Below the pieces are notes generated by a model, which worked only from the letters and a program-made list of their open reading frames with translations, did not search any database and was not told the DNA's origin. Shown piece by piece: positions 1-64,000 of a stretch of 64,000 nucleotides of DNA. The stretch is from an uncultured Fidelibacterota bacterium. Lineage in GTDB: Bacteria; Fidelibacterota; Marinisomatia; Marinisomatales; Marinisomataceae. The stretch lies in assembly GCA_902525615.1 (NCBI GenBank), contig CABZHT010000001.1, positions 50,813 to 114,812 of the forward strand, written 5' to 3'. How positions within the stretch are numbered: the stretch's first letter is position 1; the number at the start of each line of letters is the position of its first letter. Both the position numbers and the translations under genes were made by a program.

Positions 1-333
1 TTCAACAACGTCTTCTCCAAATTCGTCTTTAAAAATAGCTGCAGATTTTTCTTTATCAATAAATTCTGTGCTTGCAATTATGTTATTTTTTGATAATTCA
101 TCTATAAAGTCAGTATAAATATCTTGATCAACATCATTTTGAAGGAAAATTTCAAAAGAATATTTAGATCTAAAAAAATCAACTAGCGAATTTGTATTAT
201 AACCAACTACAAAAAGAGAACCTAATATTGAAAAATTAATAAAGATTGTAATCACACATAAAAAGCTAGTAAACTTATTTCGATAAAAACTCTTAAATCC
301 TTCAGCAATTAAAAAAGCGAATTGATCAATCAT
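1..333 (-). CDS. ftsX: FtsX-like cell-division ABC permease, N-terminal 111 codons (rest lies beyond window start)
   Basis: Not in ORF track because it is cut by the window edge. Manual reverse translation from the ATG at 333-331 gives [54 protein letters not shown]...EFGEDVVE. This is a short cytoplasmic N-terminus, the first TM and the start of a periplasmic domain, as in FtsX. ATGA start/stop overlap with ftsE. Confidence 0.6.
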   Translation of the reverse strand, partial: MIDQFAFLIAEGFKSFYRNKFTSFLCVITIFINFSILGSLFVVGYNTNSLVDFFRSKYSFEIFLQNDVDQDIYTDFIDELSKNNIIASTEFIDKEKSAAIFKDEFGEDVVE

Positions 334-983
334 AAACTTACCAAACTCCCTGCCTTAAGCTCAATTATTCTATAATCTCTATCTGATATAAGCTTATAAT
401 TATGAGTTGCCATTATAATAGTAGTTCCTTCTTTATTTATTTGCTCTAAAATTTTTAAAATCTTATGAGCTGCAGCTGGGTCAAGGTTACCTGTAGGTTC
501 GTCTGCTAAAATTAGTTCAGGATTTTTAACAATTGCTCTCGCAATACATACTCTTTGCTGTTCCCCACCAGAAAGCTGATCAGGATACTTATCTTGATAA
601 TCTAACAAATCGGTCAATTCCAAAGCCTCTTCAACATTATCTTTGATTTTTTTTCTACCTACACCATTGATATGAAGCGGTAATGCAATGTTCTCATAAA
701 CTGTTCTCTGTTTTAAGAGCTTGTAGTCTTGAAAAATTACACCAATTTTTTTTCTTAGCTTATGAATGTTATTTTTTCTTGTTTTTTTAGAATTATAGCC
801 CAAAACATCTATTTCACCCTCAGAAGGAAGAATATCAAAATAAATCATTTTAAGAAGACTAGATTTACCAGAGCCAGTTGGACCAACAAGAAAACAAAAT
901 TCGCTATCATCTACTTTTAGATCTATATCGTAAACGCCAGAATCTTTTGAATAGCTAAAAGAAATATTTTTAAACTCAACCAT
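330..983 (-). CDS. ftsE: Cell-division ABC transporter ATP-binding protein FtsE
   Basis: 217 aa. Walker [10 protein letters not shown], signature LSGGEQQR, Walker [14 protein letters not shown]-loop ATHN. Followed by ftsX. Confidence 0.85.
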
Positions 984-1905
984 AAAACTGCAAATATAAG
1001 AACGTTATGTATCCTACAAAAAGTACTGAAGCTGTTATCTTATTTAATCCCTTATTGAGATATATGAAAAACATTAATGAAAGTAAAAATCCTACGCCTA
1101 AAAATAATTCAAAATTTACATTAGTAGTTTCAATTGGGGTCACCAAAGCAATGGTTGATAAAACAAATAAAATATTAAAAATATTTGATCCAATAATATT
1201 TCCTAAAGATATACCAACCTCTCTTTTTGAGAGCGCCATCAATGTAACAAACAATTCAGGTAAAGATGTTCCTATTGCTACAACTGTCATTCCAACTGCT
1301 TTTTCAGAAAAACCAAATTGTTCGACCAAAGGAATTGCTCCATTATCCACAAATAATAATGACCCATAATAAAGTATAGTCGATCCAGCAATTATTCTAA
1401 GAACTGATTGATATGCTGGACAAACATTTTCATTTTCAAGCTCTCCATTACATGATGTGATATTAGGTCTTAAAAAACTAGCTATGATATAAACAAAAAA
1501 TACTAAGAGAAGGCCCTGAGCCTCTTTAGAATTAATTAAGTTGTCCTGAAGAAAAATATATAACATCAAACATGCTAAAAGATTATAAATAAATGGTGCA
1601 ATTGAGTTTTTTAAATCAAAGTCTATTTTAAAAAATAATGCTGGCAAACCAATAGCGATACCAATATTTGCAATATTTGAGCCTAATACATTACCTATAA
1701 CGAAATCAGTATAGCCTTGAAACGCACTAATTAGGCCTACTACAAGCTCAGGAAAGGAAGTTCCTATAGAAACTATGGTTAAACCTATGACAAGGTCAGA
1801 AACTTTTAATTTTTTAGCTAAACTTTTAGCGCCATCAATTAAAAATTCAGAGCCAAAATATAAACCTAAAGATCCAAAGATTAAAAAAAATAAACTAGAT
1901 AACAT
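976..1905 (-). CDS. Ca2+/Na+ antiporter, CaCA (YrbG-like) family
   Basis: 309 aa polytopic protein with duplicated alpha-repeat motifs GTSFPEL/GTSLPEL and GSNIANI/GSNIFNI, typical of Na_Ca_ex proteins. Confidence 0.8.
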   Translation of the reverse strand: MLSSLFFLIFGSLGLYFGSEFLIDGAKSLAKKLKVSDLVIGLTIVSIGTSFPELVVGLISAFQGYTDFVIGNVLGSNIANIGIAIGLPALFFKIDFDLKNSIAPFIYNLLACLMLYIFLQDNLINSKEAQGLLLVFFVYIIASFLRPNITSCNGELENENVCPAYQSVLRIIAGSTILYYGSLLFVDNGAIPLVEQFGFSEKAVGMTVVAIGTSLPELFVTLMALSKREVGISLGNIIGSNIFNILFVLSTIALVTPIETTNVNFELFLGVGFLLSLMFFIYLNKGLNKITASVLFVGYITFLYLQFYG

Positions 1906-2486
1906 TAGTACAATCCATTCTTATTTATAAAATCCCAAACTTCTTTTGTAACCATATATCTTATAGTTTTATCAGCTCTCCATCTCGCTCTAATATTTGT
2001 TGAAGAAATTTCAAATTGAGGGATATTAGCAAAGTGCACTCTATCTAACACCCATTGAGGAATATTGCTTGGAGTAAATCCTGGTCTAGTAGCGACAATA
2101 ATATTACATAAATCTAAAATTTCTTTAGGATTTTTCCAATTATGGAAATCCATCAGTGTATCACTTCCCATAAGAAAGTAAAGGTCTTTTTTTTCAATAT
2201 TTATTTCATTTCTAAAATACTTAATTGAATCAATAGTATAACTAATATTTCCTTTCTTAATTTCAAAGTCAGATATTTCGAAATTATCATTATTTAACAA
2301 AGCTATATCTAGCATTTTTAGCCTTTTTTTTGGAGGAGACATTTCTCTACCTTGTTTTACTGGAGATAAATAAGCTGGTAAAAAAATTAATCTATCAAAA
2401 TTTTCAGATTCAATAATGGTTTGAGCGATAAGAAGATGACCGATATGAGGCGGGTCAAAAGTTCCTCCAAAAATACAAGTTTTCAT
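1905..2486 (-). CDS. nadD: Nicotinate-nucleotide adenylyltransferase
   Basis: 193 aa. GGTFDPPHIGH nucleotidyltransferase motif and C-terminal ISSTNIR motif. Confidence 0.9.
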   Translation of the reverse strand: MKTCIFGGTFDPPHIGHLLIAQTIIESENFDRLIFLPAYLSPVKQGREMSPPKKRLKMLDIALLNNDNFEISDFEIKKGNISYTIDSIKYFRNEINIEKKDLYFLMGSDTLMDFHNWKNPKEILDLCNIIVATRPGFTPSNIPQWVLDRVHFANIPQFEISSTNIRARWRADKTIRYMVTKEVWDFINKNGLY

Positions 2487-2500
2487 TATCTAATTTTTTC

Positions 2501-3244
2501 TTAAGTATTATTAATTATATCTAAGGCTTCTTTATTAAATTCACTAGAAATCATAGAGTCTTCTTTTGTAACGAAATTTTTTAAAAAAACTTTAGCTTCA
2601 TCTTTTTCACCCAAGAAAATTAAACATCTGATAATTTCTAAATTTGCATCATAATAAAATTTAGTATCGTAATAATCATTTACTACATTTTCATATGATT
2701 GTTTAGCGGAGTCATAAGCTTTTAATTTTATATACAATTTTCCAGTTTCCATATGTTTTTTTGCCAATCTATTTCTAAGAGTTACTAGAAGAATATCTGC
2801 TTCATTTAAATATTGTGAATTTGGATAATCATCAATAAAATCTTGGATCTGAGAAATCGCCTTTACGCTTGAATCTTGATCATGAAAATAATTTGGCGAT
2901 AAGAATGTTAAAGTTTCACATATTCTCCATCTAGATTTTTCTATGTATGGACTAAAACCCATTCTAGAAACAAGTTTTTCAAATTCAATTAATGCAAGAT
3001 TATAATCTTTATTAAGAAAATATGATTCAGCTAAAAAGAAAAGAGAATCATCACCTAAATCTGTATGTGAAGCGCGCTGAACAATGATATTGAATTGTTG
3101 AGCAGATTGATTATATTTTTCTTTTTCAAAGAACTCTAGTCCTTCATCAAAACGCTGCTTGTATGGTATATTGTCATCAAAAATATTTGTAGCACCGCAA
3201 CTTAACAAACTTAGGAAAGTGAAGACAAATAAAATGTTTTTCAT
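2501..3244 (-). CDS. bamD: Outer membrane assembly lipoprotein BamD/YfiO-like (TPR)
   Basis: 247 aa. Lipobox LLSC. TPR-like helical repeats with the recurrent 'DDYPNSQY' type motif characteristic of BamD. Confidence 0.7.
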   Translation of the reverse strand: MKNILFVFTFLSLLSCGATNIFDDNIPYKQRFDEGLEFFEKEKYNQSAQQFNIIVQRASHTDLGDDSLFFLAESYFLNKDYNLALIEFEKLVSRMGFSPYIEKSRWRICETLTFLSPNYFHDQDSSVKAISQIQDFIDDYPNSQYLNEADILLVTLRNRLAKKHMETGKLYIKLKAYDSAKQSYENVVNDYYDTKFYYDANLEIIRCLIFLGEKDEAKVFLKNFVTKEDSMISSEFNKEALDIINNT

Positions 3245-3268
3245 AAAGGTGTTATCTTAATAAAAATA

Positions 3269-4204
3269 TTAAAATGAACCACTTATAGAAAATTTTAACA
3301 TGTCAGCATGTGGATCAAACTCATCGGCAAGAAGGTAACTTAAATCAAAACTAATGGCCTCAAGATTAAATCCGAAGCCTAAAGATGAAAAACTGACATC
3401 TCCAGCTGAATCATTTAACATACCAGCCCTTACAAAAATCTGTTTGGAAATTGAGTACTGAAAACCAAGATGAGTAGACATTGACTTGTCATTAATTTCA
3501 TAATTCAAATCAAGGGCTGCAATACCTTTACCATCCATAACAGATAAAGATGAACCTAATCCTAATTTGCTAGGTAAAGGATCTTCCTCTCCGTCATTAA
3601 AAGAAACGCCGGGACCCAGATTTGCAAGTATTAGACCTAATTTAAGATTGGGATTATCAAATGCATTATGTCTGAAATAACCTAAGTCGATAGCAAAATT
3701 TGAGCTAGATGCATCAAAATCTCCAGTAACTGCTAGCTCTTGAAAAAAATATTTACCACTAACACCCACAGAAGAATTACTGTCTAAACTTTTAGCGTAA
3801 GAAACATTAAGAGCATACATATAACTTGAAAAAGTACCTAATTCAGAATTATTTGAATCAGTAGATGTTTGGTCTCCGAGATTTAAATAAGTAAAATGAC
3901 CACCAATGGCTTCTCCCTCACCTAAGGGCATACCAAATGTTAAAAAATCATATGACATATCATCAACTAAATTAGGTAAATAGCTAGAATGCATGAATGA
4001 AAACTCTTTGGAAGATAAATTAGTCAAGCCAGCAGGATTATAATATGTAGCATAAGCATCATCTGCAATACCAATATTTGCTTCACCCATTCCGCTTGAT
4101 TTAGCACCTGGGTTTATTGATAAAAACAAAGAACCAGCCTGACCCTGAGCAAATGATAGCTGAGTAATAAAAATAAAAATTATTAAAGTGTATATTTTTT
4201 TCAT
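3269..4204 (-). CDS. PorV/PorQ (FadL-like, UPF0164-type) outer-membrane beta-barrel
   Basis: 311 aa. Signal peptide ending SFAQG. N-terminal family motif GAKSSGMGEANIGIADDAYATYYNPAGL. Alternating beta-strand pattern with C-terminal aromatic residue (..SGSF). Confidence 0.65.
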   Translation of the reverse strand: MKKIYTLIIFIFITQLSFAQGQAGSLFLSINPGAKSSGMGEANIGIADDAYATYYNPAGLTNLSSKEFSFMHSSYLPNLVDDMSYDFLTFGMPLGEGEAIGGHFTYLNLGDQTSTDSNNSELGTFSSYMYALNVSYAKSLDSNSSVGVSGKYFFQELAVTGDFDASSSNFAIDLGYFRHNAFDNPNLKLGLILANLGPGVSFNDGEEDPLPSKLGLGSSLSVMDGKGIAALDLNYEINDKSMSTHLGFQYSISKQIFVRAGMLNDSAGDVSFSSLGFGFNLEAISFDLSYLLADEFDPHADMLKFSISGSF

Positions 4205-4225
4205 AATAGCTAAGATAATTATAAA

Positions 4226-6022
4226 TCAGTAAAAGAACAAAGGAATATATGTTATAAATATTACTCCTAATAACCTTATAAAGAAAAAAGGTAAGGTTGC
4301 ACTATAAATTGTAGGCATATCTTTTTCAAACCTATAAGATGATAAATACAAATTCATTCCAACAGGAGGTGTAATATATCCAAGCTCAAGATTAGCTATA
4401 AAAATGATTGCTAAATGAAACGGATCTATTCCAAAATAAGTTGCAAGAGGAGCAATTAATGGTACAACAACAATAATTGCAGAAAATACGTCCATTAAAC
4501 AACCAACAATCAATAGTAAAATATTTAGCGCTAGTAAAAATATAATTTTTGATGATATTGTGCTTTGAACAAAGTTAAGAATTTTTAGAGGAATTTGTGC
4601 ATCCACTAAATAGCCAGTAAATCCCATAGCAAAGCCAAGAATAATCAATACTCCACCTACTAAAGTAGAACAATCAATTATAATTTTAGGTAAATTTTTA
4701 AATGATATATCTCTAAAGATATATAATTCAACAGTTAACACATATAAAACTAATAGTGCAGCGCTTTCTACAAGAGTAGCAAAACCTGAAAAAAGGCTTA
4801 ATATTATAAGCAAAGGTATTGCAATTTCCCATTTAGCTATTTTTACAGTTTCAAACGCATCTTTAAAAACAAACCTTTCAACTGTTTTACTTTTTGGTCT
4901 TTTATAAAGACCATAAAAAAACATTATGCTCATTAAAAAAGTTGCAGGAATTAATGCTTGTTTAAATAATTCTAATGGATTTATTCCAGCAGTAACTGAA
5001 TAAATTATTGCTGGAAGGCTAGGTGGAAAAAGCAATCCTAATGATCCTGCAGTAGTGATTATTCCTAATGAAAATTGTTTTGAATACCCATCATGTATTA
5101 AAATCGGATAAAGTATTGCTCCTAAAGCAAGAATTGTAACTCCTGAACCCCCTGTCAAAGCAGTGAAAAAAGCGCACAAAAGCACAACTATAAGAACAGT
5201 TGATCCTGGAAGCCATCCTAGACTAGCCTTAAAAAATCTAATTAATCTTTCTGAAATATTACTCTCTGCTAATATATATCCAGCAAGAGTAAATATTGGT
5301 ATAGCAGCTAATGTTGGAGAAACAACTATTCTATATGCGCTATCACTTATAGTAGAAATTAAATCATAGTTTGTTGCCCATTCTGAAGGCTCTGATAAAA
5401 AAAAGAAGATTGATAATGAAGCTAATAGAATGAAAATTGGAAGACCAAAAGCTACTAATGAAATCGCAAATAACACCTTGGTCCATAGTAGTAAAGGATT
5501 CGCTAGTGGAAACTGCCAAAAATAAAGGATTACAGTTGGTATGATTGAAATTACCGTTAACAAAACTCTATATTTTAAATCTATACTACTAGTCATTATC
5601 ATTTGATACCATATTAAAATTAGTCCTACTGGAATTATTAACTGAGCAAACCATGTTGGAATATATGGCGCTATATAGTCTGGATACTGAAAACCAATCT
5701 GTATCATTTTTAAGTATGATATTGATAAAACAAATACAATTGATAGCGAAAAAACATGAACAAAAAATTTAGGCCAATCCACTTTTGTTGAAGAATCAAA
5801 CACAGGGTCTCTAACAACAGATAATAATTTATTAGATCTTGCTGCAATTACTGCACCAATAAAACCAATCCATAATGTCATATGTTGAACAATTTCTTGT
5901 GATGCTGGAATTGAAAAAAAACTAATATATCTTCCAAGAATCTGAAATATTGGGAAAGATATAAGAATCAAAAATAGAAATATACAAAGCCAATCTATTG
6001 CTCTATTTAAATAATTATTCAT
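4226..6022 (-). CDS. TRAP transporter fused small/large permease (DctQ-DctM fusion)
   Basis: 598 aa. An N-terminal ~170-aa 4-TM part is fused to a ~430-aa DctM-like polytopic part. 8-nt overlap with the upstream solute-receptor gene. Confidence 0.85.
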   Translation of the reverse strand: MNNYLNRAIDWLCIFLFLILISFPIFQILGRYISFFSIPASQEIVQHMTLWIGFIGAVIAARSNKLLSVVRDPVFDSSTKVDWPKFFVHVFSLSIVFVLSISYLKMIQIGFQYPDYIAPYIPTWFAQLIIPVGLILIWYQMIMTSSIDLKYRVLLTVISIIPTVILYFWQFPLANPLLLWTKVLFAISLVAFGLPIFILLASLSIFFFLSEPSEWATNYDLISTISDSAYRIVVSPTLAAIPIFTLAGYILAESNISERLIRFFKASLGWLPGSTVLIVVLLCAFFTALTGGSGVTILALGAILYPILIHDGYSKQFSLGIITTAGSLGLLFPPSLPAIIYSVTAGINPLELFKQALIPATFLMSIMFFYGLYKRPKSKTVERFVFKDAFETVKIAKWEIAIPLLIILSLFSGFATLVESAALLVLYVLTVELYIFRDISFKNLPKIIIDCSTLVGGVLIILGFAMGFTGYLVDAQIPLKILNFVQSTISSKIIFLLALNILLLIVGCLMDVFSAIIVVVPLIAPLATYFGIDPFHLAIIFIANLELGYITPPVGMNLYLSSYRFEKDMPTIYSATLPFFFIRLLGVIFITYIPLFFY

Positions 6023-6992
6023 TTATAGCAGAAATCACTTTTTCATAGATGTCAGTCGACAAGAATGTATCTACAACGTCAGGAGTAATTTCATCTTTGA
6101 AATCATTCCAAACAGCAACTTCTTCATCTGAAGGTTTTTTAATCTTCAAACCGTACTCTTGCATAACTTCAATAGCTTTTTTTTCCATTTCTCTTCCACT
6201 TTTTTGATATTTTTTTCCAATATCATTTGCTATTTCCATCATAATTTTTTGATTTTCAGGTTTAATTTTTTTCCATACTCTCTCGTCAACAATAACGGCT
6301 CCAACAAATGCCCCCCATTTAAGATCAAGCATATTTGGCATCAAAGCTGACCATCCTGAACTCAGAGATAAAATTGGCACTGTTTGCATGCTATTTATCA
6401 TTCCAGTTTGAAGAGATGTTAAAATATCAGTTTCTGATACAGGTACAGCATTAAATCCAAATTTTTTAAAAAGCTCAACTGTAATATAATCACCAGCCGT
6501 AGTATAAATTTTTGCATCCATTAAATCCTTAGGAACCGAAATCTGTTCTGCGGAAAACCAATATACCCAACCAATATCAACTAGAAAAAGTAATTTAAAA
6601 CCACTTTGAGACAACCCTTCTGAAATATCGTCAAACATCACAGATTTTACTTTATCAATTTCTTCATAGTTTTGAAAGCCCATTGGCAGTGTAAAAGCTT
6701 GAATTTGATCGGTCAATTCGGCAAGGCCTATAGACGACATGGCTGAAGCTTGTATCTGCCCTACCCTCATTTTTCTTATTGTATCTTTTTCTCCCCCTAC
6801 AACTCCATTAGGGTAAATTCTAAGTTGTACTTGACCTCCAGTTTCCTGTTGCCATCTTTGACCCATTTCAAATAGAAGATTATAGTATTCAGTACCTTCT
6901 GGAGCTACAGTCGCAAGTTTAATAACTATGGGTCTTGCAAAAATAATATTTGATAAAAGAAGGAAGGTTAAGATGTTTCTACATGTTTTCAT
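6015..6992 (-). CDS. TRAP transporter periplasmic solute-binding protein (DctP family; TatP(T)-like by context)
   Basis: 325 aa with signal peptide. DctP-family resemblance. Sits between the TatT-like and DctQM genes. Confidence 0.75.
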   Translation of the reverse strand: MKTCRNILTFLLLSNIIFARPIVIKLATVAPEGTEYYNLLFEMGQRWQQETGGQVQLRIYPNGVVGGEKDTIRKMRVGQIQASAMSSIGLAELTDQIQAFTLPMGFQNYEEIDKVKSVMFDDISEGLSQSGFKLLFLVDIGWVYWFSAEQISVPKDLMDAKIYTTAGDYITVELFKKFGFNAVPVSETDILTSLQTGMINSMQTVPILSLSSGWSALMPNMLDLKWGAFVGAVIVDERVWKKIKPENQKIMMEIANDIGKKYQKSGREMEKKAIEVMQEYGLKIKKPSDEEVAVWNDFKDEITPDVVDTFLSTDIYEKVISAINE

Positions 6993-7001
6993 TGAAATAA
7001 T

Positions 7002-7868
7002 TTACATATAAAATAAATCATCTACTCTTGATTTTAGCCATTTTGCACGAGACTGAGATAATTTGTTAGATTGTTTCAAACTTTTATCTTTATTAACATC
7101 AATATTTATTGCCTTATCCAGTAACTCAATAAATAATTTTTTATCCTGTTTTGACACAGCATAATTTTCTGCTAAAGTGACGTATATTGAAGCATTTAAA
7201 CCGTTTGACTGTTTTTCTGCTAAATCAAAATATGATAAAGCTGTTTTTTGAGCATTTTTATCACCACTTAGATCGTTTAAATACACGCTCATCATAGCAG
7301 CGCTAAGTGTTCCATTTTCCCAATTAGGATCAACGGTTATTGCATTTTCTAGCAACCATTTTATATTAGGTAGATCAATTAAATATTGAGGATCTCCTTG
7401 ACTAGCTTGAATTGATCCTGCAAGAGAACCGCTCAACCAATATAAATAGTCTATATCCTCTTTTTCAAAAGCTATTTCTTCTTTATTCCTCATTTTTTGA
7501 ACGAAGTTTTCGTATTTAATCTCTAGAGCATTAAATAAATAATTTCTAGAAATAACAAATAGATCCAAGGATTTTGCATAATATTCTCTGGATTTGTAAT
7601 AGTTGCTGTACATTAATCTATCTCCTTTTTCCATCAAAATTCCATATGCATATGTTATTCGACTTTTTGATGCATTAAGATAGAAAAGTTGATTATTAGG
7701 ATTTTTTTGAATTTTCCTTTTTTGAGATTCAAAGGATAATGGTAATGCAATTTCTGCTACTTCTGACCCTAGCATCATTTTATTGTTTACAACACAACCA
7801 TTCAAAATAATAAAAATCAAAAATAGATGGGTTTTAGGAACTAAAAACTTTTTCAATAAATTAATCAT
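7002..7868 (-). CDS. TatT-like TPR lipoprotein of TPR-protein-associated TRAP transporters
   Basis: The ORF track gives 7002..7895. The likely start is the ATG at 7868, giving [25 protein letters not shown] with lipobox LNGC. All-helical TPR-like body. The C-terminal ...[16 protein letters not shown] resembles the conserved TatT family tail. Lies directly upstream of dctP-dctQM. Confidence 0.6.
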
Positions 7869-9147
7869 ATATTTGAAAAGTTGAGCATAGCTCATTAACG
7901 TGCTTTTTAACTGATTGAATTTTTTCTTTATTATCGTGATTTAAAATGACTTGATCTATTAAATCAACAATAATTTTAACTTCATCTAAACCCATTCCCC
8001 TTGTCGTCATAGCTGGAGAACCAATTCTAATTCCACTTGTAACAAATGGACTTTTGGGATCAAAAGGAATCATATTTTTATTTACGGTAATTCCTGCTTC
8101 GTCAAGAGCAATTTCTGCAGCTTTTCCGGATATATTTTTGTTCTGTAAATCAATTAAGACTAAGTGCGTATCTGTTCCACCAGAAATTAATTTATACCCC
8201 TTAGACTTAAACTCCTCGGCAAAACATTGTGCATTATCAAGTACTCCTCTTATATAAGTTTTAAAAGATGGTTCAAGCGCCTCTTTAAATGCTACTGCTT
8301 TTGCGGCAATGATATGCATAAGCGGCCCACCTTGCATTCCAGGCATTACAGCGCTATCGATTAGCTCTGACATCATTTTAACTCTTCCTGATTTTGGTGC
8401 AACTTTTCCAAATGGATTTTCATAGTCACTTCCAAGCAAAATTATACCACCTCTTGGGCCTCTAAGCGATTTGTGTGTACTAGTAGAAACAACATGACAG
8501 TGCGGAAATGGTGAAGGATGCATTTCAGCAGCTATTAGCCCTGAATTATGGCAAATATCTCCGTGTAAAAATGCTCCAACTTCGTCCGCAACTTCTCTAA
8601 ATTTTTCAAATTCAACTGTTCTTGGATAAGCGCTTGCACCACAAATAATAATTTTAGGTTTGTATTCTCTAGCTTTTTTTAGCAAATCATCAAAATCTAC
8701 TAATCCAGTATCCTGTTTTACTTGAAAAGTAACAGAATTATAAATTTGACCTGAGAAGCTAACTTTAGATCCATGCGTTAAGTGTCCACCATGACTCAAA
8801 TCTAACCCCATAATACAGTCTCCAGGCTGTAAATAAGCAAGATAAACACCCATATTACCAGATGAACCTGAATGAGGTTGAACATTAGCATATTCAGCCT
8901 TAAAAAGTCTTTTGGCTCTGTCAATTGCTAAATTTTCTGCTTCATCTACATGTACACATCCACCATAATATCTTTTTCCAGGATAGCCTTCAGCATATTT
9001 GTTTGTAAGTATAGAACCTGCAGTTTCAAGAACGGCTTTACTGGTAAAATTTTCAGACGCAATAAGCTCTAAATAATTATTTTGTCTATTTAATTCTGAC
9101 TGAATAATATCATAGATTTTTTTGTCTTTTTCTTTGACAATAGACAT
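7861..9147 (-). CDS. glyA: Serine hydroxymethyltransferase
   Basis: 428 aa. PLP-lysine motif [15 protein letters not shown]. Full-length SHMT similarity. Confidence 0.97.
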
Positions 9148-9150
9148 CGA

Positions 9151-10485
9151 TTACCAATCTGATTGTTTAGATAAAGATTCAGAAACCCAATCATAACATC
9201 TTCCACTAGGAGAAACTTTTCCAGAAGCTTGAACGTCTTTGTCAGTCATAAACCAATCAGCATAGCTAAATAAAACCTCATTTTCTTCTAACCAATTCTT
9301 TTGCTTAAAATATTTTGAATTACCTTTGTTTTCGGCTTTAACAAAATATTCATACGCAAGTGAAGCTACAATTTTATCAGAACGAGAAAAATTGTCTCCC
9401 CTACAAGACTGCATAGCTTTATAATATAAATTTCCCATGTGAGCTAAAGATTCAGCATTATTTCTTGAAATTTTCATTGATTTTTGACCCCATTCAAAAG
9501 CAGATTTAAAATCATCCATTTCAATACTATTTACTGAAATTAACAAAGCAACTCTAAAATTGTTTCTATCAAGATCAAATAAGTCTTCAAGAATCTCAAC
9601 AGCATCATTGAAATCTGAGTTTTCATTATATGCTTTACCAAGCGACATATAAACCATGCTGTTATCGCGATTATAACTTAAAGTATTTTCAAGAACATCT
9701 ATTGCTTCATCAGTGTCACCATTAGACATTAATTTTTCAGCATAATCAACTGCATAGGAAGCATTATCGGGATTATCTTCAAATCTTGCCTTAAAAATTT
9801 CAAGCGGATCTTCGCCAGAATCTTCATACACTCTTGCCAATTCCGACTGAACTGAAGCATTATTGGGATTAATAATTAAAATCTTCTTTAATACAGAAAT
9901 TTGTTCATCTGATCTTCCTTGCTTTCCATAAGCTTTAGCGAGGTCTCTTAAAGAATCTGTGTCTCTAGATCCAGAGTCCATCAAACGCTCATATTCAATA
10001 ATCATTTCATCAATTTTATCTTGTTTTTTGAAAGCATATGCTAATCTTGTCATTAAAGAAATATTGTCAGGAAGCTCCTGTAAGCCCTTAGTTAAAATCT
10101 TTTCAGACTCTTCAAATTTTCCAAGATTTTGTAATGCTATTGCCCAATAGAGATAGACGTCATCAGCATTAACCCAATCTGAATTCCATTGATCACACCT
10201 CAAATCCATTAAATCAGAGTAGGATTGAGCACTTAGTTCCCAATTACTGTTCCTGTAATACTCAGCAGCACTACTGGATAATTGAGGACATCTATCTTCC
10301 TGCTCATATTCAATTGAATAAGGATACCAACCTTCATTGTAGATTAGTCTTGTTGCCTCTCTACAATCAACAACTTTAATTTCTACATCATTAGTAATTC
10401 TTAAGCTCTCTCCCCTTTTACATTGAGCGTTGGTTTCAGAAATGAATACCAAAAATAATATCAAAAATATTAACTTGTTTCTCAT
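9151..10485 (-). CDS. Secreted TPR-repeat protein
   Basis: 444 aa. Signal peptide (..SETNAQ). Multiple TPR-like repeats (e.g. LAKAYGKQGRSDEQISVLKKILIINPNN). Confidence 0.65.
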   Translation of the reverse strand: MRNKLIFLILFLVFISETNAQCKRGESLRITNDVEIKVVDCREATRLIYNEGWYPYSIEYEQEDRCPQLSSSAAEYYRNSNWELSAQSYSDLMDLRCDQWNSDWVNADDVYLYWAIALQNLGKFEESEKILTKGLQELPDNISLMTRLAYAFKKQDKIDEMIIEYERLMDSGSRDTDSLRDLAKAYGKQGRSDEQISVLKKILIINPNNASVQSELARVYEDSGEDPLEIFKARFEDNPDNASYAVDYAEKLMSNGDTDEAIDVLENTLSYNRDNSMVYMSLGKAYNENSDFNDAVEILEDLFDLDRNNFRVALLISVNSIEMDDFKSAFEWGQKSMKISRNNAESLAHMGNLYYKAMQSCRGDNFSRSDKIVASLAYEYFVKAENKGNSKYFKQKNWLEENEVLFSYADWFMTDKDVQASGKVSPSGRCYDWVSESLSKQSDW

Positions 10486-10500
10486 TATGTCTCCATTAAA

Positions 10501-11754
10501 TTATATTTCTCTCCTCTTAACAAACCAAAGGTCTGCAACAGAAATTCCAATTGAAAAATTTTGCAATAATTCATTATCAACATTTAAAATATTTTTTCTT
10601 TTGGATACATTATATCCAAAATCTATTTGATTGCCTGTAATTCCAAAATTTAATCCAAACCCTATACCTAAACCAATTTCACTAACTTTTTTAAAATTTT
10701 CAACATTGAAATTTTGATAATTGATAGAAGTTCTGAAATTGATTCTGTCTCTTGAAAGCGGTTTTGCAAATTTAGCATAAGATATGCTATATTTTTGCAT
10801 TCCAGAAATAAAAGTTGAATATAGTGAGCTATTTAGCGTATGGTTTCCAGAATCTACAAAGTTTTTATATTCAAACTGAAGATGTTTCCTTTTTGAAAAT
10901 TCATAATCAATTCCAAATTTAAAGTCTGAAATTATTATTTCATTATCATATAATATAGTTTCTGGAGCTAATGATTGAGAAACAATAGGATAATCATTGT
11001 TATCGTGAGAATTATTATTATTCAAATCAAGGAATACTTGATATGCACTACTTTCAACATCTATATCATTCAATGACATACCGTAACTAAGAAATAAATC
11101 TATCTTATTTTTTTTATTAAACCTGGAAGATAAGAGGTAAAACTCAATCAAAGATCCTGAAAAAAAATCTCTTGACTGAACTAAATAATTCTCATTATCA
11201 AAATTTATTTTTTTTGTTAACCTAGATGAGCCAAAAATATATCCCAAACTAAATCCTATGCTTTCAAAATTATTTAATTTATTTCCATAGGAAAATTTTG
11301 CAATTGACGGACCGCCGGATGATGTATTAGTTCTTTGATAATTTATTTCTTTATCGCTAACATTTATAGTTGTTGCAGTTGAGTCGTTGAGTACAATTTC
11401 CCTATCCAAAAAAGGTTCTAAAGCAATTCCAAATGAAATTTCATTCTTCCATGGTATTATCAACTTTGCAGATAATAAAGAAAAATTGGTACTAGAAAAT
11501 TTATCATAATTGCTTTGTTGTACATTGGCAGAGGTGTTCAAATGAACGAATGCTAGATTATGCCAAGAAGAAGGATTTGATAAAGAAACATCATTTTTGA
11601 AAGATGGTAACAACGAGTTTGAAAGAGCCAATGAAGAGGGGGAATTTTGAAGCTTGCTTGAACCATACCCATAACCACTCATCAAATTTTGAGAAAACGA
11701 AATAGTAGATAAAAGAATAATTAAAAAACTACGGATTAACATAAAACACCTCAA
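10501..11754 (-). CDS. Putative outer-membrane beta-barrel protein (FadL/PorV-like N-terminal motif, degenerate)
   Basis: 417 aa. Signal peptide ..ISFSQN. SGYGYGSS...NPSSW resembles the GxGxGG...NPAxW barrel motif. Alternating hydrophobic pattern. The alternative start at 11742 is equally possible. Confidence 0.45.
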   Translation of the reverse strand: MRCFMLIRSFLIILLSTISFSQNLMSGYGYGSSKLQNSPSSLALSNSLLPSFKNDVSLSNPSSWHNLAFVHLNTSANVQQSNYDKFSSTNFSLLSAKLIIPWKNEISFGIALEPFLDREIVLNDSTATTINVSDKEINYQRTNTSSGGPSIAKFSYGNKLNNFESIGFSLGYIFGSSRLTKKINFDNENYLVQSRDFFSGSLIEFYLLSSRFNKKNKIDLFLSYGMSLNDIDVESSAYQVFLDLNNNNSHDNNDYPIVSQSLAPETILYDNEIIISDFKFGIDYEFSKRKHLQFEYKNFVDSGNHTLNSSLYSTFISGMQKYSISYAKFAKPLSRDRINFRTSINYQNFNVENFKKVSEIGLGIGFGLNFGITGNQIDFGYNVSKRKNILNVDNELLQNFSIGISVADLWFVKRREI

Positions 11755-12949
11755 TGCTGTTGACGCTCAATCTTATTTTATCATAGGGAGAATTTGCTAT
11801 TGTTCCATAAATTAAAATTTCATCATTATTAAAAAAGTCGTTTTTATAACCCTGCAAAAAACTTCTCAAAGGAATTTTAATAATTCCATTATCAATATTA
11901 CCTGATGTGATAAAGTTCGGATCTACATAATACTTTTCAGAGTTTTCATTGTCATTCAAAAATGATGAGTAGTTCCAATTTGACACTGCATCTTGAATCG
12001 CACTAACTATAACAATGAAATCTTCATCATCAGCAAAATTTCTATCTTCTACATTCAATACAAGATTAGCGTCATAAATAATTTCATTATTACTTAGTTG
12101 CTTTAGTGCAGATAAGTCAAATTCAATAATTGATTTAAGACCAGAAACAGAACTTAAGGTTATTGAATTTTGATTAATGCTCGAAATTTCTTCAGGTTTA
12201 AAGATAGTGATATCAGAATTTGAAAAGAATGTTGCAAAAGTATCTAATACAACTTCTTCATTTTCGATTGTCTTAAACCAGACTTTCATTTTAGGAGTAT
12301 TGGAAGAGTTGTGACTTTCCAAAGTAAATAAGTCACTTAATCCTTCTTCTGTTTTCAGCATTAGAGTTAAGGATGGATAAACATTTGTATCAAAAAAATT
12401 ATCCAGAAGAAAATCTAAATCTTGATCTTTAAATAAAAAATTTAAAGAAGCAAATCCCGACTCCTCTGGTTCTATATTTTTCAAAGATATATTTTTAAGA
12501 AAAGTTGCATTTTCTTCATAATCAATATAATTACTTAAATTGTAATAATTAGTTGAATCTGAACTAAAAACATTATCTGAGTTATGATTTATAGAAAAAA
12601 GAGATAATGCATAATCTGAATCATAAGTATCTGTTGTTTGAAAAAAAATTAATGCACTGTCAACAACAACAGATTCATTCAACATATCAGTTACGCTTAA
12701 TGGAGGAAGGAATCCAGAAAATGAATTTAACTTTATCAAAGAATAGAGATTTTCTGTTCCTTTCTCAACTCCAAAATAAAGTTTAGATAAAGATCCTAGA
12801 CTAGGTAAATCTTGAAAAGTCTTAATATTGCTTACGTTATAAATTGATGATTTTACAGGAGCATCAGAATCATTTAATTTTGAATAATTAATTGTTTTTT
12901 CATTGCAAGCAGCTAATAAAAAGATTAATGAAAAAATAGTTGCTTTCAT
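11729..12949 (-). CDS. Hypothetical lipoprotein
   Basis: The ORF track gives 11729..13003. The likely start is the ATG at 12949, giving MKATIFSLIFLLAAC with lipobox LAAC. No recognisable catalytic motif. Confidence 0.5.
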   Translation of the reverse strand: MKATIFSLIFLLAACNEKTINYSKLNDSDAPVKSSIYNVSNIKTFQDLPSLGSLSKLYFGVEKGTENLYSLIKLNSFSGFLPPLSVTDMLNESVVVDSALIFFQTTDTYDSDYALSLFSINHNSDNVFSSDSTNYYNLSNYIDYEENATFLKNISLKNIEPEESGFASLNFLFKDQDLDFLLDNFFDTNVYPSLTLMLKTEEGLSDLFTLESHNSSNTPKMKVWFKTIENEEVVLDTFATFFSNSDITIFKPEEISSINQNSITLSSVSGLKSIIEFDLSALKQLSNNEIIYDANLVLNVEDRNFADDEDFIVIVSAIQDAVSNWNYSSFLNDNENSEKYYVDPNFITSGNIDNGIIKIPLRSFLQGYKNDFFNNDEILIYGTIANSPYDKIRLSVNSIEVFYVNP

Positions 12950-12971
12950 TAAAAAGCTTGAAAAAAAATAA

Positions 12972-13775
12972 TTAAATACTTTTAATAGCATCTTCAATTT
13001 CATTTAAAAGTGTTAAATAGTTCTTATCGCTATCATCTAAAGAGATGCTTGTGCAAGTTTTTGAATTTTTAAAAATTTTTGTTTTCATAAGATGACCGGA
13101 AATATTATTTTCATTATTAATTATAATTGTTTTATTAGCAAACATACAGCCTAGCTGATTTAAATTATATGCATCTATATCATCAAGAGTTTCATCATTA
13201 ATAAAAAAATTTTTGTAGTCAAAAACCAAATCCTTATTAATCGAATCAGTTAAAAATATAGTTTTTATTTTTGAAAGATTTTTATCAACCAAGGATAATT
13301 TTTTGATAAGATATGGTACAAGCGCTGAAGTCCAGCCATTACAAATTATAATGTCAGGATACCAAAACAAATTTGGAAGCATTTTAATTGCTGCAAGAGA
13401 ATAAAATGAGAATCTAACATCGTTATCAACAAGATATCTTCCATTCTTAGATTTAAATAGCAAATTGTTTAAATCCCCAAATTTGTCTTCATTTTCCAGA
13501 AAATAAACCTGTAGACGTGAATTGGGCAAAAATGCACTTTTTGCAGAGCAATCAAAATCTTTATCTTCAAACGAAAATAAAATCTGTTTTAGCCTAATAA
13601 CTTCTCTGAGAATGTATTTTCTTTCACTAATAAAACCATATTTAGGCATTAGACATCTGACATCATTGCCTTTATTTTGTAAATTAAGAGGTATATCTAC
13701 GGAAATTTTACCCTGAAAAGAGACAGAAGCAAAAGGATTCATTTCACTATTTATATAAAAGATTTTTTTCTTCAT
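12972..13775 (-). CDS. Truncated glycogen-synthase-like protein (N-terminal Glyco_transf_5-like half only)
   Basis: 267 aa. The N-terminus MKKKIFYINSEMNPFASVSFQGKISVDIPLNLQNKGNDVRCLMPKYG parallels GlgA (..SEVAPFAKTGGLADV...VMPRYG). The KTGGL motif and the whole C-terminal GT-B half are absent. Confidence 0.5.
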   Translation of the reverse strand: MKKKIFYINSEMNPFASVSFQGKISVDIPLNLQNKGNDVRCLMPKYGFISERKYILREVIRLKQILFSFEDKDFDCSAKSAFLPNSRLQVYFLENEDKFGDLNNLLFKSKNGRYLVDNDVRFSFYSLAAIKMLPNLFWYPDIIICNGWTSALVPYLIKKLSLVDKNLSKIKTIFLTDSINKDLVFDYKNFFINDETLDDIDAYNLNQLGCMFANKTIIINNENNISGHLMKTKIFKNSKTCTSISLDDSDKNYLTLLNEIEDAIKSI

Positions 13776-13831
13776 GATTGCGAGCCTGACAAGTTAAATA
13801 AACACATCCAAAACTTCAACTTTGAAAATAT

Positions 13832-15052
13832 TTAGTTTCTAGAAAAAATATTTATTAAGGAAAGCATAATGAAACACAATAACATAAATGAGCCACCAGC
13901 AGATACGAATGGCGTGGGAAGTCCTTTAACTGGCATCAAACCTATTGTCATTGCAGAATTGATAAAAATATGTGAAAAAAGAATTGACGATAATCCTATG
14001 ATAACAATTGAAGAAAAATAATCAGTTGATTTAAATGCAATATCAAGCAATGTTTTTATAAGCATAAAAAATAAGAACATAATAACACTTATACCAAAAA
14101 AACCAAACTCTTCCGCAATTACAGATAGAATAAAATCAGATTCTTGTACTGGTAAAAATTTTAACTGTGTTTGAGAACCTTGACCCCAACCTTTTCCAAA
14201 TAATCCTCCTGAACCAATTGCAGTCATACTTTGAATAATATGATATGAAGAACCCATTGGATCTAAATCAGGATTTAAAAAATCAATGAATCTTTGTCTT
14301 TGATAGCCATTTAAAAAATCATTCCAAAAAAAAGGGAATAATAGGCCAGTAAAGATATTTGCAAAATATATCAAAACTCTCTTCAAGAAACTTCCTTGAA
14401 AAAATAGAAAAATAATAAACATTAAAACTCCCCAAATGTTGAAAATCAAATTATTTGAAGCAGCTATAATGGTAATCACAGGAGTAATCAAAAGAAAGAT
14501 AGTAAAACCATTAACGCCTGCCCAAAGCATCATCGGCAATACAGGAGCAAAAATAATCACTGCTGTTCCCAAGTCTGGCTGATTTAAAACCAAAAATGAT
14601 GATAAAAAGGCAATTAAAATTGGGATAAAAACTATATATCCTTCTTTAACTTCGAGCTGATGATTGGATAAATATTTAGCTATTAAAATGATTGTAGCGC
14701 ACTTTAAATATTCTCCAGGCTGAATATAAAAGAACCCAAGGTCTATCCATCTATATGTATTTTCTACAGGCGGCAAAAAGAATGGTATAAGACATAGCAA
14801 AAATGAAAAAATATAAATTAACGTTGAATTATCATGAATAGTTTTAACGTTGATATTACTAAGAATGAAAAAAACTAATAATGAAAAAATTATAAAAATA
14901 ATTTGTCTAATAAATGAACTATTTATTGATAACGGATCATTAGAGATACTGTAAAGAGTGATTAATCCAAAAGTGGTTAATGATGATACAATTAAATACA
15001 ATCTACTAATGTACTCATTTGATCTAAAAAAATAATTATTTAAAATACTCAT
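13832..15052 (-). CDS. rodA: Rod-shape determining SEDS protein RodA
   Basis: 406 aa polytopic FtsW/RodA/SpoVE family protein. 4-nt overlap with mrdA, in mre-mrd context. Confidence 0.9.
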   Translation of the reverse strand: MSILNNYFFRSNEYISRLYLIVSSLTTFGLITLYSISNDPLSINSSFIRQIIFIIFSLLVFFILSNINVKTIHDNSTLIYIFSFLLCLIPFFLPPVENTYRWIDLGFFYIQPGEYLKCATIILIAKYLSNHQLEVKEGYIVFIPILIAFLSSFLVLNQPDLGTAVIIFAPVLPMMLWAGVNGFTIFLLITPVITIIAASNNLIFNIWGVLMFIIFLFFQGSFLKRVLIYFANIFTGLLFPFFWNDFLNGYQRQRFIDFLNPDLDPMGSSYHIIQSMTAIGSGGLFGKGWGQGSQTQLKFLPVQESDFILSVIAEEFGFFGISVIMFLFFMLIKTLLDIAFKSTDYFSSIVIIGLSSILFSHIFINSAMTIGLMPVKGLPTPFVSAGGSFMLLCFIMLSLINIFSRN

Positions 15053-16815
15053 TTTTCTACAATTTCAACTTGATTATCTGTGAAAAATTTTACAATCTTG
15101 CCAGCAATTGGCGCTGCTATCGCACCTCCTCCGCCACCATTTTCAACTAAAACAACTAATGAATATTTTTGACCTTCAAAATCAAAAAATCCATTAAACC
15201 ATGCATGAGGTTCGCCATGAGGATTCTCAGCAGTGCTTGTTTTTCCATATAATTTTATATCTGATTGCTTAGCTCGCCATCCACTTCCCGATTGAGTATT
15301 AACAACGTCATATAGCCCTTTAAAAATCCTATCCCACGACTGCTTAGAAAGATCTATCTCATTGTAATATTCAATCTCTTTACCAGCATTCAATTTAAGT
15401 TTAGGTGTTTTTCCTTTTGATGCAATATGGTTTATATATCTTAATGATTGAAGCGGAGTTACTAAAATGTCTCCCTGACCAAGTGTAAGATTTAAAAGTA
15501 CTCCTCGTTCTGACCATCCCCATCTTCCATATGTATTTATAAAAAATTCCTTATCTGGAATTTGACCTATTAGTTCGTTTGGAAGGTCAATATCAGTTTT
15601 TTCATGAAAACCAAATAATTTGGCTGTTTTTGTCCAATCAGATAATTTGATTAGCTGAACTGTTTCATAAAAATAAACATTACATGATTGTGCAATTGCC
15701 TTATTTAAGTCTACTAATCCATGTCCATCTTCTTTCCAACATTTAAAAGTTTTAGAACTTCCTGGCGGTGAGTAATATCCTGTACACATCAAACTATCTT
15801 CAGGGTCTAATAATCCATCCTCAATCAAATTAAAAGCAGTAATAATTTTAAAAGATGAGCCTGGTGGATATAACCCAGCTATATTTCTATTTAAGATAGG
15901 CTTATTCTCGTCTGAAAGTAGTTTATTCCAAGAAGAATCGGTTGTCTCTCCTCTATAGATATCTAAGCTATAAGATGGATTGCTTACCATTGATAAGATA
16001 TCTCCAGTATTAACATTAGAGATTAAAATAACTCCTTTTTTATCAATTAAAAGGTTTTTAGAAAACTGCTGCAATTTTGAATCAATTGACAAAATTAAAT
16101 TTTTACCAGGATAAGCAGGGATATTATTTTCATTAATATTATTAATTTCTCTTCCATAAGTATCAACCTCAATATATTCAATTCCTTTTGAATATCTTAA
16201 TTCACTTTCATATTGCTTCTCCAATCCTTGCCATCCAATAAGCTCCCCAGCCCTATAAAGCTTGGATTTATCTAAAAATGAAAGTGATTCACGATCTAAT
16301 TCTCTTAAATATCCAAGAAAATGTGCATCTTTGAGTACGTCGCTATACAACCTTTCATCAAACCTTTTATATTGAAATCCAGAAAGCTCTAAACGCCTTT
16401 CTTCAATTTGAGATATCTCAGCAAAAGTAAGATTTTTTGCAATTATAGTAGGTAAAAATCTACCTTGATTATATTTTTTATATCTTCTTAAAAGTTCATC
16501 AATTGGTGTTTCGACTATTTCCGAGATAATTTGAAGCTGCTTATTTATATCTTTAAGCTTATATGGTGTGACAGTCAAGATATATGTAGGATAATTTTCA
16601 ACTAATACAACTCCGTTCCTATCTAAAATGAGTCCTCTAGGTGCATATGTATCCTGAGCTCTTATGCTATTGACTTTTGACTTAGATGAGTATCTTTCAT
16701 ATTCAATCACTTGCAAATAAAAATATCTTGATAGAAGAGTTAATATAGAAAAAATTAAAACGAATAGTAGCGTTCTATAATGAAAGATATCTGCTTTATT
16801 TTCAATTTTAAGCAT
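15049..16815 (-). CDS. mrdA: Penicillin-binding protein 2 (elongasome transpeptidase)
   Basis: 588 aa. N-terminal TM and PBP dimerisation region. Transpeptidase SxxK (GSSFK) and a KTS/KTG-type motif (GKTSTAE). Confidence 0.9.
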   Translation of the reverse strand: MLKIENKADIFHYRTLLFVLIFSILTLLSRYFYLQVIEYERYSSKSKVNSIRAQDTYAPRGLILDRNGVVLVENYPTYILTVTPYKLKDINKQLQIISEIVETPIDELLRRYKKYNQGRFLPTIIAKNLTFAEISQIEERRLELSGFQYKRFDERLYSDVLKDAHFLGYLRELDRESLSFLDKSKLYRAGELIGWQGLEKQYESELRYSKGIEYIEVDTYGREINNINENNIPAYPGKNLILSIDSKLQQFSKNLLIDKKGVILISNVNTGDILSMVSNPSYSLDIYRGETTDSSWNKLLSDENKPILNRNIAGLYPPGSSFKIITAFNLIEDGLLDPEDSLMCTGYYSPPGSSKTFKCWKEDGHGLVDLNKAIAQSCNVYFYETVQLIKLSDWTKTAKLFGFHEKTDIDLPNELIGQIPDKEFFINTYGRWGWSERGVLLNLTLGQGDILVTPLQSLRYINHIASKGKTPKLKLNAGKEIEYYNEIDLSKQSWDRIFKGLYDVVNTQSGSGWRAKQSDIKLYGKTSTAENPHGEPHAWFNGFFDFEGQKYSLVVLVENGGGGGAIAAPIAGKIVKFFTDNQVEIVEK

Positions 16816-17284
16816 TGAGTATTTTATCCTTTAAAGAGAAAAGGGTAATTAAAATAAAACCAATAAAGCACGTGAAATATGTTACAAAAAACCAGTTACT
16901 CAAGAATAAAAAGAAATCATTATAAAAGAAAAAGTCATACCTAAATAATGAATAAATAAATACACCTAGATGTACAAAAGAAATCCAATATATATCAAAA
17001 TTTCTAAATGCAAAATTAAAACTTATTTTTGAAGCCCAAAATCCACAAATTGAAAACACCAAACTTGATGCGCCAATATAAATTCCGCTAAATAATATAA
17101 AATCTGTAAATAAACCAACTAAAAATCCATAAAAAGTAGATTGAGATGTATTGTCTAATGGCATTGAACCAAGAATTACATATAGCAACATAATATTCGC
17201 TTGATAACCATTGAAAGTTAATAATTCAGAAAATATCAATTGAAGAAAAACAGCTACTGGAAAATATTTAATATAAAAACTCAC
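16808..17284 (-). CDS. mreD: Rod shape-determining protein MreD
   Basis: 158 aa small polytopic membrane protein between mreC and mrdA. Confidence 0.7.
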   Translation of the reverse strand: MSFYIKYFPVAVFLQLIFSELLTFNGYQANIMLLYVILGSMPLDNTSQSTFYGFLVGLFTDFILFSGIYIGASSLVFSICGFWASKISFNFAFRNFDIYWISFVHLGVFIYSLFRYDFFFYNDFFLFLSNWFFVTYFTCFIGFILITLFSLKDKILNA

Positions 17285-18075
17285 TTTTCATCCTTCGTAA
17301 ACAAAACAAATAATTGATTTATTGTTGATAGATCGGAGAAAAGCTTAATCTTAACTATTCTATTAGAACTATTAGACTTTTCAAAAATACTTATTACTTC
17401 ACCAACCGGAAGATTTGGTGGAAAATAAATACTTAAACTGGAAGTTAGTACTATATCGCCAATTTCAATATCAGATATCTTTTTAAGCTCGGCAATTTCA
17501 CAAACATCTTCCGAAATCCATCTTAAAATACCTTCAACTTCGTCTGGTACTATTTTTACGCTAAGTCTGAAATTTACATCACTAATAAGTTGAACTTCGG
17601 AAGAATTTTCAGATACTGATGTTATTTTACCAACAACTCCTTTGGATGAAAGAACTGGAAAGTTTTTATTAACTCCATCTTTTAAACCTCTATTAATCAA
17701 CAGTGATGACATATTGCTTGAAAAACCTTTTGAAATCACATCAGCACCAATGAAATCTATGCTTTCTCTTCTTTTAAAGTTTAAAAACTCTCGATATCTA
17801 ATATTTTCAGCCTCATGAACCTTCAAAATTTGATTCTCAAGACTTAAACGTAAATTTTCAGAAGAAAGTACTTCTAATTTTTTATTTAAAAAAAGTTGGT
17901 TATCCAGCCAATTGAATGGTTGATATAAAAATGAGAATGTATTTAAGGAATTAATTTTTGCGTTTTTAATTGATTCAGAATCATTATTAAAAATAAAAAT
18001 TAAGGAAAGTATTATACATGCAGTTAAAGTAATTTTTTCTTGATAGGTTTTAAAAATTAATTGAAATCTAGACAT
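17281..18075 (-). CDS. mreC: Rod shape-determining protein MreC
   Basis: 264 aa. N-terminal TM, coiled coil (LSSENLRLSLENQILK) and beta-rich C-terminal domains (GVVGKITSV...). Confidence 0.85.
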   Translation of the reverse strand: MSRFQLIFKTYQEKITLTACIILSLIFIFNNDSESIKNAKINSLNTFSFLYQPFNWLDNQLFLNKKLEVLSSENLRLSLENQILKVHEAENIRYREFLNFKRRESIDFIGADVISKGFSSNMSSLLINRGLKDGVNKNFPVLSSKGVVGKITSVSENSSEVQLISDVNFRLSVKIVPDEVEGILRWISEDVCEIAELKKISDIEIGDIVLTSSLSIYFPPNLPVGEVISIFEKSNSSNRIVKIKLFSDLSTINQLFVLFTKDEK

Positions 18076-18077
18076 GC

Positions 18078-19118
18078 TTAAATAAGAACATGCTTATATT
18101 TTTCCAAGTCTTCAATAATTTTACCGCAGCCCTTGACTATTGCTAAATGTGGCTCTTCTACGACGTTGCATGGTACATTGGTTTTTTCCCTAATAACTTG
18201 ATCAAGGCCTCTTAATTGAGCGCCTCCACCAGCAACTAAAATTCCTCTATCAATGATATCAGAAGAAAGTTCAGGAGGAGTTGACTCCAGAGCATCTTTA
18301 ACTACCTCTAAAATTCTTTTTACTGAATCTTTTAAAGCCTGTCTTATTTCATCTGATCTAATATCAATTGTTTTAGGTATTCCAGAAACTAAATCTCTTC
18401 CTTTAACTAAAATATTTTTTGATCTCGATCTCATTGCAGAGCCAACAGAGATCTTAATTTGTTCAGCTGTTCTATCTCCGATTTCAAGCCTGTGATTATT
18501 TCTAAACCAATTCTGAATGTCATGATCCATAACATCACCAGCAACTTTGATGGCTTTCTTAGTCACGACTCCATTTAAAGATATGACTGCAACCTCAGTT
18601 GTTCCACCGCCAATATCTACAATTACATTGCCAATAGGTTTACTAATATCAAGCTCTATTCCTATTGCTGCCGCTACTGGCTCATCAACAAGAAATACTT
18701 CTCTTGCTGCTTGTTTTTCACCGGAATCTCGCACAGCCCTTCTTTCAACCTCGGTACAACCTGATGGTACGCAGATGACCATTCTAGGTCTAGTAATTCT
18801 GTTCAAATTTACTTTTCTAATAAAACCCTGTAACATTTCATCTACAGCTGTAAAATCAGATATTACTCCATCTCGTAATGGCCTAATAATTTCGATGCCT
18901 TCATGAGTCTTGCCCTGCATCAATTTAGCATCGTCGCCAACAGCAAGCAGTGCCTGAGTTTTGCTATTTCTAGCTATAATTGAAGGTTCATTTATAATTA
19001 TGCCTTTACCAGAAAGCCAGATTAAAGTATTAGCAGTACCGAGGTCTATAGCAATATCACCACTAACCCAGTTTAAATTGTTAGAAATTGAATTTTTAAT
19101 TGATTTTAGTAAACTCAT
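18078..19118 (-). CDS. mreB: Rod shape-determining actin homologue MreB
   Basis: 346 aa. Actin-fold motifs DLGTANT, VDIGGGTTEVAV, LVAGGGAQLRGL. Confidence 0.97.
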   Translation of the reverse strand: MSLLKSIKNSISNNLNWVSGDIAIDLGTANTLIWLSGKGIIINEPSIIARNSKTQALLAVGDDAKLMQGKTHEGIEIIRPLRDGVISDFTAVDEMLQGFIRKVNLNRITRPRMVICVPSGCTEVERRAVRDSGEKQAAREVFLVDEPVAAAIGIELDISKPIGNVIVDIGGGTTEVAVISLNGVVTKKAIKVAGDVMDHDIQNWFRNNHRLEIGDRTAEQIKISVGSAMRSRSKNILVKGRDLVSGIPKTIDIRSDEIRQALKDSVKRILEVVKDALESTPPELSSDIIDRGILVAGGGAQLRGLDQVIREKTNVPCNVVEEPHLAIVKGCGKIIEDLEKYKHVLI

Positions 19119-19160
19119 ATTCGATAATTTATGAAATATTTAATATTAAACATTAGTTTT

Positions 19161-19676
19161 TTATTTAGATAATCCTTGCTTACTTAAATCGTCTGCTTCG
19201 GCATTTTTATCTCTATAAACATGGCTTATACTCCATGAATTAAACTTTGAAAGGAATTCATGAGTTTTTTTATGCAAAGTAGCCATTCTATCATTCTTAA
19301 CCTTATAATCGCCATTAATTTGCTTTACAACTAACTCACTATCGACAAAAATTGATACTAAAGAAATATTATTTTTCAAACAAAGATCTAAGCCTTTAAT
19401 CAAAGCTAAATATTCTGCTTCATTATTTGTTTTTACACCAACATTTTCAGAGAATGAAAATATAGCTTGATCTTTAAGCTTAATTACACCTCCAATACCT
19501 GCATTAATTGGCTTATATTCATTATCAAATTCACAAGCACCGTCAGTAAACAATGAATATTTTTCAGAACCTAAATCGTTTGAAAGCAATGCATCTAAGC
19601 TTGATAAATCATCACTTGAAAAAGATGATTTGTATTTATCTAGTATTTTTGAAATTTTTTTATTTTTGCTATCCAT
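19161..19676 (-). CDS. RNase H (type 1) domain protein with ~45-aa N-terminal extension
   Basis: The ORF track gives 19161..19730. The likely start is the ATG at 19676 (MDSKNKK...), 4 nt after the upstream stop. DEDD-type residues lie in FTDGAC, NNEAEYLAL, VDSELVVKQ and AEADDLSKQ. Confidence 0.75.
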   Translation of the reverse strand: MDSKNKKISKILDKYKSSFSSDDLSSLDALLSNDLGSEKYSLFTDGACEFDNEYKPINAGIGGVIKLKDQAIFSFSENVGVKTNNEAEYLALIKGLDLCLKNNISLVSIFVDSELVVKQINGDYKVKNDRMATLHKKTHEFLSKFNSWSISHVYRDKNAEADDLSKQGLSK

Positions 19677-19680
19677 ATTT

Positions 19681-20901
19681 TTAATACATAAATGGTGTTC
19701 TAAGCCTGTAATCTCCAAAACCATAATCATCTACAAATCTAAATTCTTCATTGATTTGAAAATAATACCATGTCTCATAATTATAACTTTGTTCAGGATT
19801 CATTGACCTTGAAATATCATCAGGCCTTCCAAAAAGGATATAAATCATTCCCATATCAGATCTCCAGCCTCCTGAAGTACCTCTTGAAAAATTTTCTTCA
19901 GCAAAAGCAACTCTTTTGTAGTATTCAATCATTAATTCATTTTCTTTGGTAGTAACATCAGGATCCCTCTTTGCCCAAACTTTTTTAAAAAACTTTTCTT
20001 TATCTGAGCTCTTTAATTCCCTCAATTCTTTTCTTTCTTCTATATTTAATATATAGTTCATTTGTTCTAATGCTGTGTTTACATTTTTAATTGAAGAAAG
20101 CATTAAATAATCATTCTTAAACTCAATTGGAAAAGATTTGGATGAAATATTTCCATTTTGTGAAACTTGAATTTTTACTCTTAAATCTGATGTATCAATG
20201 TTCTCCATCGGAATCTGAAGAAATTTGTAGTCATAATTCATATTTGTTTCACCTTCAAAAGACTTATTCCAGACTGTTTTTTTATCTGAGACCAATGATA
20301 TTTCTAAAAAGTAATCTCCTTTATCTAAAGCAAAATATTGATAAAATTCTAATATATCATTTTTCAACTCGACTTTTTTTATACTAGTCGGATATTTATC
20401 AAGGCCGAACTCCCAACTTCCTTTTTTGTTCTTAACAAAAATTGGGTCAAAAATTTTAGTGAATTTTAATGATAGTAAATTTTTTTTTGTGAATTTTTTT
20501 TGTTTCTTTCCTGTAAGCTTTGTATCCAAATCTTTTAATAAAAAATTTACTTCAAACTCTTGTACTGGAATCTTAAAAGAAGTAGTAATTATTATGGGAT
20601 TAGCTCTTGAAACAGTTTGAGAAAAGTTGTCAACTACAATAGTTTCTGAAAAAGATTTTTCTTCAATCTTACTTCCATCTTCTGATATTAGAAAAATATT
20701 GAGATTATAAGAAGATTCAAAATTGGTGTCTTTCTTTAAAAATTGGAGATTTCTATTAAATATTTCAACAAAGGTAATTACTTCGATATTGTTATCCGAA
20801 GGTCTCAAAACTACATTAGTTTTGAAAGAGTTGATATTTGAATTAATTCCTTGAGCTACAACTTGAGCTGTAAAAAGAATTATCAAGATACTTTTTTTCA
20901 T
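19681..20901 (-). CDS. GWxTD domain-containing secreted protein
   Basis: 406 aa with signal peptide. C-terminal motif ...SGGWRSDMGMIYILFGRPDD (GWxTD-type, T to S). ATGA overlap with the upstream gene. Confidence 0.7.
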   Translation of the reverse strand: MKKSILIILFTAQVVAQGINSNINSFKTNVVLRPSDNNIEVITFVEIFNRNLQFLKKDTNFESSYNLNIFLISEDGSKIEEKSFSETIVVDNFSQTVSRANPIIITTSFKIPVQEFEVNFLLKDLDTKLTGKKQKKFTKKNLLSLKFTKIFDPIFVKNKKGSWEFGLDKYPTSIKKVELKNDILEFYQYFALDKGDYFLEISLVSDKKTVWNKSFEGETNMNYDYKFLQIPMENIDTSDLRVKIQVSQNGNISSKSFPIEFKNDYLMLSSIKNVNTALEQMNYILNIEERKELRELKSSDKEKFFKKVWAKRDPDVTTKENELMIEYYKRVAFAEENFSRGTSGGWRSDMGMIYILFGRPDDISRSMNPEQSYNYETWYYFQINEEFRFVDDYGFGDYRLRTPFMY

Positions 20902-22550
20902 AGAGATAGCCTTAATTTAACTAAACCGGTACTTGTAAGTAATACCAAAAATTCATCAACTTGTTCCAATTCAAAAATATTTCTAATAAAAGAAAAATCA
21001 TAGAAATTGTTTAATTGCTCTTCAATTAAATTATAGATCGCTAAGCCGCCAGATGTTCCGATGTATAAATTATCATTTATGAGGATAATATCATTAACCT
21101 TATTGTTAAAGTATAAGCTTGAAGGAACAAATTTATTATCTCCTATGCTTAAAATTCCTTTTTCAGAAGAAAAAAATAAGGAGTTCTCGTTTCCATAAAT
21201 TCCATTCACTCTAAAATTATCGTTCACTAAAAATTCAAACTTTTCAACATTTACATTTTCTTCTTTATCAAAAACATAAACTCTTCCATTGAGAGATAAA
21301 TAAAGTTCATCATTAATCACATCTAAAAAATTAATTGATAAATTATTCCTTTTTATAAGATTTGAGATTTGGGAATTAATAATTTTCTTACTTTTTACAT
21401 CCAAAACAATCAAATCATTTTTTGAAGCTATATAAATTTTACCATCTAAATGTTCGATAAATTCAATTCTTTGTGAAGGTATACCCTTTTCATAACCTAA
21501 AGTTCTGAAAAAATCATTTCTTTTATTATAAACAACCACCTTTCCATCAGAACCAAACCATACTTCATTGTTAATTGTCTCGCTAGAATAAAAATCAGCA
21601 TTAAAAAATCCAGAGTAATTTGTTTCAAAAAAATTATTTATTTCACTAAAACTATTATCAATTGAAGAAATACCACTGACCTTGGTATTGTTAATGCCTC
21701 CTAACCATAAATCATTTTCGACTGAAACAGTTAATGGTACTGAAACTGCAATACCAACAGTTTTAGGAGTTATAGTTTTGCTAAAATCATCAACATAGAG
21801 TAATTGTCCATTTGATAATCCAATCCAACCAAATCCATTTTCAGTCATCAAAAATGAATTATAATCATGAAAAATACCATTATTATCAGCTGCAGAATCA
21901 TTTCCTAAAAGCCAGCCCCCCTCAATAAAATAGTCCTGAAATGAAAAATCTTTAGAAATAAATCTATTTTTAAAACTAATGTCACCCCAATTAATATTTT
22001 CTTCATCTGGATACGTAAAAAATCCAAGAAAAGACCCGCTTATTAGATCAAGCTTGATGAACCTCGAAGAGGTTTTTATCCATATGAAATTTTTAGAGGA
22101 TCCTAAATCTTTGATATTATTTAAAGAATTAATTGATAGCTTACTTAATTGAATTGTATTCCAGTTGCCTTCTTTATTATTAGAAAACTCTAATCCACTA
22201 TTTCCAATTATCCAAAGAATGCCAGTATTATTATCAAAATAAACGTGCTCAATTTTTTTTGATTTTATTCCCTGACCTAAAAAAAGACTTGCTTCAAATT
22301 TTCTTGAAAATTTATTATATCTCAATATACCGTTTGCATCAGTCGCAAAGTAAATATATTGATATCCTTCAGACATAGAATTTATGGATTTATTTTGTCC
22401 CATAATTTCCCAATCATACAAATCAAATCTTTGATCTATTTGTGCATGAAGAATATTTAAGAAAAAAATTAATTGTACAAAAAAAAATTTATTATTTTTT
22501 TCTTGAAAAGTTTTTCTTAATACCTTTTCTAATTTTTGAAATATGTCCAT
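20898..22550 (-). CDS. Secreted beta-propeller protein (two-component-regulator-propeller-like repeats)
   Basis: 550 aa. Hydrophobic N-terminal segment FFFVQLIFFLNILHAQ. Repeated motifs such as NTGILWIIGNSGLEF, NGFGWIGLSNGQLLYV, DGKIYIASKNDLIVLD and DNLYIGTSGGLAIYN. Confidence 0.55.
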   Translation of the reverse strand: MDIFQKLEKVLRKTFQEKNNKFFFVQLIFFLNILHAQIDQRFDLYDWEIMGQNKSINSMSEGYQYIYFATDANGILRYNKFSRKFEASLFLGQGIKSKKIEHVYFDNNTGILWIIGNSGLEFSNNKEGNWNTIQLSKLSINSLNNIKDLGSSKNFIWIKTSSRFIKLDLISGSFLGFFTYPDEENINWGDISFKNRFISKDFSFQDYFIEGGWLLGNDSAADNNGIFHDYNSFLMTENGFGWIGLSNGQLLYVDDFSKTITPKTVGIAVSVPLTVSVENDLWLGGINNTKVSGISSIDNSFSEINNFFETNYSGFFNADFYSSETINNEVWFGSDGKVVVYNKRNDFFRTLGYEKGIPSQRIEFIEHLDGKIYIASKNDLIVLDVKSKKIINSQISNLIKRNNLSINFLDVINDELYLSLNGRVYVFDKEENVNVEKFEFLVNDNFRVNGIYGNENSLFFSSEKGILSIGDNKFVPSSLYFNNKVNDIILINDNLYIGTSGGLAIYNLIEEQLNNFYDFSFIRNIFELEQVDEFLVLLTSTGLVKLRLSL

Positions 22551-23175
22551 TATCTAAGTAAAATATTACACTAGCAAATTGTTTTAAAAAATAATCACTA
22601 CTTGAAGAAAGCAAAACCGTTGTTCCAAGTATATTATTCATTTTAATAAGTTTTTTTCTAAGAATTATCTCTGATTTAGAATCAATTGACATACCATAAT
22701 CATCTATCAAAAGTACTCTAGGATCTTTTTCTACACCAATTACCGACTTTAACCAATGCTTTTCTCCATCAGAAATTAAATTAATGGGAGTCTTCCAAAC
22801 TTCCTCCAATTGAAAGCTGGTAAAATGTCTAGATCTTATTTGTTGAACTTTGTTCGGAAATTTTTTAGCGATGAATTGTTCGACGGTCAATGATGAATTC
22901 ACTGATTTAATATCAATATAACTAATATCTTTATGTTTTTTTATTTTTCCAAAAAAACTTTTTTTAAATTTATTTCCTTGATAAAGAACAGTACCGCTTG
23001 TTTCACTGATTTCTCCAGCTAAGACTTTTAATAAAGAAGTCTTGCCTGAGCCAAAATTTCCACAAATGCCGTAGATTAATCCATTGTGAAACTTTAAAGT
23101 TTTTATCTCTAAAGCTTTCTTAGTTTTAAACCTTAGCTTAAGGTTTTGAACATCATATATTTGTTTAAGTTTCAT
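22492..23175 (-). CDS. Degenerate ABC-type ATPase (no cognate permease nearby)
   Basis: 227 aa. Walker A GNFGSGKTS is present. The signature is degenerate (ISDGE instead of LSGGQ). Walker B is VLLIDD followed by Y, so there is no catalytic Glu. H-loop His is replaced (LLSSSSD). Confidence 0.65.
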   Translation of the reverse strand: MKLKQIYDVQNLKLRFKTKKALEIKTLKFHNGLIYGICGNFGSGKTSLLKVLAGEISETSGTVLYQGNKFKKSFFGKIKKHKDISYIDIKSVNSSLTVEQFIAKKFPNKVQQIRSRHFTSFQLEEVWKTPINLISDGEKHWLKSVIGVEKDPRVLLIDDYGMSIDSKSEIILRKKLIKMNNILGTTVLLSSSSDYFLKQFASVIFYLDNGHISKIRKGIKKNFSRKK

Positions 23176-23202
23176 AGTATCCTCCCAAAAAGGACAGCAA
23201 AA

Positions 23203-24141
23203 CTATTCGATATCTTCTAAATATTTTTCAGCATCTATAGCGGCCATACAACCAGATCCAGCAGCAGTAATAGCTTGTCGATAGTGATCATCCTGAACAT
23301 CTCCACATGCAAAAACTCCTGGAATATTTGTCAAAGAGGAATCAGATTTGGTAATAATGTATCCATTATCATCCAAATCAATTACTCCATCAAAAAGATC
23401 TGTATTAGGGTTGTGACCAATTCCATAAAAAACACCTTCACATTCAAAAGTAGTTTTTTCACCTGAAACAGTATCGTTAAGCACAATGCTTGAGACTCCT
23501 TCTTTTTGTGAACCATTTATAGAATCAATGCTTTTATTAACCATAATGTCAATAAGGGGATTATTTTTTGCTCTATCAAACATAATTTTTGAAGCTTTAA
23601 ATACTTCTCTTCTGTGAATGATAGTTACTTTTTTTGCAAATTTTGTGAGAAACAATGCTTCTTCCATTGCTGAATCACCACCTCCTACGACAACGATATT
23701 TTTATCTTTAAAGAAATATCCATCGCAAGTTGCGCAAGTGCTAATTCCATAACCCATAAGCTCTTCTTCTTCTTTTAATCCTAGCATTCTAGCAGAAGCT
23801 CCAGTAGAAATAATAACAGTTTCTGATAGAAATTCTTCATCTCCAACATAAACTTTGTAGGGTTTTGAACTAAAATCTACTTTAGTAACATGCTTAAAAA
23901 AACATTCAGCTCCAAATCTCTTTGCTTGATCTCTAAATAAGTCCATTATCTCAGGACCCATCACACCATTAGGAAATCCAGGAAAATTTTCAACATCTGT
24001 GGTAATTGTCAATTGTCCACCAGGCTGATTTCCTTCAAAGACAATAGGCTTCAAATTTGCTCTCCCAGCATAGATAGCTGCAGTCAGTCCGGCAGGACCC
24101 GAACCAATAATGATTGTATTTTGAATAGTTTTATCTGTCAT
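23203..24141 (-). CDS. trxB: Thioredoxin-disulfide reductase
   Basis: 312 aa. FAD motif GSGPAG, redox-active CATC, NADPH motif GGGDSAMEEA. Confidence 0.95.
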   Translation of the reverse strand: MTDKTIQNTIIIGSGPAGLTAAIYAGRANLKPIVFEGNQPGGQLTITTDVENFPGFPNGVMGPEIMDLFRDQAKRFGAECFFKHVTKVDFSSKPYKVYVGDEEFLSETVIISTGASARMLGLKEEEELMGYGISTCATCDGYFFKDKNIVVVGGGDSAMEEALFLTKFAKKVTIIHRREVFKASKIMFDRAKNNPLIDIMVNKSIDSINGSQKEGVSSIVLNDTVSGEKTTFECEGVFYGIGHNPNTDLFDGVIDLDDNGYIITKSDSSLTNIPGVFACGDVQDDHYRQAITAAGSGCMAAIDAEKYLEDIE

Positions 24142-24154
24142 CTAATTAATATTG

Positions 24155-24484
24155 TTAACTAATGATTTGGTTAACATTATCAATTAATGTCTGTTCAGAC
24201 TGTAAACCAACCTCTTGTTTAATAATCTCGCCGTTGCTAAAAAATAAAAGGGTTGGAATGCTTCTTATGCCGTATTTTACGGGCGTTTGCTTAACTTCAT
24301 CGACATTTACCTTACCTACCACTACTTTATCGCCAAATTGGTCGCAAATTTTATCTAAAATTGGTGCTATAGCTTTACAAGGACCGCACCACTCAGCCCA
24401 AAAATCAACAATTACAAGCTTGTCAGAATTGATAACAAGCTTTTCAAAGTTTTCATCAGTAATTTTTACAGTTTTATTAGACAT
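24155..24484 (-). CDS. trxA: Thioredoxin
   Basis: 109 aa. WCGPC active site. Confidence 0.95.
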   Translation of the reverse strand: MSNKTVKITDENFEKLVINSDKLVIVDFWAEWCGPCKAIAPILDKICDQFGDKVVVGKVNVDEVKQTPVKYGIRSIPTLLFFSNGEIIKQEVGLQSEQTLIDNVNQIIS

Positions 24485-24560
24485 AAATTTTCCAAATCAT
24501 TTAATAATAAACTTCTGAATTTATATGATTTATTTTAATTGAGTAACAAAAAAATAATAT

Positions 24561-25772
24561 CTAAGAGATAACCTTAAGGAATCTTCTCTTACCAACCTTA
24601 ATAACAAGCTCTTCATTCGATGGAGAAACAATGAAGTTGACATCATTACAAACTTCACCATTAATTTTTACAGCATTTTGGCTTAACAGCCTTTTACCCT
24701 CCCCCTTGCTAGCTAATAAACCCTCTTCTGTTAAAAGCTCAAGCAACCCAATATCAGAATCTATTTTAAGACTTTGCATATTTTCAGGATTATCTCTTTT
24801 AACAAATATTTGATCAAAAGAACTTTGAGCTAAATCAGCTTTTTCTTTAGAATAATATTTTTTAACTAACTCTTTCGCTAAACTTCTTTTTATATCTCTA
24901 GGATTATTAGCATCATCCTTAAGAAGTAATTTTACTTTATTAATTTTTTCTCTTTCTGCAAAGACGGCAAGTTTATAATATTTTAAAATCATTGAGTCAT
25001 TGATTGACATAATTTTTCCATACATATCCTCTGGAGAATCATCTAAAGCTATATAATTATCATAAGATTTAGACATTTTTTCTACTCCGTCAGTCCCTTC
25101 TAACAATGGAAGCGTAATTATTGACTGAGGGTCTTGACCATACTCTCTCTGAATATCTCTTCCAACAAGTAAATTGAATTTTTGATCAGTTCCTCCAAGC
25201 TCTACATCAGCATTGATTTCAACAGAGTCCATTGCTTGTGCTAAAGGATATAAAAATTCATGCATAGATATAGCAGTTTCTGATTCAAATCTTTTAGTAA
25301 AATCGTCTCTTTCAATCATACGAGCAACTGTATATTTGCTGCTCAATTTAATAACGTCTTCAAAGTTCATTTTATTAAGCCAAGTGCTATTAAATATTAC
25401 CTTAAGATTATTTACATCAAGTAATACTTTAGATTGTTCAATATATGATTCTGCATTAATTTTTGCTTCTTCTAAAGTAAGCTGAGGACGTGTCTTATTA
25501 CGCTCAGACGGGTCACCAATCATAGCTGTAAAGTCTCCAATTACTAAAACTGCTTGATGGCCTAAATCTTGAAAGTCTCTTAATTTTTGTAATACCACCC
25601 CATGCCCAATATGGAGGTCAGATCTACTTGGATCACAACCAAGCTTAACTGTTAAAGGCTTATTGTCAGATATTGATTTTTCAAGCTTTTTTCGCAAGTC
25701 ATTCAGAGGAATTACCTCTTCAGTTCCTCGAGATATAAGCTCTAGCTGTTCATCTACAGGTAAAAAAGCCAT
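24561..25772 (-). CDS. tyrS: Tyrosine--tRNA ligase
   Basis: 403 aa. HIGH-type motif (DLHIGHG), KMSKS, C-terminal S4-like domain. Confidence 0.95.
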   Translation of the reverse strand: MAFLPVDEQLELISRGTEEVIPLNDLRKKLEKSISDNKPLTVKLGCDPSRSDLHIGHGVVLQKLRDFQDLGHQAVLVIGDFTAMIGDPSERNKTRPQLTLEEAKINAESYIEQSKVLLDVNNLKVIFNSTWLNKMNFEDVIKLSSKYTVARMIERDDFTKRFESETAISMHEFLYPLAQAMDSVEINADVELGGTDQKFNLLVGRDIQREYGQDPQSIITLPLLEGTDGVEKMSKSYDNYIALDDSPEDMYGKIMSINDSMILKYYKLAVFAEREKINKVKLLLKDDANNPRDIKRSLAKELVKKYYSKEKADLAQSSFDQIFVKRDNPENMQSLKIDSDIGLLELLTEEGLLASKGEGKRLLSQNAVKINGEVCNDVNFIVSPSNEELVIKVGKRRFLKVIS

Positions 25773-26227
25773 TATCTTTCTCTCATCTCTCTTTTTGCCT
25801 CTCTATCAAGATCTTTTATTTTTAAAGATTCTTTTTTCTGATACATTTTTTTTCCTCTAGCGGTAGCAAATTCTATTTTTGCAATCCCCCTCCTAAAGTA
25901 TGCTTTTAAAGGTACAATAGTAAGACCTTTCTGAGCAACAACATTCTTTAACTTGATTATTTCTTTTTTATGAAGAAGCAGCTCTTTATCTCTCGTTGGT
26001 TCATGTCCTCTAACTCCAGTATGTGAATAGGGGCTTATATGAGCATTCACTAAGTAGAAGCGATTCTTTTTTAGTGTAACAAAACTGTCTTTAAGGTTTA
26101 GTTTTTTTTCCCTTAAACTTTTGACTTCGCTTCCTAAAAGAATCATACCAGATTCGTATTTATCAATTATGGTATAGCTATGAAATGCTTTACGATTATT
26201 ACTAATTATTTCAATTTTTTCTTGCAT
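25772..26227 (-). CDS. smpB: SsrA-binding protein
   Basis: 151 aa. Typical SmpB N-terminus NRKAFHSYTI and a basic C-terminal tail. Confidence 0.95.
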   Translation of the reverse strand: MQEKIEIISNNRKAFHSYTIIDKYESGMILLGSEVKSLREKKLNLKDSFVTLKKNRFYLVNAHISPYSHTGVRGHEPTRDKELLLHKKEIIKLKNVVAQKGLTIVPLKAYFRRGIAKIEFATARGKKMYQKKESLKIKDLDREAKREMRER

Positions 26228-26239
26228 AAAAAAAAGTTT

Positions 26240-26349
26240 TTAACAAAACATATAATTACTGTAAGTTAACATATTTATGTATTTAAAAAGTTATTAACAA
26301 AGTGTGTATAATTAATGTGTGTTATATTACTATATTGTTTATATTAACA
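26240..26349 (+). repeat. Four direct copies of TTAACA in the smpB / integrase-fragment divergent intergenic region
   Basis: TTAACA at 26240, 26266, 26294 and 26344 (spacing 26, 28, 50 nt) within 146 bp. My rough composition-based expectation is about 0.1 copies. Confidence 0.3.
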
Positions 26350-26373
26350 TTAAATTAAGTATAATTTTTAATT

Positions 26374-26856
26374 ATGAGTAGTATATATAAACGAAAAAGA
26401 AATGGTAAAGAAGATGGATATGTAATGTATTCTACATATGCATTTGATCCATTAAAAAATAAAAAAAGGTACTACAATATTACTATTGGAAAGCTTGGCC
26501 CTACCCTTTCATGGAATGATTGTAAAAAACAAAAAAAAGAATTAGATAGAATGTTTAAAGCAAAAGAAGGCGGCAAAAAAGAAATGAACCTAAAAACTGC
26601 TATTGAAACTTATATTGCTTTTAAATCATCTAAAAATAAGTTATTGAAGCTTAGTTCAAAAAAATTAACGATTTATCACCTTAATAAGTTTAATACCACT
26701 ATATCTAAAAGATATGGAGCAGGAATTACGATTAAATATATAGATATTAAAATTTTAGCATGGTATTATGCACTAAGAACTAAAGAGTTAAAACGAAGCT
26801 CTATGGAGGTTCATAGAAGAATTATTGATTCATTCTTTGAATGGACAAAGAATTGA
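26374..26856 (+). pseudogene. Truncated tyrosine-recombinase (phage integrase) fragment: N-terminal arm/core-binding (SAM-like) region only
   Basis: 160 aa. ...LKTAIETYIAFKSSKNKLLKLSSKKLTIYHLNKFNTTI...SMEVHRRIIDSFFEWTKN resembles the Phage_int_SAM core-binding fold. No catalytic R..HxxR..Y domain. Its stop codon's last base is the discriminator base of tRNA-Gly. Confidence 0.5.
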
Positions 26857-26928
26857 GCGAGTGACGCGATTCGAACGCGCGACCCCAACCTTGGCAAGGT
26901 TGTGCTCTACCAGCTGAGCTACACTCGC
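26856..26928 (-). tRNA. tRNA-Gly (anticodon GCC)
   Basis: Manual cloverleaf: acceptor GCGAGTG/CACTCGC, D arm GCTC..GAGC, anticodon stem CAACC/GGTTG with loop TTGCCAA, T arm GCGCG-TTCGAAT-CGCGT, U73. CCA is not encoded. Confidence 0.95.
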
Positions 26929-26981
26929 ATAACATGTCATAATAAAACAATTTTAAATTATAAAAAAGAAAAAAAATAAAG

Positions 26982-28115
26982 TTAGTTTTTGAGGGAAAAA
27001 TCTGCTTTGTCTGCAATATCTTGAATGAACGCAGCAACATCTTTATCATCTGGTATTGTCAGAGAAAGTGGAATGCTAAAAAACATACTTCTATTTTGAT
27101 ATCCAGCTAAAGAAATACCAAGCTCAGTAGCCTCTTTCTGGTATTTTTCAATTAGTGAAAGGACATTAGGTTGGTTTGCATATAACTCTTCTAGTCTAAT
27201 TGACGGATTTTTGGCTTGTAATCGGTTTAGGCGATAATCTATCTCCTGAAGACGATTAAAAGGCGCAGAAACATCAATTATAGCCTTATTTTGTGCTTTT
27301 ATTCGAATATCTAATATACTTAAATGCTTTCCTTGAATGCCTCCACCATATACAAGAGCTCCAGAACCTGATTGTTTTGTTCTTGGTTCGGTTCTTTTAG
27401 TTGAACCGCTCACAAAAATATAATTGGCACCAGGAAAAGAATTTGATAGTGGAAGAAATGAAAGAGAAACATCTCGGATGTTTGTATTTTGTTTTTTATC
27501 AACCAACAAAATAATTATATCAACTTTATCTTTAAGTTCACTGATAAGTCTGTTACCCTCTTGAATATAATTCTTGTTTACCATGGAATTTGATCTTGCT
27601 GATTCACTCAAACCAATGAAAGCTATTTTTGCTCCATTCTTCTCCAAAATATGATAAGGTTTAAATAATAGTTTATTAGAAGATTTGTCATAAAGGTTTG
27701 CAGAAATGAAATTAACCGAAGAATCTTTGGTGATATCAATTAAAAAGTCAACTCCACCTTTGAAGTCATTGGAACCAATATTCACAATGTCGTGACCTAA
27801 AAATTCCAAAGTCTTAACAAAATTTCTAGCTTTAAATCTTTTATTTTCAAGAGATAAGTTATCAGGATTTATTTGATTGCTATCAAAAAGAGCATTTCCT
27901 GCATCAATTAAAAATGAATCTCTTCCAGGCATCATATTTTTCAAGAAAAATGTTTTTCTTGCTAAACCGCCAAGAGGATTTTTGGGACATCCGCAATCAT
28001 AGTATTCTGAAAAAACATTAGAAGTTGATACAATTGAAATATCTAAAAAATTTTCTTTTGATGCATCTTGACCAAGAATTATTGTAAAAAATAAAATATA
28101 TACTAGCTTCTTCAT
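26982..28115 (-). CDS. Secreted calcineurin-like phosphoesterase / 5'-nucleotidase-like protein with degenerate metal-binding motifs
   Basis: 377 aa with signal peptide. The layout parallels 5'-nucleotidase N-domain motifs, but DxH is replaced (IVSTSNVFSE), GD becomes GN (DAGNALF) and GNHE becomes GSND (NIGSNDF). It retains the ..CGCPKNPLGGLARK.. block. Confidence 0.4.
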   Translation of the reverse strand: MKKLVYILFFTIILGQDASKENFLDISIVSTSNVFSEYYDCGCPKNPLGGLARKTFFLKNMMPGRDSFLIDAGNALFDSNQINPDNLSLENKRFKARNFVKTLEFLGHDIVNIGSNDFKGGVDFLIDITKDSSVNFISANLYDKSSNKLLFKPYHILEKNGAKIAFIGLSESARSNSMVNKNYIQEGNRLISELKDKVDIIILLVDKKQNTNIRDVSLSFLPLSNSFPGANYIFVSGSTKRTEPRTKQSGSGALVYGGGIQGKHLSILDIRIKAQNKAIIDVSAPFNRLQEIDYRLNRLQAKNPSIRLEELYANQPNVLSLIEKYQKEATELGISLAGYQNRSMFFSIPLSLTIPDDKDVAAFIQDIADKADFSLKN

Positions 28116-28197
28116 TTAATTTCTCTATTATTATTAATTTACTTAATTAAAAACATATAAGTAATGATTCAGATTTAAGCTAAAAGTAAATTGCATG

Positions 28198-30087
28198 CTA
28201 AAGCTCCACATCTTTTAAAGATTTTACTTCTAGAATTTTTTCCAGTTCATCCATCAAGAAGTTCATTTTTCTTGAAACTGCTTCAAATGGCTCACTTGTT
28301 GTCATATCTACTCCAGCCAAATTAAGTAATTCTACTGGATAATCTGAACTTCCGCTCGATAAAAAAGCAATGAATCCATCGATACCTGCTTGTCCTTCGT
28401 TTTGAACTCTCTCCGAAACTTTTTCACCAGCAGCAAATGAAGTTGCATAGGCATAAACATAATAGTTTCTGTAGAAATGAGGTATTCGAGCCCATGAAAA
28501 TGCTTCCTCTTCCGTAATTTGCATACTTGGACCCCAATATTTACTATAAATATCACCGAAAGTAGTAGTCAAAAAGTCTTCAGTGAGAATTTCACCTCTT
28601 TCAGCTGCTTCATGTATTTTTAATTCAAACTCAGCAAATCTAGCTTGTCTATAATATGTCGATCCAATGTCTTGAATATATTTCTGAATAAGAACTGCTC
28701 GTTCTTGGTCATTTTGAGCATTGGCCATTAGATAGTCCATTAGTAATGATTCAGTAGTAACAGATGCTACCTCAGCATTAAATGTATTATAACCGCTATA
28801 AACATATGGCTGATTTTTTTCACTTAAATAAGAGTGAAAAGCATGGCCGAGTTCATGCGCCAAAGTAAATACGTCATCTAATTTTCCAGAAAAATTGAGT
28901 TTCACATAAGGAGAAACTCCCCAAACTGAATATTGATAGGCTCCACTTTCTTTTCCTTGGTTTTCAAAAACATCGATAAGGTTTTCATTGTACATCATGT
29001 CAATAATTTCTTGAATTTCAGGACCAAGAGGCATCAACGCTTCTTTTACAATCTCTTGCGCTTCTTCATAAGTATAATCTCGAGAAAATTCAGATAAAGG
29101 TGCATATGTATCGAAAGGTTCAATCTTTTCCAATCCTAAATATTTAGCTTTAATTGAAGCCCACCTGTGCAATGGTTCTAAATTATCATTCACACTTGCA
29201 ATTAGATTCTTATAAACATCAGTAGAAATTCCAGCACTTTTAAGTCTAGCCTCTAAAGTATTATTATACCCTCTAACATTTGCATAAAAAACATTTTTTT
29301 CAACATTACCTTTCATTAAAACTGACATTGTGTTTATTGTATTACCAAAAGGAACATACAAAGCTTTATACATATCTTCTCTTACTCTTCGATTAGTAGA
29401 GCTTGTGTATTTTCCATATCTTCCCTCCGACATTGTAACTTCATTTCCAGACTCATCTTTAAATATTCCCCATTTGTAGTCTGTAGACTTCATTATTTCA
29501 TATGCCTCACTTGGAACACCGCTCATTTTACCAGTCATGGTTAATATTCTTTCTTCGTTTTCAGATAATGTATGAGGTTTATCAAGATACAAATCTTTAA
29601 AACTTTTTTCATATACCGCCAGCTTAGGTTCTGAATCCATAAAAGATTCAACTACTGAATAATCTTTCTCAAGCATCTCAGGTGCATAATATGAACTATA
29701 TTCTCCTGATTTAATAGCTGCGTTTCTAACCCTTTGATACATGGCTTGGTATTTCTCATTTTTTAAGTCCGTATTTAAAGAATTTGCTGAATAATGAAAT
29801 AATCTTCCAAATAGTTGGTTAATCTCTTCTGACAATTCAATCGCTTCTAATAAATTTGCAGAGCTTGATAAGAGTTTTCCTTTATAATCAGCAAACTTTG
29901 GTGAAAGCTCTTTAACCTTTTTTAAATCCTCCTCCCATGCCTCGTCAGATGGGTATACTTTGGTTAAGTCCCACTTATATTTGTCATCAATTTCTGATCT
30001 TAGTGGAACTGCAGAACTATTGGAAGTGTCATTTGGTGTACATGCCATAAACATGAAAATGTAAAAAATTAAAAGTCTAAAATACAT
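28198..30087 (-). CDS. pepF: Oligoendopeptidase F (M3B), lipoprotein form
   Basis: 629 aa. HELGH zinc motif. N-terminal signal with lipobox (FMAC). Confidence 0.9.
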   Translation of the reverse strand: MYFRLLIFYIFMFMACTPNDTSNSSAVPLRSEIDDKYKWDLTKVYPSDEAWEEDLKKVKELSPKFADYKGKLLSSSANLLEAIELSEEINQLFGRLFHYSANSLNTDLKNEKYQAMYQRVRNAAIKSGEYSSYYAPEMLEKDYSVVESFMDSEPKLAVYEKSFKDLYLDKPHTLSENEERILTMTGKMSGVPSEAYEIMKSTDYKWGIFKDESGNEVTMSEGRYGKYTSSTNRRVREDMYKALYVPFGNTINTMSVLMKGNVEKNVFYANVRGYNNTLEARLKSAGISTDVYKNLIASVNDNLEPLHRWASIKAKYLGLEKIEPFDTYAPLSEFSRDYTYEEAQEIVKEALMPLGPEIQEIIDMMYNENLIDVFENQGKESGAYQYSVWGVSPYVKLNFSGKLDDVFTLAHELGHAFHSYLSEKNQPYVYSGYNTFNAEVASVTTESLLMDYLMANAQNDQERAVLIQKYIQDIGSTYYRQARFAEFELKIHEAAERGEILTEDFLTTTFGDIYSKYWGPSMQITEEEAFSWARIPHFYRNYYVYAYATSFAAGEKVSERVQNEGQAGIDGFIAFLSSGSSDYPVELLNLAGVDMTTSEPFEAVSRKMNFLMDELEKILEVKSLKDVEL

Positions 30088-30148
30088 AGTAAATATTCCT
30101 TATTAGTTTAATGAGTAATAATTTCCAATTAGTATAATAAAAATTACG

Positions 30149-30946
30149 ATGAAAAAAAATTATAAAATTGGTATTGCATTGGGCGGTGGAGCTGCTAGAG
30201 GATATGCTCATATTGGAGTATTAAATGCAATTGATGAACTAAAGATACCAATATCATATGTTTCTGGAACGAGCATTGGGTCATTTATTGGTGCTTTGTA
30301 TGCCTCTGGAAATCTTAAAACATTCGAGCAAGAAGTAAGATCAAGAAATAGCTTTATGAAAGACGTACTTTTTAAACTTGATCCTATTTTTCCAAAACTA
30401 TCAATTATGAACGGAAATGAGGTTATTAAGATTTTTAAAGAATTAACCGATATAAGAACATTTGAAGAGCTTAATATACCCTTAACAACCGTAGCAACTG
30501 ACATCGTAAATAATGTAAAAATAGAATCAAACAAAGGGGATTTAATCAATGCTATTAAAGCAAGCATTGCTATTCCTGGAGTATTGACTCCAACGTACGT
30601 AAATGATAATCTTTGCGTTGATGGTGGATTAATTGATCCAGTACCATTACAGTCAATAATTGATATGGGATCAAATAGAACAATTGCTGTAAACCTTTAC
30701 GGTCTTCAAACCTCTAAAAAGAAAGACAGCAAATATAATATAGTTGATATTGTTGATAGGTCAGCTAAAATTATTCTTAATAATGTTACTCATCTTAGCT
30801 TTAAAAATAATGAACCTAATATTTTAATCGAACCTCCAATAGACCAGTTTTACGGATGGGATTTTCATAAAGCAAATGAACTGATTGATATTGGATATGA
30901 TACGGCTAAAGAAATTTTGAATGTAAATTCAGAGCTATTTATTTAA
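30149..30946 (+). CDS. Patatin-like phospholipase
   Basis: 265 aa. Oxyanion GGGAARG, nucleophile elbow GTSIGS, catalytic Asp in VDGGLID. Confidence 0.9.
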   Translation: MKKNYKIGIALGGGAARGYAHIGVLNAIDELKIPISYVSGTSIGSFIGALYASGNLKTFEQEVRSRNSFMKDVLFKLDPIFPKLSIMNGNEVIKIFKELTDIRTFEELNIPLTTVATDIVNNVKIESNKGDLINAIKASIAIPGVLTPTYVNDNLCVDGGLIDPVPLQSIIDMGSNRTIAVNLYGLQTSKKKDSKYNIVDIVDRSAKIILNNVTHLSFKNNEPNILIEPPIDQFYGWDFHKANELIDIGYDTAKEILNVNSELFI

Positions 30947-32056
30947 AACACTCTTTAAAGAATCAAGACAATAATCTACGCTCTCGCTTCTAGCATTGTG
31001 TCCCATTAAACCAATTCTCCATATTTTACCAGAAAATTTTCCTAAGCCTGCTCCAATTTCTAAATTAAAGTCATTCAGTAATTTTGTTCTAATTTCTAAA
31101 TCATCATATCCATCCGGGATATGAATAGAATTCATTTGCGGTAATCTATATTCTTTTTGTACTACAAAATCAAAAGACATCAAATCAAGACCTTCTTTTA
31201 ATCTAAAATGTGCATCAGAATGCCTTTTCCACAAATTTTCAAGGGTTTCATCACATGCTAGCTTTAAAGCTTCATGAAGAGCAAATATTGAGTTGATTGG
31301 AGCTGTATGATGATAGCTCCTCTTTCCTTTTCCACTCCAATAATCTAAAACTAAAGTTTGATCCAAGAACCAACTTTGAATCCTTGTGCTTCTATTTTTT
31401 ATTTTTTCAATTGCTTTATCAGAAAACGTTAGTGGAGATAATCCAGGGACACAAGACAAACACTTTTGACTGCCAGAATAAACTGCATCCAAACCCCATT
31501 CGTCTGTTAGAACTGGAATACCTGTAAAAGATGTCACAGTATCTGCAATCACCAAACAACCATATTTTTTGGAAATTTCAGCTATCTCTTTTGCATCACT
31601 TCTAACACCAGTTGATGTTTCGGCATGAACAAAGGCAACTACACTAGTATCAGGATTCTTTTTTAATGTATCTTCAAGCTTGTCTAAAGAAACTGGTGTA
31701 CCCCATTCGTCTTCAACCAAAATAGCCTTTCCACCAATTCTTTCAACATTCTCAACCATTCTTCCGCCAAAAAGACCATTAACACAAACAATTACCTTAT
31801 CTCCAGGCTCAACAAGATTTACAAAACTTGCTTCCATACCTGCGCTTCCAGGAGCAGAAATAGCAATAGTAAATTCATTTTTGGTTTGAAATAAATACCT
31901 AAGCATAGACTTTACTTCGTCCATCATTTCAACAAATTTTGGATCTAAATGTCCAACTTCAGGTCTTGTTAAGGCTTCTGATATCTCTGGATACAAGTTT
32001 GTAGGTCCAGCCCCTAGCAATCTTCTTTTCGGTGTTTGAAAAGAATTATATTTCAT
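30935..32056 (-). CDS. Class V aminotransferase (serine/alanine--glyoxylate aminotransferase family)
   Basis: 373 aa. PLP-lysine context YSGSQKCLS. AGXT/SGAT-like length and N-terminus (LLGAGPTN). Confidence 0.85.
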   Translation of the reverse strand: MKYNSFQTPKRRLLGAGPTNLYPEISEALTRPEVGHLDPKFVEMMDEVKSMLRYLFQTKNEFTIAISAPGSAGMEASFVNLVEPGDKVIVCVNGLFGGRMVENVERIGGKAILVEDEWGTPVSLDKLEDTLKKNPDTSVVAFVHAETSTGVRSDAKEIAEISKKYGCLVIADTVTSFTGIPVLTDEWGLDAVYSGSQKCLSCVPGLSPLTFSDKAIEKIKNRSTRIQSWFLDQTLVLDYWSGKGKRSYHHTAPINSIFALHEALKLACDETLENLWKRHSDAHFRLKEGLDLMSFDFVVQKEYRLPQMNSIHIPDGYDDLEIRTKLLNDFNLEIGAGLGKFSGKIWRIGLMGHNARSESVDYCLDSLKSVLNK

Positions 32057-32086
32057 TTTACCCCCGAATCTTCAATATAATTTAAA

Positions 32087-32701
32087 TTAATCTTGGATAA
32101 CTTCGCTTTTATCTTTCATGATAACTGTCATTTCAATTTTTTCTATAGGATTGTCATTCATATCTTTTTCAGAATTAACAATTAAATCTATCACCTCTTG
32201 ACCTTCGATAACTTTACCGAAAACAGTATAGTTTTTGTCAAGAAAAGGTGCATTATCATGACAAACAAAAAATTGACTAGAAGCACTATTTGGGTCGTTT
32301 GTACGAGCCATAGATAAAATCCCTTTAGTATGAGGAATATCGTTGAATTCAGCTGGAATTAACCAAGAATTTGGATCATTTTCATCTCCAAGTCCGAAAA
32401 ACTTACCTGCCCTGCCTCCAGTTCCGTGCAAAGCTCTATTATCTAATTTTGAATTTGGGTCTCCACCTTGAATGACAAAACCAGGTATAACTCTATGAAA
32501 CGTAGTTCCATTAAAATATTCTTCTTCTGCTAGAGTGATAAAACTCTCTACATGCATGGGCGCAACGTCAGGGTAAAATTCAACTACCATATCTCCATGC
32601 TTGGTAGAAATTATAGCCACTCTCTCTTCTGGTGTCATATTCATATAGAAAACTCCTATTAATATTAATATTACGGCTAGTACTAAAAATTTAGATTTCA
32701 T
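32087..32701 (-). CDS. Cyclophilin-type peptidyl-prolyl cis-trans isomerase (membrane-anchored/exported)
   Basis: 204 aa. FHRVIPGFVIQGGDP and SMARTNDPNSASSQFFV motifs. Confidence 0.95.
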   Translation of the reverse strand: MKSKFLVLAVILILIGVFYMNMTPEERVAIISTKHGDMVVEFYPDVAPMHVESFITLAEEEYFNGTTFHRVIPGFVIQGGDPNSKLDNRALHGTGGRAGKFFGLGDENDPNSWLIPAEFNDIPHTKGILSMARTNDPNSASSQFFVCHDNAPFLDKNYTVFGKVIEGQEVIDLIVNSEKDMNDNPIEKIEMTVIMKDKSEVIQD

Positions 32702-32730
32702 AATAGATAGTATAATTTAAGACAATAATT

Positions 32731-32765
32731 CTTTTTGTTGGGCAAAAATTATGCCCAACAAAAAG
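32731..32765 (-). terminator. 14-bp stem hairpin downstream of the 180-aa gene
   Basis: CTTTTTGTTGGGCA-aaaatta-TGCCCAACAAAAAG, 13 nt after the stop at 32778. The T-rich tract is clearer on the plus-strand side. Confidence 0.6.
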
Positions 32766-32777
32766 TTTTCTTTAGAT

Positions 32778-33320
32778 TTATTCAGATTCTTTGATTACTG
32801 GTCTAGACCATTGCTCAACTCCAGCTATCTTCAAGTTTTCATTGAAGTAAAAGAGTTCCATCAATTCTAGTTCAAGAACAGTTCCGTCTTTGAAACTATC
32901 TTTAACATAAGAACTAACAGTTACAGCTGCTCCGCCTGGTCTATTTTTAATTTTATTTGGTAAGATTGCCCATAACTTTCTTTCATGAGAAATACGTGAT
33001 TCTAAACGATTTTTAATCTCAGTATTTGTTAAAAAAGTTACGGAACCGTCTAAAGACCTGAACCACACTGAATCTGAGATAGCAGATGAAATTCCTTCAT
33101 AATCAAGTTCTTCAAAATCTTTGAAAAAATTTTCCAAAATTTCAACTTCACCATCATTAGAATAAACAAAAGGGTTTCCTCCATAAAGCTCAGTATTATT
33201 TCCTCCTCTACCGTAGAATTTTCCACCTTCAGAATATTCATTTGACGAAGAATTAACACATGAAAATAATAACATATTTGTACAAGCTATTGAAAGATAG
33301 ATTATATTTTTATTAAACAT
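32778..33320 (-). CDS. Hypothetical lipoprotein, one copy of a ~140-aa NTF2/SnoaL-like module
   Basis: 180 aa. Lipobox LFSC. Paralogous to both halves of the 324-aa neighbour (shared EGGKFxGR...PFVxSNxGEVExLExF...PxKIK...YFF). Confidence 0.4.
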   Translation of the reverse strand: MFNKNIIYLSIACTNMLLFSCVNSSSNEYSEGGKFYGRGGNNTELYGGNPFVYSNDGEVEILENFFKDFEELDYEGISSAISDSVWFRSLDGSVTFLTNTEIKNRLESRISHERKLWAILPNKIKNRPGGAAVTVSSYVKDSFKDGTVLELELMELFYFNENLKIAGVEQWSRPVIKESE

Positions 33321-33380
33321 TAAATACTCCTTTTTACAAAAAATTAATTCATGAATGTTAGGAAAAGATTTGATTTAGAT

Positions 33381-33414
33381 ATAGTTGCCATATATTTAAA
33401 TATATGGCAACTAT
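33381..33414. repeat. Perfect 34-bp palindrome
   Basis: ATAGTTGCCATATATTT|AAATATATGGCAACTAT, 15 nt downstream of the stop of the 324-aa gene. No clean U-tract on either strand. Confidence 0.9.
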
Positions 33415-33429
33415 AATGTCTTTCAACTT

Positions 33430-34404
33430 TTATTCTTCGGAGTTGTTATCAGACGATACTGGCTTAGCATACTGAGTTACAGAGCTAATTTTTCCATCTA
33501 AATCAAAGAAATATGTTTCAGAAACATCTGCTTCCCAAACATCTCCTTCTTTTGATTCAACTCTAGCAGTTGACCATACAATTAATCCAGATTGCGGATC
33601 AGTATCTTTGATTTTTACTGGAATCATTGCCCATGCATCCCAAGTTTGTGACTTTCTGCCTTCAAAAAGCTCTCTCATATCATCATGAGTTACTTCAGAG
33701 TCATTGAAAGTAAACGGATTAGTGAAATACTCTAAAGCTCCATCTATATCCATATTATTTGCCAACTCGAGAAAGGCTTCAAGTTTTTCTACCTCTCCTC
33801 TATTAGAAAATACAAAAGGTCTTCCAGACCAATCGTTATCAGGATTTCTTCCAACAAATTTTCCACCCTCTGGTAAGCCGTGAGTAGTAAACTCTGGATT
33901 AGGATTTGGTCTATACCATTGATTCCAACCACCTAACTTTCCTTCTTCATCAATATAGTAGATTTCAAAAAGATTATGTCTTTCTTTTTGTCCATTTTGA
34001 AATAATCTGTCTTCAACAGACCAAGTCAAAACTCGAGTAATATCATCACCCTTTAATTTTACAGGAAGCATTGAGAAAATATCCATATTAAGGGTTTCAA
34101 CCTCATTACCAAAATATTCAATCATGCCCTCTGACATATTTTCAACAAATTCATCTCTGTAAAGAGATTTCATGGCATTCCAATCTCTTGCATTGTATGC
34201 ATCTGTTGACTGCTGAACGATATCCATATATTTATCGTCTGCTAAAACGTATGCACTGCCATTAAGTTCATTGTCCTCACCAGGTTCAAATTTACCAGCA
34301 GATTCAACGCCTTCGTAATTAACTACTGGCGGTGATGCAAACATCACAAATAGTCCAGCTGCAACAAGCATTAATGTAGGTAATGAATCGTAATCTAATT
34401 TCAT
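33430..34404 (-). CDS. Membrane-anchored protein with two tandem NTF2/SnoaL-like modules
   Basis: 324 aa. N-terminal TM (LPTLMLVAAGLFVMFA). SnoaL-like stretch DIVQQSTDAYNARDWNAMKSLYRDEF. Strong SD (AGGAGG) upstream of the ATG. Confidence 0.4.
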   Translation of the reverse strand: MKLDYDSLPTLMLVAAGLFVMFASPPVVNYEGVESAGKFEPGEDNELNGSAYVLADDKYMDIVQQSTDAYNARDWNAMKSLYRDEFVENMSEGMIEYFGNEVETLNMDIFSMLPVKLKGDDITRVLTWSVEDRLFQNGQKERHNLFEIYYIDEEGKLGGWNQWYRPNPNPEFTTHGLPEGGKFVGRNPDNDWSGRPFVFSNRGEVEKLEAFLELANNMDIDGALEYFTNPFTFNDSEVTHDDMRELFEGRKSQTWDAWAMIPVKIKDTDPQSGLIVWSTARVESKEGDVWEADVSETYFFDLDGKISSVTQYAKPVSSDNNSEE

Positions 34405-34494
34405 ATTTTTACCTCCTTTTTTTGTTAATAATTAGAAAAATAAAGATTTTTTAGTTGAATTGTAAAAGGATATTTTTGACATGAAGTAAATTTG

Positions 34495-34567
34495 TGGAGC
34501 CGGTCGGGATCGAACCGACGACCTCGTGAATGCCATCCACGCGCTCTCCCAACTGAGCTACGGCCCC
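34495..34567 (-). tRNA. tRNA-Ala (anticodon GGC)
   Basis: Manual cloverleaf: acceptor GGGGCCG/CGGCTCC with the G3:U70 alanine identity pair, anticodon loop ATGGCAT, T arm GTCGG-TTCGATC-CCGAC, A73. CCA is not encoded. Confidence 0.95.
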
Positions 34568-34583
34568 TATATTGTTATAAGTT

Positions 34584-34620
34584 TAAAAAAAAGGGCTACA
34601 ATATTGTAGCCCTTTTTAAA
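34584..34620 (-). terminator. Bidirectional rho-independent terminator
   Basis: AAAAAGGGCTACA-atat-TGTAGCCCTTTTT flanked by A/T runs. About 20 nt downstream of the stop at 34641. Confidence 0.8.
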
Positions 34621-34640
34621 AAAATAAATGACGTTCAGGA

Positions 34641-35534
34641 TTATCCGCGCGAAACTTCGCTTCCTCCTTCACTTTCACCATCATTACCTCTTTTTCTACA
34701 ATTATCTCTCCAAGCCTGTTTCATTTCCTGAACAGAATTAACTGTAAGCGAGGATCCATCTTCAAACATTAAATCTACAGGGAAGACAACAAGAGGTCTT
34801 TTCTTTCTGCCTTCGTAAGATTCATAGAAAGCTTTCATTTTTTCTTCTAAATCTTCTTCATCTTCAGCAGTAAGAATTGAACCATCTGGCATTGTAAAGC
34901 TTACTGGGAAACCAAAAGTGAAGCATTTCTTATCATTTTGTTCACCTCTACAAGACTGAAACGCAGCTTTTAATTCTTCTTCAGAATTAATTTCTACTGA
35001 CTCTTCTTCTTCTTTATATTGAATTTGAATTGGATAAGTAAAATCAGGTTTCATTTTTACACCTGTTTCTTGATAATTTGTTTTTAATCTATCGCGAAGT
35101 TCTTTGTAATCATTTACTGTATAGACAGCTTCTTGATCTCCAAGAGTGAATGATAAAGGGAAAACATATTTAAAACATTTTTTGTTGTGTCTTTTTCTAT
35201 CATCCATTCCTTTTTTATTACCTAATTTTCTACCATCTTTAGCAAAGAAAATTTCGGTAACATCACCAGCATCAAGCGCCATATCTCCCATTGAAACTCG
35301 ATATCCATGCTCTGGAGAAATTTCAGCACTTATCAACATATAATCATAATATTCTGCTGCAACCACGAACCTAGAAGCTTGAGGAATGTCTTCGCCATCA
35401 ACTTCAAATTTATTTGGATCACTAGCGATCGCTTCAATAAGCTGTAAATCGGTCATTTCTTCCATATATGACATGTTATCATCACATGAAGTGACCATAA
35501 AAATTAGTGCAAATATTAATAGTAGTTTTTTCAT
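34641..35534 (-). CDS. Hypothetical lipoprotein with two tandem Cys-bracketed ~78-aa modules
   Basis: 297 aa. Lipobox VTSC. Modules KKCFKYVFPLSFTLGD...NSEEELKAAFQSC and KKCFTFGFPVSFTMPDG...NSVQEMKQAWRDNC. Confidence 0.5.
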   Translation of the reverse strand: MKKLLLIFALIFMVTSCDDNMSYMEEMTDLQLIEAIASDPNKFEVDGEDIPQASRFVVAAEYYDYMLISAEISPEHGYRVSMGDMALDAGDVTEIFFAKDGRKLGNKKGMDDRKRHNKKCFKYVFPLSFTLGDQEAVYTVNDYKELRDRLKTNYQETGVKMKPDFTYPIQIQYKEEEESVEINSEEELKAAFQSCRGEQNDKKCFTFGFPVSFTMPDGSILTAEDEEDLEEKMKAFYESYEGRKKRPLVVFPVDLMFEDGSSLTVNSVQEMKQAWRDNCRKRGNDGESEGGSEVSRG

Positions 35535-35562
35535 ATAACCCCTTAATTTTGTATTATGTAAT

Positions 35563-36090
35563 TTATCTTAATTTTTTCTTTCTGTCAAAATTTCTTTTTG
35601 AAATCTCTGAAGTTCTATTGGCGGCTCGTTTTGAAGCCTCAAACTTAATTCTTTCTTCTTGAAAAACTAACCTTGTTCTTTGTTCGTTACTTAATACGCT
35701 AGTAGTATTTTTCAAAAAATCAGATTCTAGTTTAGCTAACTCTTCCTTCATTTCAAGCTGATACTTTATTGCAGTATCTACGTCAAACTTTGATACATCC
35801 TTTGCTTTTGATCGCAGCTTACTTACCTTCTCGCGATATTGCTTTTGAGCTTCACGTACCAGGTCTTTATATTCTTTTTGCATTGGAAAAAACTGTTGCG
35901 CTTGTTCTGGTGATAAATCTAAATAATTGGTTTGAATACCAATCATAGTAGATTCTTTTTGATCTTGTAATTGCTCCATACGTTTTTTACGCATTTCCAT
36001 TTTTTCCATATCTTCTGCATTTTTACGTTGCATCTGACCTTGAGCAAAGACACTTGTTAAGAATATTGATAAAATAAGTAATTGTTTCAT
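35563..36090 (-). CDS. Periplasmic Spy/CpxP-like (LTxxQ-type) helical protein
   Basis: 175 aa with signal peptide. Highly charged helices with LSPEQAQQF and LSNEQRTRL motifs. Confidence 0.45.
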   Translation of the reverse strand: MKQLLILSIFLTSVFAQGQMQRKNAEDMEKMEMRKKRMEQLQDQKESTMIGIQTNYLDLSPEQAQQFFPMQKEYKDLVREAQKQYREKVSKLRSKAKDVSKFDVDTAIKYQLEMKEELAKLESDFLKNTTSVLSNEQRTRLVFQEERIKFEASKRAANRTSEISKRNFDRKKKLR

Positions 36091-36153
36091 GATTTCTCCT
36101 TTTTATTAATCATATGTACTTTTTTAAACACTGTTATTTAAAAAAAGTTTCAA

Positions 36154-36516
36154 TTAACCCTTTCTAGCATTCATAAATGACTTAACTGACATTATAAATC
36201 CAACAAGACATAAAACGAAAGTTGTAAACTGTTCAACGGTTGCTAAAGGCCTTTCTAACTCATTGCCACTTAAAAGATAACTAGCTAAATCAGAAACAGA
36301 TCCAAAAGTAGCTCCAATACCAAGAATTAATATTAGCACATTAACATGTGCAAAATGTTTATGAAATTTTGGAAAAGTTCTTCCTAAGAATAAAACAATC
36401 TGCATTAAAAACCCAAGTATTGAGGGAATGAGCGCAGTAAAAGTTATAGCAAAAGCATAAAATGCTATGCCTAAAATAATTAAACTGATACTAATTTTAT
36501 TAAAAATATTATCCAT
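36154..36516 (-). CDS. Small integral membrane protein (4 predicted TM), unknown function
   Basis: 120 aa with four hydrophobic segments. 10 nt downstream of tyrA. Confidence 0.45.
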   Translation of the reverse strand: MDNIFNKISISLIILGIAFYAFAITFTALIPSILGFLMQIVLFLGRTFPKFHKHFAHVNVLILILGIGATFGSVSDLASYLLSGNELERPLATVEQFTTFVLCLVGFIMSVKSFMNARKG

Positions 36517-36526
36517 AATGTTCCCC

Positions 36527-37240
36527 TTATTTTTCTATAATTTCGCTAATTTTTTTAAAACTTCCATTTAATTCCGAAATCATTTTTTCGGTATATGGAT
36601 TAAAATTTTGAATATCTTCAAATAATTCCCAGGTATCGTTACATGTTTGACTGACAAGCTTATGCAATGCTTTATAACCTTCTGTATCAATTCTAGTTTC
36701 ATTTGTTCCAAAATCATCAATTACTCTTCCAACAAAATGAGTTAATCCTTGTGATCTTGCAGCCATCATGTCATGCTCTTCAGCAGAAATTTCTTCAATT
36801 GTAATATTTTGACTTTCAAAATAGTTTTTCCAAAAATCATATCTTTCAAAATTATTTCTTACGGATTCCATTGTCATAACCGAACCACTATCTTTTAAGG
36901 AATCAGGACCAAATAATGGATGTGTTGCTATAATGTCTGTTTGAGTAGGCAAATTATCTTTCATCACTCTTTTTGGAAATACTTTTACGGAACAAACATC
37001 TATTAAAGTCTTTCCGCTTTCAATTTTATCTGAAATATTGATTATTAGCTCTTCAAAATCTCTAATAGGAACAGCAATGAAAATAGTATCATTTTTAAGA
37101 GCATCTCCTAGTGAAACTTCATTAATTTCTAAATTATTGATTCGATTTTTATCAAATACCTCAACTTCAAAACCTTTTGAGAGTAGTGCATGAAGCATTG
37201 CTCCAAATCTACCAAACCCTATAATGCTAACTTTGTTCAT
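36527..37240 (-). CDS. tyrA: Prephenate/arogenate dehydrogenase
   Basis: 237 aa. N-terminal Rossmann IIGFGRFG, HPLFGP, and HDxxxAxSQGLTH motifs. Confidence 0.85.
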   Translation of the reverse strand: MNKVSIIGFGRFGAMLHALLSKGFEVEVFDKNRINNLEINEVSLGDALKNDTIFIAVPIRDFEELIINISDKIESGKTLIDVCSVKVFPKRVMKDNLPTQTDIIATHPLFGPDSLKDSGSVMTMESVRNNFERYDFWKNYFESQNITIEEISAEEHDMMAARSQGLTHFVGRVIDDFGTNETRIDTEGYKALHKLVSQTCNDTWELFEDIQNFNPYTEKMISELNGSFKKISEIIEK

Positions 37241-37803
37241 GAGTCCAACCTTTTTACAGCCAAGAATAAAGTTAAATTTCTTTTTAAGTCATGAATATCA
37301 TTCTCAAGAATGTTAAGTCCATATTTCTTTGCGGAAAATTTACTTGCAATAACTGCTACTTGTTTCGGCAATCTTCCCTCCGCTAAATCTTGAGCAGCCT
37401 TAGCAGTATCATCCTCTTCAACAAGCTTTTTTGACCAGAATTTTTCAGCCAAATAGTCTTTACATTGTTTTAATGCTTGTTCGTGTGAACGAATTTCTTC
37501 AATATCTCCAACAGAAACACCATCTATTGCTAATAAATTTTGACTGATTTCTATAAAAAACATGTCAATGATTTGACACTGATTTTTTGCTAAAGCTTCT
37601 ACGCTTTCAATTACTACTCCTCCTTGAGCATTTTCCATAGCAAATATTCCTGTATCAATTGAATTATTTGATAAACTATCAAGAACGTTCATTGAACTAA
37701 CAAGATATTTTAATTCAAAATCTTTAATTCCAAATTTTTCACAATATGATTTTGCAGCTTCTTCGCTAAAACTACCTTCAATTCCTTGAATACCTACTTT
37801 CAT
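37237..37803 (-). CDS. pheA: Prephenate dehydratase, catalytic PDT domain only (no ACT domain)
   Basis: The ORF track gives 37237..37878. The likely start is the ATG at 37803 (MKVGIQGIEGSFSEEAA), which forms an ATGA overlap with the aroQ stop. ENAQGGVV and NLTLF (TRF-like) motifs. The protein ends about 10 aa after the PDT domain. Confidence 0.8.
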   Translation of the reverse strand: MKVGIQGIEGSFSEEAAKSYCEKFGIKDFELKYLVSSMNVLDSLSNNSIDTGIFAMENAQGGVVIESVEALAKNQCQIIDMFFIEISQNLLAIDGVSVGDIEEIRSHEQALKQCKDYLAEKFWSKKLVEEDDTAKAAQDLAEGRLPKQVAVIASKFSAKKYGLNILENDIHDLKRNLTLFLAVKRLDS

Positions 37804-38231
37804 TTTTTTATCTCCAAAATATGCTTTATGCCGTTTATATAACTTTGTTTTCCTTCGCCAAAAAAGTGTCCAATACAAACATTTTTAATGACGGAGGTTT
37901 TTCTAAAATTTTCTCGTTTATGAATATTTGACAAATGTACTTCAACCGTAGGAATTTGAGTGCCAACTATGGCATCTCTTAAAGAATATGAATAATGAGT
38001 CAGTGCACCAGCATTTAAAATGCAATAGTCTACTTTTCCTCTTTTTGAATGCAAAAAGTCAATCATTTCACCTTCTGAATTCGATTGAAAGAATTCAATT
38101 TCAAAATTCTGGCACAATTCATGATTTTGAATCCATGCATTGATCTGATTCAGACTCTCACTACCATAAATCTCAGGCTCTCTTTCGCCAAGCAAATTCA
38201 GGTTTGGACCATTCACGATAATTAATTTCAT
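37800..38231 (-). CDS. aroQ: 3-dehydroquinate dehydratase, type II
   Basis: 143 aa. MKLIIVNGPNLNLLGEREPEIYG and HLSNIHKRE motifs. Confidence 0.95.
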   Translation of the reverse strand: MKLIIVNGPNLNLLGEREPEIYGSESLNQINAWIQNHELCQNFEIEFFQSNSEGEMIDFLHSKRGKVDYCILNAGALTHYSYSLRDAIVGTQIPTVEVHLSNIHKRENFRKTSVIKNVCIGHFFGEGKQSYINGIKHILEIKK

Positions 38232-39295
38232 AACACGCTCAAACTTTCTTTAATTTGATCAAATGTGATATCTTTGCTGATTCTTGATTTACCAATTTCA
38301 TCTAATAAGATAAATCTAATTTTTTTCTCTCTAAATTTTTTGTCATTTTTGACAAAATTTATAAAAGTCTGTTTATTATCAATATCAAGTTTCGGTAATT
38401 CAAATTTAGATAATAATTGAGTGGATATTTCATATTCATCATTAGTTAAATTTCCAAATTTATTGGAAAGATATAATGCGCACTTCATACCATAAAAAAT
38501 TGCTTCTCCATGTAATAAATTTTTGTAATTAGTAAATGATTCAATTGCATGCCCAACAGTATGACCAAAATTCAGAATCATTCTTAATTCATTCTCATTT
38601 TCATCTTCACTAACAATATCGCTCTTTATTTCACAACATTTGATAATTATTTTCTGTAAAACATCTATATCTTTATTTTCAATTTTAATCGCATTAGCAA
38701 CTAAATAATCAAAAAATTCTTTATCATAAATGAAGCCGTATTTTACAACCTCTGCAAGAGCAGCTTGCAGTTCTCTATCTGGCAAAGTTGATAAAAAATT
38801 GGTATCAATTTCTACAGCTATTGGCTGATATATTCTTCCAACCAAATTTTTACCATCCTTTAAATTTATTCCTGTCTTTCCTCCTATTGCAGAATCAACC
38901 ATTGCAAGTAACGTGGTTGGATATTGAATGTATTTAATTCCTCTCATAAAAATTGATGATGCAAAGCCCGCAACATCTCCAACTACCCCTCCACCAACTG
39001 CAAACACTAATGATGATCTATCAAAATGTTTTTTTGCCATCTCATTTACAATTAAAGAAATAGATTCAAACGATTTTGCTTTTTCACCTTGATCAATCAA
39101 AAAAATATTTACATTAGGTAAATTAGAAAGCTCGTTTATTTCATCTTTATAATGATTTAGAATCTCTTTTTGAGTAATTAACATACATTGTGATTTTGTC
39201 GAAGATGCAAACTTTACAACTGAATTTTTGAAACTTTTAATCAAACTGATATTGTAACTATTGTTTCCTAAATCAACTTTAATCTTATTGGACAT
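38228..39295 (-). CDS. aroB: 3-dehydroquinate synthase
   Basis: 355 aa. GGGVVGDVAGFA nucleotide-binding motif and conserved His ligands (GHTVGHAIE, HGEAI). Confidence 0.95.
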   Translation of the reverse strand: MSNKIKVDLGNNSYNISLIKSFKNSVVKFASSTKSQCMLITQKEILNHYKDEINELSNLPNVNIFLIDQGEKAKSFESISLIVNEMAKKHFDRSSLVFAVGGGVVGDVAGFASSIFMRGIKYIQYPTTLLAMVDSAIGGKTGINLKDGKNLVGRIYQPIAVEIDTNFLSTLPDRELQAALAEVVKYGFIYDKEFFDYLVANAIKIENKDIDVLQKIIIKCCEIKSDIVSEDENENELRMILNFGHTVGHAIESFTNYKNLLHGEAIFYGMKCALYLSNKFGNLTNDEYEISTQLLSKFELPKLDIDNKQTFINFVKNDKKFREKKIRFILLDEIGKSRISKDITFDQIKESLSVL

Positions 39296-39806
39296 TAATT
39301 ATCTCCATTATTTGGTTGCAGTTGTCCTGAATAGTCTGATTATCGGTAATAACCTTACTTTTGCATAATGCTTCATACTTTTGCTCTCTTTTAAGCATAA
39401 TTTCTTCAAATACCTCATCTTTATTTTGGACATTTAATAATGGCCTAGAATTATCATCTTTAAGCCTATCTAGTAAGATATTTTTAGATGTTTTTAAATA
39501 AATGCAATGTTTTGAGCTTAACAATTCGTAACTATCTTTGTGTGATACTGCTCCTCCACCAACAGCTATAATAGTATTTTCTTTTGAAATATGTTTTTGT
39601 AATTCAGCAAATTCTAACTTTCTAAAATTTTCTTCTCCCTTAAAAAATAGCTCATTTATTGACATATCAAATGACTTGGTTAGTTCATCATCAATATCAA
39701 TAAAATTCCATCCTATGCTCAAAGAAAGAGCTTTTGCGGTGGAAGATTTTCCAGAACCCATCATTCCGATTAGATATAGTTGACTAGTATTTTCCACTGC
39801 TTTCAA
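39285..39806 (-). CDS. aroK: Shikimate kinase
   Basis: 173 aa. P-loop GMMGSGKSS and the GGGAV motif. Confidence 0.9.
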   Translation of the reverse strand: MKAVENTSQLYLIGMMGSGKSSTAKALSLSIGWNFIDIDDELTKSFDMSINELFFKGEENFRKLEFAELQKHISKENTIIAVGGGAVSHKDSYELLSSKHCIYLKTSKNILLDRLKDDNSRPLLNVQNKDEVFEEIMLKREQKYEALCKSKVITDNQTIQDNCNQIMEIINVQ

Positions 39807-40944
39807 TGTGTTTTTTTAATTGCTTAATACTATCTCCACCGAACTTTTCAAGTAATGCATCCGCAAGGACAATGGCCAACATACTTTCCCCAATGATTGA
39901 TGCCGCAGGAACTGCACAAGAATCTGTTCTTTCTTTATGCGCAAGCTTGGGCTCCATAGTATTTAAATCTATCGATCTTAAGGGCTTTATGAGCGTTGAA
40001 ATAGGTTTCATGCTCACCTTTACATGAATTGGTTGAGCATTGCTCATTCCACCTTCAATACCTCCAGCATTATTTCTTGAACGAGTGATTTTGTCATTTT
40101 CAAATAATATTTCATCATGAAGTTCGCTTCCAAATGCCGCAGATGAAGCAAAACCGGCTCCAACTTCCACGCCTTTAAAAGCATTCACGGACATCATTGC
40201 TTGGGAAATTCTGGCTTGAAGCTTTCCATCAGCATTGATATAGCTTCCTAAACCATAAGGCATTCCTTTGGCAATTACCTCAAAAGAACCTCCAACTGAA
40301 TCACCATTACTTTTCGCTTGATCAATAACGTTAATCATTTTTTCTTCTGCATCTTTATTTAAACATCTAACTGAGGATTTATCAGCTAAATCGTTTAATT
40401 GAGACATAGTTAAAGAATGGTCAACTTCTTTATTATCAACAACATCATGAATTTGATATACTCTACTACCAATGGTTATTCCTACTTCATCTAATAGTTT
40501 TCTGCAAATAGCACCAATAGCAACTCTCATTGCAGTTTCTCTTGCTGAAGATCGTTCTAAAACATTTCTAATATCATCAAAATCATATTTCATCATACCT
40601 GCTAAATCTGCATGTCCAGGTCGAGGCATTGTTACCTTTTTATGTTCTTTTTTAGGTTTACCTACTGCCATTCTATCTTCCCAGTTTACCCAATCTAAAT
40701 TTTTAATGATTAGGGATATTGGAGATCCGAGTGTGCGTTCATGTCGCACTCCTGAAAAAATTTCTGCAAAATCTTTTTCAATTTTCATTCTTTTTCCTCT
40801 GCCATGACCTTGCATTCTTCTTAAAAGATCAACCGCAATATATTCTTCAGTAAGATGAAGACCAGCAGGTATTCCTTCAATGATACCTATTAACCCTTTT
40901 CCATGCGATTCACCAGCGGTCATATATGATATTTTTTTTAACAT
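39784..40944 (-). CDS. aroC: Chorismate synthase
   Basis: 386 aa. GESHG signature, RPGHAD, and full-length similarity. Confidence 0.97.
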   Translation of the reverse strand: MLKKISYMTAGESHGKGLIGIIEGIPAGLHLTEEYIAVDLLRRMQGHGRGKRMKIEKDFAEIFSGVRHERTLGSPISLIIKNLDWVNWEDRMAVGKPKKEHKKVTMPRPGHADLAGMMKYDFDDIRNVLERSSARETAMRVAIGAICRKLLDEVGITIGSRVYQIHDVVDNKEVDHSLTMSQLNDLADKSSVRCLNKDAEEKMINVIDQAKSNGDSVGGSFEVIAKGMPYGLGSYINADGKLQARISQAMMSVNAFKGVEVGAGFASSAAFGSELHDEILFENDKITRSRNNAGGIEGGMSNAQPIHVKVSMKPISTLIKPLRSIDLNTMEPKLAHKERTDSCAVPAASIIGESMLAIVLADALLEKFGGDSIKQLKKHIESSGKY

Positions 40945-41756
40945 TTTATGTTCTCCAATTGTTTTCTCAAGGACTCAATTTGTGAATCCAAATTATAGTT
41001 AGTTTCTCTCCAAATTTCAATAGACTTCAAAGCTTGAAAAATAAACATATCAAGCCCATTAATCTTTTTGGAGCATTTATCAAATTTTTTTAAAAATAAA
41101 GTTTCTTTAGAAGTATAAATAAGATCAATTAATACTGTATGATCATGGATAGGAATATCAAAAAAATTGTCACTGTCTTCCTTATACATTCCTATTGGAG
41201 TTGTATTAATTGCAATATCATAACTAGCATGATTAGAATTAAATAGTTCTATATTGTTGAAACCAAGGGTATGAGCAAAATTTTGAAGATTGTAAGCATT
41301 ATCGATAGATCTGTTTTTTATAATAATCCTACCAATTCCCTTATCAATTAAGCATTTAACTACAGTTTTTGCTGATGATCCTGCCCCAAGGACAACACAG
41401 CTATTGCCCTCAATAACTATACCATTTTCATTTAACAGCATATCAAATCCATACTTATCAGTATTAAATCCACAAATCATATTATTTGATTTTGATATAC
41501 AGTTCACATTATTTAAGATTTTTGCTTCATTGTCAATAGCATCCAAAAACTTTACTACTCTACTTTTGAATGGTATCGTAACATTAATACCATTAAATAA
41601 ACCAAAATCATTATTGAAAAAATCATCAAGCTGATCATTCTCTAAATGAATTTTTTCAAAAGAACAGTTCAAAATATTTAATCTTTCATAAAGAATTTCA
41701 TGAAGCTGAGGGCTTAAACTTTTATCAATTGGGTTTCCTATCACTGCAAATTTCAT
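40938..41756 (-). CDS. aroE: Shikimate 5-dehydrogenase
   Basis: 272 aa. KSLSPQLH substrate motif, NVTIPFK, GAGSSAK NADP site. Confidence 0.9.
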   Translation of the reverse strand: MKFAVIGNPIDKSLSPQLHEILYERLNILNCSFEKIHLENDQLDDFFNNDFGLFNGINVTIPFKSRVVKFLDAIDNEAKILNNVNCISKSNNMICGFNTDKYGFDMLLNENGIVIEGNSCVVLGAGSSAKTVVKCLIDKGIGRIIIKNRSIDNAYNLQNFAHTLGFNNIELFNSNHASYDIAINTTPIGMYKEDSDNFFDIPIHDHTVLIDLIYTSKETLFLKKFDKCSKKINGLDMFIFQALKSIEIWRETNYNLDSQIESLRKQLENIKC

Positions 41757-43003
41757 TTGGTTACCTCGCTAAGATAATTGAAGAAATTTGGTAATGAAAT
41801 ATCAACGCATTGTGTATTATCAAGCTCATATTTTTCAAAAGAAGTAAGGCTAAAAATTGTGAATGCCATAGCAATCCTATGATCATCAAAGGTAGTTATT
41901 TTTGGCATTCTTTTTACCTTACCTCCCTCAACAAATAAGTCATTGTTTTTTTCATATGCCTTGATTCCAAATGCTTTTAGATTATGTATAATTGCGCTCA
42001 ACCTATCACATTCTTTATATTTTAACTCTTCTACATTTTTAAAAACTGTTGTGCCCTTTGCAAATGCAGCTACAACTGCTAATATTGGCACTTCATCTAT
42101 AATTGATGGTATAGTTTCTGATTCAATTTCTATTGCTTTAAGATTAGATGCGCTAACAGTTAAATCTCCTACCTTTTCACCATTATGAACTGACTCATTT
42201 GATTTTGTTATTAAACAATTCATTTTATTTAAAACTTCAACAAATCCAATTCTTGACTCGTTAAGTAATACATTGGTCAGCTTTAAATTTGAATTATTAT
42301 TAATAACTGCCAAAGCAACAAAAAAGGCTGCTGAGGATGGATCAGAGGGTACAGAAATATCAATCGACTTTAACTTAGATTTGAGTGGATGAACTATAAT
42401 TTTACTTCCTTCATTTTCAATTGATGCTCCCATATTCTTTAACATAATTTCTGAATGATTTCTTGTCTGAATAATCTCATTAATACTTGATACATTATTT
42501 CCACCTAAAGCTGAAAAAAGTATACTTGATTTCACCTGTGCACTTGCAACTTTCATATCATAATCTATAGCGCTAATACCTTTAGAAGCATCTATTGATA
42601 AGGGTAATAATCCATCATTAGAGGAAATTTTACATCCCATTGCTGTTAAAGGCGTAATTATTCGCTTCATTGGTCTTTTTGATAAGGATTCATCTCCAAT
42701 CAATGAAAATTTTAATTTTTGGGAAGCTAATAGTCCTGCAACCAGTCTAATAGTAGTTCCTGAATTACCACAATCAAGATTATTTGATGGAGAATGAAGT
42801 TCTTTTCCATTAATTACTATTTCATTTTCTCTTTCTTGTATTGAAGCTCCACAATCTTTCAAAATATTAATTGTTGACTGCAGATCAGCTCCATCATTTA
42901 AATTTCTAACATAACTAACTCCCTCAGCTATGGCTGAAAGCATAATTGCTCTATGAGAAATAGATTTATCTCCTGGAAGTTGCAATGTTCCTTGAACTAG
43001 CAT
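41753..43003 (-). CDS. aroA: 3-phosphoshikimate 1-carboxyvinyltransferase (EPSP synthase)
   Basis: 416 aa. LPGDKSISHR and NSGTTIRL motifs. Confidence 0.95.
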   Translation of the reverse strand: MLVQGTLQLPGDKSISHRAIMLSAIAEGVSYVRNLNDGADLQSTINILKDCGASIQERENEIVINGKELHSPSNNLDCGNSGTTIRLVAGLLASQKLKFSLIGDESLSKRPMKRIITPLTAMGCKISSNDGLLPLSIDASKGISAIDYDMKVASAQVKSSILFSALGGNNVSSINEIIQTRNHSEIMLKNMGASIENEGSKIIVHPLKSKLKSIDISVPSDPSSAAFFVALAVINNNSNLKLTNVLLNESRIGFVEVLNKMNCLITKSNESVHNGEKVGDLTVSASNLKAIEIESETIPSIIDEVPILAVVAAFAKGTTVFKNVEELKYKECDRLSAIIHNLKAFGIKAYEKNNDLFVEGGKVKRMPKITTFDDHRIAMAFTIFSLTSFEKYELDNTQCVDISLPNFFNYLSEVTK

Positions 43004-44344
43004 TTATCTTTGCAGCTCCTCCGCAATATTGAAAGAGAGTTCTAGCGCTTGATTAGCATTCAATCTTGGATCGCAATGCGTATGATATCTTGAATTTAAA
43101 TCCTCATCGCTCAGTTTATAAATCCCTCCTGTACACTCAGTAACATTTTGTCCGGTCATTTCTAGGTGTATACCACCCAAATGACATCCTTTATCCTTTA
43201 GAATCTTTATTGCCTCTGAAGTTTCGTTTAATAAAGAACTAAAATCTCTAGTTTTTAGTCCTGAGGAAGATTTTATTGTATTACCATGCATTGGGTCTGA
43301 TACCCATAAAACTTTTTTTCCATTTTTTGTTATTTCATTAATTAATCCTGGAAGATATTTACGGACTTTGTTTTTACCATATCTAAAGATCAAAGAAATT
43401 TTTCCAGGCTCATTATCTGGATTAATTTTATCAATTATTTTAATGAGCTCTTTAGTGTCTAAACTTGGTCCACACTTAATACCAATAGGATTATTAATTC
43501 CAGAACAATATTCAACATGAGCACTATCTACGAATCTAGTCCTATCGCCAATCCAAACCATGTGCGATGAAGTAGCAAAAGTTTTACCAGAAATTGAATC
43601 TGTTCTTGTAAGTGCAGATTCAAATGGTAAATGCAATGCTTCATGACTAGTATAAAAATCTACTGAATTTAGATAGTCTACAGAGTAAATATTTACACCA
43701 ATAGCCTCAATGAAATCAAGATATTCATTTATTTGGTTTGCTATTTTTTCATATTTTTTTCCCTCGGGTGTAGCTTTTACAAAACCCATATTCCAGGAAT
43801 TTACTTTTCTTAAATTTGCAAATCCGCCTTGTGCAAAAGATCTAATAAGATTAAGTGTAGATGCTGATTGTGAATAAGCTCTCAAAAGTCTTGAAGGGTT
43901 TGGTTCTCTCTTTTGTTCAGAAAATTCAATGCTATTTATTGAATCTCCAAAATAACTTGGTAATGTTTTATCATTAACTGTTTCAAAATCAGATGATCTA
44001 GGTTTAGCAAATTGACCAGCAATTCTTCCTACTTTAATTACTGGTACCTTCATTTTTGCGGTAAAAATGGCACTCATTTGCAAAATCACTCTAAATGTAT
44101 CTCTTATGCTATTAGCATTAAATTCCTTAAAACTTTCAGCACAATCACCACCTTGAATTAAAAAAGCTTTACCTTCAACAGCTAAAGCAAGCTTTTCTTT
44201 AAGACTGTTACACTCACCGGCAAAAACCAATGGTGGAAATTTTTCAATTTTCTTTAAAGCTTTTTTTAAAGCATCTTTATCCTTGTATTCGGGAATATGT
44301 TTAACAGTAAAATTTTCCCAAGAATTTTTAGTCCACTTACTCAT
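43004..44344 (-). CDS. 3-deoxy-7-phosphoheptulonate (DAHP) synthase, class II
   Basis: 446 aa. Class II length and the LIQGGDCAESF motif. Confidence 0.9.
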   Translation of the reverse strand: MSKWTKNSWENFTVKHIPEYKDKDALKKALKKIEKFPPLVFAGECNSLKEKLALAVEGKAFLIQGGDCAESFKEFNANSIRDTFRVILQMSAIFTAKMKVPVIKVGRIAGQFAKPRSSDFETVNDKTLPSYFGDSINSIEFSEQKREPNPSRLLRAYSQSASTLNLIRSFAQGGFANLRKVNSWNMGFVKATPEGKKYEKIANQINEYLDFIEAIGVNIYSVDYLNSVDFYTSHEALHLPFESALTRTDSISGKTFATSSHMVWIGDRTRFVDSAHVEYCSGINNPIGIKCGPSLDTKELIKIIDKINPDNEPGKISLIFRYGKNKVRKYLPGLINEITKNGKKVLWVSDPMHGNTIKSSSGLKTRDFSSLLNETSEAIKILKDKGCHLGGIHLEMTGQNVTECTGGIYKLSDEDLNSRYHTHCDPRLNANQALELSFNIAEELQR

Positions 44345-44604
44345 AATTCATTCCCTTCAATTTTTTTAGAAGCAGAAATTACACTAAGATATATTTCTTT
44401 TAAATATTTTGCCTCTTTTTCAGAAAATCTTGCATCTATTCTAGCATAAATTGAATTTTCTCGTTTTGAATCTTCAATTGGTATATTATCTTTAGATTTT
44501 ATTTCACCAATCTTCATGACAGGATCTAGCCTTTTAACTAAAAGGTCAAAAATCATATTATCAATATTATCAATATTTTTTCTTTCATCATTAATTTCCA
44601 ACAT
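44341..44604 (-). CDS. Chorismate mutase, stand-alone AroQ-class (87 aa)
   Basis: The ORF track gives 44341..44631. Its first 9 codons (MLGFFFGGI) are encoded by the terminator T-run and the SD. The real start is the ATG at 44604, preceded by GGAGGAATT. AroQ pattern: R..ID.ID..I..LL..R......IG..K...D..RE. ATGA overlap with the DAHP synthase gene. Confidence 0.8.
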   Translation of the reverse strand: MLEINDERKNIDNIDNMIFDLLVKRLDPVMKIGEIKSKDNIPIEDSKRENSIYARIDARFSEKEAKYLKEIYLSVISASKKIEGNEL

Positions 44605-44611
44605 AATTCCT

Positions 44612-44645
44612 CCAAAAAAAAACCCTAACAATTTTTGTTAGGGTT
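44612..44645 (-). terminator. Attenuator terminator directly upstream of chorismate mutase
   Basis: Minus strand: AACCCTAACA-AAAAT-TGTTAGGGTT, then T7, then GGAGGAATT-ATG. 10-bp stem. The hairpin ends 16 nt before the start codon. Confidence 0.8.
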
Positions 44646-44672
44646 TCTATAGTTTATGATATAATTATTCTA

Positions 44673-44732
44673 TCAGGCGCCTATAGTCCCCTTGCATCTA
44701 AAATAGAAATAATAGTAGTTAAAATTTTTCAT
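44673..44732 (-). CDS. Phe/Tyr-rich leader peptide ORF (19 aa): MKNFNYYYFYFRCKGTIGA
   Basis: Not in ORF track. ATG AAA AAT TTT AAC TAC TAT TAT TTC TAT TTT AGA TGC AAG GGG ACT ATA GGC GCC TGA. 7 of 8 consecutive codons are Phe/Tyr. It lies between the trpA stop and the attenuator hairpin. Confidence 0.7.
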   Translation of the reverse strand: MKNFNYYYFYFRCKGTIGA

Positions 44733-44773
44733 CAGAACATTTTAGTGATAAAAATCTACATGAGAAACAAAAA

Positions 44774-45535
44774 TTATTTTTTTAGGCTTTTCACAAAATT
44801 TTCAACGACACCCTTTTTTCTATCTTTAAGTACTTTTTTTATGACTGCAGATCCAACCACAGCTCCATTTGAAAAACTATTAAACCATTCAACATCATCA
44901 TTTGAACTTATACCAAAACCTACCATAAATGGTGTTTCACTATTTTCTTTTACTTTTGCTAAGTAGTTTTCCAAATTATTTTTTGAACTTAAATCATTTC
45001 CGGTAATACCTAAAATACTAACAGCATATATTAGATCTCCTGCAAGTTTAGAAATCTTCTTAATTCTTTTTTCCGCAGTATTTGGAGCAACTAGAAGTAT
45101 CGGAGATATATTTTTGTCCTTTAAATTATTACAAAATTCTACAGATTCGTCCAGAGGTAAATCTGGAAGAATAACACCGTCTATTTCTGCATCTTTACAT
45201 TTTTTTATGAAATCCATAGTACCCATTTTAAGAATTGGATTATAATAACCCATTAGTGCAATAGGGACATCAGTTTGCCTTCTTATATCTTTTACTTGTT
45301 CAAAAATTTCAAGTAATGTAATACCATTTTTCAAAGCTATTTCATTCGCCTCTTGAATGACCGGACCATCTGCTTGAGGATCTGAAAAAGGAATACCTAT
45401 CTCAATCATATCGGCACCTCCTTTTATTGCTTCCAAAACTAAATCCTTTGTGCTATCTTTTTCTGGAAAACCTGCAGTAATAAATACAATTAATTTTTTA
45501 GAATCATTTGAAAAAAGTTGTTTTATTCTATTCAT
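44774..45535 (-). CDS. trpA: Tryptophan synthase alpha chain
   Basis: 253 aa. [15 protein letters not shown] motif. Confidence 0.95.
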
Positions 45536-46740
45536 AATTCGATTCCCAATTCCTTAGCAATGGTATTTATATCTTTGTCTCCTCTTCCAGATAAATTCAA
45601 AATAACATGTTCATTTTTTTTAATATTATTGTTTTTATTTTTTAAATAAGCAACAGCATGTGCAGTCTCTAAAGCTGGAATAATACCCTCTTTTTCTGAT
45701 AACCACTTGAATGCTTCTAATGCTTCGTTATCCGTTGCTGATGAATATTCAACTCTTTTTGTTTTTTGCAGATAACTGTGCTCTGGACCAATTCCTGGAT
45801 AATCCAAACCTGCGGACAGAGAATATGGTAAAGCAATTTGACCATCATTACTTTGGAGTAACATTGATGCTGCACCATGCAATACTCCAAATTCTCCCTT
45901 TGTAAGAGTGGCAGCATGCTGATTTGTGTCAATCCCTTTTCCTGCAGCTTCAACTCCAACTATTTTTACGTCATCATCAATAAATGGGTAAAATAATCCA
46001 AGTGCATTAGATCCACCGCCAACACATGCTACAAGCCTATCGGGTAATTCATTGTTTGTTATATCTTTAAATTGTTTTTTTGTTTCTGTACCAATTACAG
46101 ATTGAAAATCACGAACAAGCATTGGATATGGATGAGGTCCAACCGATGAGCCAATGATATAAAATGTATCTTCAACATTTGTCACCCAATCCCTTATTGC
46201 TTCATTGGTAGCATCTTTTAAAGTTTTAGACCCAGAAGTTACAGGAATAACTTTTGCTCCCATTAAATTAATTTTAAACACATTAAGCTTTTGGCGCTCA
46301 ATATCTTCCTCACCCATGTAAACAATACATTCTAAACCAAATTTAGCAGCTGCTGCTGCAGTAGCTACACCATGTTGCCCTGCTCCTGTTTCAGCTATGA
46401 TTCTTTTCTTTCCCATTTTACGTGCCAATAAAATTTGTCCAAGAGCATTATTTATTTTGTGTGCACCTGTATGATTTAAATCTTCTCTTTTAAGCCACAC
46501 ATTGAAACCTAGTTCTCCAGAAATATTTTTAGCTAAATAAAGTGGAGTTGGTCTACCTCCATAATATTTAAGCAAATTAAAAAATTCTTTTTGGAAATTT
46601 TTATCTTTTTTACTCTTAAAATATTCCTGCTCTAATTCATCCAATGCAGGAATAAGAGTTTCAGGAACATATTTTCCACCAAATTCTTCAAAATGCCCAT
46701 GTTTATCAGGCATATTATATTTTTTAACTAAACTATCCAA
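45532..46740 (-). CDS. trpB: Tryptophan synthase beta chain
   Basis: 402 aa. PLP-lysine motif HTGAHKINN and the GGGSNA motif. Confidence 0.97.
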
Positions 46741-47365
46741 AACTAAACTCCTTCTTTTTTGTTTGTTTTAAAATTTTGACAATCCTAAAGATTTTTGACT
46801 TACTTTTTAATCCAGGACTTTTTTCAACACCACTATTTATGTCAACTGCGTGAGGATTAATCTGATTAATACCATCTAAAATATTTTTCTCATTTAAACC
46901 CCCTGATAGTATGATTGGAAGATTGAATTTCACATTTTCAATCACTTTCCAATTAAAGATTTTACCAGTACCTCCAAATTGATTTTTTGTTCTATTATCG
47001 AGCAAAATTGCGTGTACATCATAATTTTTTATTACATTTAAATCACTTTTTTTTGAAACAGATAAAGCTTTTATGACCGGAACTTTGAAATTATTACAAA
47101 ATTCAGGTGTTTCATCTCCATGTAGCTGAATTGCATCAAGATTTAATTCATTTATGATATCATTGATAATATTTTCATTCTCATTTACAAAAATGCCAAT
47201 TTTTTTTAACCCAGAAGAACTCATGCTGATTTTTTTTGCATTTTCTATATCAACATATCTTGGGCTTTTATCATAAAATATCATGCCTATAGCAGATGCC
47301 CCAGCAGTTTTTGCATGCATAGCATCTTTATAATTAGTTATACCACAAATTTTTAAGTCAATCAT
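46733..47365 (-). CDS. trpF: Phosphoribosylanthranilate isomerase
   Basis: 210 aa. N-terminal KICGIT motif and QLHGDE. Confidence 0.9.
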
Positions 47366-48120
47366 AGCCCTTTAATAATTCTTTCAAGTTTTTTTCCAGG
47401 ATTATTACTTTTCATTAAAGATGTTCCCATAAGTATCGCATCATATCCCAGTTGTTCAACAATTTTTATTTTTTTAGTACTTTTAAAACCGCTTTCAGCA
47501 ACCTTAAGCGAATCTTTAGGTAGTTTTGGATAAAATCTCTCAAATCTTGAAAAATCAAGTTCCATTTTTTTTAAATTTCTACAATTAACGCCGACAATTG
47601 TTGGATTAAGCTCGTTAATAGTCAAAAGGTTTTTTCTATCGTGAATTTCTACCAATGTTTCCAATTTTTCATTTAATCCAAGGTTATAAAGGTCTGCCAA
47701 ATCATTGTAGTCCAAGGCTTCAGCAATTAATAAAAAAGCGTCAGAACCATGGCTCATTCCTTGTAAAATTTGTTTTTTACTTATGATAAAATCTTTTTGC
47801 ATAACAGGAATGTTCACTGCGTTTTTAATATCCTTTAAAAATTTAATATCACCATTAAAAAATCGTTTATCAGTTAGAACAGAAATAGCTGCAGCGCCAG
47901 CATTTTCATAATCTTTAGCAATTTGAATATGTTCACCTTTTTTAAGAATTATCCCTTCGCTTGGTGATGCAAATTTTATTTCTGCAATTATAGATATTTT
48001 GTCTCTTTTTAAAGCTTTTTTTAAACTGAGCCTTTTAAAGTTGGAGCTTTCTAAATGTATTTCAGGAATTTTCTCAATTTCTGTTTTTTTATGATTCAAA
48101 ATCTTATCTAAAATATTCAC
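47362..48120 (-). CDS. trpC: Indole-3-glycerol phosphate synthase
   Basis: 252 aa. IIAEIKFASPSEG motif and VGVNCRNL. Confidence 0.92.
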   Translation of the reverse strand: MNILDKILNHKKTEIEKIPEIHLESSNFKRLSLKKALKRDKISIIAEIKFASPSEGIILKKGEHIQIAKDYENAGAAAISVLTDKRFFNGDIKFLKDIKNAVNIPVMQKDFIISKKQILQGMSHGSDAFLLIAEALDYNDLADLYNLGLNEKLETLVEIHDRKNLLTINELNPTIVGVNCRNLKKMELDFSRFERFYPKLPKDSLKVAESGFKSTKKIKIVEQLGYDAILMGTSLMKSNNPGKKLERIIKGL

Positions 48121-49112
48121 TTTTGTATACCTTTCAATGCCTTAAGAGCCGATAAAGAATCGACTGATTCTTCCGCTAAAGAATAACCTTCTTTTAAAGA
48201 CGTTGCTTTACCTCCAACCATGATTCCTGCAGCGGCATTCAGCAAAACTATGTCTCTGTGAGGACCTTTTTTTCCATTTAAAATATCCAAAATAATTTTT
48301 GCATTAATATCTGAAGTACCTCCTTGTAAATCTTTATGTTTGGACAATGAAATTCCTATAGACTTTGGATCAAATTTTAAGTTGATAATTTTACTATCGT
48401 TTAAAAAATAAGAAATATTAGAATCACAAGTAGTGGTTAGCTCGTCAAGGCCATCATCTCCGTTAAAAACCATAACATTTTTTGAACCTAAATTTTTCAA
48501 AACTTGTGTTTGAATTTTAGTCAATGATGGTTCAAAAACCCCCATTGCTTGATTTTTAACATTTGCAGGATTGCATAATGGACCTAAAATATTGAAAACT
48601 GTTTTAATTTTTAATTTACTTCTAACATTCATAGCATTTTTTACAGCTGGATGAAAATTGGGAGCAAACATGAAACATATATTATTTTTTTCTAAACTTC
48701 GAATACAATTTTCATTTGATTTATTTATATCTACGTTCAATGCTTCAAGAACATCAGCTGAACCTGATTTTGATGTCATAGATCTATTACCATGTTTAGC
48801 TACCTTTATTCCTGCTCCAGCCACAACAATTGATGATGCAGTTGAAATATTAAATGTTCCAGAATAATCTCCGCCTGTACCACACATATCAATAGCAGAA
48901 AAATTAAGATCTAATTCAATCATAGTTTGTCGCATAGCTTTTGCAAAACCAGTTATTTCATCAACTGTTTCTCCTTTTGACCTTAAACCAACTAATAAAG
49001 CTGCAATTTGAATGTCATCTAGATTTCCTTTCATTAATTTTAGCATAATTTCAAAAGCTTCTTTCTCGTTAAGGTTTTCTTTTTTTACAACTTTTTTTAT
49101 TGATTCAATCAT
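48117..49112 (-). CDS. trpD: Anthranilate phosphoribosyltransferase
   Basis: 331 aa. CGTGGD and KHGNRS motifs. Confidence 0.95.
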   Translation of the reverse strand: MIESIKKVVKKENLNEKEAFEIMLKLMKGNLDDIQIAALLVGLRSKGETVDEITGFAKAMRQTMIELDLNFSAIDMCGTGGDYSGTFNISTASSIVVAGAGIKVAKHGNRSMTSKSGSADVLEALNVDINKSNENCIRSLEKNNICFMFAPNFHPAVKNAMNVRSKLKIKTVFNILGPLCNPANVKNQAMGVFEPSLTKIQTQVLKNLGSKNVMVFNGDDGLDELTTTCDSNISYFLNDSKIINLKFDPKSIGISLSKHKDLQGGTSDINAKIILDILNGKKGPHRDIVLLNAAAGIMVGGKATSLKEGYSLAEESVDSLSALKALKGIQK

Positions 49113-49676
49113 CTATATCTCCAAAAAATTTTTAATTATGGCTTTTCCGTCTTTTGTAGCAATCGATTCAGGGTGAAATTGAACTCCATAAAGATTTGAA
49201 GTCTTGTGTTTAAGCCCCATGATGGTTTTATTATCAGTTTCAGCAATTACTTTCAAGCAAGAAGGTAAAGAAGCTTTGTCAACAATAAGCGAATGATATC
49301 TAGTGGCATTAAAGCTATCATTTATACCTTTAAATAATTTTGAACCAAAATGATTAATATTTGAAACTTTACCATGCATAATTTTTTTCGCTTGAACTAT
49401 TTCACCACCAAAAGCATATCCAATTGCCTGATGTCCTAGACAAACACCTAATATTGGAACTTTTTGATAAAAATGTTGAATGACTTCAACAATATTTCCT
49501 GCGTTTTCAGGTTTTCCCGGTCCAGGAGAAATAACTATATGGGAAGGATTGATTTCTTTAACATTTTTTAAGGATGTTTCATTATTTCTTTTGGTAACAA
49601 TATCTTTCTTTATGTCACCAATATATTGCACAAGATTGTAAGTAAAGCTATCGTAGTTATCAATAACAAGTATCAT
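49113..49676 (-). CDS. trpG: Anthranilate synthase component II (glutamine amidotransferase)
   Basis: 187 aa. Triad context GVCLGHQ and QFHPES. Confidence 0.95.
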   Translation of the reverse strand: MILVIDNYDSFTYNLVQYIGDIKKDIVTKRNNETSLKNVKEINPSHIVISPGPGKPENAGNIVEVIQHFYQKVPILGVCLGHQAIGYAFGGEIVQAKKIMHGKVSNINHFGSKLFKGINDSFNATRYHSLIVDKASLPSCLKVIAETDNKTIMGLKHKTSNLYGVQFHPESIATKDGKAIIKNFLEI

Positions 49677-51154
49677 TTTATCAATCCATTTTCAGCAAGA
49701 TCAATTGCAGCATTCATGACTTTTGCTTTATTTACAGTTTCATCAAACTCTTTTGATGGAATCGAATCATAAACAATACCAGCTCCAGCTTGAAAGTATG
49801 CAATTTTGTTTTTTAAAATCATAGTTCTTATTGAAATGCAAGTGTTTAAGTTTCCGTTAAAATCTATAAAACCAATTGCTCCTGAAAAAATACCTCTACT
49901 ATCATTTTCTAATTCATTAATTATCTCCATTGCTCTAATTTTTGGTGCTCCTGAAACTGTCCCGGCAGGAAAACCACTTTTTAAAGCATCAAAAATGTTT
50001 TTATCTTTCATAAGTGTTCCTCTTACATCTGAAACGATATGCATCACATGTGAATACATCTCAATATTCATTTTTTCTTTAATTTTAACACTGTCAAATT
50101 CAGAGACTCTTCCAACATCATTTCTTCCTAAATCAAGCAACATCAAGTGTTCAGCTAATTCCTTTTTATCGTTTAATAAATCTTGAGCATTTTTTTCATC
50201 CTCTGCTGAATTTTTACCCCTCAATCTAGTACCAGCAATTGGACGAATTTCAATTTCACCTTCCTGTACTTTAATCATAAGCTCAGGAGAAGCACCAATA
50301 ACATCAAATGAATCAATTTTTAAATGGAACATATATGGTGAAGGATTAATAGACCTTAATGCTCTGTAAATATTTAAAGGTTCTGATAAGGTTTTTCTTT
50401 CAAATCTTTGACTCAAAACAACTTGAAAAATATCGCCAGACTTAACATATTTTTTTGCTTTATTTACAATTTTTTCAAATTCACTTTTTTTAAAGTTAGA
50501 GATTGTAGGAAATGATTTTGTGACTAATGGAGTTCTAAATTCATGATTCGAATGTAATAAATTTCCAATAGAATCAACTCTTGAATTAGCCTCATCAAAA
50601 AGTTCATTTAAATTTGTACTTCTTTCAAAATTTACGTTTGATACTGCAATAGCGTCGCCATTTAAGTGATCAAAAACAATTATGTCTTCAAAAAGCATAA
50701 ATTTTGAATCAGGTATTTGTAAATATTTCGTTTTTTTAACTGGAACATTTTCGAAAAAATCAATCATTTCATATCCAAAGTAACCAACAATTCCTCCTGT
50801 AAAATGTGGAAGTTGATTTAGTTTTTGGCTTTTATATGAATCATTTAAATTTTTCAAAAAATCAAAGAAGTTAGCATCTATTTTTTTTCGTTTACCATTA
50901 ATAACCTCAAATAAAGTCTTCTGGTCATATTCAAAAATTCTTGATGGATTTATGCCAACATAAGAATATCTGCCATTTTTCTTTGCTTTCTCCACAGATT
51001 CAAGAATGAATCCGTAATCGGAGTGCATTGATAAATTTGCCCAGGCTGCAGTAGGTGTAATCGTATCTGCCATTATTCTTTTGAAAAAAGGCACAACTTT
51101 TCTTCCATCTTTTGCAAGCAATTTAAATTCTTTTTTTGATAATTTATTTTTCAT
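49673..51154 (-). CDS. trpE: Anthranilate synthase component I
   Basis: 493 aa. GDIFQVVLSQRF and chorismate-binding C-terminal motifs (GAIGFIDFNGN, IRT). Confidence 0.95.
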   Translation of the reverse strand: MKNKLSKKEFKLLAKDGRKVVPFFKRIMADTITPTAAWANLSMHSDYGFILESVEKAKKNGRYSYVGINPSRIFEYDQKTLFEVINGKRKKIDANFFDFLKNLNDSYKSQKLNQLPHFTGGIVGYFGYEMIDFFENVPVKKTKYLQIPDSKFMLFEDIIVFDHLNGDAIAVSNVNFERSTNLNELFDEANSRVDSIGNLLHSNHEFRTPLVTKSFPTISNFKKSEFEKIVNKAKKYVKSGDIFQVVLSQRFERKTLSEPLNIYRALRSINPSPYMFHLKIDSFDVIGASPELMIKVQEGEIEIRPIAGTRLRGKNSAEDEKNAQDLLNDKKELAEHLMLLDLGRNDVGRVSEFDSVKIKEKMNIEMYSHVMHIVSDVRGTLMKDKNIFDALKSGFPAGTVSGAPKIRAMEIINELENDSRGIFSGAIGFIDFNGNLNTCISIRTMILKNKIAYFQAGAGIVYDSIPSKEFDETVNKAKVMNAAIDLAENGLIK

Positions 51155-51161
51155 TTTATGT

Positions 51162-51188
51162 AAAAAAAAACCCCGATAAACGGGGTTT
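51162..51188 (-). terminator. Attenuator terminator directly upstream of trpE
   Basis: Minus strand: AAACCCCG-TTTAT-CGGGGTTT, then T6 (9 T in a row in total), then ACATAAA-ATG. The hairpin ends 13 nt before the trpE start. Confidence 0.8.
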
Positions 51189-51214
51189 CAAAATCTTGTT
51201 TACATGAACTTGAC

Positions 51215-51274
51215 TTACAAGACAGATTCCCCGACTTGAAAATACCACTTCCATGTTTTTGAGTTATTTTTCAC
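51215..51274 (-). CDS. Candidate Trp leader peptide ORF (19 aa, GTG start): (M)KNNSKTWKWYFQVGESVL
   Basis: Not in ORF track. GTG AAA AAT AAC TCA AAA ACA TGG AAG TGG TAT TTT CAA GTC GGG GAA TCT GTC TTG TAA. Same length, same MKN start and same spacing to the terminator as the Phe/Tyr leader. Confidence 0.45.
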   Translation of the reverse strand: MKNNSKTWKWYFQVGESVL

Positions 51275-51280
51275 ACGAAA

Positions 51281-51309
51281 ATATTAAAACATAAAATAAA
51301 ATTTTGCAA
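51281..51309 (-). promoter_or_regulatory. Candidate sigma70-type promoter of the trp leader
   Basis: Minus strand: TTGCAA (51309-51304), 17 nt, TAATAT (51286-51281), then 6 nt to the GTG. The -35 starts 5 nt after the acylase stop codon. Sequence-only prediction. Confidence 0.35.
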
Positions 51310-51313
51310 ATAC

Positions 51314-53710
51314 TTATTTTGATTTGAATACTAATTTTGATGATTTTGAAGAATTTATAGCATCATAAGTAAACATAAATGGCTTGAATTCTCCTCTATT
51401 ATACATCTCTGTTTGATCACGATAATGTTTGGATCTAAATAATCCAGATTGCCCAGTTGGAAGTATGCTAAAACCATTATCAAAATCAGAAAAATCGATT
51501 ATTCTTCTCATTGAGGAACCTGCTCGAACATCAAAAGGCTTGCTAACAGAATAGCTTGCAGCTCTAGGAGTCATTTCTGATCCTGCCATTGGAAATGGTC
51601 CAACACTAAAATTTATTAATCTTTGAACCAGAGGATCTGCATCTAAATTATGCTCATAAGTAACTTGATGAACATCTCCCCATATAAGCTCTGAAGGATT
51701 TCCATATTTATCTTTAAGAAAAATAAATGCGTCTTCAAAAGACTTGTTCACAATATCGTTAAGGGTCTCTTTTTTAACAGTTTTTACATTATCAACCCAA
51801 AGATTAGTCTTACCATCAAAAATGTTTCTAATTGCTTGTGTTCTTATGTATTTAAGGCTATAGAATGTATCAAATGATCCATCACCAAAGCTCTGTAACT
51901 CATCTTGAAATATATTTTGAACAAGGTGAATATAAATTGCATGAAATGCAACAGCCCCTTTTGAATCTAATGATTCAACACCATCCCAATCTTTGAGCAT
52001 TTCATATATTTTATCAGCATTATCTGAAAAACCTAACAAATAGTTCTGAACAAAAAGTGGAGCGTATTGTTGGCCAAATGGAGCAGTTACTTCATTAAGA
52101 ATAGACTTCATATCTTCAGTTGATAATTTTATGTCCGTGTTTAATCTCCTATCAATTTGAGTAGCTCTACTAGGATCAGCCCAATATCTTGATATATAAT
52201 AAGGATATTCGTTACCAACAATTTTATTATTTCCGTTTGAAATATATCCTTTTTCAGGATTAAAAGAGAATGGCATTTCATCAAAGGAAATGTATCCTTG
52301 CCAATCATACTTAGTTGTGCTTCCATCAAAAGGAACAAGTTTATCAGCATCAAGTCTGATAGGAATTTTTGTACTTGGTCTCCATCCAATATTTCCATCT
52401 TTGTCAGCGTACGTCCAATTTTGTCCAGGAGCTCCAAACAACTTTGAAGCTTCATTAAAATCTTCCCAATTTCTTGCTTTTGCAAGCATAAATAAGCCAG
52501 TGGTTTCGTCAAACGCATCAAATTCTGTCCATCTAAATGATATAGCTTTATTCAAAGCTTTGGCGTCTCGATGAATTTCAGATATGATTGGACCTCTATG
52601 AGTAGATCTAATAATAATTTTGCTCTTTGAACCTGATTTAAGGACTAATTCTTCCTCAACAATAACTAAATCTCTCCATTCGCCATCTACGTAGTATTTT
52701 GTTTGATCTTCGTTAAGTGTTTCGATATAAAAATCCATATCATCAGTCATCACATTTGTAAAACCCCATCCAATATTTTCGTTATGTCCAATCACCGGAA
52801 GTGGGATACCATACAATCCATATCCTCCAAAATTATAATTATCACTTTTTAAACGAATCTCATACCACCAAGGAGGTAAATTATATGCTAAATGTGGATC
52901 ATTGGCTAATAAAGGCTTACCAGATGTAGTTTTTGTTCCAGAAACTGCCCATGCATTAGAACCATATCCATGTCTATCAGTTTTCAGTAAATTTCTCAAA
53001 TCTTCCGTATCGCTAGCGTACTGCTTAAATGATTTTAACAGAACGTCATTTGATGCAATGGTAACAAAATTTGGATCATATGATGGTAAGATTTCTGATA
53101 AATATTCTGGGCCAAGTTGTTCATTAATTGCTCCAAAAAATAATTCAGAATCCCATCCACCTTGTAGTTCCCATGCCATCATAGTGCTTAAAGCAACGAT
53201 ATCAAGTGGTTCAAAGACTGGAAGATCGTCTATTTGTAATAACTTAAACTCTAACGGATATTTAGATGGAGTGAGGCTTTGAACATAAGCGTTTATCCCG
53301 TAGCAGGTGTCTTCTAAATGCTTTAGTATATCTGCAGGAACTTTTTTTAAGGTTTTTTGGGCGATTTTTTCAAATCCTAATGTTCTCAAAAAACGATCTT
53401 CAGAAAATAAGGTATCATTTACAACATAACTGAGCTGGCCTTTATATGCATACTTCAAAAAAGCCATTTGAAACAATCTATCTCTTGCTCCTAGATAACC
53501 TGCAACTTTAAACATATCAGAATCGTTTTCAGCAAAAACACTTGGAACACCATAATCATCAAATAATACTTCAACATCATTTTGTAAAGATAGTTCTTGA
53601 TTTATTCCATCATATTTAACGTTGGCTGGTTTTAAAAAAGAATTGACGGAAAAATTAATTAAAATTATTAAAGTAATTGCAAAAAAAAGAACCTTATATA
53701 CCTTTCCCAT
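51314..53710 (-). CDS. Penicillin/cephalosporin/AHL acylase family protein (Ntn hydrolase, S45)
   Basis: 798 aa. N-terminal signal/anchor. Candidate autoprocessing nucleophile Ser in GYGSNAWAVSG, followed by LLANDPHL. Confidence 0.85.
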   Translation of the reverse strand: MGKVYKVLFFAITLIILINFSVNSFLKPANVKYDGINQELSLQNDVEVLFDDYGVPSVFAENDSDMFKVAGYLGARDRLFQMAFLKYAYKGQLSYVVNDTLFSEDRFLRTLGFEKIAQKTLKKVPADILKHLEDTCYGINAYVQSLTPSKYPLEFKLLQIDDLPVFEPLDIVALSTMMAWELQGGWDSELFFGAINEQLGPEYLSEILPSYDPNFVTIASNDVLLKSFKQYASDTEDLRNLLKTDRHGYGSNAWAVSGTKTTSGKPLLANDPHLAYNLPPWWYEIRLKSDNYNFGGYGLYGIPLPVIGHNENIGWGFTNVMTDDMDFYIETLNEDQTKYYVDGEWRDLVIVEEELVLKSGSKSKIIIRSTHRGPIISEIHRDAKALNKAISFRWTEFDAFDETTGLFMLAKARNWEDFNEASKLFGAPGQNWTYADKDGNIGWRPSTKIPIRLDADKLVPFDGSTTKYDWQGYISFDEMPFSFNPEKGYISNGNNKIVGNEYPYYISRYWADPSRATQIDRRLNTDIKLSTEDMKSILNEVTAPFGQQYAPLFVQNYLLGFSDNADKIYEMLKDWDGVESLDSKGAVAFHAIYIHLVQNIFQDELQSFGDGSFDTFYSLKYIRTQAIRNIFDGKTNLWVDNVKTVKKETLNDIVNKSFEDAFIFLKDKYGNPSELIWGDVHQVTYEHNLDADPLVQRLINFSVGPFPMAGSEMTPRAASYSVSKPFDVRAGSSMRRIIDFSDFDNGFSILPTGQSGLFRSKHYRDQTEMYNRGEFKPFMFTYDAINSSKSSKLVFKSK

Positions 53711-53764
53711 AACTAAAGGTAAGAAAAAAATTAAAAATATCTTATTGAAAACTTTTTTATAGTT

Positions 53765-54109
53765 TTATCCAATAGCTTTTTTACCTTTTTCATTAGTTCT
53801 TATTCGAATGCATTCTTCAATTGGTAAAATAAAAATTTTACCTCTACCTTTATCTTGATATTTATTTGCAACTTTACAAATAGCTTCTACTGCAGCATCT
53901 ACATAATCATTGTTAACAGCTATTTCAAGTCTCACTTTTTTTAGGAGAGTTATTTCATGAGAAATTCCTCGATAAACCTCTTGAATAGGTATTTCTTTTC
54001 CTTGACCTAACGCATTTGATACAGTGAATTTGTAAATCTTCCTTTTGAGAAGTTCCTCTTTAATTTCAGGAAGCTCCTCTGGTTGAACAATTGCAATTAT
54101 TAACTTCAT
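53765..54109 (-). CDS. glnK: P-II nitrogen regulatory protein (GlnK-like, Amt-linked)
   Basis: 114 aa. P-II fold motifs (T-loop YRG, GRGKIFI, RIRT). T-loop position 51 is His rather than Tyr by alignment to E. coli GlnB from memory. Confidence 0.85.
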   Translation of the reverse strand: MKLIIAIVQPEELPEIKEELLKRKIYKFTVSNALGQGKEIPIQEVYRGISHEITLLKKVRLEIAVNNDYVDAAVEAICKVANKYQDKGRGKIFILPIEECIRIRTNEKGKKAIG

Positions 54110-54120
54110 TTTTCTCTCCT

Positions 54121-55353
54121 TTATTCAACTGTAAAAATTTGAAATCCTGAATACGATTCCATTTCATGTTCAGCAATATCTAAACCAATGATTTCTTCTT
54201 GTTCGGATACTCTTACGCCCATTAAAACTTTTATAGAATAAAAAATTAAAAAAGCCGATAAAGTACTGAAAATTCCATATGATAATACACCTATAAACTG
54301 GGTTCCAAAAGAATGATTGGTTGAAAATATTCCGACAGCTAATGTACCCCATATTCCACATACAAGATGAACCGATATTGCTCCTACAGGATCATCAATC
54401 TTAATTTTATCAAAAAATATAATAGAAAAAACGACTAACATACCTGAGATTAAACCTACATATATCGCATTCATTGGAGATATAACATCTGCTCCAGCAG
54501 TTATACCCACAAGTCCAGCTAATGAACCATTTAGAATCATTGATAAATCGTTGGTTTTTAAGTAAAAGACAGAGGCCAACAATGAACCAACAATTCCAGC
54601 GGCAGCCGACAAGGATGTTGTCACAAAAACATAAGATACTGAACCGGGATCAGCTGAAAGTACTGAACCTCCGTTAAATCCATACCAACCAAACCATAAA
54701 AGAAATACTCCTATAGCTGCAAGAGGCATATTATGTCCCATTATTGGTTTTACTCCTCCTTTTGTATATTTTCCAATTCTTGGACCGAGCAAGTATGCAC
54801 AAACTAAAGCAGCCCATCCACCAACACTGTGTACCACTGTGGAACCAGCAAAGTCATAAAAACCCATTTGATGTAAGAATCCTCCACCCCATTTCCATGA
54901 ACCTGCAATTGGATAAATTAGAGCAACATACAATAATGAAAACAATAAAAATGAATTTAATTTTATTCTTTCAGCTACTGCACCTGAAACAATTGTTGCA
55001 GCAGTTGCAGCAAACATTGCTTGAAAAATAAAGTCTGTATAGTATGTGTATTGACCACTAGCATATTCAATGAGCCCAGCGTCTCCAGCTGGAACATTTA
55101 GACCCCAGCCACCAAAACCAAAGAATTGACCAATAGAAAAATCACCAGGATACATTAAATTAAAACCACAAAGAGCATATGTTAATAGACCTATAGAAAT
55201 TATGCTTACATTTTTAAACAGAATATTAACAGTATTTTTAGTTCTTGTTAATCCTGTTTCAAGTGCTGAAAAACCTAAATGCATTATGAATACTAATATA
55301 GTAGCAACAAGCATCCATAAATTATTTACTGTGAAAAGTTCTAATGAATTCAC
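54121..55353 (-). CDS. amt: Ammonium transporter
   Basis: 410 aa polytopic. Amt signature DFAGSTVVHSVGGWAAL. GTG start preceded by a G-rich SD. Confidence 0.95.
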   Translation of the reverse strand: MNSLELFTVNNLWMLVATILVFIMHLGFSALETGLTRTKNTVNILFKNVSIISIGLLTYALCGFNLMYPGDFSIGQFFGFGGWGLNVPAGDAGLIEYASGQYTYYTDFIFQAMFAATAATIVSGAVAERIKLNSFLLFSLLYVALIYPIAGSWKWGGGFLHQMGFYDFAGSTVVHSVGGWAALVCAYLLGPRIGKYTKGGVKPIMGHNMPLAAIGVFLLWFGWYGFNGGSVLSADPGSVSYVFVTTSLSAAAGIVGSLLASVFYLKTNDLSMILNGSLAGLVGITAGADVISPMNAIYVGLISGMLVVFSIIFFDKIKIDDPVGAISVHLVCGIWGTLAVGIFSTNHSFGTQFIGVLSYGIFSTLSAFLIFYSIKVLMGVRVSEQEEIIGLDIAEHEMESYSGFQIFTVE

Positions 55354-55490
55354 TTAAAACCCCCGCTTTTATTATTTTAATAAAATTTTAAAAAAATAAA
55401 GTCAAAAAGACAAAGAAAATTAATTATTAAGTATATTATAATTAATAACTTAATATTTTTAAGTAAAAACGATATTACTATTAAATTAAG

Positions 55491-56471
55491 TTAATTTTTT
55501 AAATGATTAGTAAAAAAATCAGCAGCAAACTTGAAAGATTTTTCTCTAGCTACATCATTACCACCCATGATTGGTCCTCTTCCCGCACAAGTTAATAATG
55601 CCAACTTTTGCATTGATGGATTGTTGATAGGAATTTTCCAGAATTCACTAAAAAATATAGTACCTTCGTTGTTCATTGGGAAGAAGCAATCACCAAGCGT
55701 GTAGCCATGTTCTAATTTAGTTAACTCCATCTCTCTGTCAAAAGAATGATGAGCATTTTCATAAATAGTGATATCAATATTATGAGGTAATCCACTTTGA
55801 TCTATCTTATCAATGAAATTTGTACATGCGGTAGCTGGTACCCAATTATCTAATTCACCAAAAAGAATATGAATTGGTGCCTGACTAAAGATCATTGCCT
55901 CTCGTGGAAAAGGGTAAATTAGACATCCGGGATAAATTGGTAGATGTGCAGCAAACTTATATTTTCCGTTATTAATTGAATTAACTAATGGAATCCATGC
56001 AGAATATAGAGATACAGCTCCTCCTAAGCTCCATCCTGTTATTCCAGCTTTATTAATATCAATATTTGGATGTTCAGACAATGTTTCAAGAGCGAGGTAA
56101 CTATCAAGAATCATCATTGCAGTAGTTACTTCAACTTGACTTCCAACCGTTGTATCAATATCTCTGCTATCAAAACTATGTAATTGGAATGTTGCAAAAC
56201 CCAATTCATTATACATTTCTAAATATTTTAAATGATGGGGACCCCAATTCAGACTTCCTGCTACTCCAATAATAATTGGATATTTACTTTCTTTGTCAAA
56301 ATTATCAGGAAAAGTTAAAATTCCAAAAATTGTCTGTTTTTCTTGATTATCAAGATCAGTAATTATTTCTTCAAAAGAAAATGGATTTCTGCTCTCAAAA
56401 ATAATGGTTTCATTTAACGCTTCCTGGGCTATAATCTGAGAAAAAATTAATACTAGTAATATTTCTTTCAT
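55491..56471 (-). CDS. Secreted alpha/beta hydrolase (dienelactone hydrolase-like)
   Basis: 326 aa with signal peptide. Nucleophile elbow GWSLGG. Downstream Asp/His candidates (ELDNW, AHHSF). Confidence 0.7.
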   Translation of the reverse strand: MKEILLVLIFSQIIAQEALNETIIFESRNPFSFEEIITDLDNQEKQTIFGILTFPDNFDKESKYPIIIGVAGSLNWGPHHLKYLEMYNELGFATFQLHSFDSRDIDTTVGSQVEVTTAMMILDSYLALETLSEHPNIDINKAGITGWSLGGAVSLYSAWIPLVNSINNGKYKFAAHLPIYPGCLIYPFPREAMIFSQAPIHILFGELDNWVPATACTNFIDKIDQSGLPHNIDITIYENAHHSFDREMELTKLEHGYTLGDCFFPMNNEGTIFFSEFWKIPINNPSMQKLALLTCAGRGPIMGGNDVAREKSFKFAADFFTNHLKN

Positions 56472-56968
56472 GATTTCTCCAATAATTGTAAATACGATTT
56501 AAATAGTAATCCACCTCCACCACTATAACCTACAAGCTCTCCATTACTTCCAACGATTCTATGACAAGGAATAATAATAGGTATTTTATTGGATCCGCTT
56601 ACTCTGCCGACTGCTCTAGCAGATTTAGGCTCTTTAATTTTTTCAGCAACCTGCTTATAACTTTTTGTTTTTCCGTATGGAATTTTGGACATTTCTGTAA
56701 AAACTTTTAATGAAAACTCTGAACCTTCAATGAGAACTGGAATATCAAATTTTTTCAGCTTTCTAGCAAAATAAGCATTCAATTGATTTTGGACCTCTTT
56801 AGCAAATTTTGAAGGACTATTTTTATTGATTTTTAAAGATAATTGCCTTTCCATTAAATCATTTTTATTCTCTGAAAATGATAAGTCAAACAGCTTATTG
56901 TCATTAAATAGAATTCGAAAATAAAAATGGAAATTATTGACCTGGAATATTTTTTGATTCATGACCAA
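56468..56968 (-). CDS. ogt: Methylated-DNA--protein-cysteine methyltransferase
   Basis: 166 aa. Active-site IPCHRIV and YSGG motifs. Confidence 0.9.
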   Translation of the reverse strand: MVMNQKIFQVNNFHFYFRILFNDNKLFDLSFSENKNDLMERQLSLKINKNSPSKFAKEVQNQLNAYFARKLKKFDIPVLIEGSEFSLKVFTEMSKIPYGKTKSYKQVAEKIKEPKSARAVGRVSGSNKIPIIIPCHRIVGSNGELVGYSGGGGLLFKSYLQLLEKS

Positions 56969-57288
56969 AAATTAATATCATCATGGATTTGTACTGTTTG
57001 GACTCTCATTTTTTTGTACCACTGTTTTCCGTGTTTCTTTGCTTCGATGTGTAAAAAATTTTTCCTCCAAATATCTATGCTTTCTAAATCTTTCCAATAT
57101 GATATGAATGTGTTCTCATTTCCATCACCAAATTTATCATAACCTAGATACCCAGGAATATCTACCACTGCATCAATAGTTTTTTGATCCATATCAGCAT
57201 AACCTTCTAAATCATTACTAAGTTGATATGAGAATATAACAGCATAACAACCTTTAACATTTTTTGGAATTTTATGGATTTTTTCCAT
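56959..57288 (-). CDS. Antibiotic-biosynthesis-monooxygenase (ABM/Dabb) domain protein
   Basis: 109 aa. Ferredoxin-like ABM pattern (YAVIFSYQL...PGYLGY...FISYWKDLESIDIWRKN..H). Confidence 0.6.
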   Translation of the reverse strand: MEKIHKIPKNVKGCYAVIFSYQLSNDLEGYADMDQKTIDAVVDIPGYLGYDKFGDGNENTFISYWKDLESIDIWRKNFLHIEAKKHGKQWYKKMRVQTVQIHDDINFWS

Positions 57289-57328
57289 TAAGCCTTACTT
57301 ATAGTTGAAATTCATATAAATGAACAAA

Positions 57329-57439
57329 TTAGTATCTTAAAATAAATCTGCTGCCACATTTAGTGCATTTTGCAAGAAAACTAATATACTCATACCACTT
57401 GGTTCTTACCCAAGTATGCTTGCATTTTAAACATTTCAT
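57329..57439 (-). CDS. Unannotated 36-aa zinc-ribbon protein: MKCLKCKHTWVRTKWYEYISFLAKCTKCGSRFILRY
   Basis: Not in ORF track. Manual reverse translation. Two CxxC pairs (C3/C6 and C25/C28). 40 nt upstream of and co-oriented with the ABM-ogt-hydrolase genes. Confidence 0.5.
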   Translation of the reverse strand: MKCLKCKHTWVRTKWYEYISFLAKCTKCGSRFILRY

Positions 57440-57492
57440 AGTTCTCAAAATTTAAGTATTTTCTTTAAAAAAACTATACAATATCAAAGATA

Positions 57493-58125
57493 ATGAACTC
57501 TAAAATACTAAAAATTATTATTGCTGGAATGGCCATTTGTATCATCTTTTTATCGTACAAATTCAATGATGTAAATAAAGACTTAAAAAAATATAAAGAA
57601 CGCTATAAAGAACTATCAATTTTGTATTTAAATGAAGTGATTGAAGCTCCTAAACTTGAAGCGCCATCAGCTGAAGATATGAAAGTTACAACAATAGATT
57701 TTGATAGTAATATGCTACAATTCTCCGATCTTGAAAATAATATTTTCACTATTCAAGATTTTAAGGGGAAAAATCTTTTTATCAACTATTGGGCAACTTG
57801 GTGTAATCCTTGTTTAGCTGAAATGCCTTATATGGCTGAGCTGTATGAAAAATACAAAAATGAAAAAGATATTATTTTTTTATACTTATCTAGAGAAAAA
57901 TTAGATACAATAAAAAATTATATACCAAAAGATGAAAGTCTTCAAAAACTGCCAATTTACAAGATTATCACAGATGATGAATTCTTTGCAACCTCAGGTA
58001 TTCCAACTACCTTCATTGTTAACGCAGATGGAGAAGTTATTGTAAAGGATCTTGGAAGTGCTTTTTGGAATGACGAATCTGTCTTCAAATTCATTGATAA
58101 TCTAATTGGTAAAAATGAAATCTAA
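57493..58125 (+). CDS. Membrane-anchored TlpA/ResA-like thiol:disulfide oxidoreductase (thioredoxin fold)
   Basis: 210 aa. N-terminal TM (ILKIIIAGMAICIIFLSY). WCNPC active site in YWATWCNPCLAEMP. Confidence 0.85.
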   Translation: MNSKILKIIIAGMAICIIFLSYKFNDVNKDLKKYKERYKELSILYLNEVIEAPKLEAPSAEDMKVTTIDFDSNMLQFSDLENNIFTIQDFKGKNLFINYWATWCNPCLAEMPYMAELYEKYKNEKDIIFLYLSREKLDTIKNYIPKDESLQKLPIYKIITDDEFFATSGIPTTFIVNADGEVIVKDLGSAFWNDESVFKFIDNLIGKNEI

Positions 58126-59707
58126 TATTTCAATTATCACAGATGATCACTTTCCGTACCTTGGCAATGGAATTCAATTTAATGAACATTTATTTGGGTT
58201 AGAGTTTGATGCAAACTTAATTCAACAAACATCAGAATTGATATGGCAACCTAATTCCACCTTACCATACTCGACCCTTAAAAAACTTCCAGCTCCTTAT
58301 AACATATTATCAGATATTGCGCTTGAAATGACCGTACACAACAATTCAAAAACAGGTTTAATTGGACAGAATGCGCTTTTTGATGAAGTAAAATTAATTG
58401 ATGATAGATTAATGGATAAATTTATTTTTGATGTACAAAATCATATTGCTTATCCAACAAAAGAATCAGCTGAATTAATCGCCAATGTTAGGTGTTGGTC
58501 TTCATGGTTAGCTAATGGAATTAAAATTGAGCCAATCTTTAACGGAAAAAAGAAAGCATGTTCATTCATTCCATGGCCACTATCAGGATTGCTTTTACTA
58601 TCTTCAAGAATTACAGGTCAACAACCTGAATTTGAGTATGCTGCAGATTATGTATTGCGTTCTGGAATTCTTCCAGATCAAGAATTAGATAATTATGATG
58701 ATTTAATTAAAAATATAGATTATATAAGATCAATTAAGCCTTTAGTTGCTTTTCACGATTTTGATGGAAACGAGCAAGGATTTAGAATGACCCACCTTGC
58801 TATGGAAAGAACATCTAATATGTTAATTGAAAATGCTCTTTTAGCAGTTGAGGGAAATGATATTAAGGAAAATCTTGAAAAAATTGAATTGGCTACAATG
58901 CAGTCTAATCAATTATTTAATACGATGTGGAAAGTAAGTGAACCATTGCTCTACAACAAAGAAGTAAGGATTTTTATTCAAGGCCTGTTTGGAAATCAAG
59001 GAAGTATCTATCCTGAAGAGGGTTTATTTTTTGAAAATTGTGGAGATATATTTAACGAAAATTATGACTCTAAAGGTTGCTATTTATCAAATTTACATGG
59101 CCAAACCGGTGCAAACAGCTCATATCATCCCATCGCAGATGAAATTACTGGCGTTGGTAATCATACTCACGCATATATCGCAGATGAAATAGTTGATAAA
59201 TCTATGATCAAAGGAGTTTTAGAGAAAGGATATGTAAGCTCTGACGATTTACCAAAAAATGTTGAAGTTGATTCACTAACAAAATTACTAAAATCATTTA
59301 GAGTTGGATACAGACCTCCTGCGCATCATGCCATGATTGTTAAAACAAGAAATATTATTCAAAACTCAAATTATTTTTCAAAGATCGAATCTAGTAATGA
59401 TAATAAAAAAATCTTAGCTAGTGCAGTACGATGGATTATTCAACATCGAATAGATCATTATAAAATGGTTGTTAGCTATATTCTACGAGCACCTGACCCT
59501 TACCAAAATCAAACTAAAGCTAAGGGCACTGGAGGATCTCCAACGCCCACTTTCCTTCCAAAAATGTTTACTCACAGCATAGATAGATTACAGAGTTTGG
59601 TAGAAAATGAAAATTTATCATGGGCAGATAAGCTTATTAATATTACGTCAAATCATAAAACTGCAATGCAACAATTCCAAAAAATTGCAATGCAATCTGA
59701 AAATTAA
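58106..59707 (+). CDS. Indoleamine 2,3-dioxygenase (IDO)-family heme dioxygenase-like protein
   Basis: 533 aa (alternative start at 58115). Four collinear blocks match human IDO1 as I recall it: EVRIFIQG (LRIYLSGW), GQTGANSS (GGSAGQSS), YRPPAHHAMI (YMPPAHRNFL), and HRIDHYKMVVSYIL + KAKGTGGS (LRSYHLQIVTKYIL + EAKGTGGT). Candidate proximal His codon at 59456-59458. Confidence 0.65.
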   Translation: MVKMKSNISIITDDHFPYLGNGIQFNEHLFGLEFDANLIQQTSELIWQPNSTLPYSTLKKLPAPYNILSDIALEMTVHNNSKTGLIGQNALFDEVKLIDDRLMDKFIFDVQNHIAYPTKESAELIANVRCWSSWLANGIKIEPIFNGKKKACSFIPWPLSGLLLLSSRITGQQPEFEYAADYVLRSGILPDQELDNYDDLIKNIDYIRSIKPLVAFHDFDGNEQGFRMTHLAMERTSNMLIENALLAVEGNDIKENLEKIELATMQSNQLFNTMWKVSEPLLYNKEVRIFIQGLFGNQGSIYPEEGLFFENCGDIFNENYDSKGCYLSNLHGQTGANSSYHPIADEITGVGNHTHAYIADEIVDKSMIKGVLEKGYVSSDDLPKNVEVDSLTKLLKSFRVGYRPPAHHAMIVKTRNIIQNSNYFSKIESSNDNKKILASAVRWIIQHRIDHYKMVVSYILRAPDPYQNQTKAKGTGGSPTPTFLPKMFTHSIDRLQSLVENENLSWADKLINITSNHKTAMQQFQKIAMQSEN

Positions 59708-61941
59708 AAATTATCTGTTACTAAATGCTCTGTGAAGAAATCAGCCATCTTCTTATAAAGATGGTATCTATTCTTCCATCCATCAGCTGGATAATCTTCG
59801 CTTAAAAAATTGTTATTAGACATTCCATGGTTAGCATTTGAATAAATGAACATCTCCATATCTTTTCCATGTTCTGCATACGCTTTAGCAAGCTTTATTG
59901 AATGCTGATGATGAACATTATCATCTGCATTTCCATGTATTTGGAGTAGATGTCCTTTAGCTTTATCTACGTGTGTAAGTACTGAGGCATTTTTATATCC
60001 TTCTGGATTTTCTTCAACTAACCCCATATATCTTTCTGTCCAAATAGTATCATACAGTAACGGCTCTACATTTGGAGCAATAGATATACCAGCTTTAAAA
60101 TAATCGCTGGCTAAAGTCATACACATGTTAGTCAAATAACCGCCGCCACTCCAGCCCCATATTCCGATGTTATCTCCGTCAACATAAGTCAGACCTTGTA
60201 AATATTTTGCTGCTTCAATATGATCCTTAACAAGATATTTACCATAATCACCATAAGCTAAATCTTTGAATGCTTTTCCTCTTCCACCAGTACCTCTATT
60301 ATCAAATGAAAAAATGATAAAATCTCTACTTGCAAAATATTGATGTAAAGTGTGACTTCCTGCGCCCCATCTGTTGATAACTAGTTGTGACCCAGGACCG
60401 CCATAATTATAAAGAATAACAGGATATTGTTTCATTGGATCAAAATTATGAGGATATGTAATTAAAGCATTAAGCCTTGTGCCTTCATCTGTGAAAATAT
60501 TTATTAGTTGAGGATAGGTTAGATTATATGCATCAAATTTAGACTTATCTGTTTCTCTGAGAGTTCTAACAATCTTTCCATTATCTTCTCTTATGAGTGT
60601 TTTTGGGGGAACTGTAAAACTTGAATATGTATTGATAAAATAATTTAATGTTGGTGAAAAAGAAGATGAGTGGGATCCTTTTTCTTTGGTAAGTCTTTTA
60701 AGTCTGGAACCATTGAATTTAATTGAGTAAAGATGATTTTCTGTTTCAGTCTCTTTCTTAGCTGAGAAATAAATCATTTCATTTTTGTAATCAATTGCAC
60801 TTATGTTATTTACCTCCCAATCTCCTCTTGTAACTTGGTTTATTGGTCTTCCATCAGGTCTGTTTCTATAAATATGACTGAATCCATCTTTCTCAGAAAG
60901 CCAGATGATTTCTTCATTATCCATAATCGCAAAACTAAAACCTCCCTTAGTAGTCCATGTACCAATTTCACCTGGAACAATAAAAGGATCTCTATCAATC
61001 CAAGTATCATTTGAGTCATTTAGAATTAGGTCAGCTCCGTTTGTATCGAAATCATATTTGTATAAATTCCAATCATTTTGCTTCCTATTTAATGTAGAAA
61101 AATAAAGATTAGAAGAATTAGTTTGCCAAATAATGTCAGGAATATAATATGCAGTATCTGGCAAGTTAACTGATCTATATTCTTTATGTTTCAAATCTAA
61201 TATACTAATTGAAACAATAGGATTATCTTCTCCAGTTTTTGGATACCTTATGTACTTAACAACTGGATATTGTGATTCATAATCAACCAACGCATACTCT
61301 TTAACATATGTCTGGTCTTCTCTTATAAACGCAATGTAATCACTATTAGGACTCCACTTATATGAATCATAAGTACCAAACTCTTCCTCATAAACCCATC
61401 CAAAATGCCCGTTAAGAATATTCTTGCTCCCATCAAAAGTAAGCTGTTCTTCAAGCTCATCAGTTAAATCGAAAAGGTATAAATTATTATCATTTCGAAC
61501 GAATGCGAGTTTGTTGGAATCTGGAGAAAATTTTACATTTCTTAAACTATCAGGATCACTGGTGACAGGCGTTAAAGATTCTGATGATATATCGTACACA
61601 TAATATGAACCATAAGAAGAATGTCTCCATATTTTTACTGAATTCTTTTTCAAAAGCAACTTTGTTTGATCTGGACTAAATGAATACGAAAAATTGCTAA
61701 TGATATCTTTTTTAACTGTAAAGGCTTTTAAGGTGTCATTTGAAGCAAGAATATATTCATAAAATTCTAACCCTTCATCACTTCTTTGCGAAAAATAATA
61801 TGAATCAGAACTATTCTTCCAATCATATCTTCCAATTGATTCGGTTCTAAATGTGCCATCAAGTACATTTTCTAAAGATATTTTTTCTTTAGAAAAAAGC
61901 AGACCGAATATTAAAACAATAGTTAAGTATTTATATTTCAT
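59704..61941 (-). CDS. Dipeptidyl-peptidase IV (S9B prolyl oligopeptidase family)
   Basis: 745 aa with signal peptide. DPP-IV N-terminal propeller region. Catalytic GWSGGG, with downstream D and H (HGNADDNVH, NANHG). Confidence 0.9.
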   Translation of the reverse strand: MKYKYLTIVLIFGLLFSKEKISLENVLDGTFRTESIGRYDWKNSSDSYYFSQRSDEGLEFYEYILASNDTLKAFTVKKDIISNFSYSFSPDQTKLLLKKNSVKIWRHSSYGSYYVYDISSESLTPVTSDPDSLRNVKFSPDSNKLAFVRNDNNLYLFDLTDELEEQLTFDGSKNILNGHFGWVYEEEFGTYDSYKWSPNSDYIAFIREDQTYVKEYALVDYESQYPVVKYIRYPKTGEDNPIVSISILDLKHKEYRSVNLPDTAYYIPDIIWQTNSSNLYFSTLNRKQNDWNLYKYDFDTNGADLILNDSNDTWIDRDPFIVPGEIGTWTTKGGFSFAIMDNEEIIWLSEKDGFSHIYRNRPDGRPINQVTRGDWEVNNISAIDYKNEMIYFSAKKETETENHLYSIKFNGSRLKRLTKEKGSHSSSFSPTLNYFINTYSSFTVPPKTLIREDNGKIVRTLRETDKSKFDAYNLTYPQLINIFTDEGTRLNALITYPHNFDPMKQYPVILYNYGGPGSQLVINRWGAGSHTLHQYFASRDFIIFSFDNRGTGGRGKAFKDLAYGDYGKYLVKDHIEAAKYLQGLTYVDGDNIGIWGWSGGGYLTNMCMTLASDYFKAGISIAPNVEPLLYDTIWTERYMGLVEENPEGYKNASVLTHVDKAKGHLLQIHGNADDNVHHQHSIKLAKAYAEHGKDMEMFIYSNANHGMSNNNFLSEDYPADGWKNRYHLYKKMADFFTEHLVTDNF

Positions 61942-61984
61942 ATTTTGTGAATATATAGATTTTTAATGAAAATAATCTAATAGT

Positions 61985-63712
61985 TTATGGAATAAACCAA
62001 CCCATAGAGTCATAAACTATTCCAACCGAGACGAATCCTTGGATAGCAAAAAGTACTCCAGTTAGTACTAAGCCCAACACTGAACCCATAACACCATTGT
62101 TTGCAGCATAACCAAAAATAGTTGTTGGTTTATAAATCAACTCTTTATAATTGATTGATTCATCTACTTGCTGTAATAAGGCTTTTGCACTCGATAAATC
62201 GTTAATTCTTTCCTCAGCTTTGCCAGCAAGCTTGAGCTCCCAAATTTCTTCTTCAATAATGAAAAGTTCATTTCTGATAAAATCCCTATGCTTTGCGCTA
62301 AGAGATTGTAGTTGAATGGCTTTTGAAATTGCAAATAAGCAAATAACTGAAACAGCAACAATTACTGTTCCAATTAAAAACACGGTGGAAATATGGTGCT
62401 TCATACCTGTCCATACTATCAGATTTAATATTCCAACACATAACAAGGAATAAAAAATTAAAATTGAGGTATAACCCTGAATTCGTAGATAGTATGTTTC
62501 ACCAAATGATCGTAAAACATTTCTCATATTCATCCAAGCAAACACATTGACTCTTTTTTGTAAATCGACAAAGATTCTATCTTCTTTTTTATCTTTATAA
62601 AAACTTTTAAAAATTGAAGAAAGTTTTAAACCAGGGTAAGATACAAGCTCCCCTAATTTCTTGGATGTAGCATATCTTCTCTCATAGTCTGCTGCACAAA
62701 CCATTCCAAACATCATAAGTTGAAATCCATTGAAAAGTCCAAGAAGAGTTGCTACAGAAATAATCTTTTCTTGAGGAGTAACTCCAAACAAGTCCATTCC
62801 ATAAAAATATTTTGACAAGAATGCTGCTGCAGGTAATAATAACATACATAAATATGTCAACTGCTGCATATATTTGAGCGCAGGTAACTTATAAACTGAA
62901 TTAATTATGTTGTAAAGAATAAACCCTGAAGGAAGTTCATTTTCTTTTGTTGAGCTTGTAGAAGATGGAAATAGTTCATTGTTAGACTCATTAATTAATT
63001 TATTTCTTGTTTCTTTGCATGGTTCAAATGGAATTCCTTGTAAACAAATATCATTTTCATCCATAGCAATAGTTAATTCATCTTCAATTAATCCTGGAAA
63101 CTCCCAAGGGCGCATCCATCCTTGAGCAATTAATCTTCTGACAGTTTTATTATCATCCCAATCTGGAGCTGGTAAGCATAAGCGCTCTAAATCCTCTGGT
63201 CTAAAATATCCATATTTAGTAGCAATGATTAGTCTTCTAAAAAATAAGAGCAAGTAAGCTAAAATCATGTGAAATGGATCAATATTGAGAATCAGCTCCT
63301 TATCTGAAAAAAGTGCTAAAAATAGCCCAATATTCATTAACCATGATGCGGGATAAATAATCAACCAATTATTACGAATTGTTGCTAAAGAATGGTGTTT
63401 TGTAGATATTGCAATTAACTGTCTATTTTGAGAAACGTGCCATGCCCTTGATAAAGAGCCTTCTAGAAATATTGCGGCTATTGGCGAAAAAATGACTGGA
63501 GGTAAATTTTCATATATAAAGGATTTCCAAAATGCTTTCCATGAAAAGCTAACTGGAGAATGAAATCTATCAACTGTTTTATCTTTTGACGCACTTCTTA
63601 ATTTTGCAGCTTGATATGGTGAATCTATGCCTGATATAAATTTTTCGTCGTCTTGATTAGTAGGCTTTCTTAAACTTAAAAAAGATTGAATTTTCTGAAT
63701 TGTTTTGCTCAT
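61985..63712 (-). CDS. Large polytopic membrane protein of unknown function
   Basis: 575 aa with about 8 hydrophobic segments. A ~90-aa soluble loop (PEDLERLCLPAPDWDD...). C-terminal coiled-coil-like stretch (EEEIWELKLAGKAEERINDL) before the last TM. No family recognised with confidence. Confidence 0.5.
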   Translation of the reverse strand: MSKTIQKIQSFLSLRKPTNQDDEKFISGIDSPYQAAKLRSASKDKTVDRFHSPVSFSWKAFWKSFIYENLPPVIFSPIAAIFLEGSLSRAWHVSQNRQLIAISTKHHSLATIRNNWLIIYPASWLMNIGLFLALFSDKELILNIDPFHMILAYLLLFFRRLIIATKYGYFRPEDLERLCLPAPDWDDNKTVRRLIAQGWMRPWEFPGLIEDELTIAMDENDICLQGIPFEPCKETRNKLINESNNELFPSSTSSTKENELPSGFILYNIINSVYKLPALKYMQQLTYLCMLLLPAAAFLSKYFYGMDLFGVTPQEKIISVATLLGLFNGFQLMMFGMVCAADYERRYATSKKLGELVSYPGLKLSSIFKSFYKDKKEDRIFVDLQKRVNVFAWMNMRNVLRSFGETYYLRIQGYTSILIFYSLLCVGILNLIVWTGMKHHISTVFLIGTVIVAVSVICLFAISKAIQLQSLSAKHRDFIRNELFIIEEEIWELKLAGKAEERINDLSSAKALLQQVDESINYKELIYKPTTIFGYAANNGVMGSVLGLVLTGVLFAIQGFVSVGIVYDSMGWFIP

Positions 63713-63811
63713 GATTTAGTAAATAATTTAATTATAAGTATTTTTCTAAATTCAATCATCAATTTTTTAATAGATTTGCATAAACATAGATGCTGTTTTA
63801 AATTCGCATCC

Positions 63812-64000
63812 ATGGGATTAATTACTAAAATGAGAAGTCAAATGCAAGTGGTCATGTGGACTATACTTGTATTATTTGTAACGAGTATGGCTATTGGTGG
63901 ACTTGTTGGCGGAGCGAGTATAACAGATATCTTTGGTCAAAGACAAATAAATGAAATTGGATCGGTCAATAATAATCCTATATTATTTGAAGATTTTAAT
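63812..64000 (+). CDS. PpiD/SurA-N-domain-like periplasmic chaperone, N-terminal fragment (runs off window end)
   Basis: Not in ORF track. MGLITKMRSQMQVVMWTILVLFVTSMAIGGLVGG... is a short cytoplasmic N-terminus plus a single TM, as in PpiD-type proteins. Open to the window edge. Confidence 0.45.
   Translation, partial: MGLITKMRSQMQVVMWTILVLFVTSMAIGGLVGGASITDIFGQRQINEIGSVNNNPILFEDFN

Follow-up and report, generated by a model that had tools for sequence, protein, structure and literature searches.

A putative Phe/Tyr leader-peptide attenuator ahead of a ten-gene aromatic amino acid operon in Marinimicrobia (SAR406)

In Escherichia coli, pheL-pheA and trpL-trpEDCBA each combine a codon-enriched open reading frame (ORF) and an intrinsic terminator with an alternative helix whose formation depends on the ribosome, and Rfam has leader models for Phe, Trp, His, Leu, and Thr. 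In the Bacillus subtilis supraoperon, the trp operon (trpEDCFBA) is nested codirectionally among aromatic genes behind an internal attenuation point, and the sensor is the TRAP protein, which acts on (G/U)AG repeats. A TRAP site has 9 to 11 regular (G/U)AG repeats, spaced 2 to 3 nucleotides (nt) apart and overlapping an antiterminator. A T-box riboswitch has a conserved T-box sequence and a Stem I carrying a specifier loop, and the acceptor end of the tRNA pairs with a bulge in its antiterminator. Vitreschak et al. reportedly described candidate attenuators in Bacteroidetes/Chlorobi in 2004. A survey from 2010 named leader-peptide attenuation in Proteobacteria, Actinobacteria, and Firmicutes. 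In Corynebacterium glutamicum, the aroR leader upstream of aroF (DAHP synthase) contains Phe-Tyr-Phe, and only Phe limitation had an effect (Neshat et al. 2014, via PMC11802643). In Streptomyces lividans, the start codons of the trpL1, leuL, and ilvL leaders are also the transcription starts, and a hairpin and a U-stretch follow each ORF (PMC8079986).

The window analyzed here, a 64,000-nt stretch (64 kb) of Marinimicrobia (SAR406) genome DNA, carries on its minus strand the genes trpEGDCFBA and, after a spacer of 169 nt (27% GC), a ten-gene aro operon running from chorismate mutase (CM) to tyrA (44604-36527). A sequence-only reading of this DNA had proposed that the spacer holds a ribosome-mediated attenuator. 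Our computations support that proposal through conservation, the covariation of both helices, a duplex test, nascent-RNA folds, and a sister leader ahead of the trp genes. The downstream genes that it had named (chorismate mutase, DAHP synthase, aro genes, pheA, and tyrA) were borne out by the gene identities, which are CM_2, class II DAHP synthase, aroA, aroE, aroC, aroK, aroB, aroQ, pheA, and tyrA. Its non-enterobacterial, low-GC lineage proved to be Marinimicrobia and not a Firmicute; the GC content of the window is 30.7%. The parts of the element, in the order in which they would be transcribed, are as follows.

44761-44766, minus strand: candidate -35 hexamer TTCTCA (consensus match only, in AT-rich DNA)
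44739-44744, minus strand: candidate -10 hexamer TAAAAT (consensus match; recurs in relatives)
44673-44732, minus strand: leader ORF MKNFNYYYFYFRCKGTIGA plus TGA (sequence reading; orthologous ORFs in 31 distinct sequences)
44700-44723, minus strand: regulatory codon run TTT AAC TAC TAT TAT TTC TAT TTT (direct reading)
44681-44692, minus strand: antiterminator 5' arm AGGGGACUAUAG, leader codons 14-18 (folding, covariation, duplex test)
44657-44675, minus strand: small central hairpin, UGAUA-N9-UAUCA, containing the stop codon (predicted by folding)
44640-44652, minus strand: antiterminator 3' arm CUAUAGAAACCCU (folding; covariation at alignment columns 82-87 and 91-94)
44614-44646, minus strand: intrinsic terminator with a 12-bp stem, 3-nt loop, and U9 (terminator scan, folding, covariation)
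44602-44613, minus strand: Shine-Dalgarno sequence (GGAGG) and start codon (ATG) of the chorismate mutase gene, which opens the aro operon (direct reading)

The aro leader shares the logic of pheL and trpL in that its alternative helix consumes the terminator 5' arm. However, no Shine-Dalgarno sequence, such as the E. coli leaders possess, lies ahead of the leader ORF at 44732 on the minus strand. The E. coli leaders also have four segments, of which the 1:2 helix terminates transcription when the leader is untranslated, whereas here the predicted default of the nascent RNA is, in nearly all lineages, the antiterminator; and pheL controls pheA only, whereas the element here would control the whole pathway. 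The aroR leader and the putative attenuator here both have mixed Phe and Tyr codons before an operon with DAHP synthase, so that control would fall on the common aromatic pathway and not on one terminal branch. The likeness is one of description, not of sequence, between unrelated phyla (Actinobacteria versus Marinimicrobia, of the FCB group). Compared with aroR, the aromatic run of the window is much longer (Phe or Tyr at 7 of 8 codons, dominated by Tyr), and its operon additionally includes pheA, tyrA, and the remainder of the shikimate pathway. The novelty claimed for a mixed Tyr/Phe leader in the sequence-only reading was therefore too strong, since the Phe-Tyr-Phe leader aroR is already documented before DAHP synthase in C. 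glutamicum. In comparison with the B. subtilis supraoperon, a leader peptide would serve at both control points here, and trp precedes aro. The promoter geometry suggests that transcription and translation starts may coincide as in the actinobacterial leaderless leaders, in which transcription starts were mapped by RNA-seq; here the start is predicted from the DNA.

The leader ORF was as first read: 19 codons, from an ATG at 44732, 41 nt past the trpA stop codon (44776-44774), to a TGA at 44675-44673, with Phe or Tyr at seven of the eight codons 4-11 (44723-44700). The estimate first given for the chance of such a run, 1e-5 to 1e-6, agrees with our computed value of 3e-6 per site but overstates the case for the whole window, in which 0.4 to 0.6 F/Y runs of such density are expected over both strands and all frames; at least one occurred in 28% of Markov simulations of the whole window at 30.7% GC. 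A second F/Y run, on the plus strand at 49077, is evidently a chance product. Taken alone, the F/Y run is not significant for the window, and because about 0.5 such runs are expected we rejected it as evidence by itself. It is nonrandom because of its 169-nt spacer, its opening ATG, the terminator before the aro genes, and its conservation. It is the comparative evidence and not the F/Y run that carries the case for an attenuator.

The hairpin and T-run before the CM start codon, first described as 10 bp (44645-44621), are present, and the stem is 12 bp: AAACCCUAACAA/UUGUUAGGGUUU at 44646-44620. It is followed by U9 (44622-44614), GGAGG (44613-44609), and the CM ATG at 44604, so that the U9 tract ends 10 nt ahead of that ATG. 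Only four strict terminators were found in the 64-kb window, two of which lie 13 to 15 nt ahead of trpE and CM. The alternative pairing of AGGG(GA)CUAUAG (44692-44681) with CUAUAG(AAA)CCCU (44652-44640), another element of the sequence-only reading, was also found. Its 5' arm, AGGGGACUAUAG, begins 7 nt past the last aromatic codon, ends 5 nt ahead of the stop codon, and occupies alignment columns 41-44 and 47-52; the last 7 nt of its 3' arm double as the beginning of the terminator 5' arm, so the two structures are mutually exclusive. The helix that truly competes with the terminator in the window is only 4 bp (AGGG/CCCU). The central hairpin is predicted to be the apical part of the antiterminator, and in other clades CCUA-N4-UAGG or CAGG-N4-CCUG hairpins are predicted at the equivalent place.

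The comparison of folding energies that the first reading had proposed gave -14.7 kcal/mol for the antiterminator and -13.8 kcal/mol for the terminator, and the antiterminator is the minimum free energy (MFE) fold of the leader RNA before the terminator 3' arm is made. In each of the 31 sequences, too, the preterminator RNA has the antiterminator as its MFE fold (-11.4 to -18.1 kcal/mol); terminator energies range from -12.6 to -16.5 kcal/mol. Equilibrium folds of the full leader transcript of the window sequence did not switch; the terminator was predicted in all three ribosome states (P = 0.94 to 0.95). An equilibrium switch appeared only in some lineages: L004 showed it most clearly, and the shifts seen in L010, L014, L017, and L026 were smaller or partial. 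Because equilibrium folds of the window do not switch, the attenuator model depends on kinetic, cotranscriptional folding, and for the window sequence equilibrium folding under ribosome masks was replaced by nascent-RNA folds. In these the antiterminator forms without a ribosome or with a ribosome footprint on the aromatic codons and is lost when a footprint is masked at the stop codon. The nascent RNA folds into the antiterminator by default in nearly all lineages; therefore, it would be a ribosome at the stop codon that imposes termination. A 1:2 "protector" helix (the Tyr-codon run with tandem stops, UGAUAGAAUAAU or UAAUAAUAG) was left out of the model. A helix of this kind is predicted in clades A and B, in differing alignment registers, but not in clade C, and it may simply reflect low-complexity sequence.

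Among close and intermediate relatives, 31 distinct orthologous leaders keep the aromatic-codon run (F/Y, sometimes W). Among the loci of distant Marinimicrobia genomes, about half of which had the operon start within the DNA examined, nine leaders also keep the run, in peptides of unrelated sequence and in a different operon layout, leader-(pheA)-tyrA-DAHPS; these aromatic leaders with a terminator include MCMFNYYYWNYRKSGG, MIKLTAEQFTIFYWYYGSGGLE, MATNYYYKFFMNNGLRIRP, and MLNTFYFYYFAKTRGNT. In the 31 and the 9 leaders alike, a terminator lies directly against the first aro gene, and its 5' arm is complementary to the G-rich end of the ORF. In all lineages the stop codon lies 0 to 6 nt past the antiterminator 5' arm, and outside the aromatic run the peptides differ in length and sequence. 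The gene upstream of the leader is trpA, a penicillin amidase, or another gene, depending on the relative, and because these genes differ the element appears to travel with the aro operon and not with trpA. No leader was found upstream of the CM homologues L117-L123; a conserved block there proved to be an unrelated TPP riboswitch on the other strand.

The alignment of orthologues that had been proposed along with the original reading showed the aromatic run kept in the 31 leaders and compensatory changes in the stems, and none of the leaders lacked the aromatic ORF or the alternative pairing, a lack that had been named as evidence against an attenuator. In the alignment the terminator is 98.9% paired, with four pairs changed on both sides, and the antiterminator is 93.2% paired, with three (42-93, 47-87, and 49-85). 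For each helix the covariation score was reached by none of 500 shuffles, which ignore phylogeny, and the covariation comes from few independent events, namely, the three main clades. When the registers were slid as a control, pairing collapsed to 18 to 66%. Column 94 covaries with column 41 and with column 110, its partners in the two alternative helices. When the pairing of the ORF 3' end with the terminator 5'-arm region was tested as a duplex, without an alignment and against composition-matched shuffles, 12 of the 16 lineages gave P ≤ 0.026; the antiterminator 5' arm of the window gave z = -3.8 (P = 0.002).

Ahead of trpE the window apparently holds a sister attenuator, built alike but with Trp codons, as read from the DNA.

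51215-51274, minus strand: trp leader ORF with a GTG start, VKNNSKTWKWYFQVGESVL plus TAA (same architecture as the aro leader)
51162-51233, minus strand: trp antiterminator and terminator (terminator scan, nascent folds)

Its Trp codons lie at 51253-51251 and 51247-51245 (W-K-W). A promoter-like TTGCAA (51309-51304) is separated by 17 nt from TAATAT (51286-51281), which ends 6 nt before the GTG. The antiterminator pairs a 5' arm at 51233-51217 with a 3' arm at 51199-51181, and the terminator (51188-51168, with U9 to 51162) stands 7 nt before the trpE ATG (51154). The trp leader is kept in L153 and L154, and also in L155, L157, and L160, where it starts with ATG; that of the close relative L154 gave a duplex z of -4.7.

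Because the aro leader has no Shine-Dalgarno sequence, its translation would depend on a leaderless start. The distance of 6 to 8 nt between a -10 box and the leader ATG in most lineages makes it probable that the mRNA is leaderless. The candidate promoter, TTCTCA-16-TAAAAT, matches the consensus at 9 of 12 positions; the promoter scan found 6 such sites, versus 8.5 expected from shuffles. At the position of the -35 hexamer L081 has TTGTCA, and at that of the -10 hexamer, which in the window ends 6 nt ahead of the leader ATG, most close relatives have TAATAT. In clades A, B, and C, as in the distant leaders L010, L016, L022, L023, and L026, the leader start follows the end of a -10 box by 6 to 8 nt; the exceptions are L017 and L019, with about 20 nt and an AGGA motif. 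More generally, -35/-10 pairs lie 6 to 8 nt before the start codon in most aro and trp leader lineages, such hexamers being frequent in AT-rich DNA. A two-codon mini-ORF, ATG-TTC-TGA (44740-44732), had been pointed out in the sequence-only reading; it is present, but it is most simply promoter and spacer sequence. We rejected it as a functional part because it shares bases with the predicted -10 hexamer and with the 6 nt that separate this hexamer from the leader ATG, because its middle codon varies in relatives (TTC, CTC, TTT, or ATA), and because it was not found in clade C relatives. In the literature searched we found no report of leaderless leader peptides in Marinimicrobia or other FCB-group bacteria.

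Searches with the Rfam leader, T-box, and riboswitch families gave no match at E ≤ 10 in positions 43500-52500, and at the gathering score no known leader, T-box, or riboswitch matched anywhere in the window. Weak hits to NsiR1, rnk_leader, and STnc230 were below threshold and were driven by the terminator hairpin. Since no Rfam leader matched, the aro element is not homologous to the enterobacterial leaders in sequence or in structure.

If the sensor were not a ribosome, the switch could be real and yet be set by a TRAP- or PyrR-like protein, by uncharged tRNA as in a T-box, or by a small-molecule aptamer, with the ORF incidental. Translation of a leader without a Shine-Dalgarno sequence is only inferred, several UAG/GAG triplets lie between the arms, and the equilibrium folds of the window are unresponsive to ribosome masks, all of which suit this explanation. 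However, the triplets are few and irregularly spaced, unlike a TRAP site, and on reading the sequence we rejected TRAP-type attenuation. A T-box was likewise rejected, with no hit at E ≤ 10 and an element spanning only about 120 nt, as one simple helix; no riboswitch or other Rfam family matched at that threshold either. The only feature upstream of the switch that is common to all lineages is an in-frame aromatic run with a start and a stop, and the trp version carries Trp codons instead, as expected if codon identity is the sensor. We consider a sensor other than the ribosome improbable.

Still less probable, in our judgment, is that the hairpin is a plain trp-operon terminator, with the aro genes served by an unregulated promoter or by readthrough and the F/Y mini-ORF a chance product of AT-rich DNA. 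The hairpin does lie 130 nt past trpA, and the terminator scan found no other terminator between trpA and CM, so that the aro terminator probably also ends trp-operon transcripts in this clade; chance F/Y runs are also to be expected at the window-wide frequency given above, with the clear example at 49077. But the ORF, antiterminator, and terminator are kept where the upstream gene is a penicillin amidase or another gene and no trp operon is nearby, aromatic runs recur in the unrelated leaders of distant lineages, and the antiterminator covaries. This conservation of the aromatic run and the antiterminator independently of trpA argues strongly against a plain terminator. In addition, the U-tract runs directly into the CM ribosome-binding site, which leaves no space for a promoter downstream of that tract. 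A terminator that simply ended the transcript of the ORF would, for its part, leave the aro operon promoterless, which tells against the mini-ORF being a gene for a functional small hydrophobic or aromatic peptide followed by its ordinary terminator. The ORF is kept among close relatives, and some leader peptides, such as peTrpL of Sinorhizobium meliloti, are known to act in trans. Across lineages, however, neither length nor sequence of the peptide is kept save for the aromatic run, and the conserved C-terminal residues are the RNA arm, in which substitutions obey base pairing and not amino acid similarity (K14R is column 41 changing A-U to G-U). There is very little chance that a peptide gene accounts for the locus; a trans function of the leader peptide alongside attenuation could exist.

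We therefore hold it highly probable that the element is a ribosome-mediated leader-peptide transcription attenuator that would sense charged tRNA-Tyr and tRNA-Phe and gate the ten-gene aro operon. It has a codon-enriched short ORF, a Rho-independent terminator, an exclusive antiterminator, and, in the nascent folds, the geometry through which ribosome position acts, as attenuators of this class do. Beyond these parts, their conservation and covariation, and the in silico effect of the ribosome, we infer the translation of the ORF, the transcription start, the stalling, and the regulatory outcome as follows. Transcription would start at or within 1 to 2 nt of the leader ATG, probably, with the -10 box 6 nt upstream, and a ribosome would load on the 5'-terminal AUG once it emerges. 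With Tyr- and Phe-tRNA plentiful, the ribosome would reach the UGA, and its footprint would cover the G-rich AGGGGACUAUAG, which could then not pair with CUAUAGAAACCCU; the terminator hairpin and U9 would form, and RNA polymerase would halt 10 nt ahead of the CM start codon. With these tRNAs scarce, the ribosome would stall within codons 4-11 and leave the G-rich segment free to pair cotranscriptionally with the 5' half of the terminator stem while the 3' half has yet to be transcribed, giving readthrough.

A wider proposal is tentative, plausible but leaning slightly toward doubt: that Marinimicrobia share, across the phylum, an undescribed family of RNAs whose members are leaderless leader-peptide attenuators of two paralogous kinds, the aro version with Tyr/Phe and at times Trp codons and the trp version with Trp and at times Tyr/Phe codons. 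In such RNAs a 5'-terminal AUG or GUG would recruit the ribosome directly, and the nascent RNA would be "on" by default, with a ribosome on the stop codon as the off-switch. In the clade of the window both versions would act in series, so that a 17-gene aromatic supraoperon would be gated by Trp and then by Tyr/Phe. If true, these would be the first leaderless leader peptides outside Actinobacteria, and the sequences themselves would be evidence that transcription and translation are tightly coupled in an uncultured phylum; the conserved spacing between promoter and start codon predicts both leaderless translation and such coupling in the phylum.

Mixed Phe/Tyr leaders and leaderless leader peptides are already known, and what is found here is a classic mechanism in a new lineage and not a new mechanism. 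It adds a lineage to the phyla for which the 2010 survey listed leader-peptide attenuation and supplies a well-supported regulatory annotation for an abundant uncultured marine phylum. The roughly 45 aligned sequences are a basis for a new RNA family model with which to annotate metagenome-assembled genomes. For SAR406 itself, the element suggests that aromatic amino acid synthesis may be adjusted through tRNA charging and not by a known repressor.

Very probably, on comparative and structural grounds that are all computational, the aro element is a ribosome-mediated attenuator, as the sequence-only reading had proposed. Re-reading the minus strand confirmed all of that reading's coordinates, and its alternative pairing of 44692-44681 with 44652-44640 exists in the sequence. 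The ATG of the aro leader, at 44732, lies 41 nt past the trpA stop codon (44776-44774); 3' of the terminator hairpin come, in order, a U9 tract, GGAGG, and the ATG of type II chorismate mutase (CM) at 44604. Downstream of CM are class II DAHP synthase, aroA, aroE, aroC, aroK, aroB, aroQ, pheA, and tyrA. Upstream of the leader are trpEGDCFBA and, beyond these, a penicillin amidase gene. The two ORFs directly after tyrA (120 and 175 aa; 35563-36516, minus strand) had no Pfam match.

Elements of the aro leader and its sister, the trp leader, in the window.
44739-44766, minus: candidate aro-leader promoter, TTCTCA-16-TAAAAT-6-ATG
44732-44673, minus: aro leader ORF, MKNFNYYYFYFRCKGTIGA-TGA, opened by the ATG at 44732
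44646-44620, minus: aro terminator hairpin, AAACCCUAACAA/UUGUUAGGGUUU, 12 bp, 26-27 nt past the leader stop
51281-51309, minus: candidate trp-leader promoter, TTGCAA-17-TAATAT-6-GTG
51274-51215, minus: trp leader ORF, VKNNSKTWKWYFQVGESVL, with a GTG start and two Trp codons
51188-51168, minus: trp terminator plus U9, with the trpE ATG 7 nt on
trp antiterminator: CGGGG...UCUUGU/ACAAGA...CCCCG, -15.6 kcal/mol

The per-site chance originally assigned to the aromatic codon run was approximately right (3e-6 for at least 7 Phe/Tyr codons in 8), but the run is no evidence on its own, because 0.4 to 0.6 such runs are expected in the window (30.7% GC; both strands, three frames) and another run that reaches 7 in 8 or more is present at + strand 49077, antisense within the trp genes. 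At least one occurred in 28% of second-order Markov simulations. The run at + 49077 is clearly accidental, and its presence means that runs of this kind are no rarity in AT-rich DNA like this.

By its DAHP synthase relatives the window belongs to Marinimicrobia (SAR406, Candidatus Neomarinimicrobiota), with the best genome matches at 74 to 77% identity. A metagenome scan by CM alignment gave 72 loci, among which, after removal of duplicates, the orthologous leader was found in 31 distinct sequences falling into three clades. The upstream genes differ among these sequences, so the element accompanies the aro operon rather than trpA. In more distant Marinimicrobia the operon starts instead with leader-(pheA)-tyrA-DAHPS; the mini-ORFs there are unrelated in sequence, yet aromatic runs and a terminator are present. 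This distant set consists of the loci whose DNA reaches the operon start, the other distant loci having head-to-tail genes up to the sequence edge.

Leader peptides of the aro operon in relatives.
Clade A (the window's clade; trpA upstream): MKNFN[Y/N]YYFYFRC[K/R]GTIGA
Clade B (penicillin amidase or other genes upstream): MKNFF[N/D]YYYFRSRGTVEA and variants
Clade C: MKSNNNFYYYFNGRGYVGT
Distant locus L014: MCMFNYYYWNYRKSGG
Distant locus L016: MIKLTAEQFTIFYWYYGSGGLE
Distant locus L017: MATNYYYKFFMNNGLRIRP
Distant locus L019: MATKYYYQTYFNDGLRVSP
Distant locus L022: ...FYNFYGYF...
Distant loci L023 and L015: ...NYYSSYFFF...
Distant locus L026: MLNTFYFYYFAKTRGNT
Distant locus L010: MKIFFYYFKY...

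The more distant CM homologues L117-L123 had no aromatic leader; the conserved noncoding block upstream of them (~1260-1360; in L118, for example, minus-strand positions 1263-1361) is an unrelated TPP riboswitch of the opposite strand, scoring 64.5 bits. An Arcobacteraceae MAG (L074, 6777-6842) has, past its DAHP synthase gene, the mini-ORF MMKNFVLIFIQYFIFFKAKHS followed by a terminator-like hairpin, which could represent a Phe-type leader in a member of the Campylobacterota.

The aligned orthologues kept the aromatic runs and supported both of the proposed helices. In the leader alignment (A2), the terminator (columns 89-97 with 107-115) was 98.9% paired, with four pairs changed on both sides, and the antiterminator (41-44 with 91-94 and 47-52 with 82-87) was 93.2% paired, with three. 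These three were pair 49-85, A-U in clade A versus G-C in clades B and C; pair 47-87, C-G versus A-U; and pair 42-93, where G-C became A-U in L112, a change that the terminator partner accommodates as G-U. Column 94 covaried with each of its two alternative partners. Sliding the 3' partner of either helix by 1 to 3 columns lowered pairing to 18 to 66%. For terminator and antiterminator alike, the covariation score was matched by 0 of 500 column shuffles, which ignore phylogeny, and the independent events are few (three clades plus a few singletons); the covariation is thus good support for both helices but not proof. In an alignment-free test covering 16 aro and trp lineages, in which a coordinate slip makes the window's trp row invalid, pairing between the last 24 nt of the ORF and the terminator 5'-arm region exceeded that of composition-matched shuffles in 12 of 16 (P ≤ 0.026). 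In all the distant leaders a G-rich ORF end is complementary to a C-rich terminator arm (for example, GGGUUGGAGU/ACUCCAACCC in L016 and GGGUUGAGG/CCUCAACCC in L017).

When RNA preceding the terminator 3' arm was folded, the antiterminator was the minimum free energy (MFE) structure in 31 of 31 sequences (-11.4 to -18.1 kcal/mol; terminator, -12.6 to -16.5 kcal/mol). The antiterminator 5' arm starts 7 nt past the last aromatic codon and ends 5 nt short of the stop, a spacing common to the clades. Nascent RNA, ending at the terminator loop, was folded with a ribosome footprint of 30 nt masked. The antiterminator formed either with no ribosome or with one on the aromatic codons (MFE, -9 to -27 kcal/mol); a ribosome on the stop codon left only weak, unrelated structures (-1.6 to -12 kcal/mol) and a free terminator arm. 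Full-length equilibrium folds of the window did not switch: the terminator had a probability of 0.94 to 0.95 in all ribosome states, and the helix competing with it is only 4 bp; equilibrium switching was confined to some lineages. The decision must therefore be kinetic, as it is in classical attenuators.

Untranslated nascent RNA is predicted to form the antiterminator in nearly all lineages, so the default state appears to be on, and a ribosome terminating at the leader stop codon would be the off-switch. The leader ends in two or three tandem stop codons (UGA UAG, within 44657-44675, in the window; UAA UAA UAG in clade B), and the stretch is complementary to the Tyr-codon run (44700-44713 in the window). 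Full-length folds of clades A and B predicted a corresponding 1:2-like helix in differing registers; it could reflect nothing more than low sequence complexity and was left out of the model.

No Shine-Dalgarno sequence precedes the aro leader start codon. Instead, a candidate -35/-10 pair ends 6 to 8 nt before it in the window, in L081 (TTGTCA-16-TAAAAT), in clade B (TTGCTA-18-TAAACT-7-ATG), and in clade C (TTGCCA-18-TAATAT-8-ATG), and the distant leaders L010, L016, L022, L023, and L026 have the same geometry. A -10 box at 6 to 8 nt with no Shine-Dalgarno sequence was found in most lineages, including L001-L005 and L155-L160; the exceptions, L017 and L019, have ~20 nt to the start and an AGGA motif. 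In this AT-rich region, promoter-like hexamers were no more frequent than in shuffled sequence. The shared arrangement suggests that the leader peptides, including that with the trp GTG start, are translated from leaderless mRNA. The ATG-TTC-TGA mini-ORF to which attention had been drawn is present, but it overlaps the -10 box and spacer, its middle codon varies among relatives, and it is missing from clade C; we regard it as incidental. The trpE start (51154), 7 nt past the terminator U-tract, has no Shine-Dalgarno sequence, whereas CM (44602-44613) has a canonical GGAGG; thus, both kinds of start are mixed in one genome.

The spacer before trpE (51309-51155, minus strand) has the same layout as the aro leader. 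Close TrpE relatives keep the trp leader (W-I-W and W-K-W) and its GTG start; those at ~60% identity have MNNMNTKNYYSWYWFFNQEGVL-type leaders with an ATG 8 nt past TAATAT. The switch RNAs of aro leaders L022 and L023 and trp leaders L155, L157, and L160 align full length and share the block UCCCAGGnAUACCUG; therefore, aro and trp leaders are one family. In L155-L161 (~470-700; TrpE, ~60% identity) the trp leader contains all three aromatic residues (NYYSWYWFF) and comes shortly after a small CM_2 gene, which hints that Tyr and Phe cross-regulate the trp operon there.

In clade B relatives (L001-L003 and L089-L091) the penicillin amidase gene directly adjoins the aro leader; the two are separated in the window's clade by the trp leader and trpEGDCFBA. 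In the window, trpA and the aro leader have no terminator between them, and the aro and trp attenuator terminators are two of the four strict terminators in its 64 kb. Positions 36527-51274 thus hold a codirectional 17-gene aromatic supraoperon with two predicted attenuators in series.

Control of aromatic genes by leader-peptide attenuation is textbook knowledge for trpL, pheL, and pheM of E. coli. Candidates in Bacteroidetes/Chlorobi were reportedly described by Vitreschak and colleagues in 2004. A 2010 survey added Firmicutes to the Proteobacteria and Actinobacteria, by its account the only groups from which leader peptides were previously known, and leaderless ones have been described from Actinobacteria, Streptomyces among them (PMC8079986). 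The sequence-only reading overstated the novelty of a mixed Phe/Tyr leader, since aroR of C. glutamicum, a Phe-Tyr-Phe leader upstream of the DAHP synthase gene aroF, was already documented (Neshat et al. 2014, as recounted in PMC11802643). The aro element would work like pheL, trpL, and aroR, with a simpler design than the four-segment scheme of E. coli trp, but by sequence it belongs to no described family; no Rfam model matches it, and the literature searched contained no paper linking Marinimicrobia to leader peptides. What makes the element notable is its lineage, a start that is probably leaderless, the pairing of a trp with an aro version, and their serial order in a 17-gene supraoperon.

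Follow-up and report, generated by a model that had tools for sequence, protein, structure and literature searches.

The best-known leader-peptide attenuator of tryptophan synthesis is trpL of Escherichia coli (Rfam family Trp_leader, RF00513), in which a short ORF with two adjacent Trp codons precedes trpE and the choice between antiterminator and terminator follows from whether the ribosome stalls or runs through. The Rfam description of the Bacteroid-trp motif likewise combines a short ORF carrying Trp codons with a terminator upstream of trp genes. The motif (RF01692) is catalogued as a cis-regulatory element of Bacteroidetes (Weinberg et al. 2010, PMC2864571). Leader peptides can also be encoded by leaderless mRNAs, as in Deinococcus deserti, where 14 leaderless leader-peptide attenuators are predicted, including a trpEGD leader with its transcription start site (TSS) at -1 (PMC4007540), in the ilvB leader peptide of C. 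diphtheriae (PMC5784534), and in the leaderless polycysteine uORFs of mycobacteria (bioRxiv 10.1101/834739). Here, we describe a locus upstream of the trp operon in the window (the whole 64-kb stretch of DNA analyzed) that is very probably a ribosome-mediated (leader-peptide) transcription attenuator of trpEGDCFBA. The TrpE protein of the window shares 99% identity with that of a Candidatus Marinimicrobia single-cell genome. The window is therefore assigned to Marinimicrobia, the uncultured marine phylum SAR406, also called Neomarinimicrobiota.

The locus comprises 159 bases on the minus strand directly upstream of the trp genes, in a window with a G+C content of 30.7%. The gene on its 5' side encodes a 798-aa acylase of the penicillin-amidase family. 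All seven trp genes have NCBIfam equivalog matches (E 1e-68 to 1e-186), and they overlap or abut one another. A promoter, a 19-codon ORF and a terminator precede trpEGDCFBA in this order, as had been proposed from the letters alone (hereafter, the sequence-only reading); when the minus strand was re-read from the acylase stop to the trpE ATG, every element lay where that reading had placed it, and all of its coordinates and sequences matched base for base (Table 1).

Table 1. Features of the trp leader region and its surroundings in the window (minus strand)
Feature	Position	Strand	Basis or detail
Acylase stop TAA	51316-51314	minus	read from sequence
TTGCAA, -35-like element of the leader promoter	51304..51309	minus	read from sequence
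TAATAT, -10 element	51281..51286	minus	17 nt after TTGCAA, 6 nt before the leader start codon
Leader ORF, trpL-like, 19 codons (M)KNNSKTWKWYFQVGESVL + TAA	51215..51274	minus	GTG at 51274, stop 51217-51215
Leader Trp codons	51253-51251 and 51247-51245	minus	in frame with GTG
GGG Gly codon within GGGG	51232-51229	minus	inside the leader ORF
Protector (anti-antiterminator, '1:2') hairpin, predicted	51202..51256	minus	minimum free energy (MFE) structure of the nascent 73-85-nt transcript
Antiterminator, predicted	51181..51233	minus	MFE structure of the transcript without the terminator 3' arm
Intrinsic terminator and U9 tract	51162..51189	minus	9 bp, 5 G-C
trpE-trpG-trpD-trpC-trpF-trpB-trpA operon	44774..51154	minus	NCBIfam equivalog matches; trpE ATG at 51154
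Phe/Tyr leader	44732-44614	minus	upstream of chorismate mutase and class II DAHP synthase, same window

The leader ORF (GTG AAA AAT AAC TCA AAA ACA TGG AAG TGG TAT TTT CAA GTC GGG GAA TCT GTC TTG TAA) encodes the peptide M-KNNSKT-W-K-W-YFQVGESVL from a GTG start. It runs in the same direction as the operon and is enriched in codons for the end product of the pathway (2 Trp in 19 codons); at the Trp usage of this genome, the chance of finding at least two Trp among 18 codons is about 0.008. Only at 51253 and 51247 does TGG occur in the intergenic region (IGR), each time in the GTG frame, which bears out the sequence-only reading of a 19-codon GTG ORF, 6 nt after TAATAT, with the only two TGG triplets of the region in frame. 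The pattern TGG-N3-TGG-N12-GGGG occurs once in the 64-kb window against an expectation of 0.01. Only 7% of Gly codons are GGG and GGGG has a frequency of 0.6 per kb; the presence of such rare elements points to selection at the RNA level. An alternative ORF that starts at an out-of-frame ATG (ACATGG...) and runs through the terminator was considered and rejected; it lacks Trp codons, and the ATG ORFs in the second clade of relatives described below use a different frame.

Scans of genome and metagenome contig collections with TrpE returned only near-identical relatives (92-99%), whose IGR is 96% identical to that of the window, and Omnitrophota (43-49%). The Omnitrophota loci have no such leader, and trpE directly follows another gene in them. 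Wider diversity was obtained from TrpE protein homologues (about 120 related proteins listed) followed by contig look-ups, and yielded 19 distinct leaders for comparison, 12 from the clade of the window (9 of them aligned) and 7 from a second clade. TrpE identity in the window clade is 80-99%, with sequences at 80% and 83% among them. In the second clade, TrpE is about 60% identical to that of the window, and the gene 5' of trpE encodes a small chorismate mutase and not the acylase.

All 12 distinct leaders of the window clade keep the GTG start, both in-frame TGG codons and the length of 19 codons. Among the nine that were aligned, none of the 3 columns of the start codon and none of the 6 columns of the Trp codons varies, as against 9 of 18 columns in codons 2-7, where changes are non-synonymous, and 2 of 3 in codon 9; the non-Trp codons from 2 to 9 carry non-synonymous changes in this clade. 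From codon 11 to the stop, 3 of 30 columns vary, and in the spacer after the stop, 15 of 25. Insertions and deletions occur in the spacer and are absent from the ORF. The GTG start had been named as a weakness of the attenuator proposal, and this objection is mostly answered by the invariance of GTG next to two preceding bases that vary freely, with translation from GUG kept as a prediction. Leaders of the second clade start with ATG, span 22 codons and also carry W-x-W (e.g. MKYINTNNYYSWYWFFNQEGVS and MENINMNNFYSWYWYFYHNGVM); GGGG(UU) follows 14-15 nt after their second UGG, in 6 of the 7, the distance from the first G of GGGG to the stop codon is 9-10 nt, and a CCCC...GGGG-U9 terminator follows, usually 7 nt before trpE. 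Length is thus fixed at 19 or 22 codons, with the single exception of second-clade leader L029, in which CAG stands in place of the TAG stop of its close relative L035 and whose ORF runs into the terminator loop. A conserved start codon and in-frame W-x-W are found in 19 of 19 distinct leaders across the two clades, in the comparison of trpE upstream regions for which the sequence-only reading had called. As far as sequence data allow a check, none of the refuting outcomes named in that reading was observed.

The same reading had assigned the leader a promoter of its own, a proposal that stands on its hexamers and their spacing, which are present and conserved, and is weak in its match to consensus. 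TTGCAA-17-TAATAT, the weakest element of the locus, shares 8 of 12 positions with the sigma-70 consensus and was not listed by a sigma-70 scan, and 8.3 promoter-like matches are expected by chance per 1.5 kb of this AT-rich DNA. TAATAT is nevertheless invariant in 14 of 15 distinct sequences from the two clades, with differing spacer and discriminator, and TTG lies 17-18 nt 5' of it in 14 of 15 distinct relatives. The promoter is therefore retained for its conservation and not for its consensus match. Between TAATAT and the start codon lie 5-6 nt in the GTG clade and 7-8 nt in the ATG clade. Because this distance is held at 5-8 nt while the bases between differ, the TSS is expected on or next to the start codon; we infer that transcription starts at or within 1-2 nt of G51274, which would make the leader mRNA leaderless. 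The absence of a Shine-Dalgarno (SD) sequence, previously listed as another weakness, is confirmed, and it loses most of its force as an objection since no SD would be expected on a leaderless mRNA with an invariant TAATAT 5-8 nt before the start codon. Against such a start, 5'-GUG on leaderless mRNAs is poorly used in E. coli.

An intrinsic terminator lies between the leader ORF and trpE, the first structural gene. In DNA it reads (G)AAACCCCG-TTTAT-CGGGGTTT(T) (51189-51167), begins 26 nt after the leader stop and is followed by a T9 run (51170-51162) and by ACATAAA, 7 nt that lead up to the trpE ATG; hairpin, T-run and ACATAAA were all placed correctly by the sequence-only reading. In RNA, GAAACCCCG-UUUAU-CGGGGUUUU forms a 9-bp stem with 5 G-C pairs and a U9 tract. 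No other terminator-like site occurs within 1.5 kb, and only two further strong terminators exist in the 64-kb window. Across the nine aligned window-clade leaders, 3 of 23 terminator columns vary, all of them in the loop, and the stem is invariant; pairing is also kept in relatives whose sequence differs, with a C-to-U change in L029 and a AAGCCCCAA/UUGGGGUUU version in the most divergent leader, L027. In 18 of 19 distinct sequences, the distance between terminator and trpE ATG is 7 nt. With 7 nt between U tract and ATG, there is no space for a downstream promoter, and all trp transcription must therefore pass this terminator.

The leader RNA has a folding energy of -33.2 kcal/mol, better than that of shuffles (z = -4.0). 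To mimic the moment of decision, antiterminator folds were computed with the terminator 3' arm removed. In the window, CGGGG (51233-51229) then pairs with CCCCG (51185-51181) as the outer part of the predicted antiterminator, UC (51226-51225) with GA (51189-51188) in the middle, and GUCUUGU (51223-51217, whose last base is the first of the stop codon) with ACAAGAU (51199-51193) as an inner helix. The pairing of codons 14-17 with 51189-51181 had been recognized before, as a short 7-bp helix; the pairing holds, and the antiterminator is a helix of 14 bp that includes a 7-bp inner helix. Whether or not a ribosome occupies the Trp codons, this structure is the MFE (-15.6 kcal/mol, z = -2.9; 2 of 300 shuffles scored as well), compared with about -13 kcal/mol for the terminator, so that the extended helix equals or exceeds the terminator in stability and the earlier concern about a short antiterminator is mostly answered.

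The antiterminator topology is common to 10 of 10 representatives from both clades, with inner helices of different sequence (CAUAGUC with GACUAUG and variants in the second clade). Without the 3' arm, GGGG of the leader pairs with CCCC of the terminator 5' arm in all ten, and the leader stop lies in the inner helix. Their antiterminators range from -13.7 to -25.0 kcal/mol (z -1.6 to -4.2 vs dinucleotide shuffles) and their terminators from -11.6 to -14.4 kcal/mol; pairing of all four Cs, seen in 14-45% of shuffles, occurs in 9 of 9 representatives. RNAalifold recovers the antiterminator in the second clade with 3 compensatory (two-sided) pairs, and most of the pairs that it reports as broken stem from the row of L027, which MAFFT misaligns. 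Two-sided base-pair changes number zero in the window clade at 96-97% pairing, and the shuffle control there is identical to the observed value, which makes these counts uninformative.

A third predicted structure, the protector, pairs ACAUGGA(A)..UGG(U) (51256-51244), which contains both Trp codons, with the segment after the stop (51214-51202), and encloses a small hairpin CAAG.CGG/CUG.CUUG (51238-51218) that ties up GGGG. It is predicted in 12 of 12 distinct window-clade sequences, including L007 and L023, whose 3' strand differs in sequence; 96% of its alignment cells are paired, compared with 24-48% when the structure is slid along the alignment, and the changes are one-sided only. A common protector was also sought by MFE folding in the second clade and was not found there, the MFE structures differing between sequences. 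As the window transcript grows, the protector is its MFE structure at 73-85 nt; at 94-99 nt the antiterminator takes over, even without a ribosome, and from 104 nt onward protector and terminator occur together. Because the antiterminator is the MFE structure at 94-99 nt without a ribosome, termination in tryptophan-replete cells would depend on kinetic persistence of the protector or on a ribosome at the stop codon. Antiterminator, protector and terminator are thus all predicted by RNA folding, a check for which the sequence-only reading had called; these structures are derived from the same sequences that they are used to support.

Together, the sequence elements are present and conserved in two clades, and three mutually exclusive structures form in order as the transcript grows, with an antiterminator that excludes the terminator by computation and whose 5' strand would be freed or covered according to ribosome position. 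We propose that RNA polymerase starts from TTGCAA-17-TAATAT at or next to G51274, so that the transcript begins with the leader start codon and a ribosome would translate the 19-codon ORF. With plentiful Trp-tRNA, the ribosome would reach the UAA, covering GGGG and the GUCUUGU strand; after its release, the segment with the Trp codons would re-pair with the post-stop segment to give the protector, the free CCCCG arm would form the CGGGG-U9 terminator, and transcription would end 7 nt before trpE. With scarce Trp-tRNA, the ribosome would stall with the UGG of codon 8 or 10 in its A site, holding the 5' strand of the protector and covering CAAG of the inner hairpin. A ribosome with a codon in its A site covers about 9-10 nt past that codon. 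Since 12 nt separate GGGG from the second UGG in the window (12-15 nt across the leaders), GGGG would remain just free, outside the stalled ribosome. GGGG and GUCUUGU could then pair with the emerging ACAAGAU and CCCC, and the antiterminator so formed would block the terminator and let polymerase read into trpE. Most likely, then, the leader would switch the trp operon on under tryptophan shortage.

The leader might instead sense aromatic amino acids broadly, with the Tyr and Phe codons after W-x-W (in the second clade also before it, YYSWYWFF) helping to set the switch, such that readthrough would be favoured where the ribosome halts at Y/F codons located before or at the Trp codons, and termination where it halts at those near GGGG and covers it. 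W-x-W-[YF]-F is invariant in 19 of 19 leaders, 7 of 8 consecutive codons are aromatic in second-clade leaders, and the Phe/Tyr leader of the same window shares the length, the first three codons and Gly15, which suggests common descent. Such U-rich codons may, however, serve needs of the RNA or be a relic of duplication, and in the window clade they end only 6-9 nt before GGGG, where a stall would not free it, and we regard broad sensing as unlikely. Very unlikely is a switch that is real but set by something other than the ribosome (a TRAP-like RNA-binding protein, T-box-like binding of uncharged tRNA or a small-molecule riboswitch), with the ORF incidental. Alternative structures are not by themselves proof of ribosome sensing, and translation of the ORF is a prediction, but ORF length is fixed without indels, the start codon is invariant, and W-x-W stays in frame in two clades that differ in nucleotides; GGGG, 12-15 nt after the second Trp codon, coincides with the leading edge expected for a stalled ribosome from general knowledge of its geometry. 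No T-box or riboswitch family of Rfam was found in the window region at E up to 10 or in nine related loci at E up to 1, the T-box covariance model has no match in the window at its gathering score, and the IGR contains no GAG or TAG (UAG) triplet and hence no TRAP-type repeat array. Least likely of all is that the hairpin serves only as terminator of the acylase gene, with a chance ORF and chance Trp codons and with trpE expressed from another promoter or by leaky readthrough, since, even though the acylase stop lies 125 nt 5' of the hairpin, no other terminator follows that gene and promoter-like hexamers are common by chance in AT-rich DNA, the module of ORF, W-x-W, GGGG and terminator accompanies trpE behind chorismate mutase in the second clade (which argues against the alternative that the sequence-only reading had itself raised), start and Trp codons are invariant among variable neighbours, the pattern is expected only 0.01 times per window, and the gap before the trpE ATG is too short for a promoter. 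A dual role, in which the hairpin also ends acylase transcripts, is possible and compatible with an attenuator.

Taken as a leader-peptide attenuator sensing tryptophan, the locus is a concrete regulatory element for an abundant uncultured ocean phylum in which almost no gene regulation is known. Full-text searches of the literature for attenuators or leader peptides turned up none for Marinimicrobia or SAR406; a leader-peptide attenuator has no earlier description in Marinimicrobia, and this one is absent from Rfam. With 19 distinct sequences covering two clades, it could seed a new RNA family entry, and the ratio of terminated leader reads to trpE reads in metatranscriptomes would report tryptophan limitation in situ. 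Leader-peptide attenuation, probably in leaderless form, would be extended to another branch of the FCB superphylum, with understanding of the attenuation mechanism itself unchanged.

Matching the trp leader in build is a paralogous Phe/Tyr attenuator 6.4 kb downstream in the same window. The two were seen as parallel in the sequence-only reading, and they do agree in having 19 codons, an M-K-N start and a GGG Gly codon at position 15 that pairs with the terminator 5' arm. In both, 26 nt lie between stop and terminator, the tail is U9, and a -10-like hexamer precedes the start codon by 6 nt. The Phe/Tyr leader differs in its codons (FNYYYFYF in place of W-K-W), its ATG start, its 12-bp terminator stem and the SD (GGAGG) before its downstream gene. 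It is possible, if somewhat doubtful, that the two represent a small family of paralogous 5'-UTR-less aromatic leader attenuators in Marinimicrobia, in which the first nucleotide transcribed would also be the first one translated (5'-GUG for the trp leader) and Tyr/Phe codons would add cross-pathway control. A stall at those codons would then cover GGGG and strengthen trp termination when Phe or Tyr is short, sparing chorismate.

Rfam was searched at the gathering threshold with the 64-kb window, at E up to 10 with the region 50900-51600 and at E up to 1 with nine related loci. Neither Trp_leader nor Bacteroid-trp was matched, and all that came back was terminator-driven noise (asX2, rimP and Phe_leader, the last scoring 19.6 bits where the gathering score is 55). 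Bacteroid-trp is an element of Bacteroidetes, which belong to the same FCB superphylum as Marinimicrobia; its covariance model does not match the window leader. The leaderless attenuators of Deinococcus deserti, Corynebacterium and mycobacteria resemble the form predicted for the trp leader in having a start codon at or within 1 nt of the TSS, a 5' AUG or GUG and no SD; they belong to other phyla and are unrelated to it in sequence, and their TSSs were mapped by dRNA-seq, whereas the TSS proposed for the window leader follows from promoter spacing only. In comparison with E. coli trpL, to which Rfam detects no homology of sequence or structure at E up to 10, the leader differs in its phylum, in a GTG start without SD and probably without a 5' UTR, in Trp codons that are one codon apart (W-x-W) and not adjacent, and in an antiterminator 5' strand that lies inside the ORF and includes its stop codon. 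It resembles trpL in the two Trp codons of its short ORF, in a 1:2 protector that includes them, in a 2:3 antiterminator and a 3:4 terminator immediately ahead of trpE, and in the logic by which stalling or run-through would decide the outcome. The mechanism is thus the textbook one; new for it is the phylum, where it probably takes the leaderless form.

The trp operon is followed by a second attenuator, built in the same way as the trp leader, that lies between trpA and a chorismate-mutase-like ORF followed by a class II DAHP synthase gene (coordinates in the table). In this second leader (the Phe/Tyr leader), a TAAAAT hexamer stands 6 nt before the ATG (44732) of a 19-codon ORF encoding MKNFNYYYFYFRCKGTIGA, in which Phe or Tyr occupies 7 of 8 consecutive codons. 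The segment GGGGACUAUAG (from 44691) is predicted to base-pair with CUAUAGAAACCC within the terminator. Strong U-tailed terminators are very rare across the 64-kb window, with three in total, of which two are the attenuators; the third is located downstream of a coding region and 17 nt ahead of a tRNA gene (34567-34495).

Features of the Phe/Tyr attenuator region and the third strong terminator (window positions)
Feature	Position	Strand	Details
Second (Phe/Tyr) attenuator	44745-44604	-	Between trpA and the chorismate-mutase-like ORF
Phe/Tyr leader terminator	44646-44614	-	AAACCCTAACAA-aaa-TTGTTAGGGTTT + T9
Chorismate-mutase-like ORF	44604 (probable ATG)	-	Downstream of Phe/Tyr leader
Class II DAHP synthase	44344-43004	-	Downstream of Phe/Tyr leader
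Third strong terminator	34615-34585	-	AAAGGGCTACA-atat-TGTAGCCCTTT + T8, -16.3 kcal/mol

Aromatic codons are also found in the trp leaders, where W-x-W is followed by [Tyr/Phe]-Phe (UAU/UUU UUU) in all 19 distinct leaders compared (window 51244-51239), and they run nearly throughout those of the second clade, whose TrpE is ~60% identical (YYSWYWFF). These Tyr/Phe codons may be left over from an ancestor shared with the Phe/Tyr leader, may have been kept by RNA constraint, or may provide cross-control by Tyr/Phe.

Some second-clade loci depart from the common layout. In L029 (1178 upstream region; ena:ERZ27248816 k141_347051), CAG replaces the TAG stop, extending the leader ORF by 28 codons to an end inside the terminator loop; the stop is kept in its close relative L035. 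The change may have arisen in sequencing or assembly; otherwise L029 is a natural mutant predicted to misregulate. The lineage of L025/L026 (2440-2500) has 52 nt rather than 7 nt between the terminator U tract and trpE, and this insert contains the inverted repeat GTGAAACCATTGAGTGGTTGTCAT.

Neighbouring genes of the trp operon adjoin or overlap one another by 1-8 nt at their junctions (window 49676-44774), a layout that suggests translational coupling along the operon. The two leaders of the window have 19 codons, M-K-N and Gly15 in common, and this likeness in sequence suggests that they are products of duplication. They differ in what follows: no Shine-Dalgarno-like sequence precedes the trpE ATG (window 51154; upstream sequence TTTTACATAAAATG), whereas a perfect GGAGG is present between the Phe/Tyr leader terminator and the ATG of the next gene.
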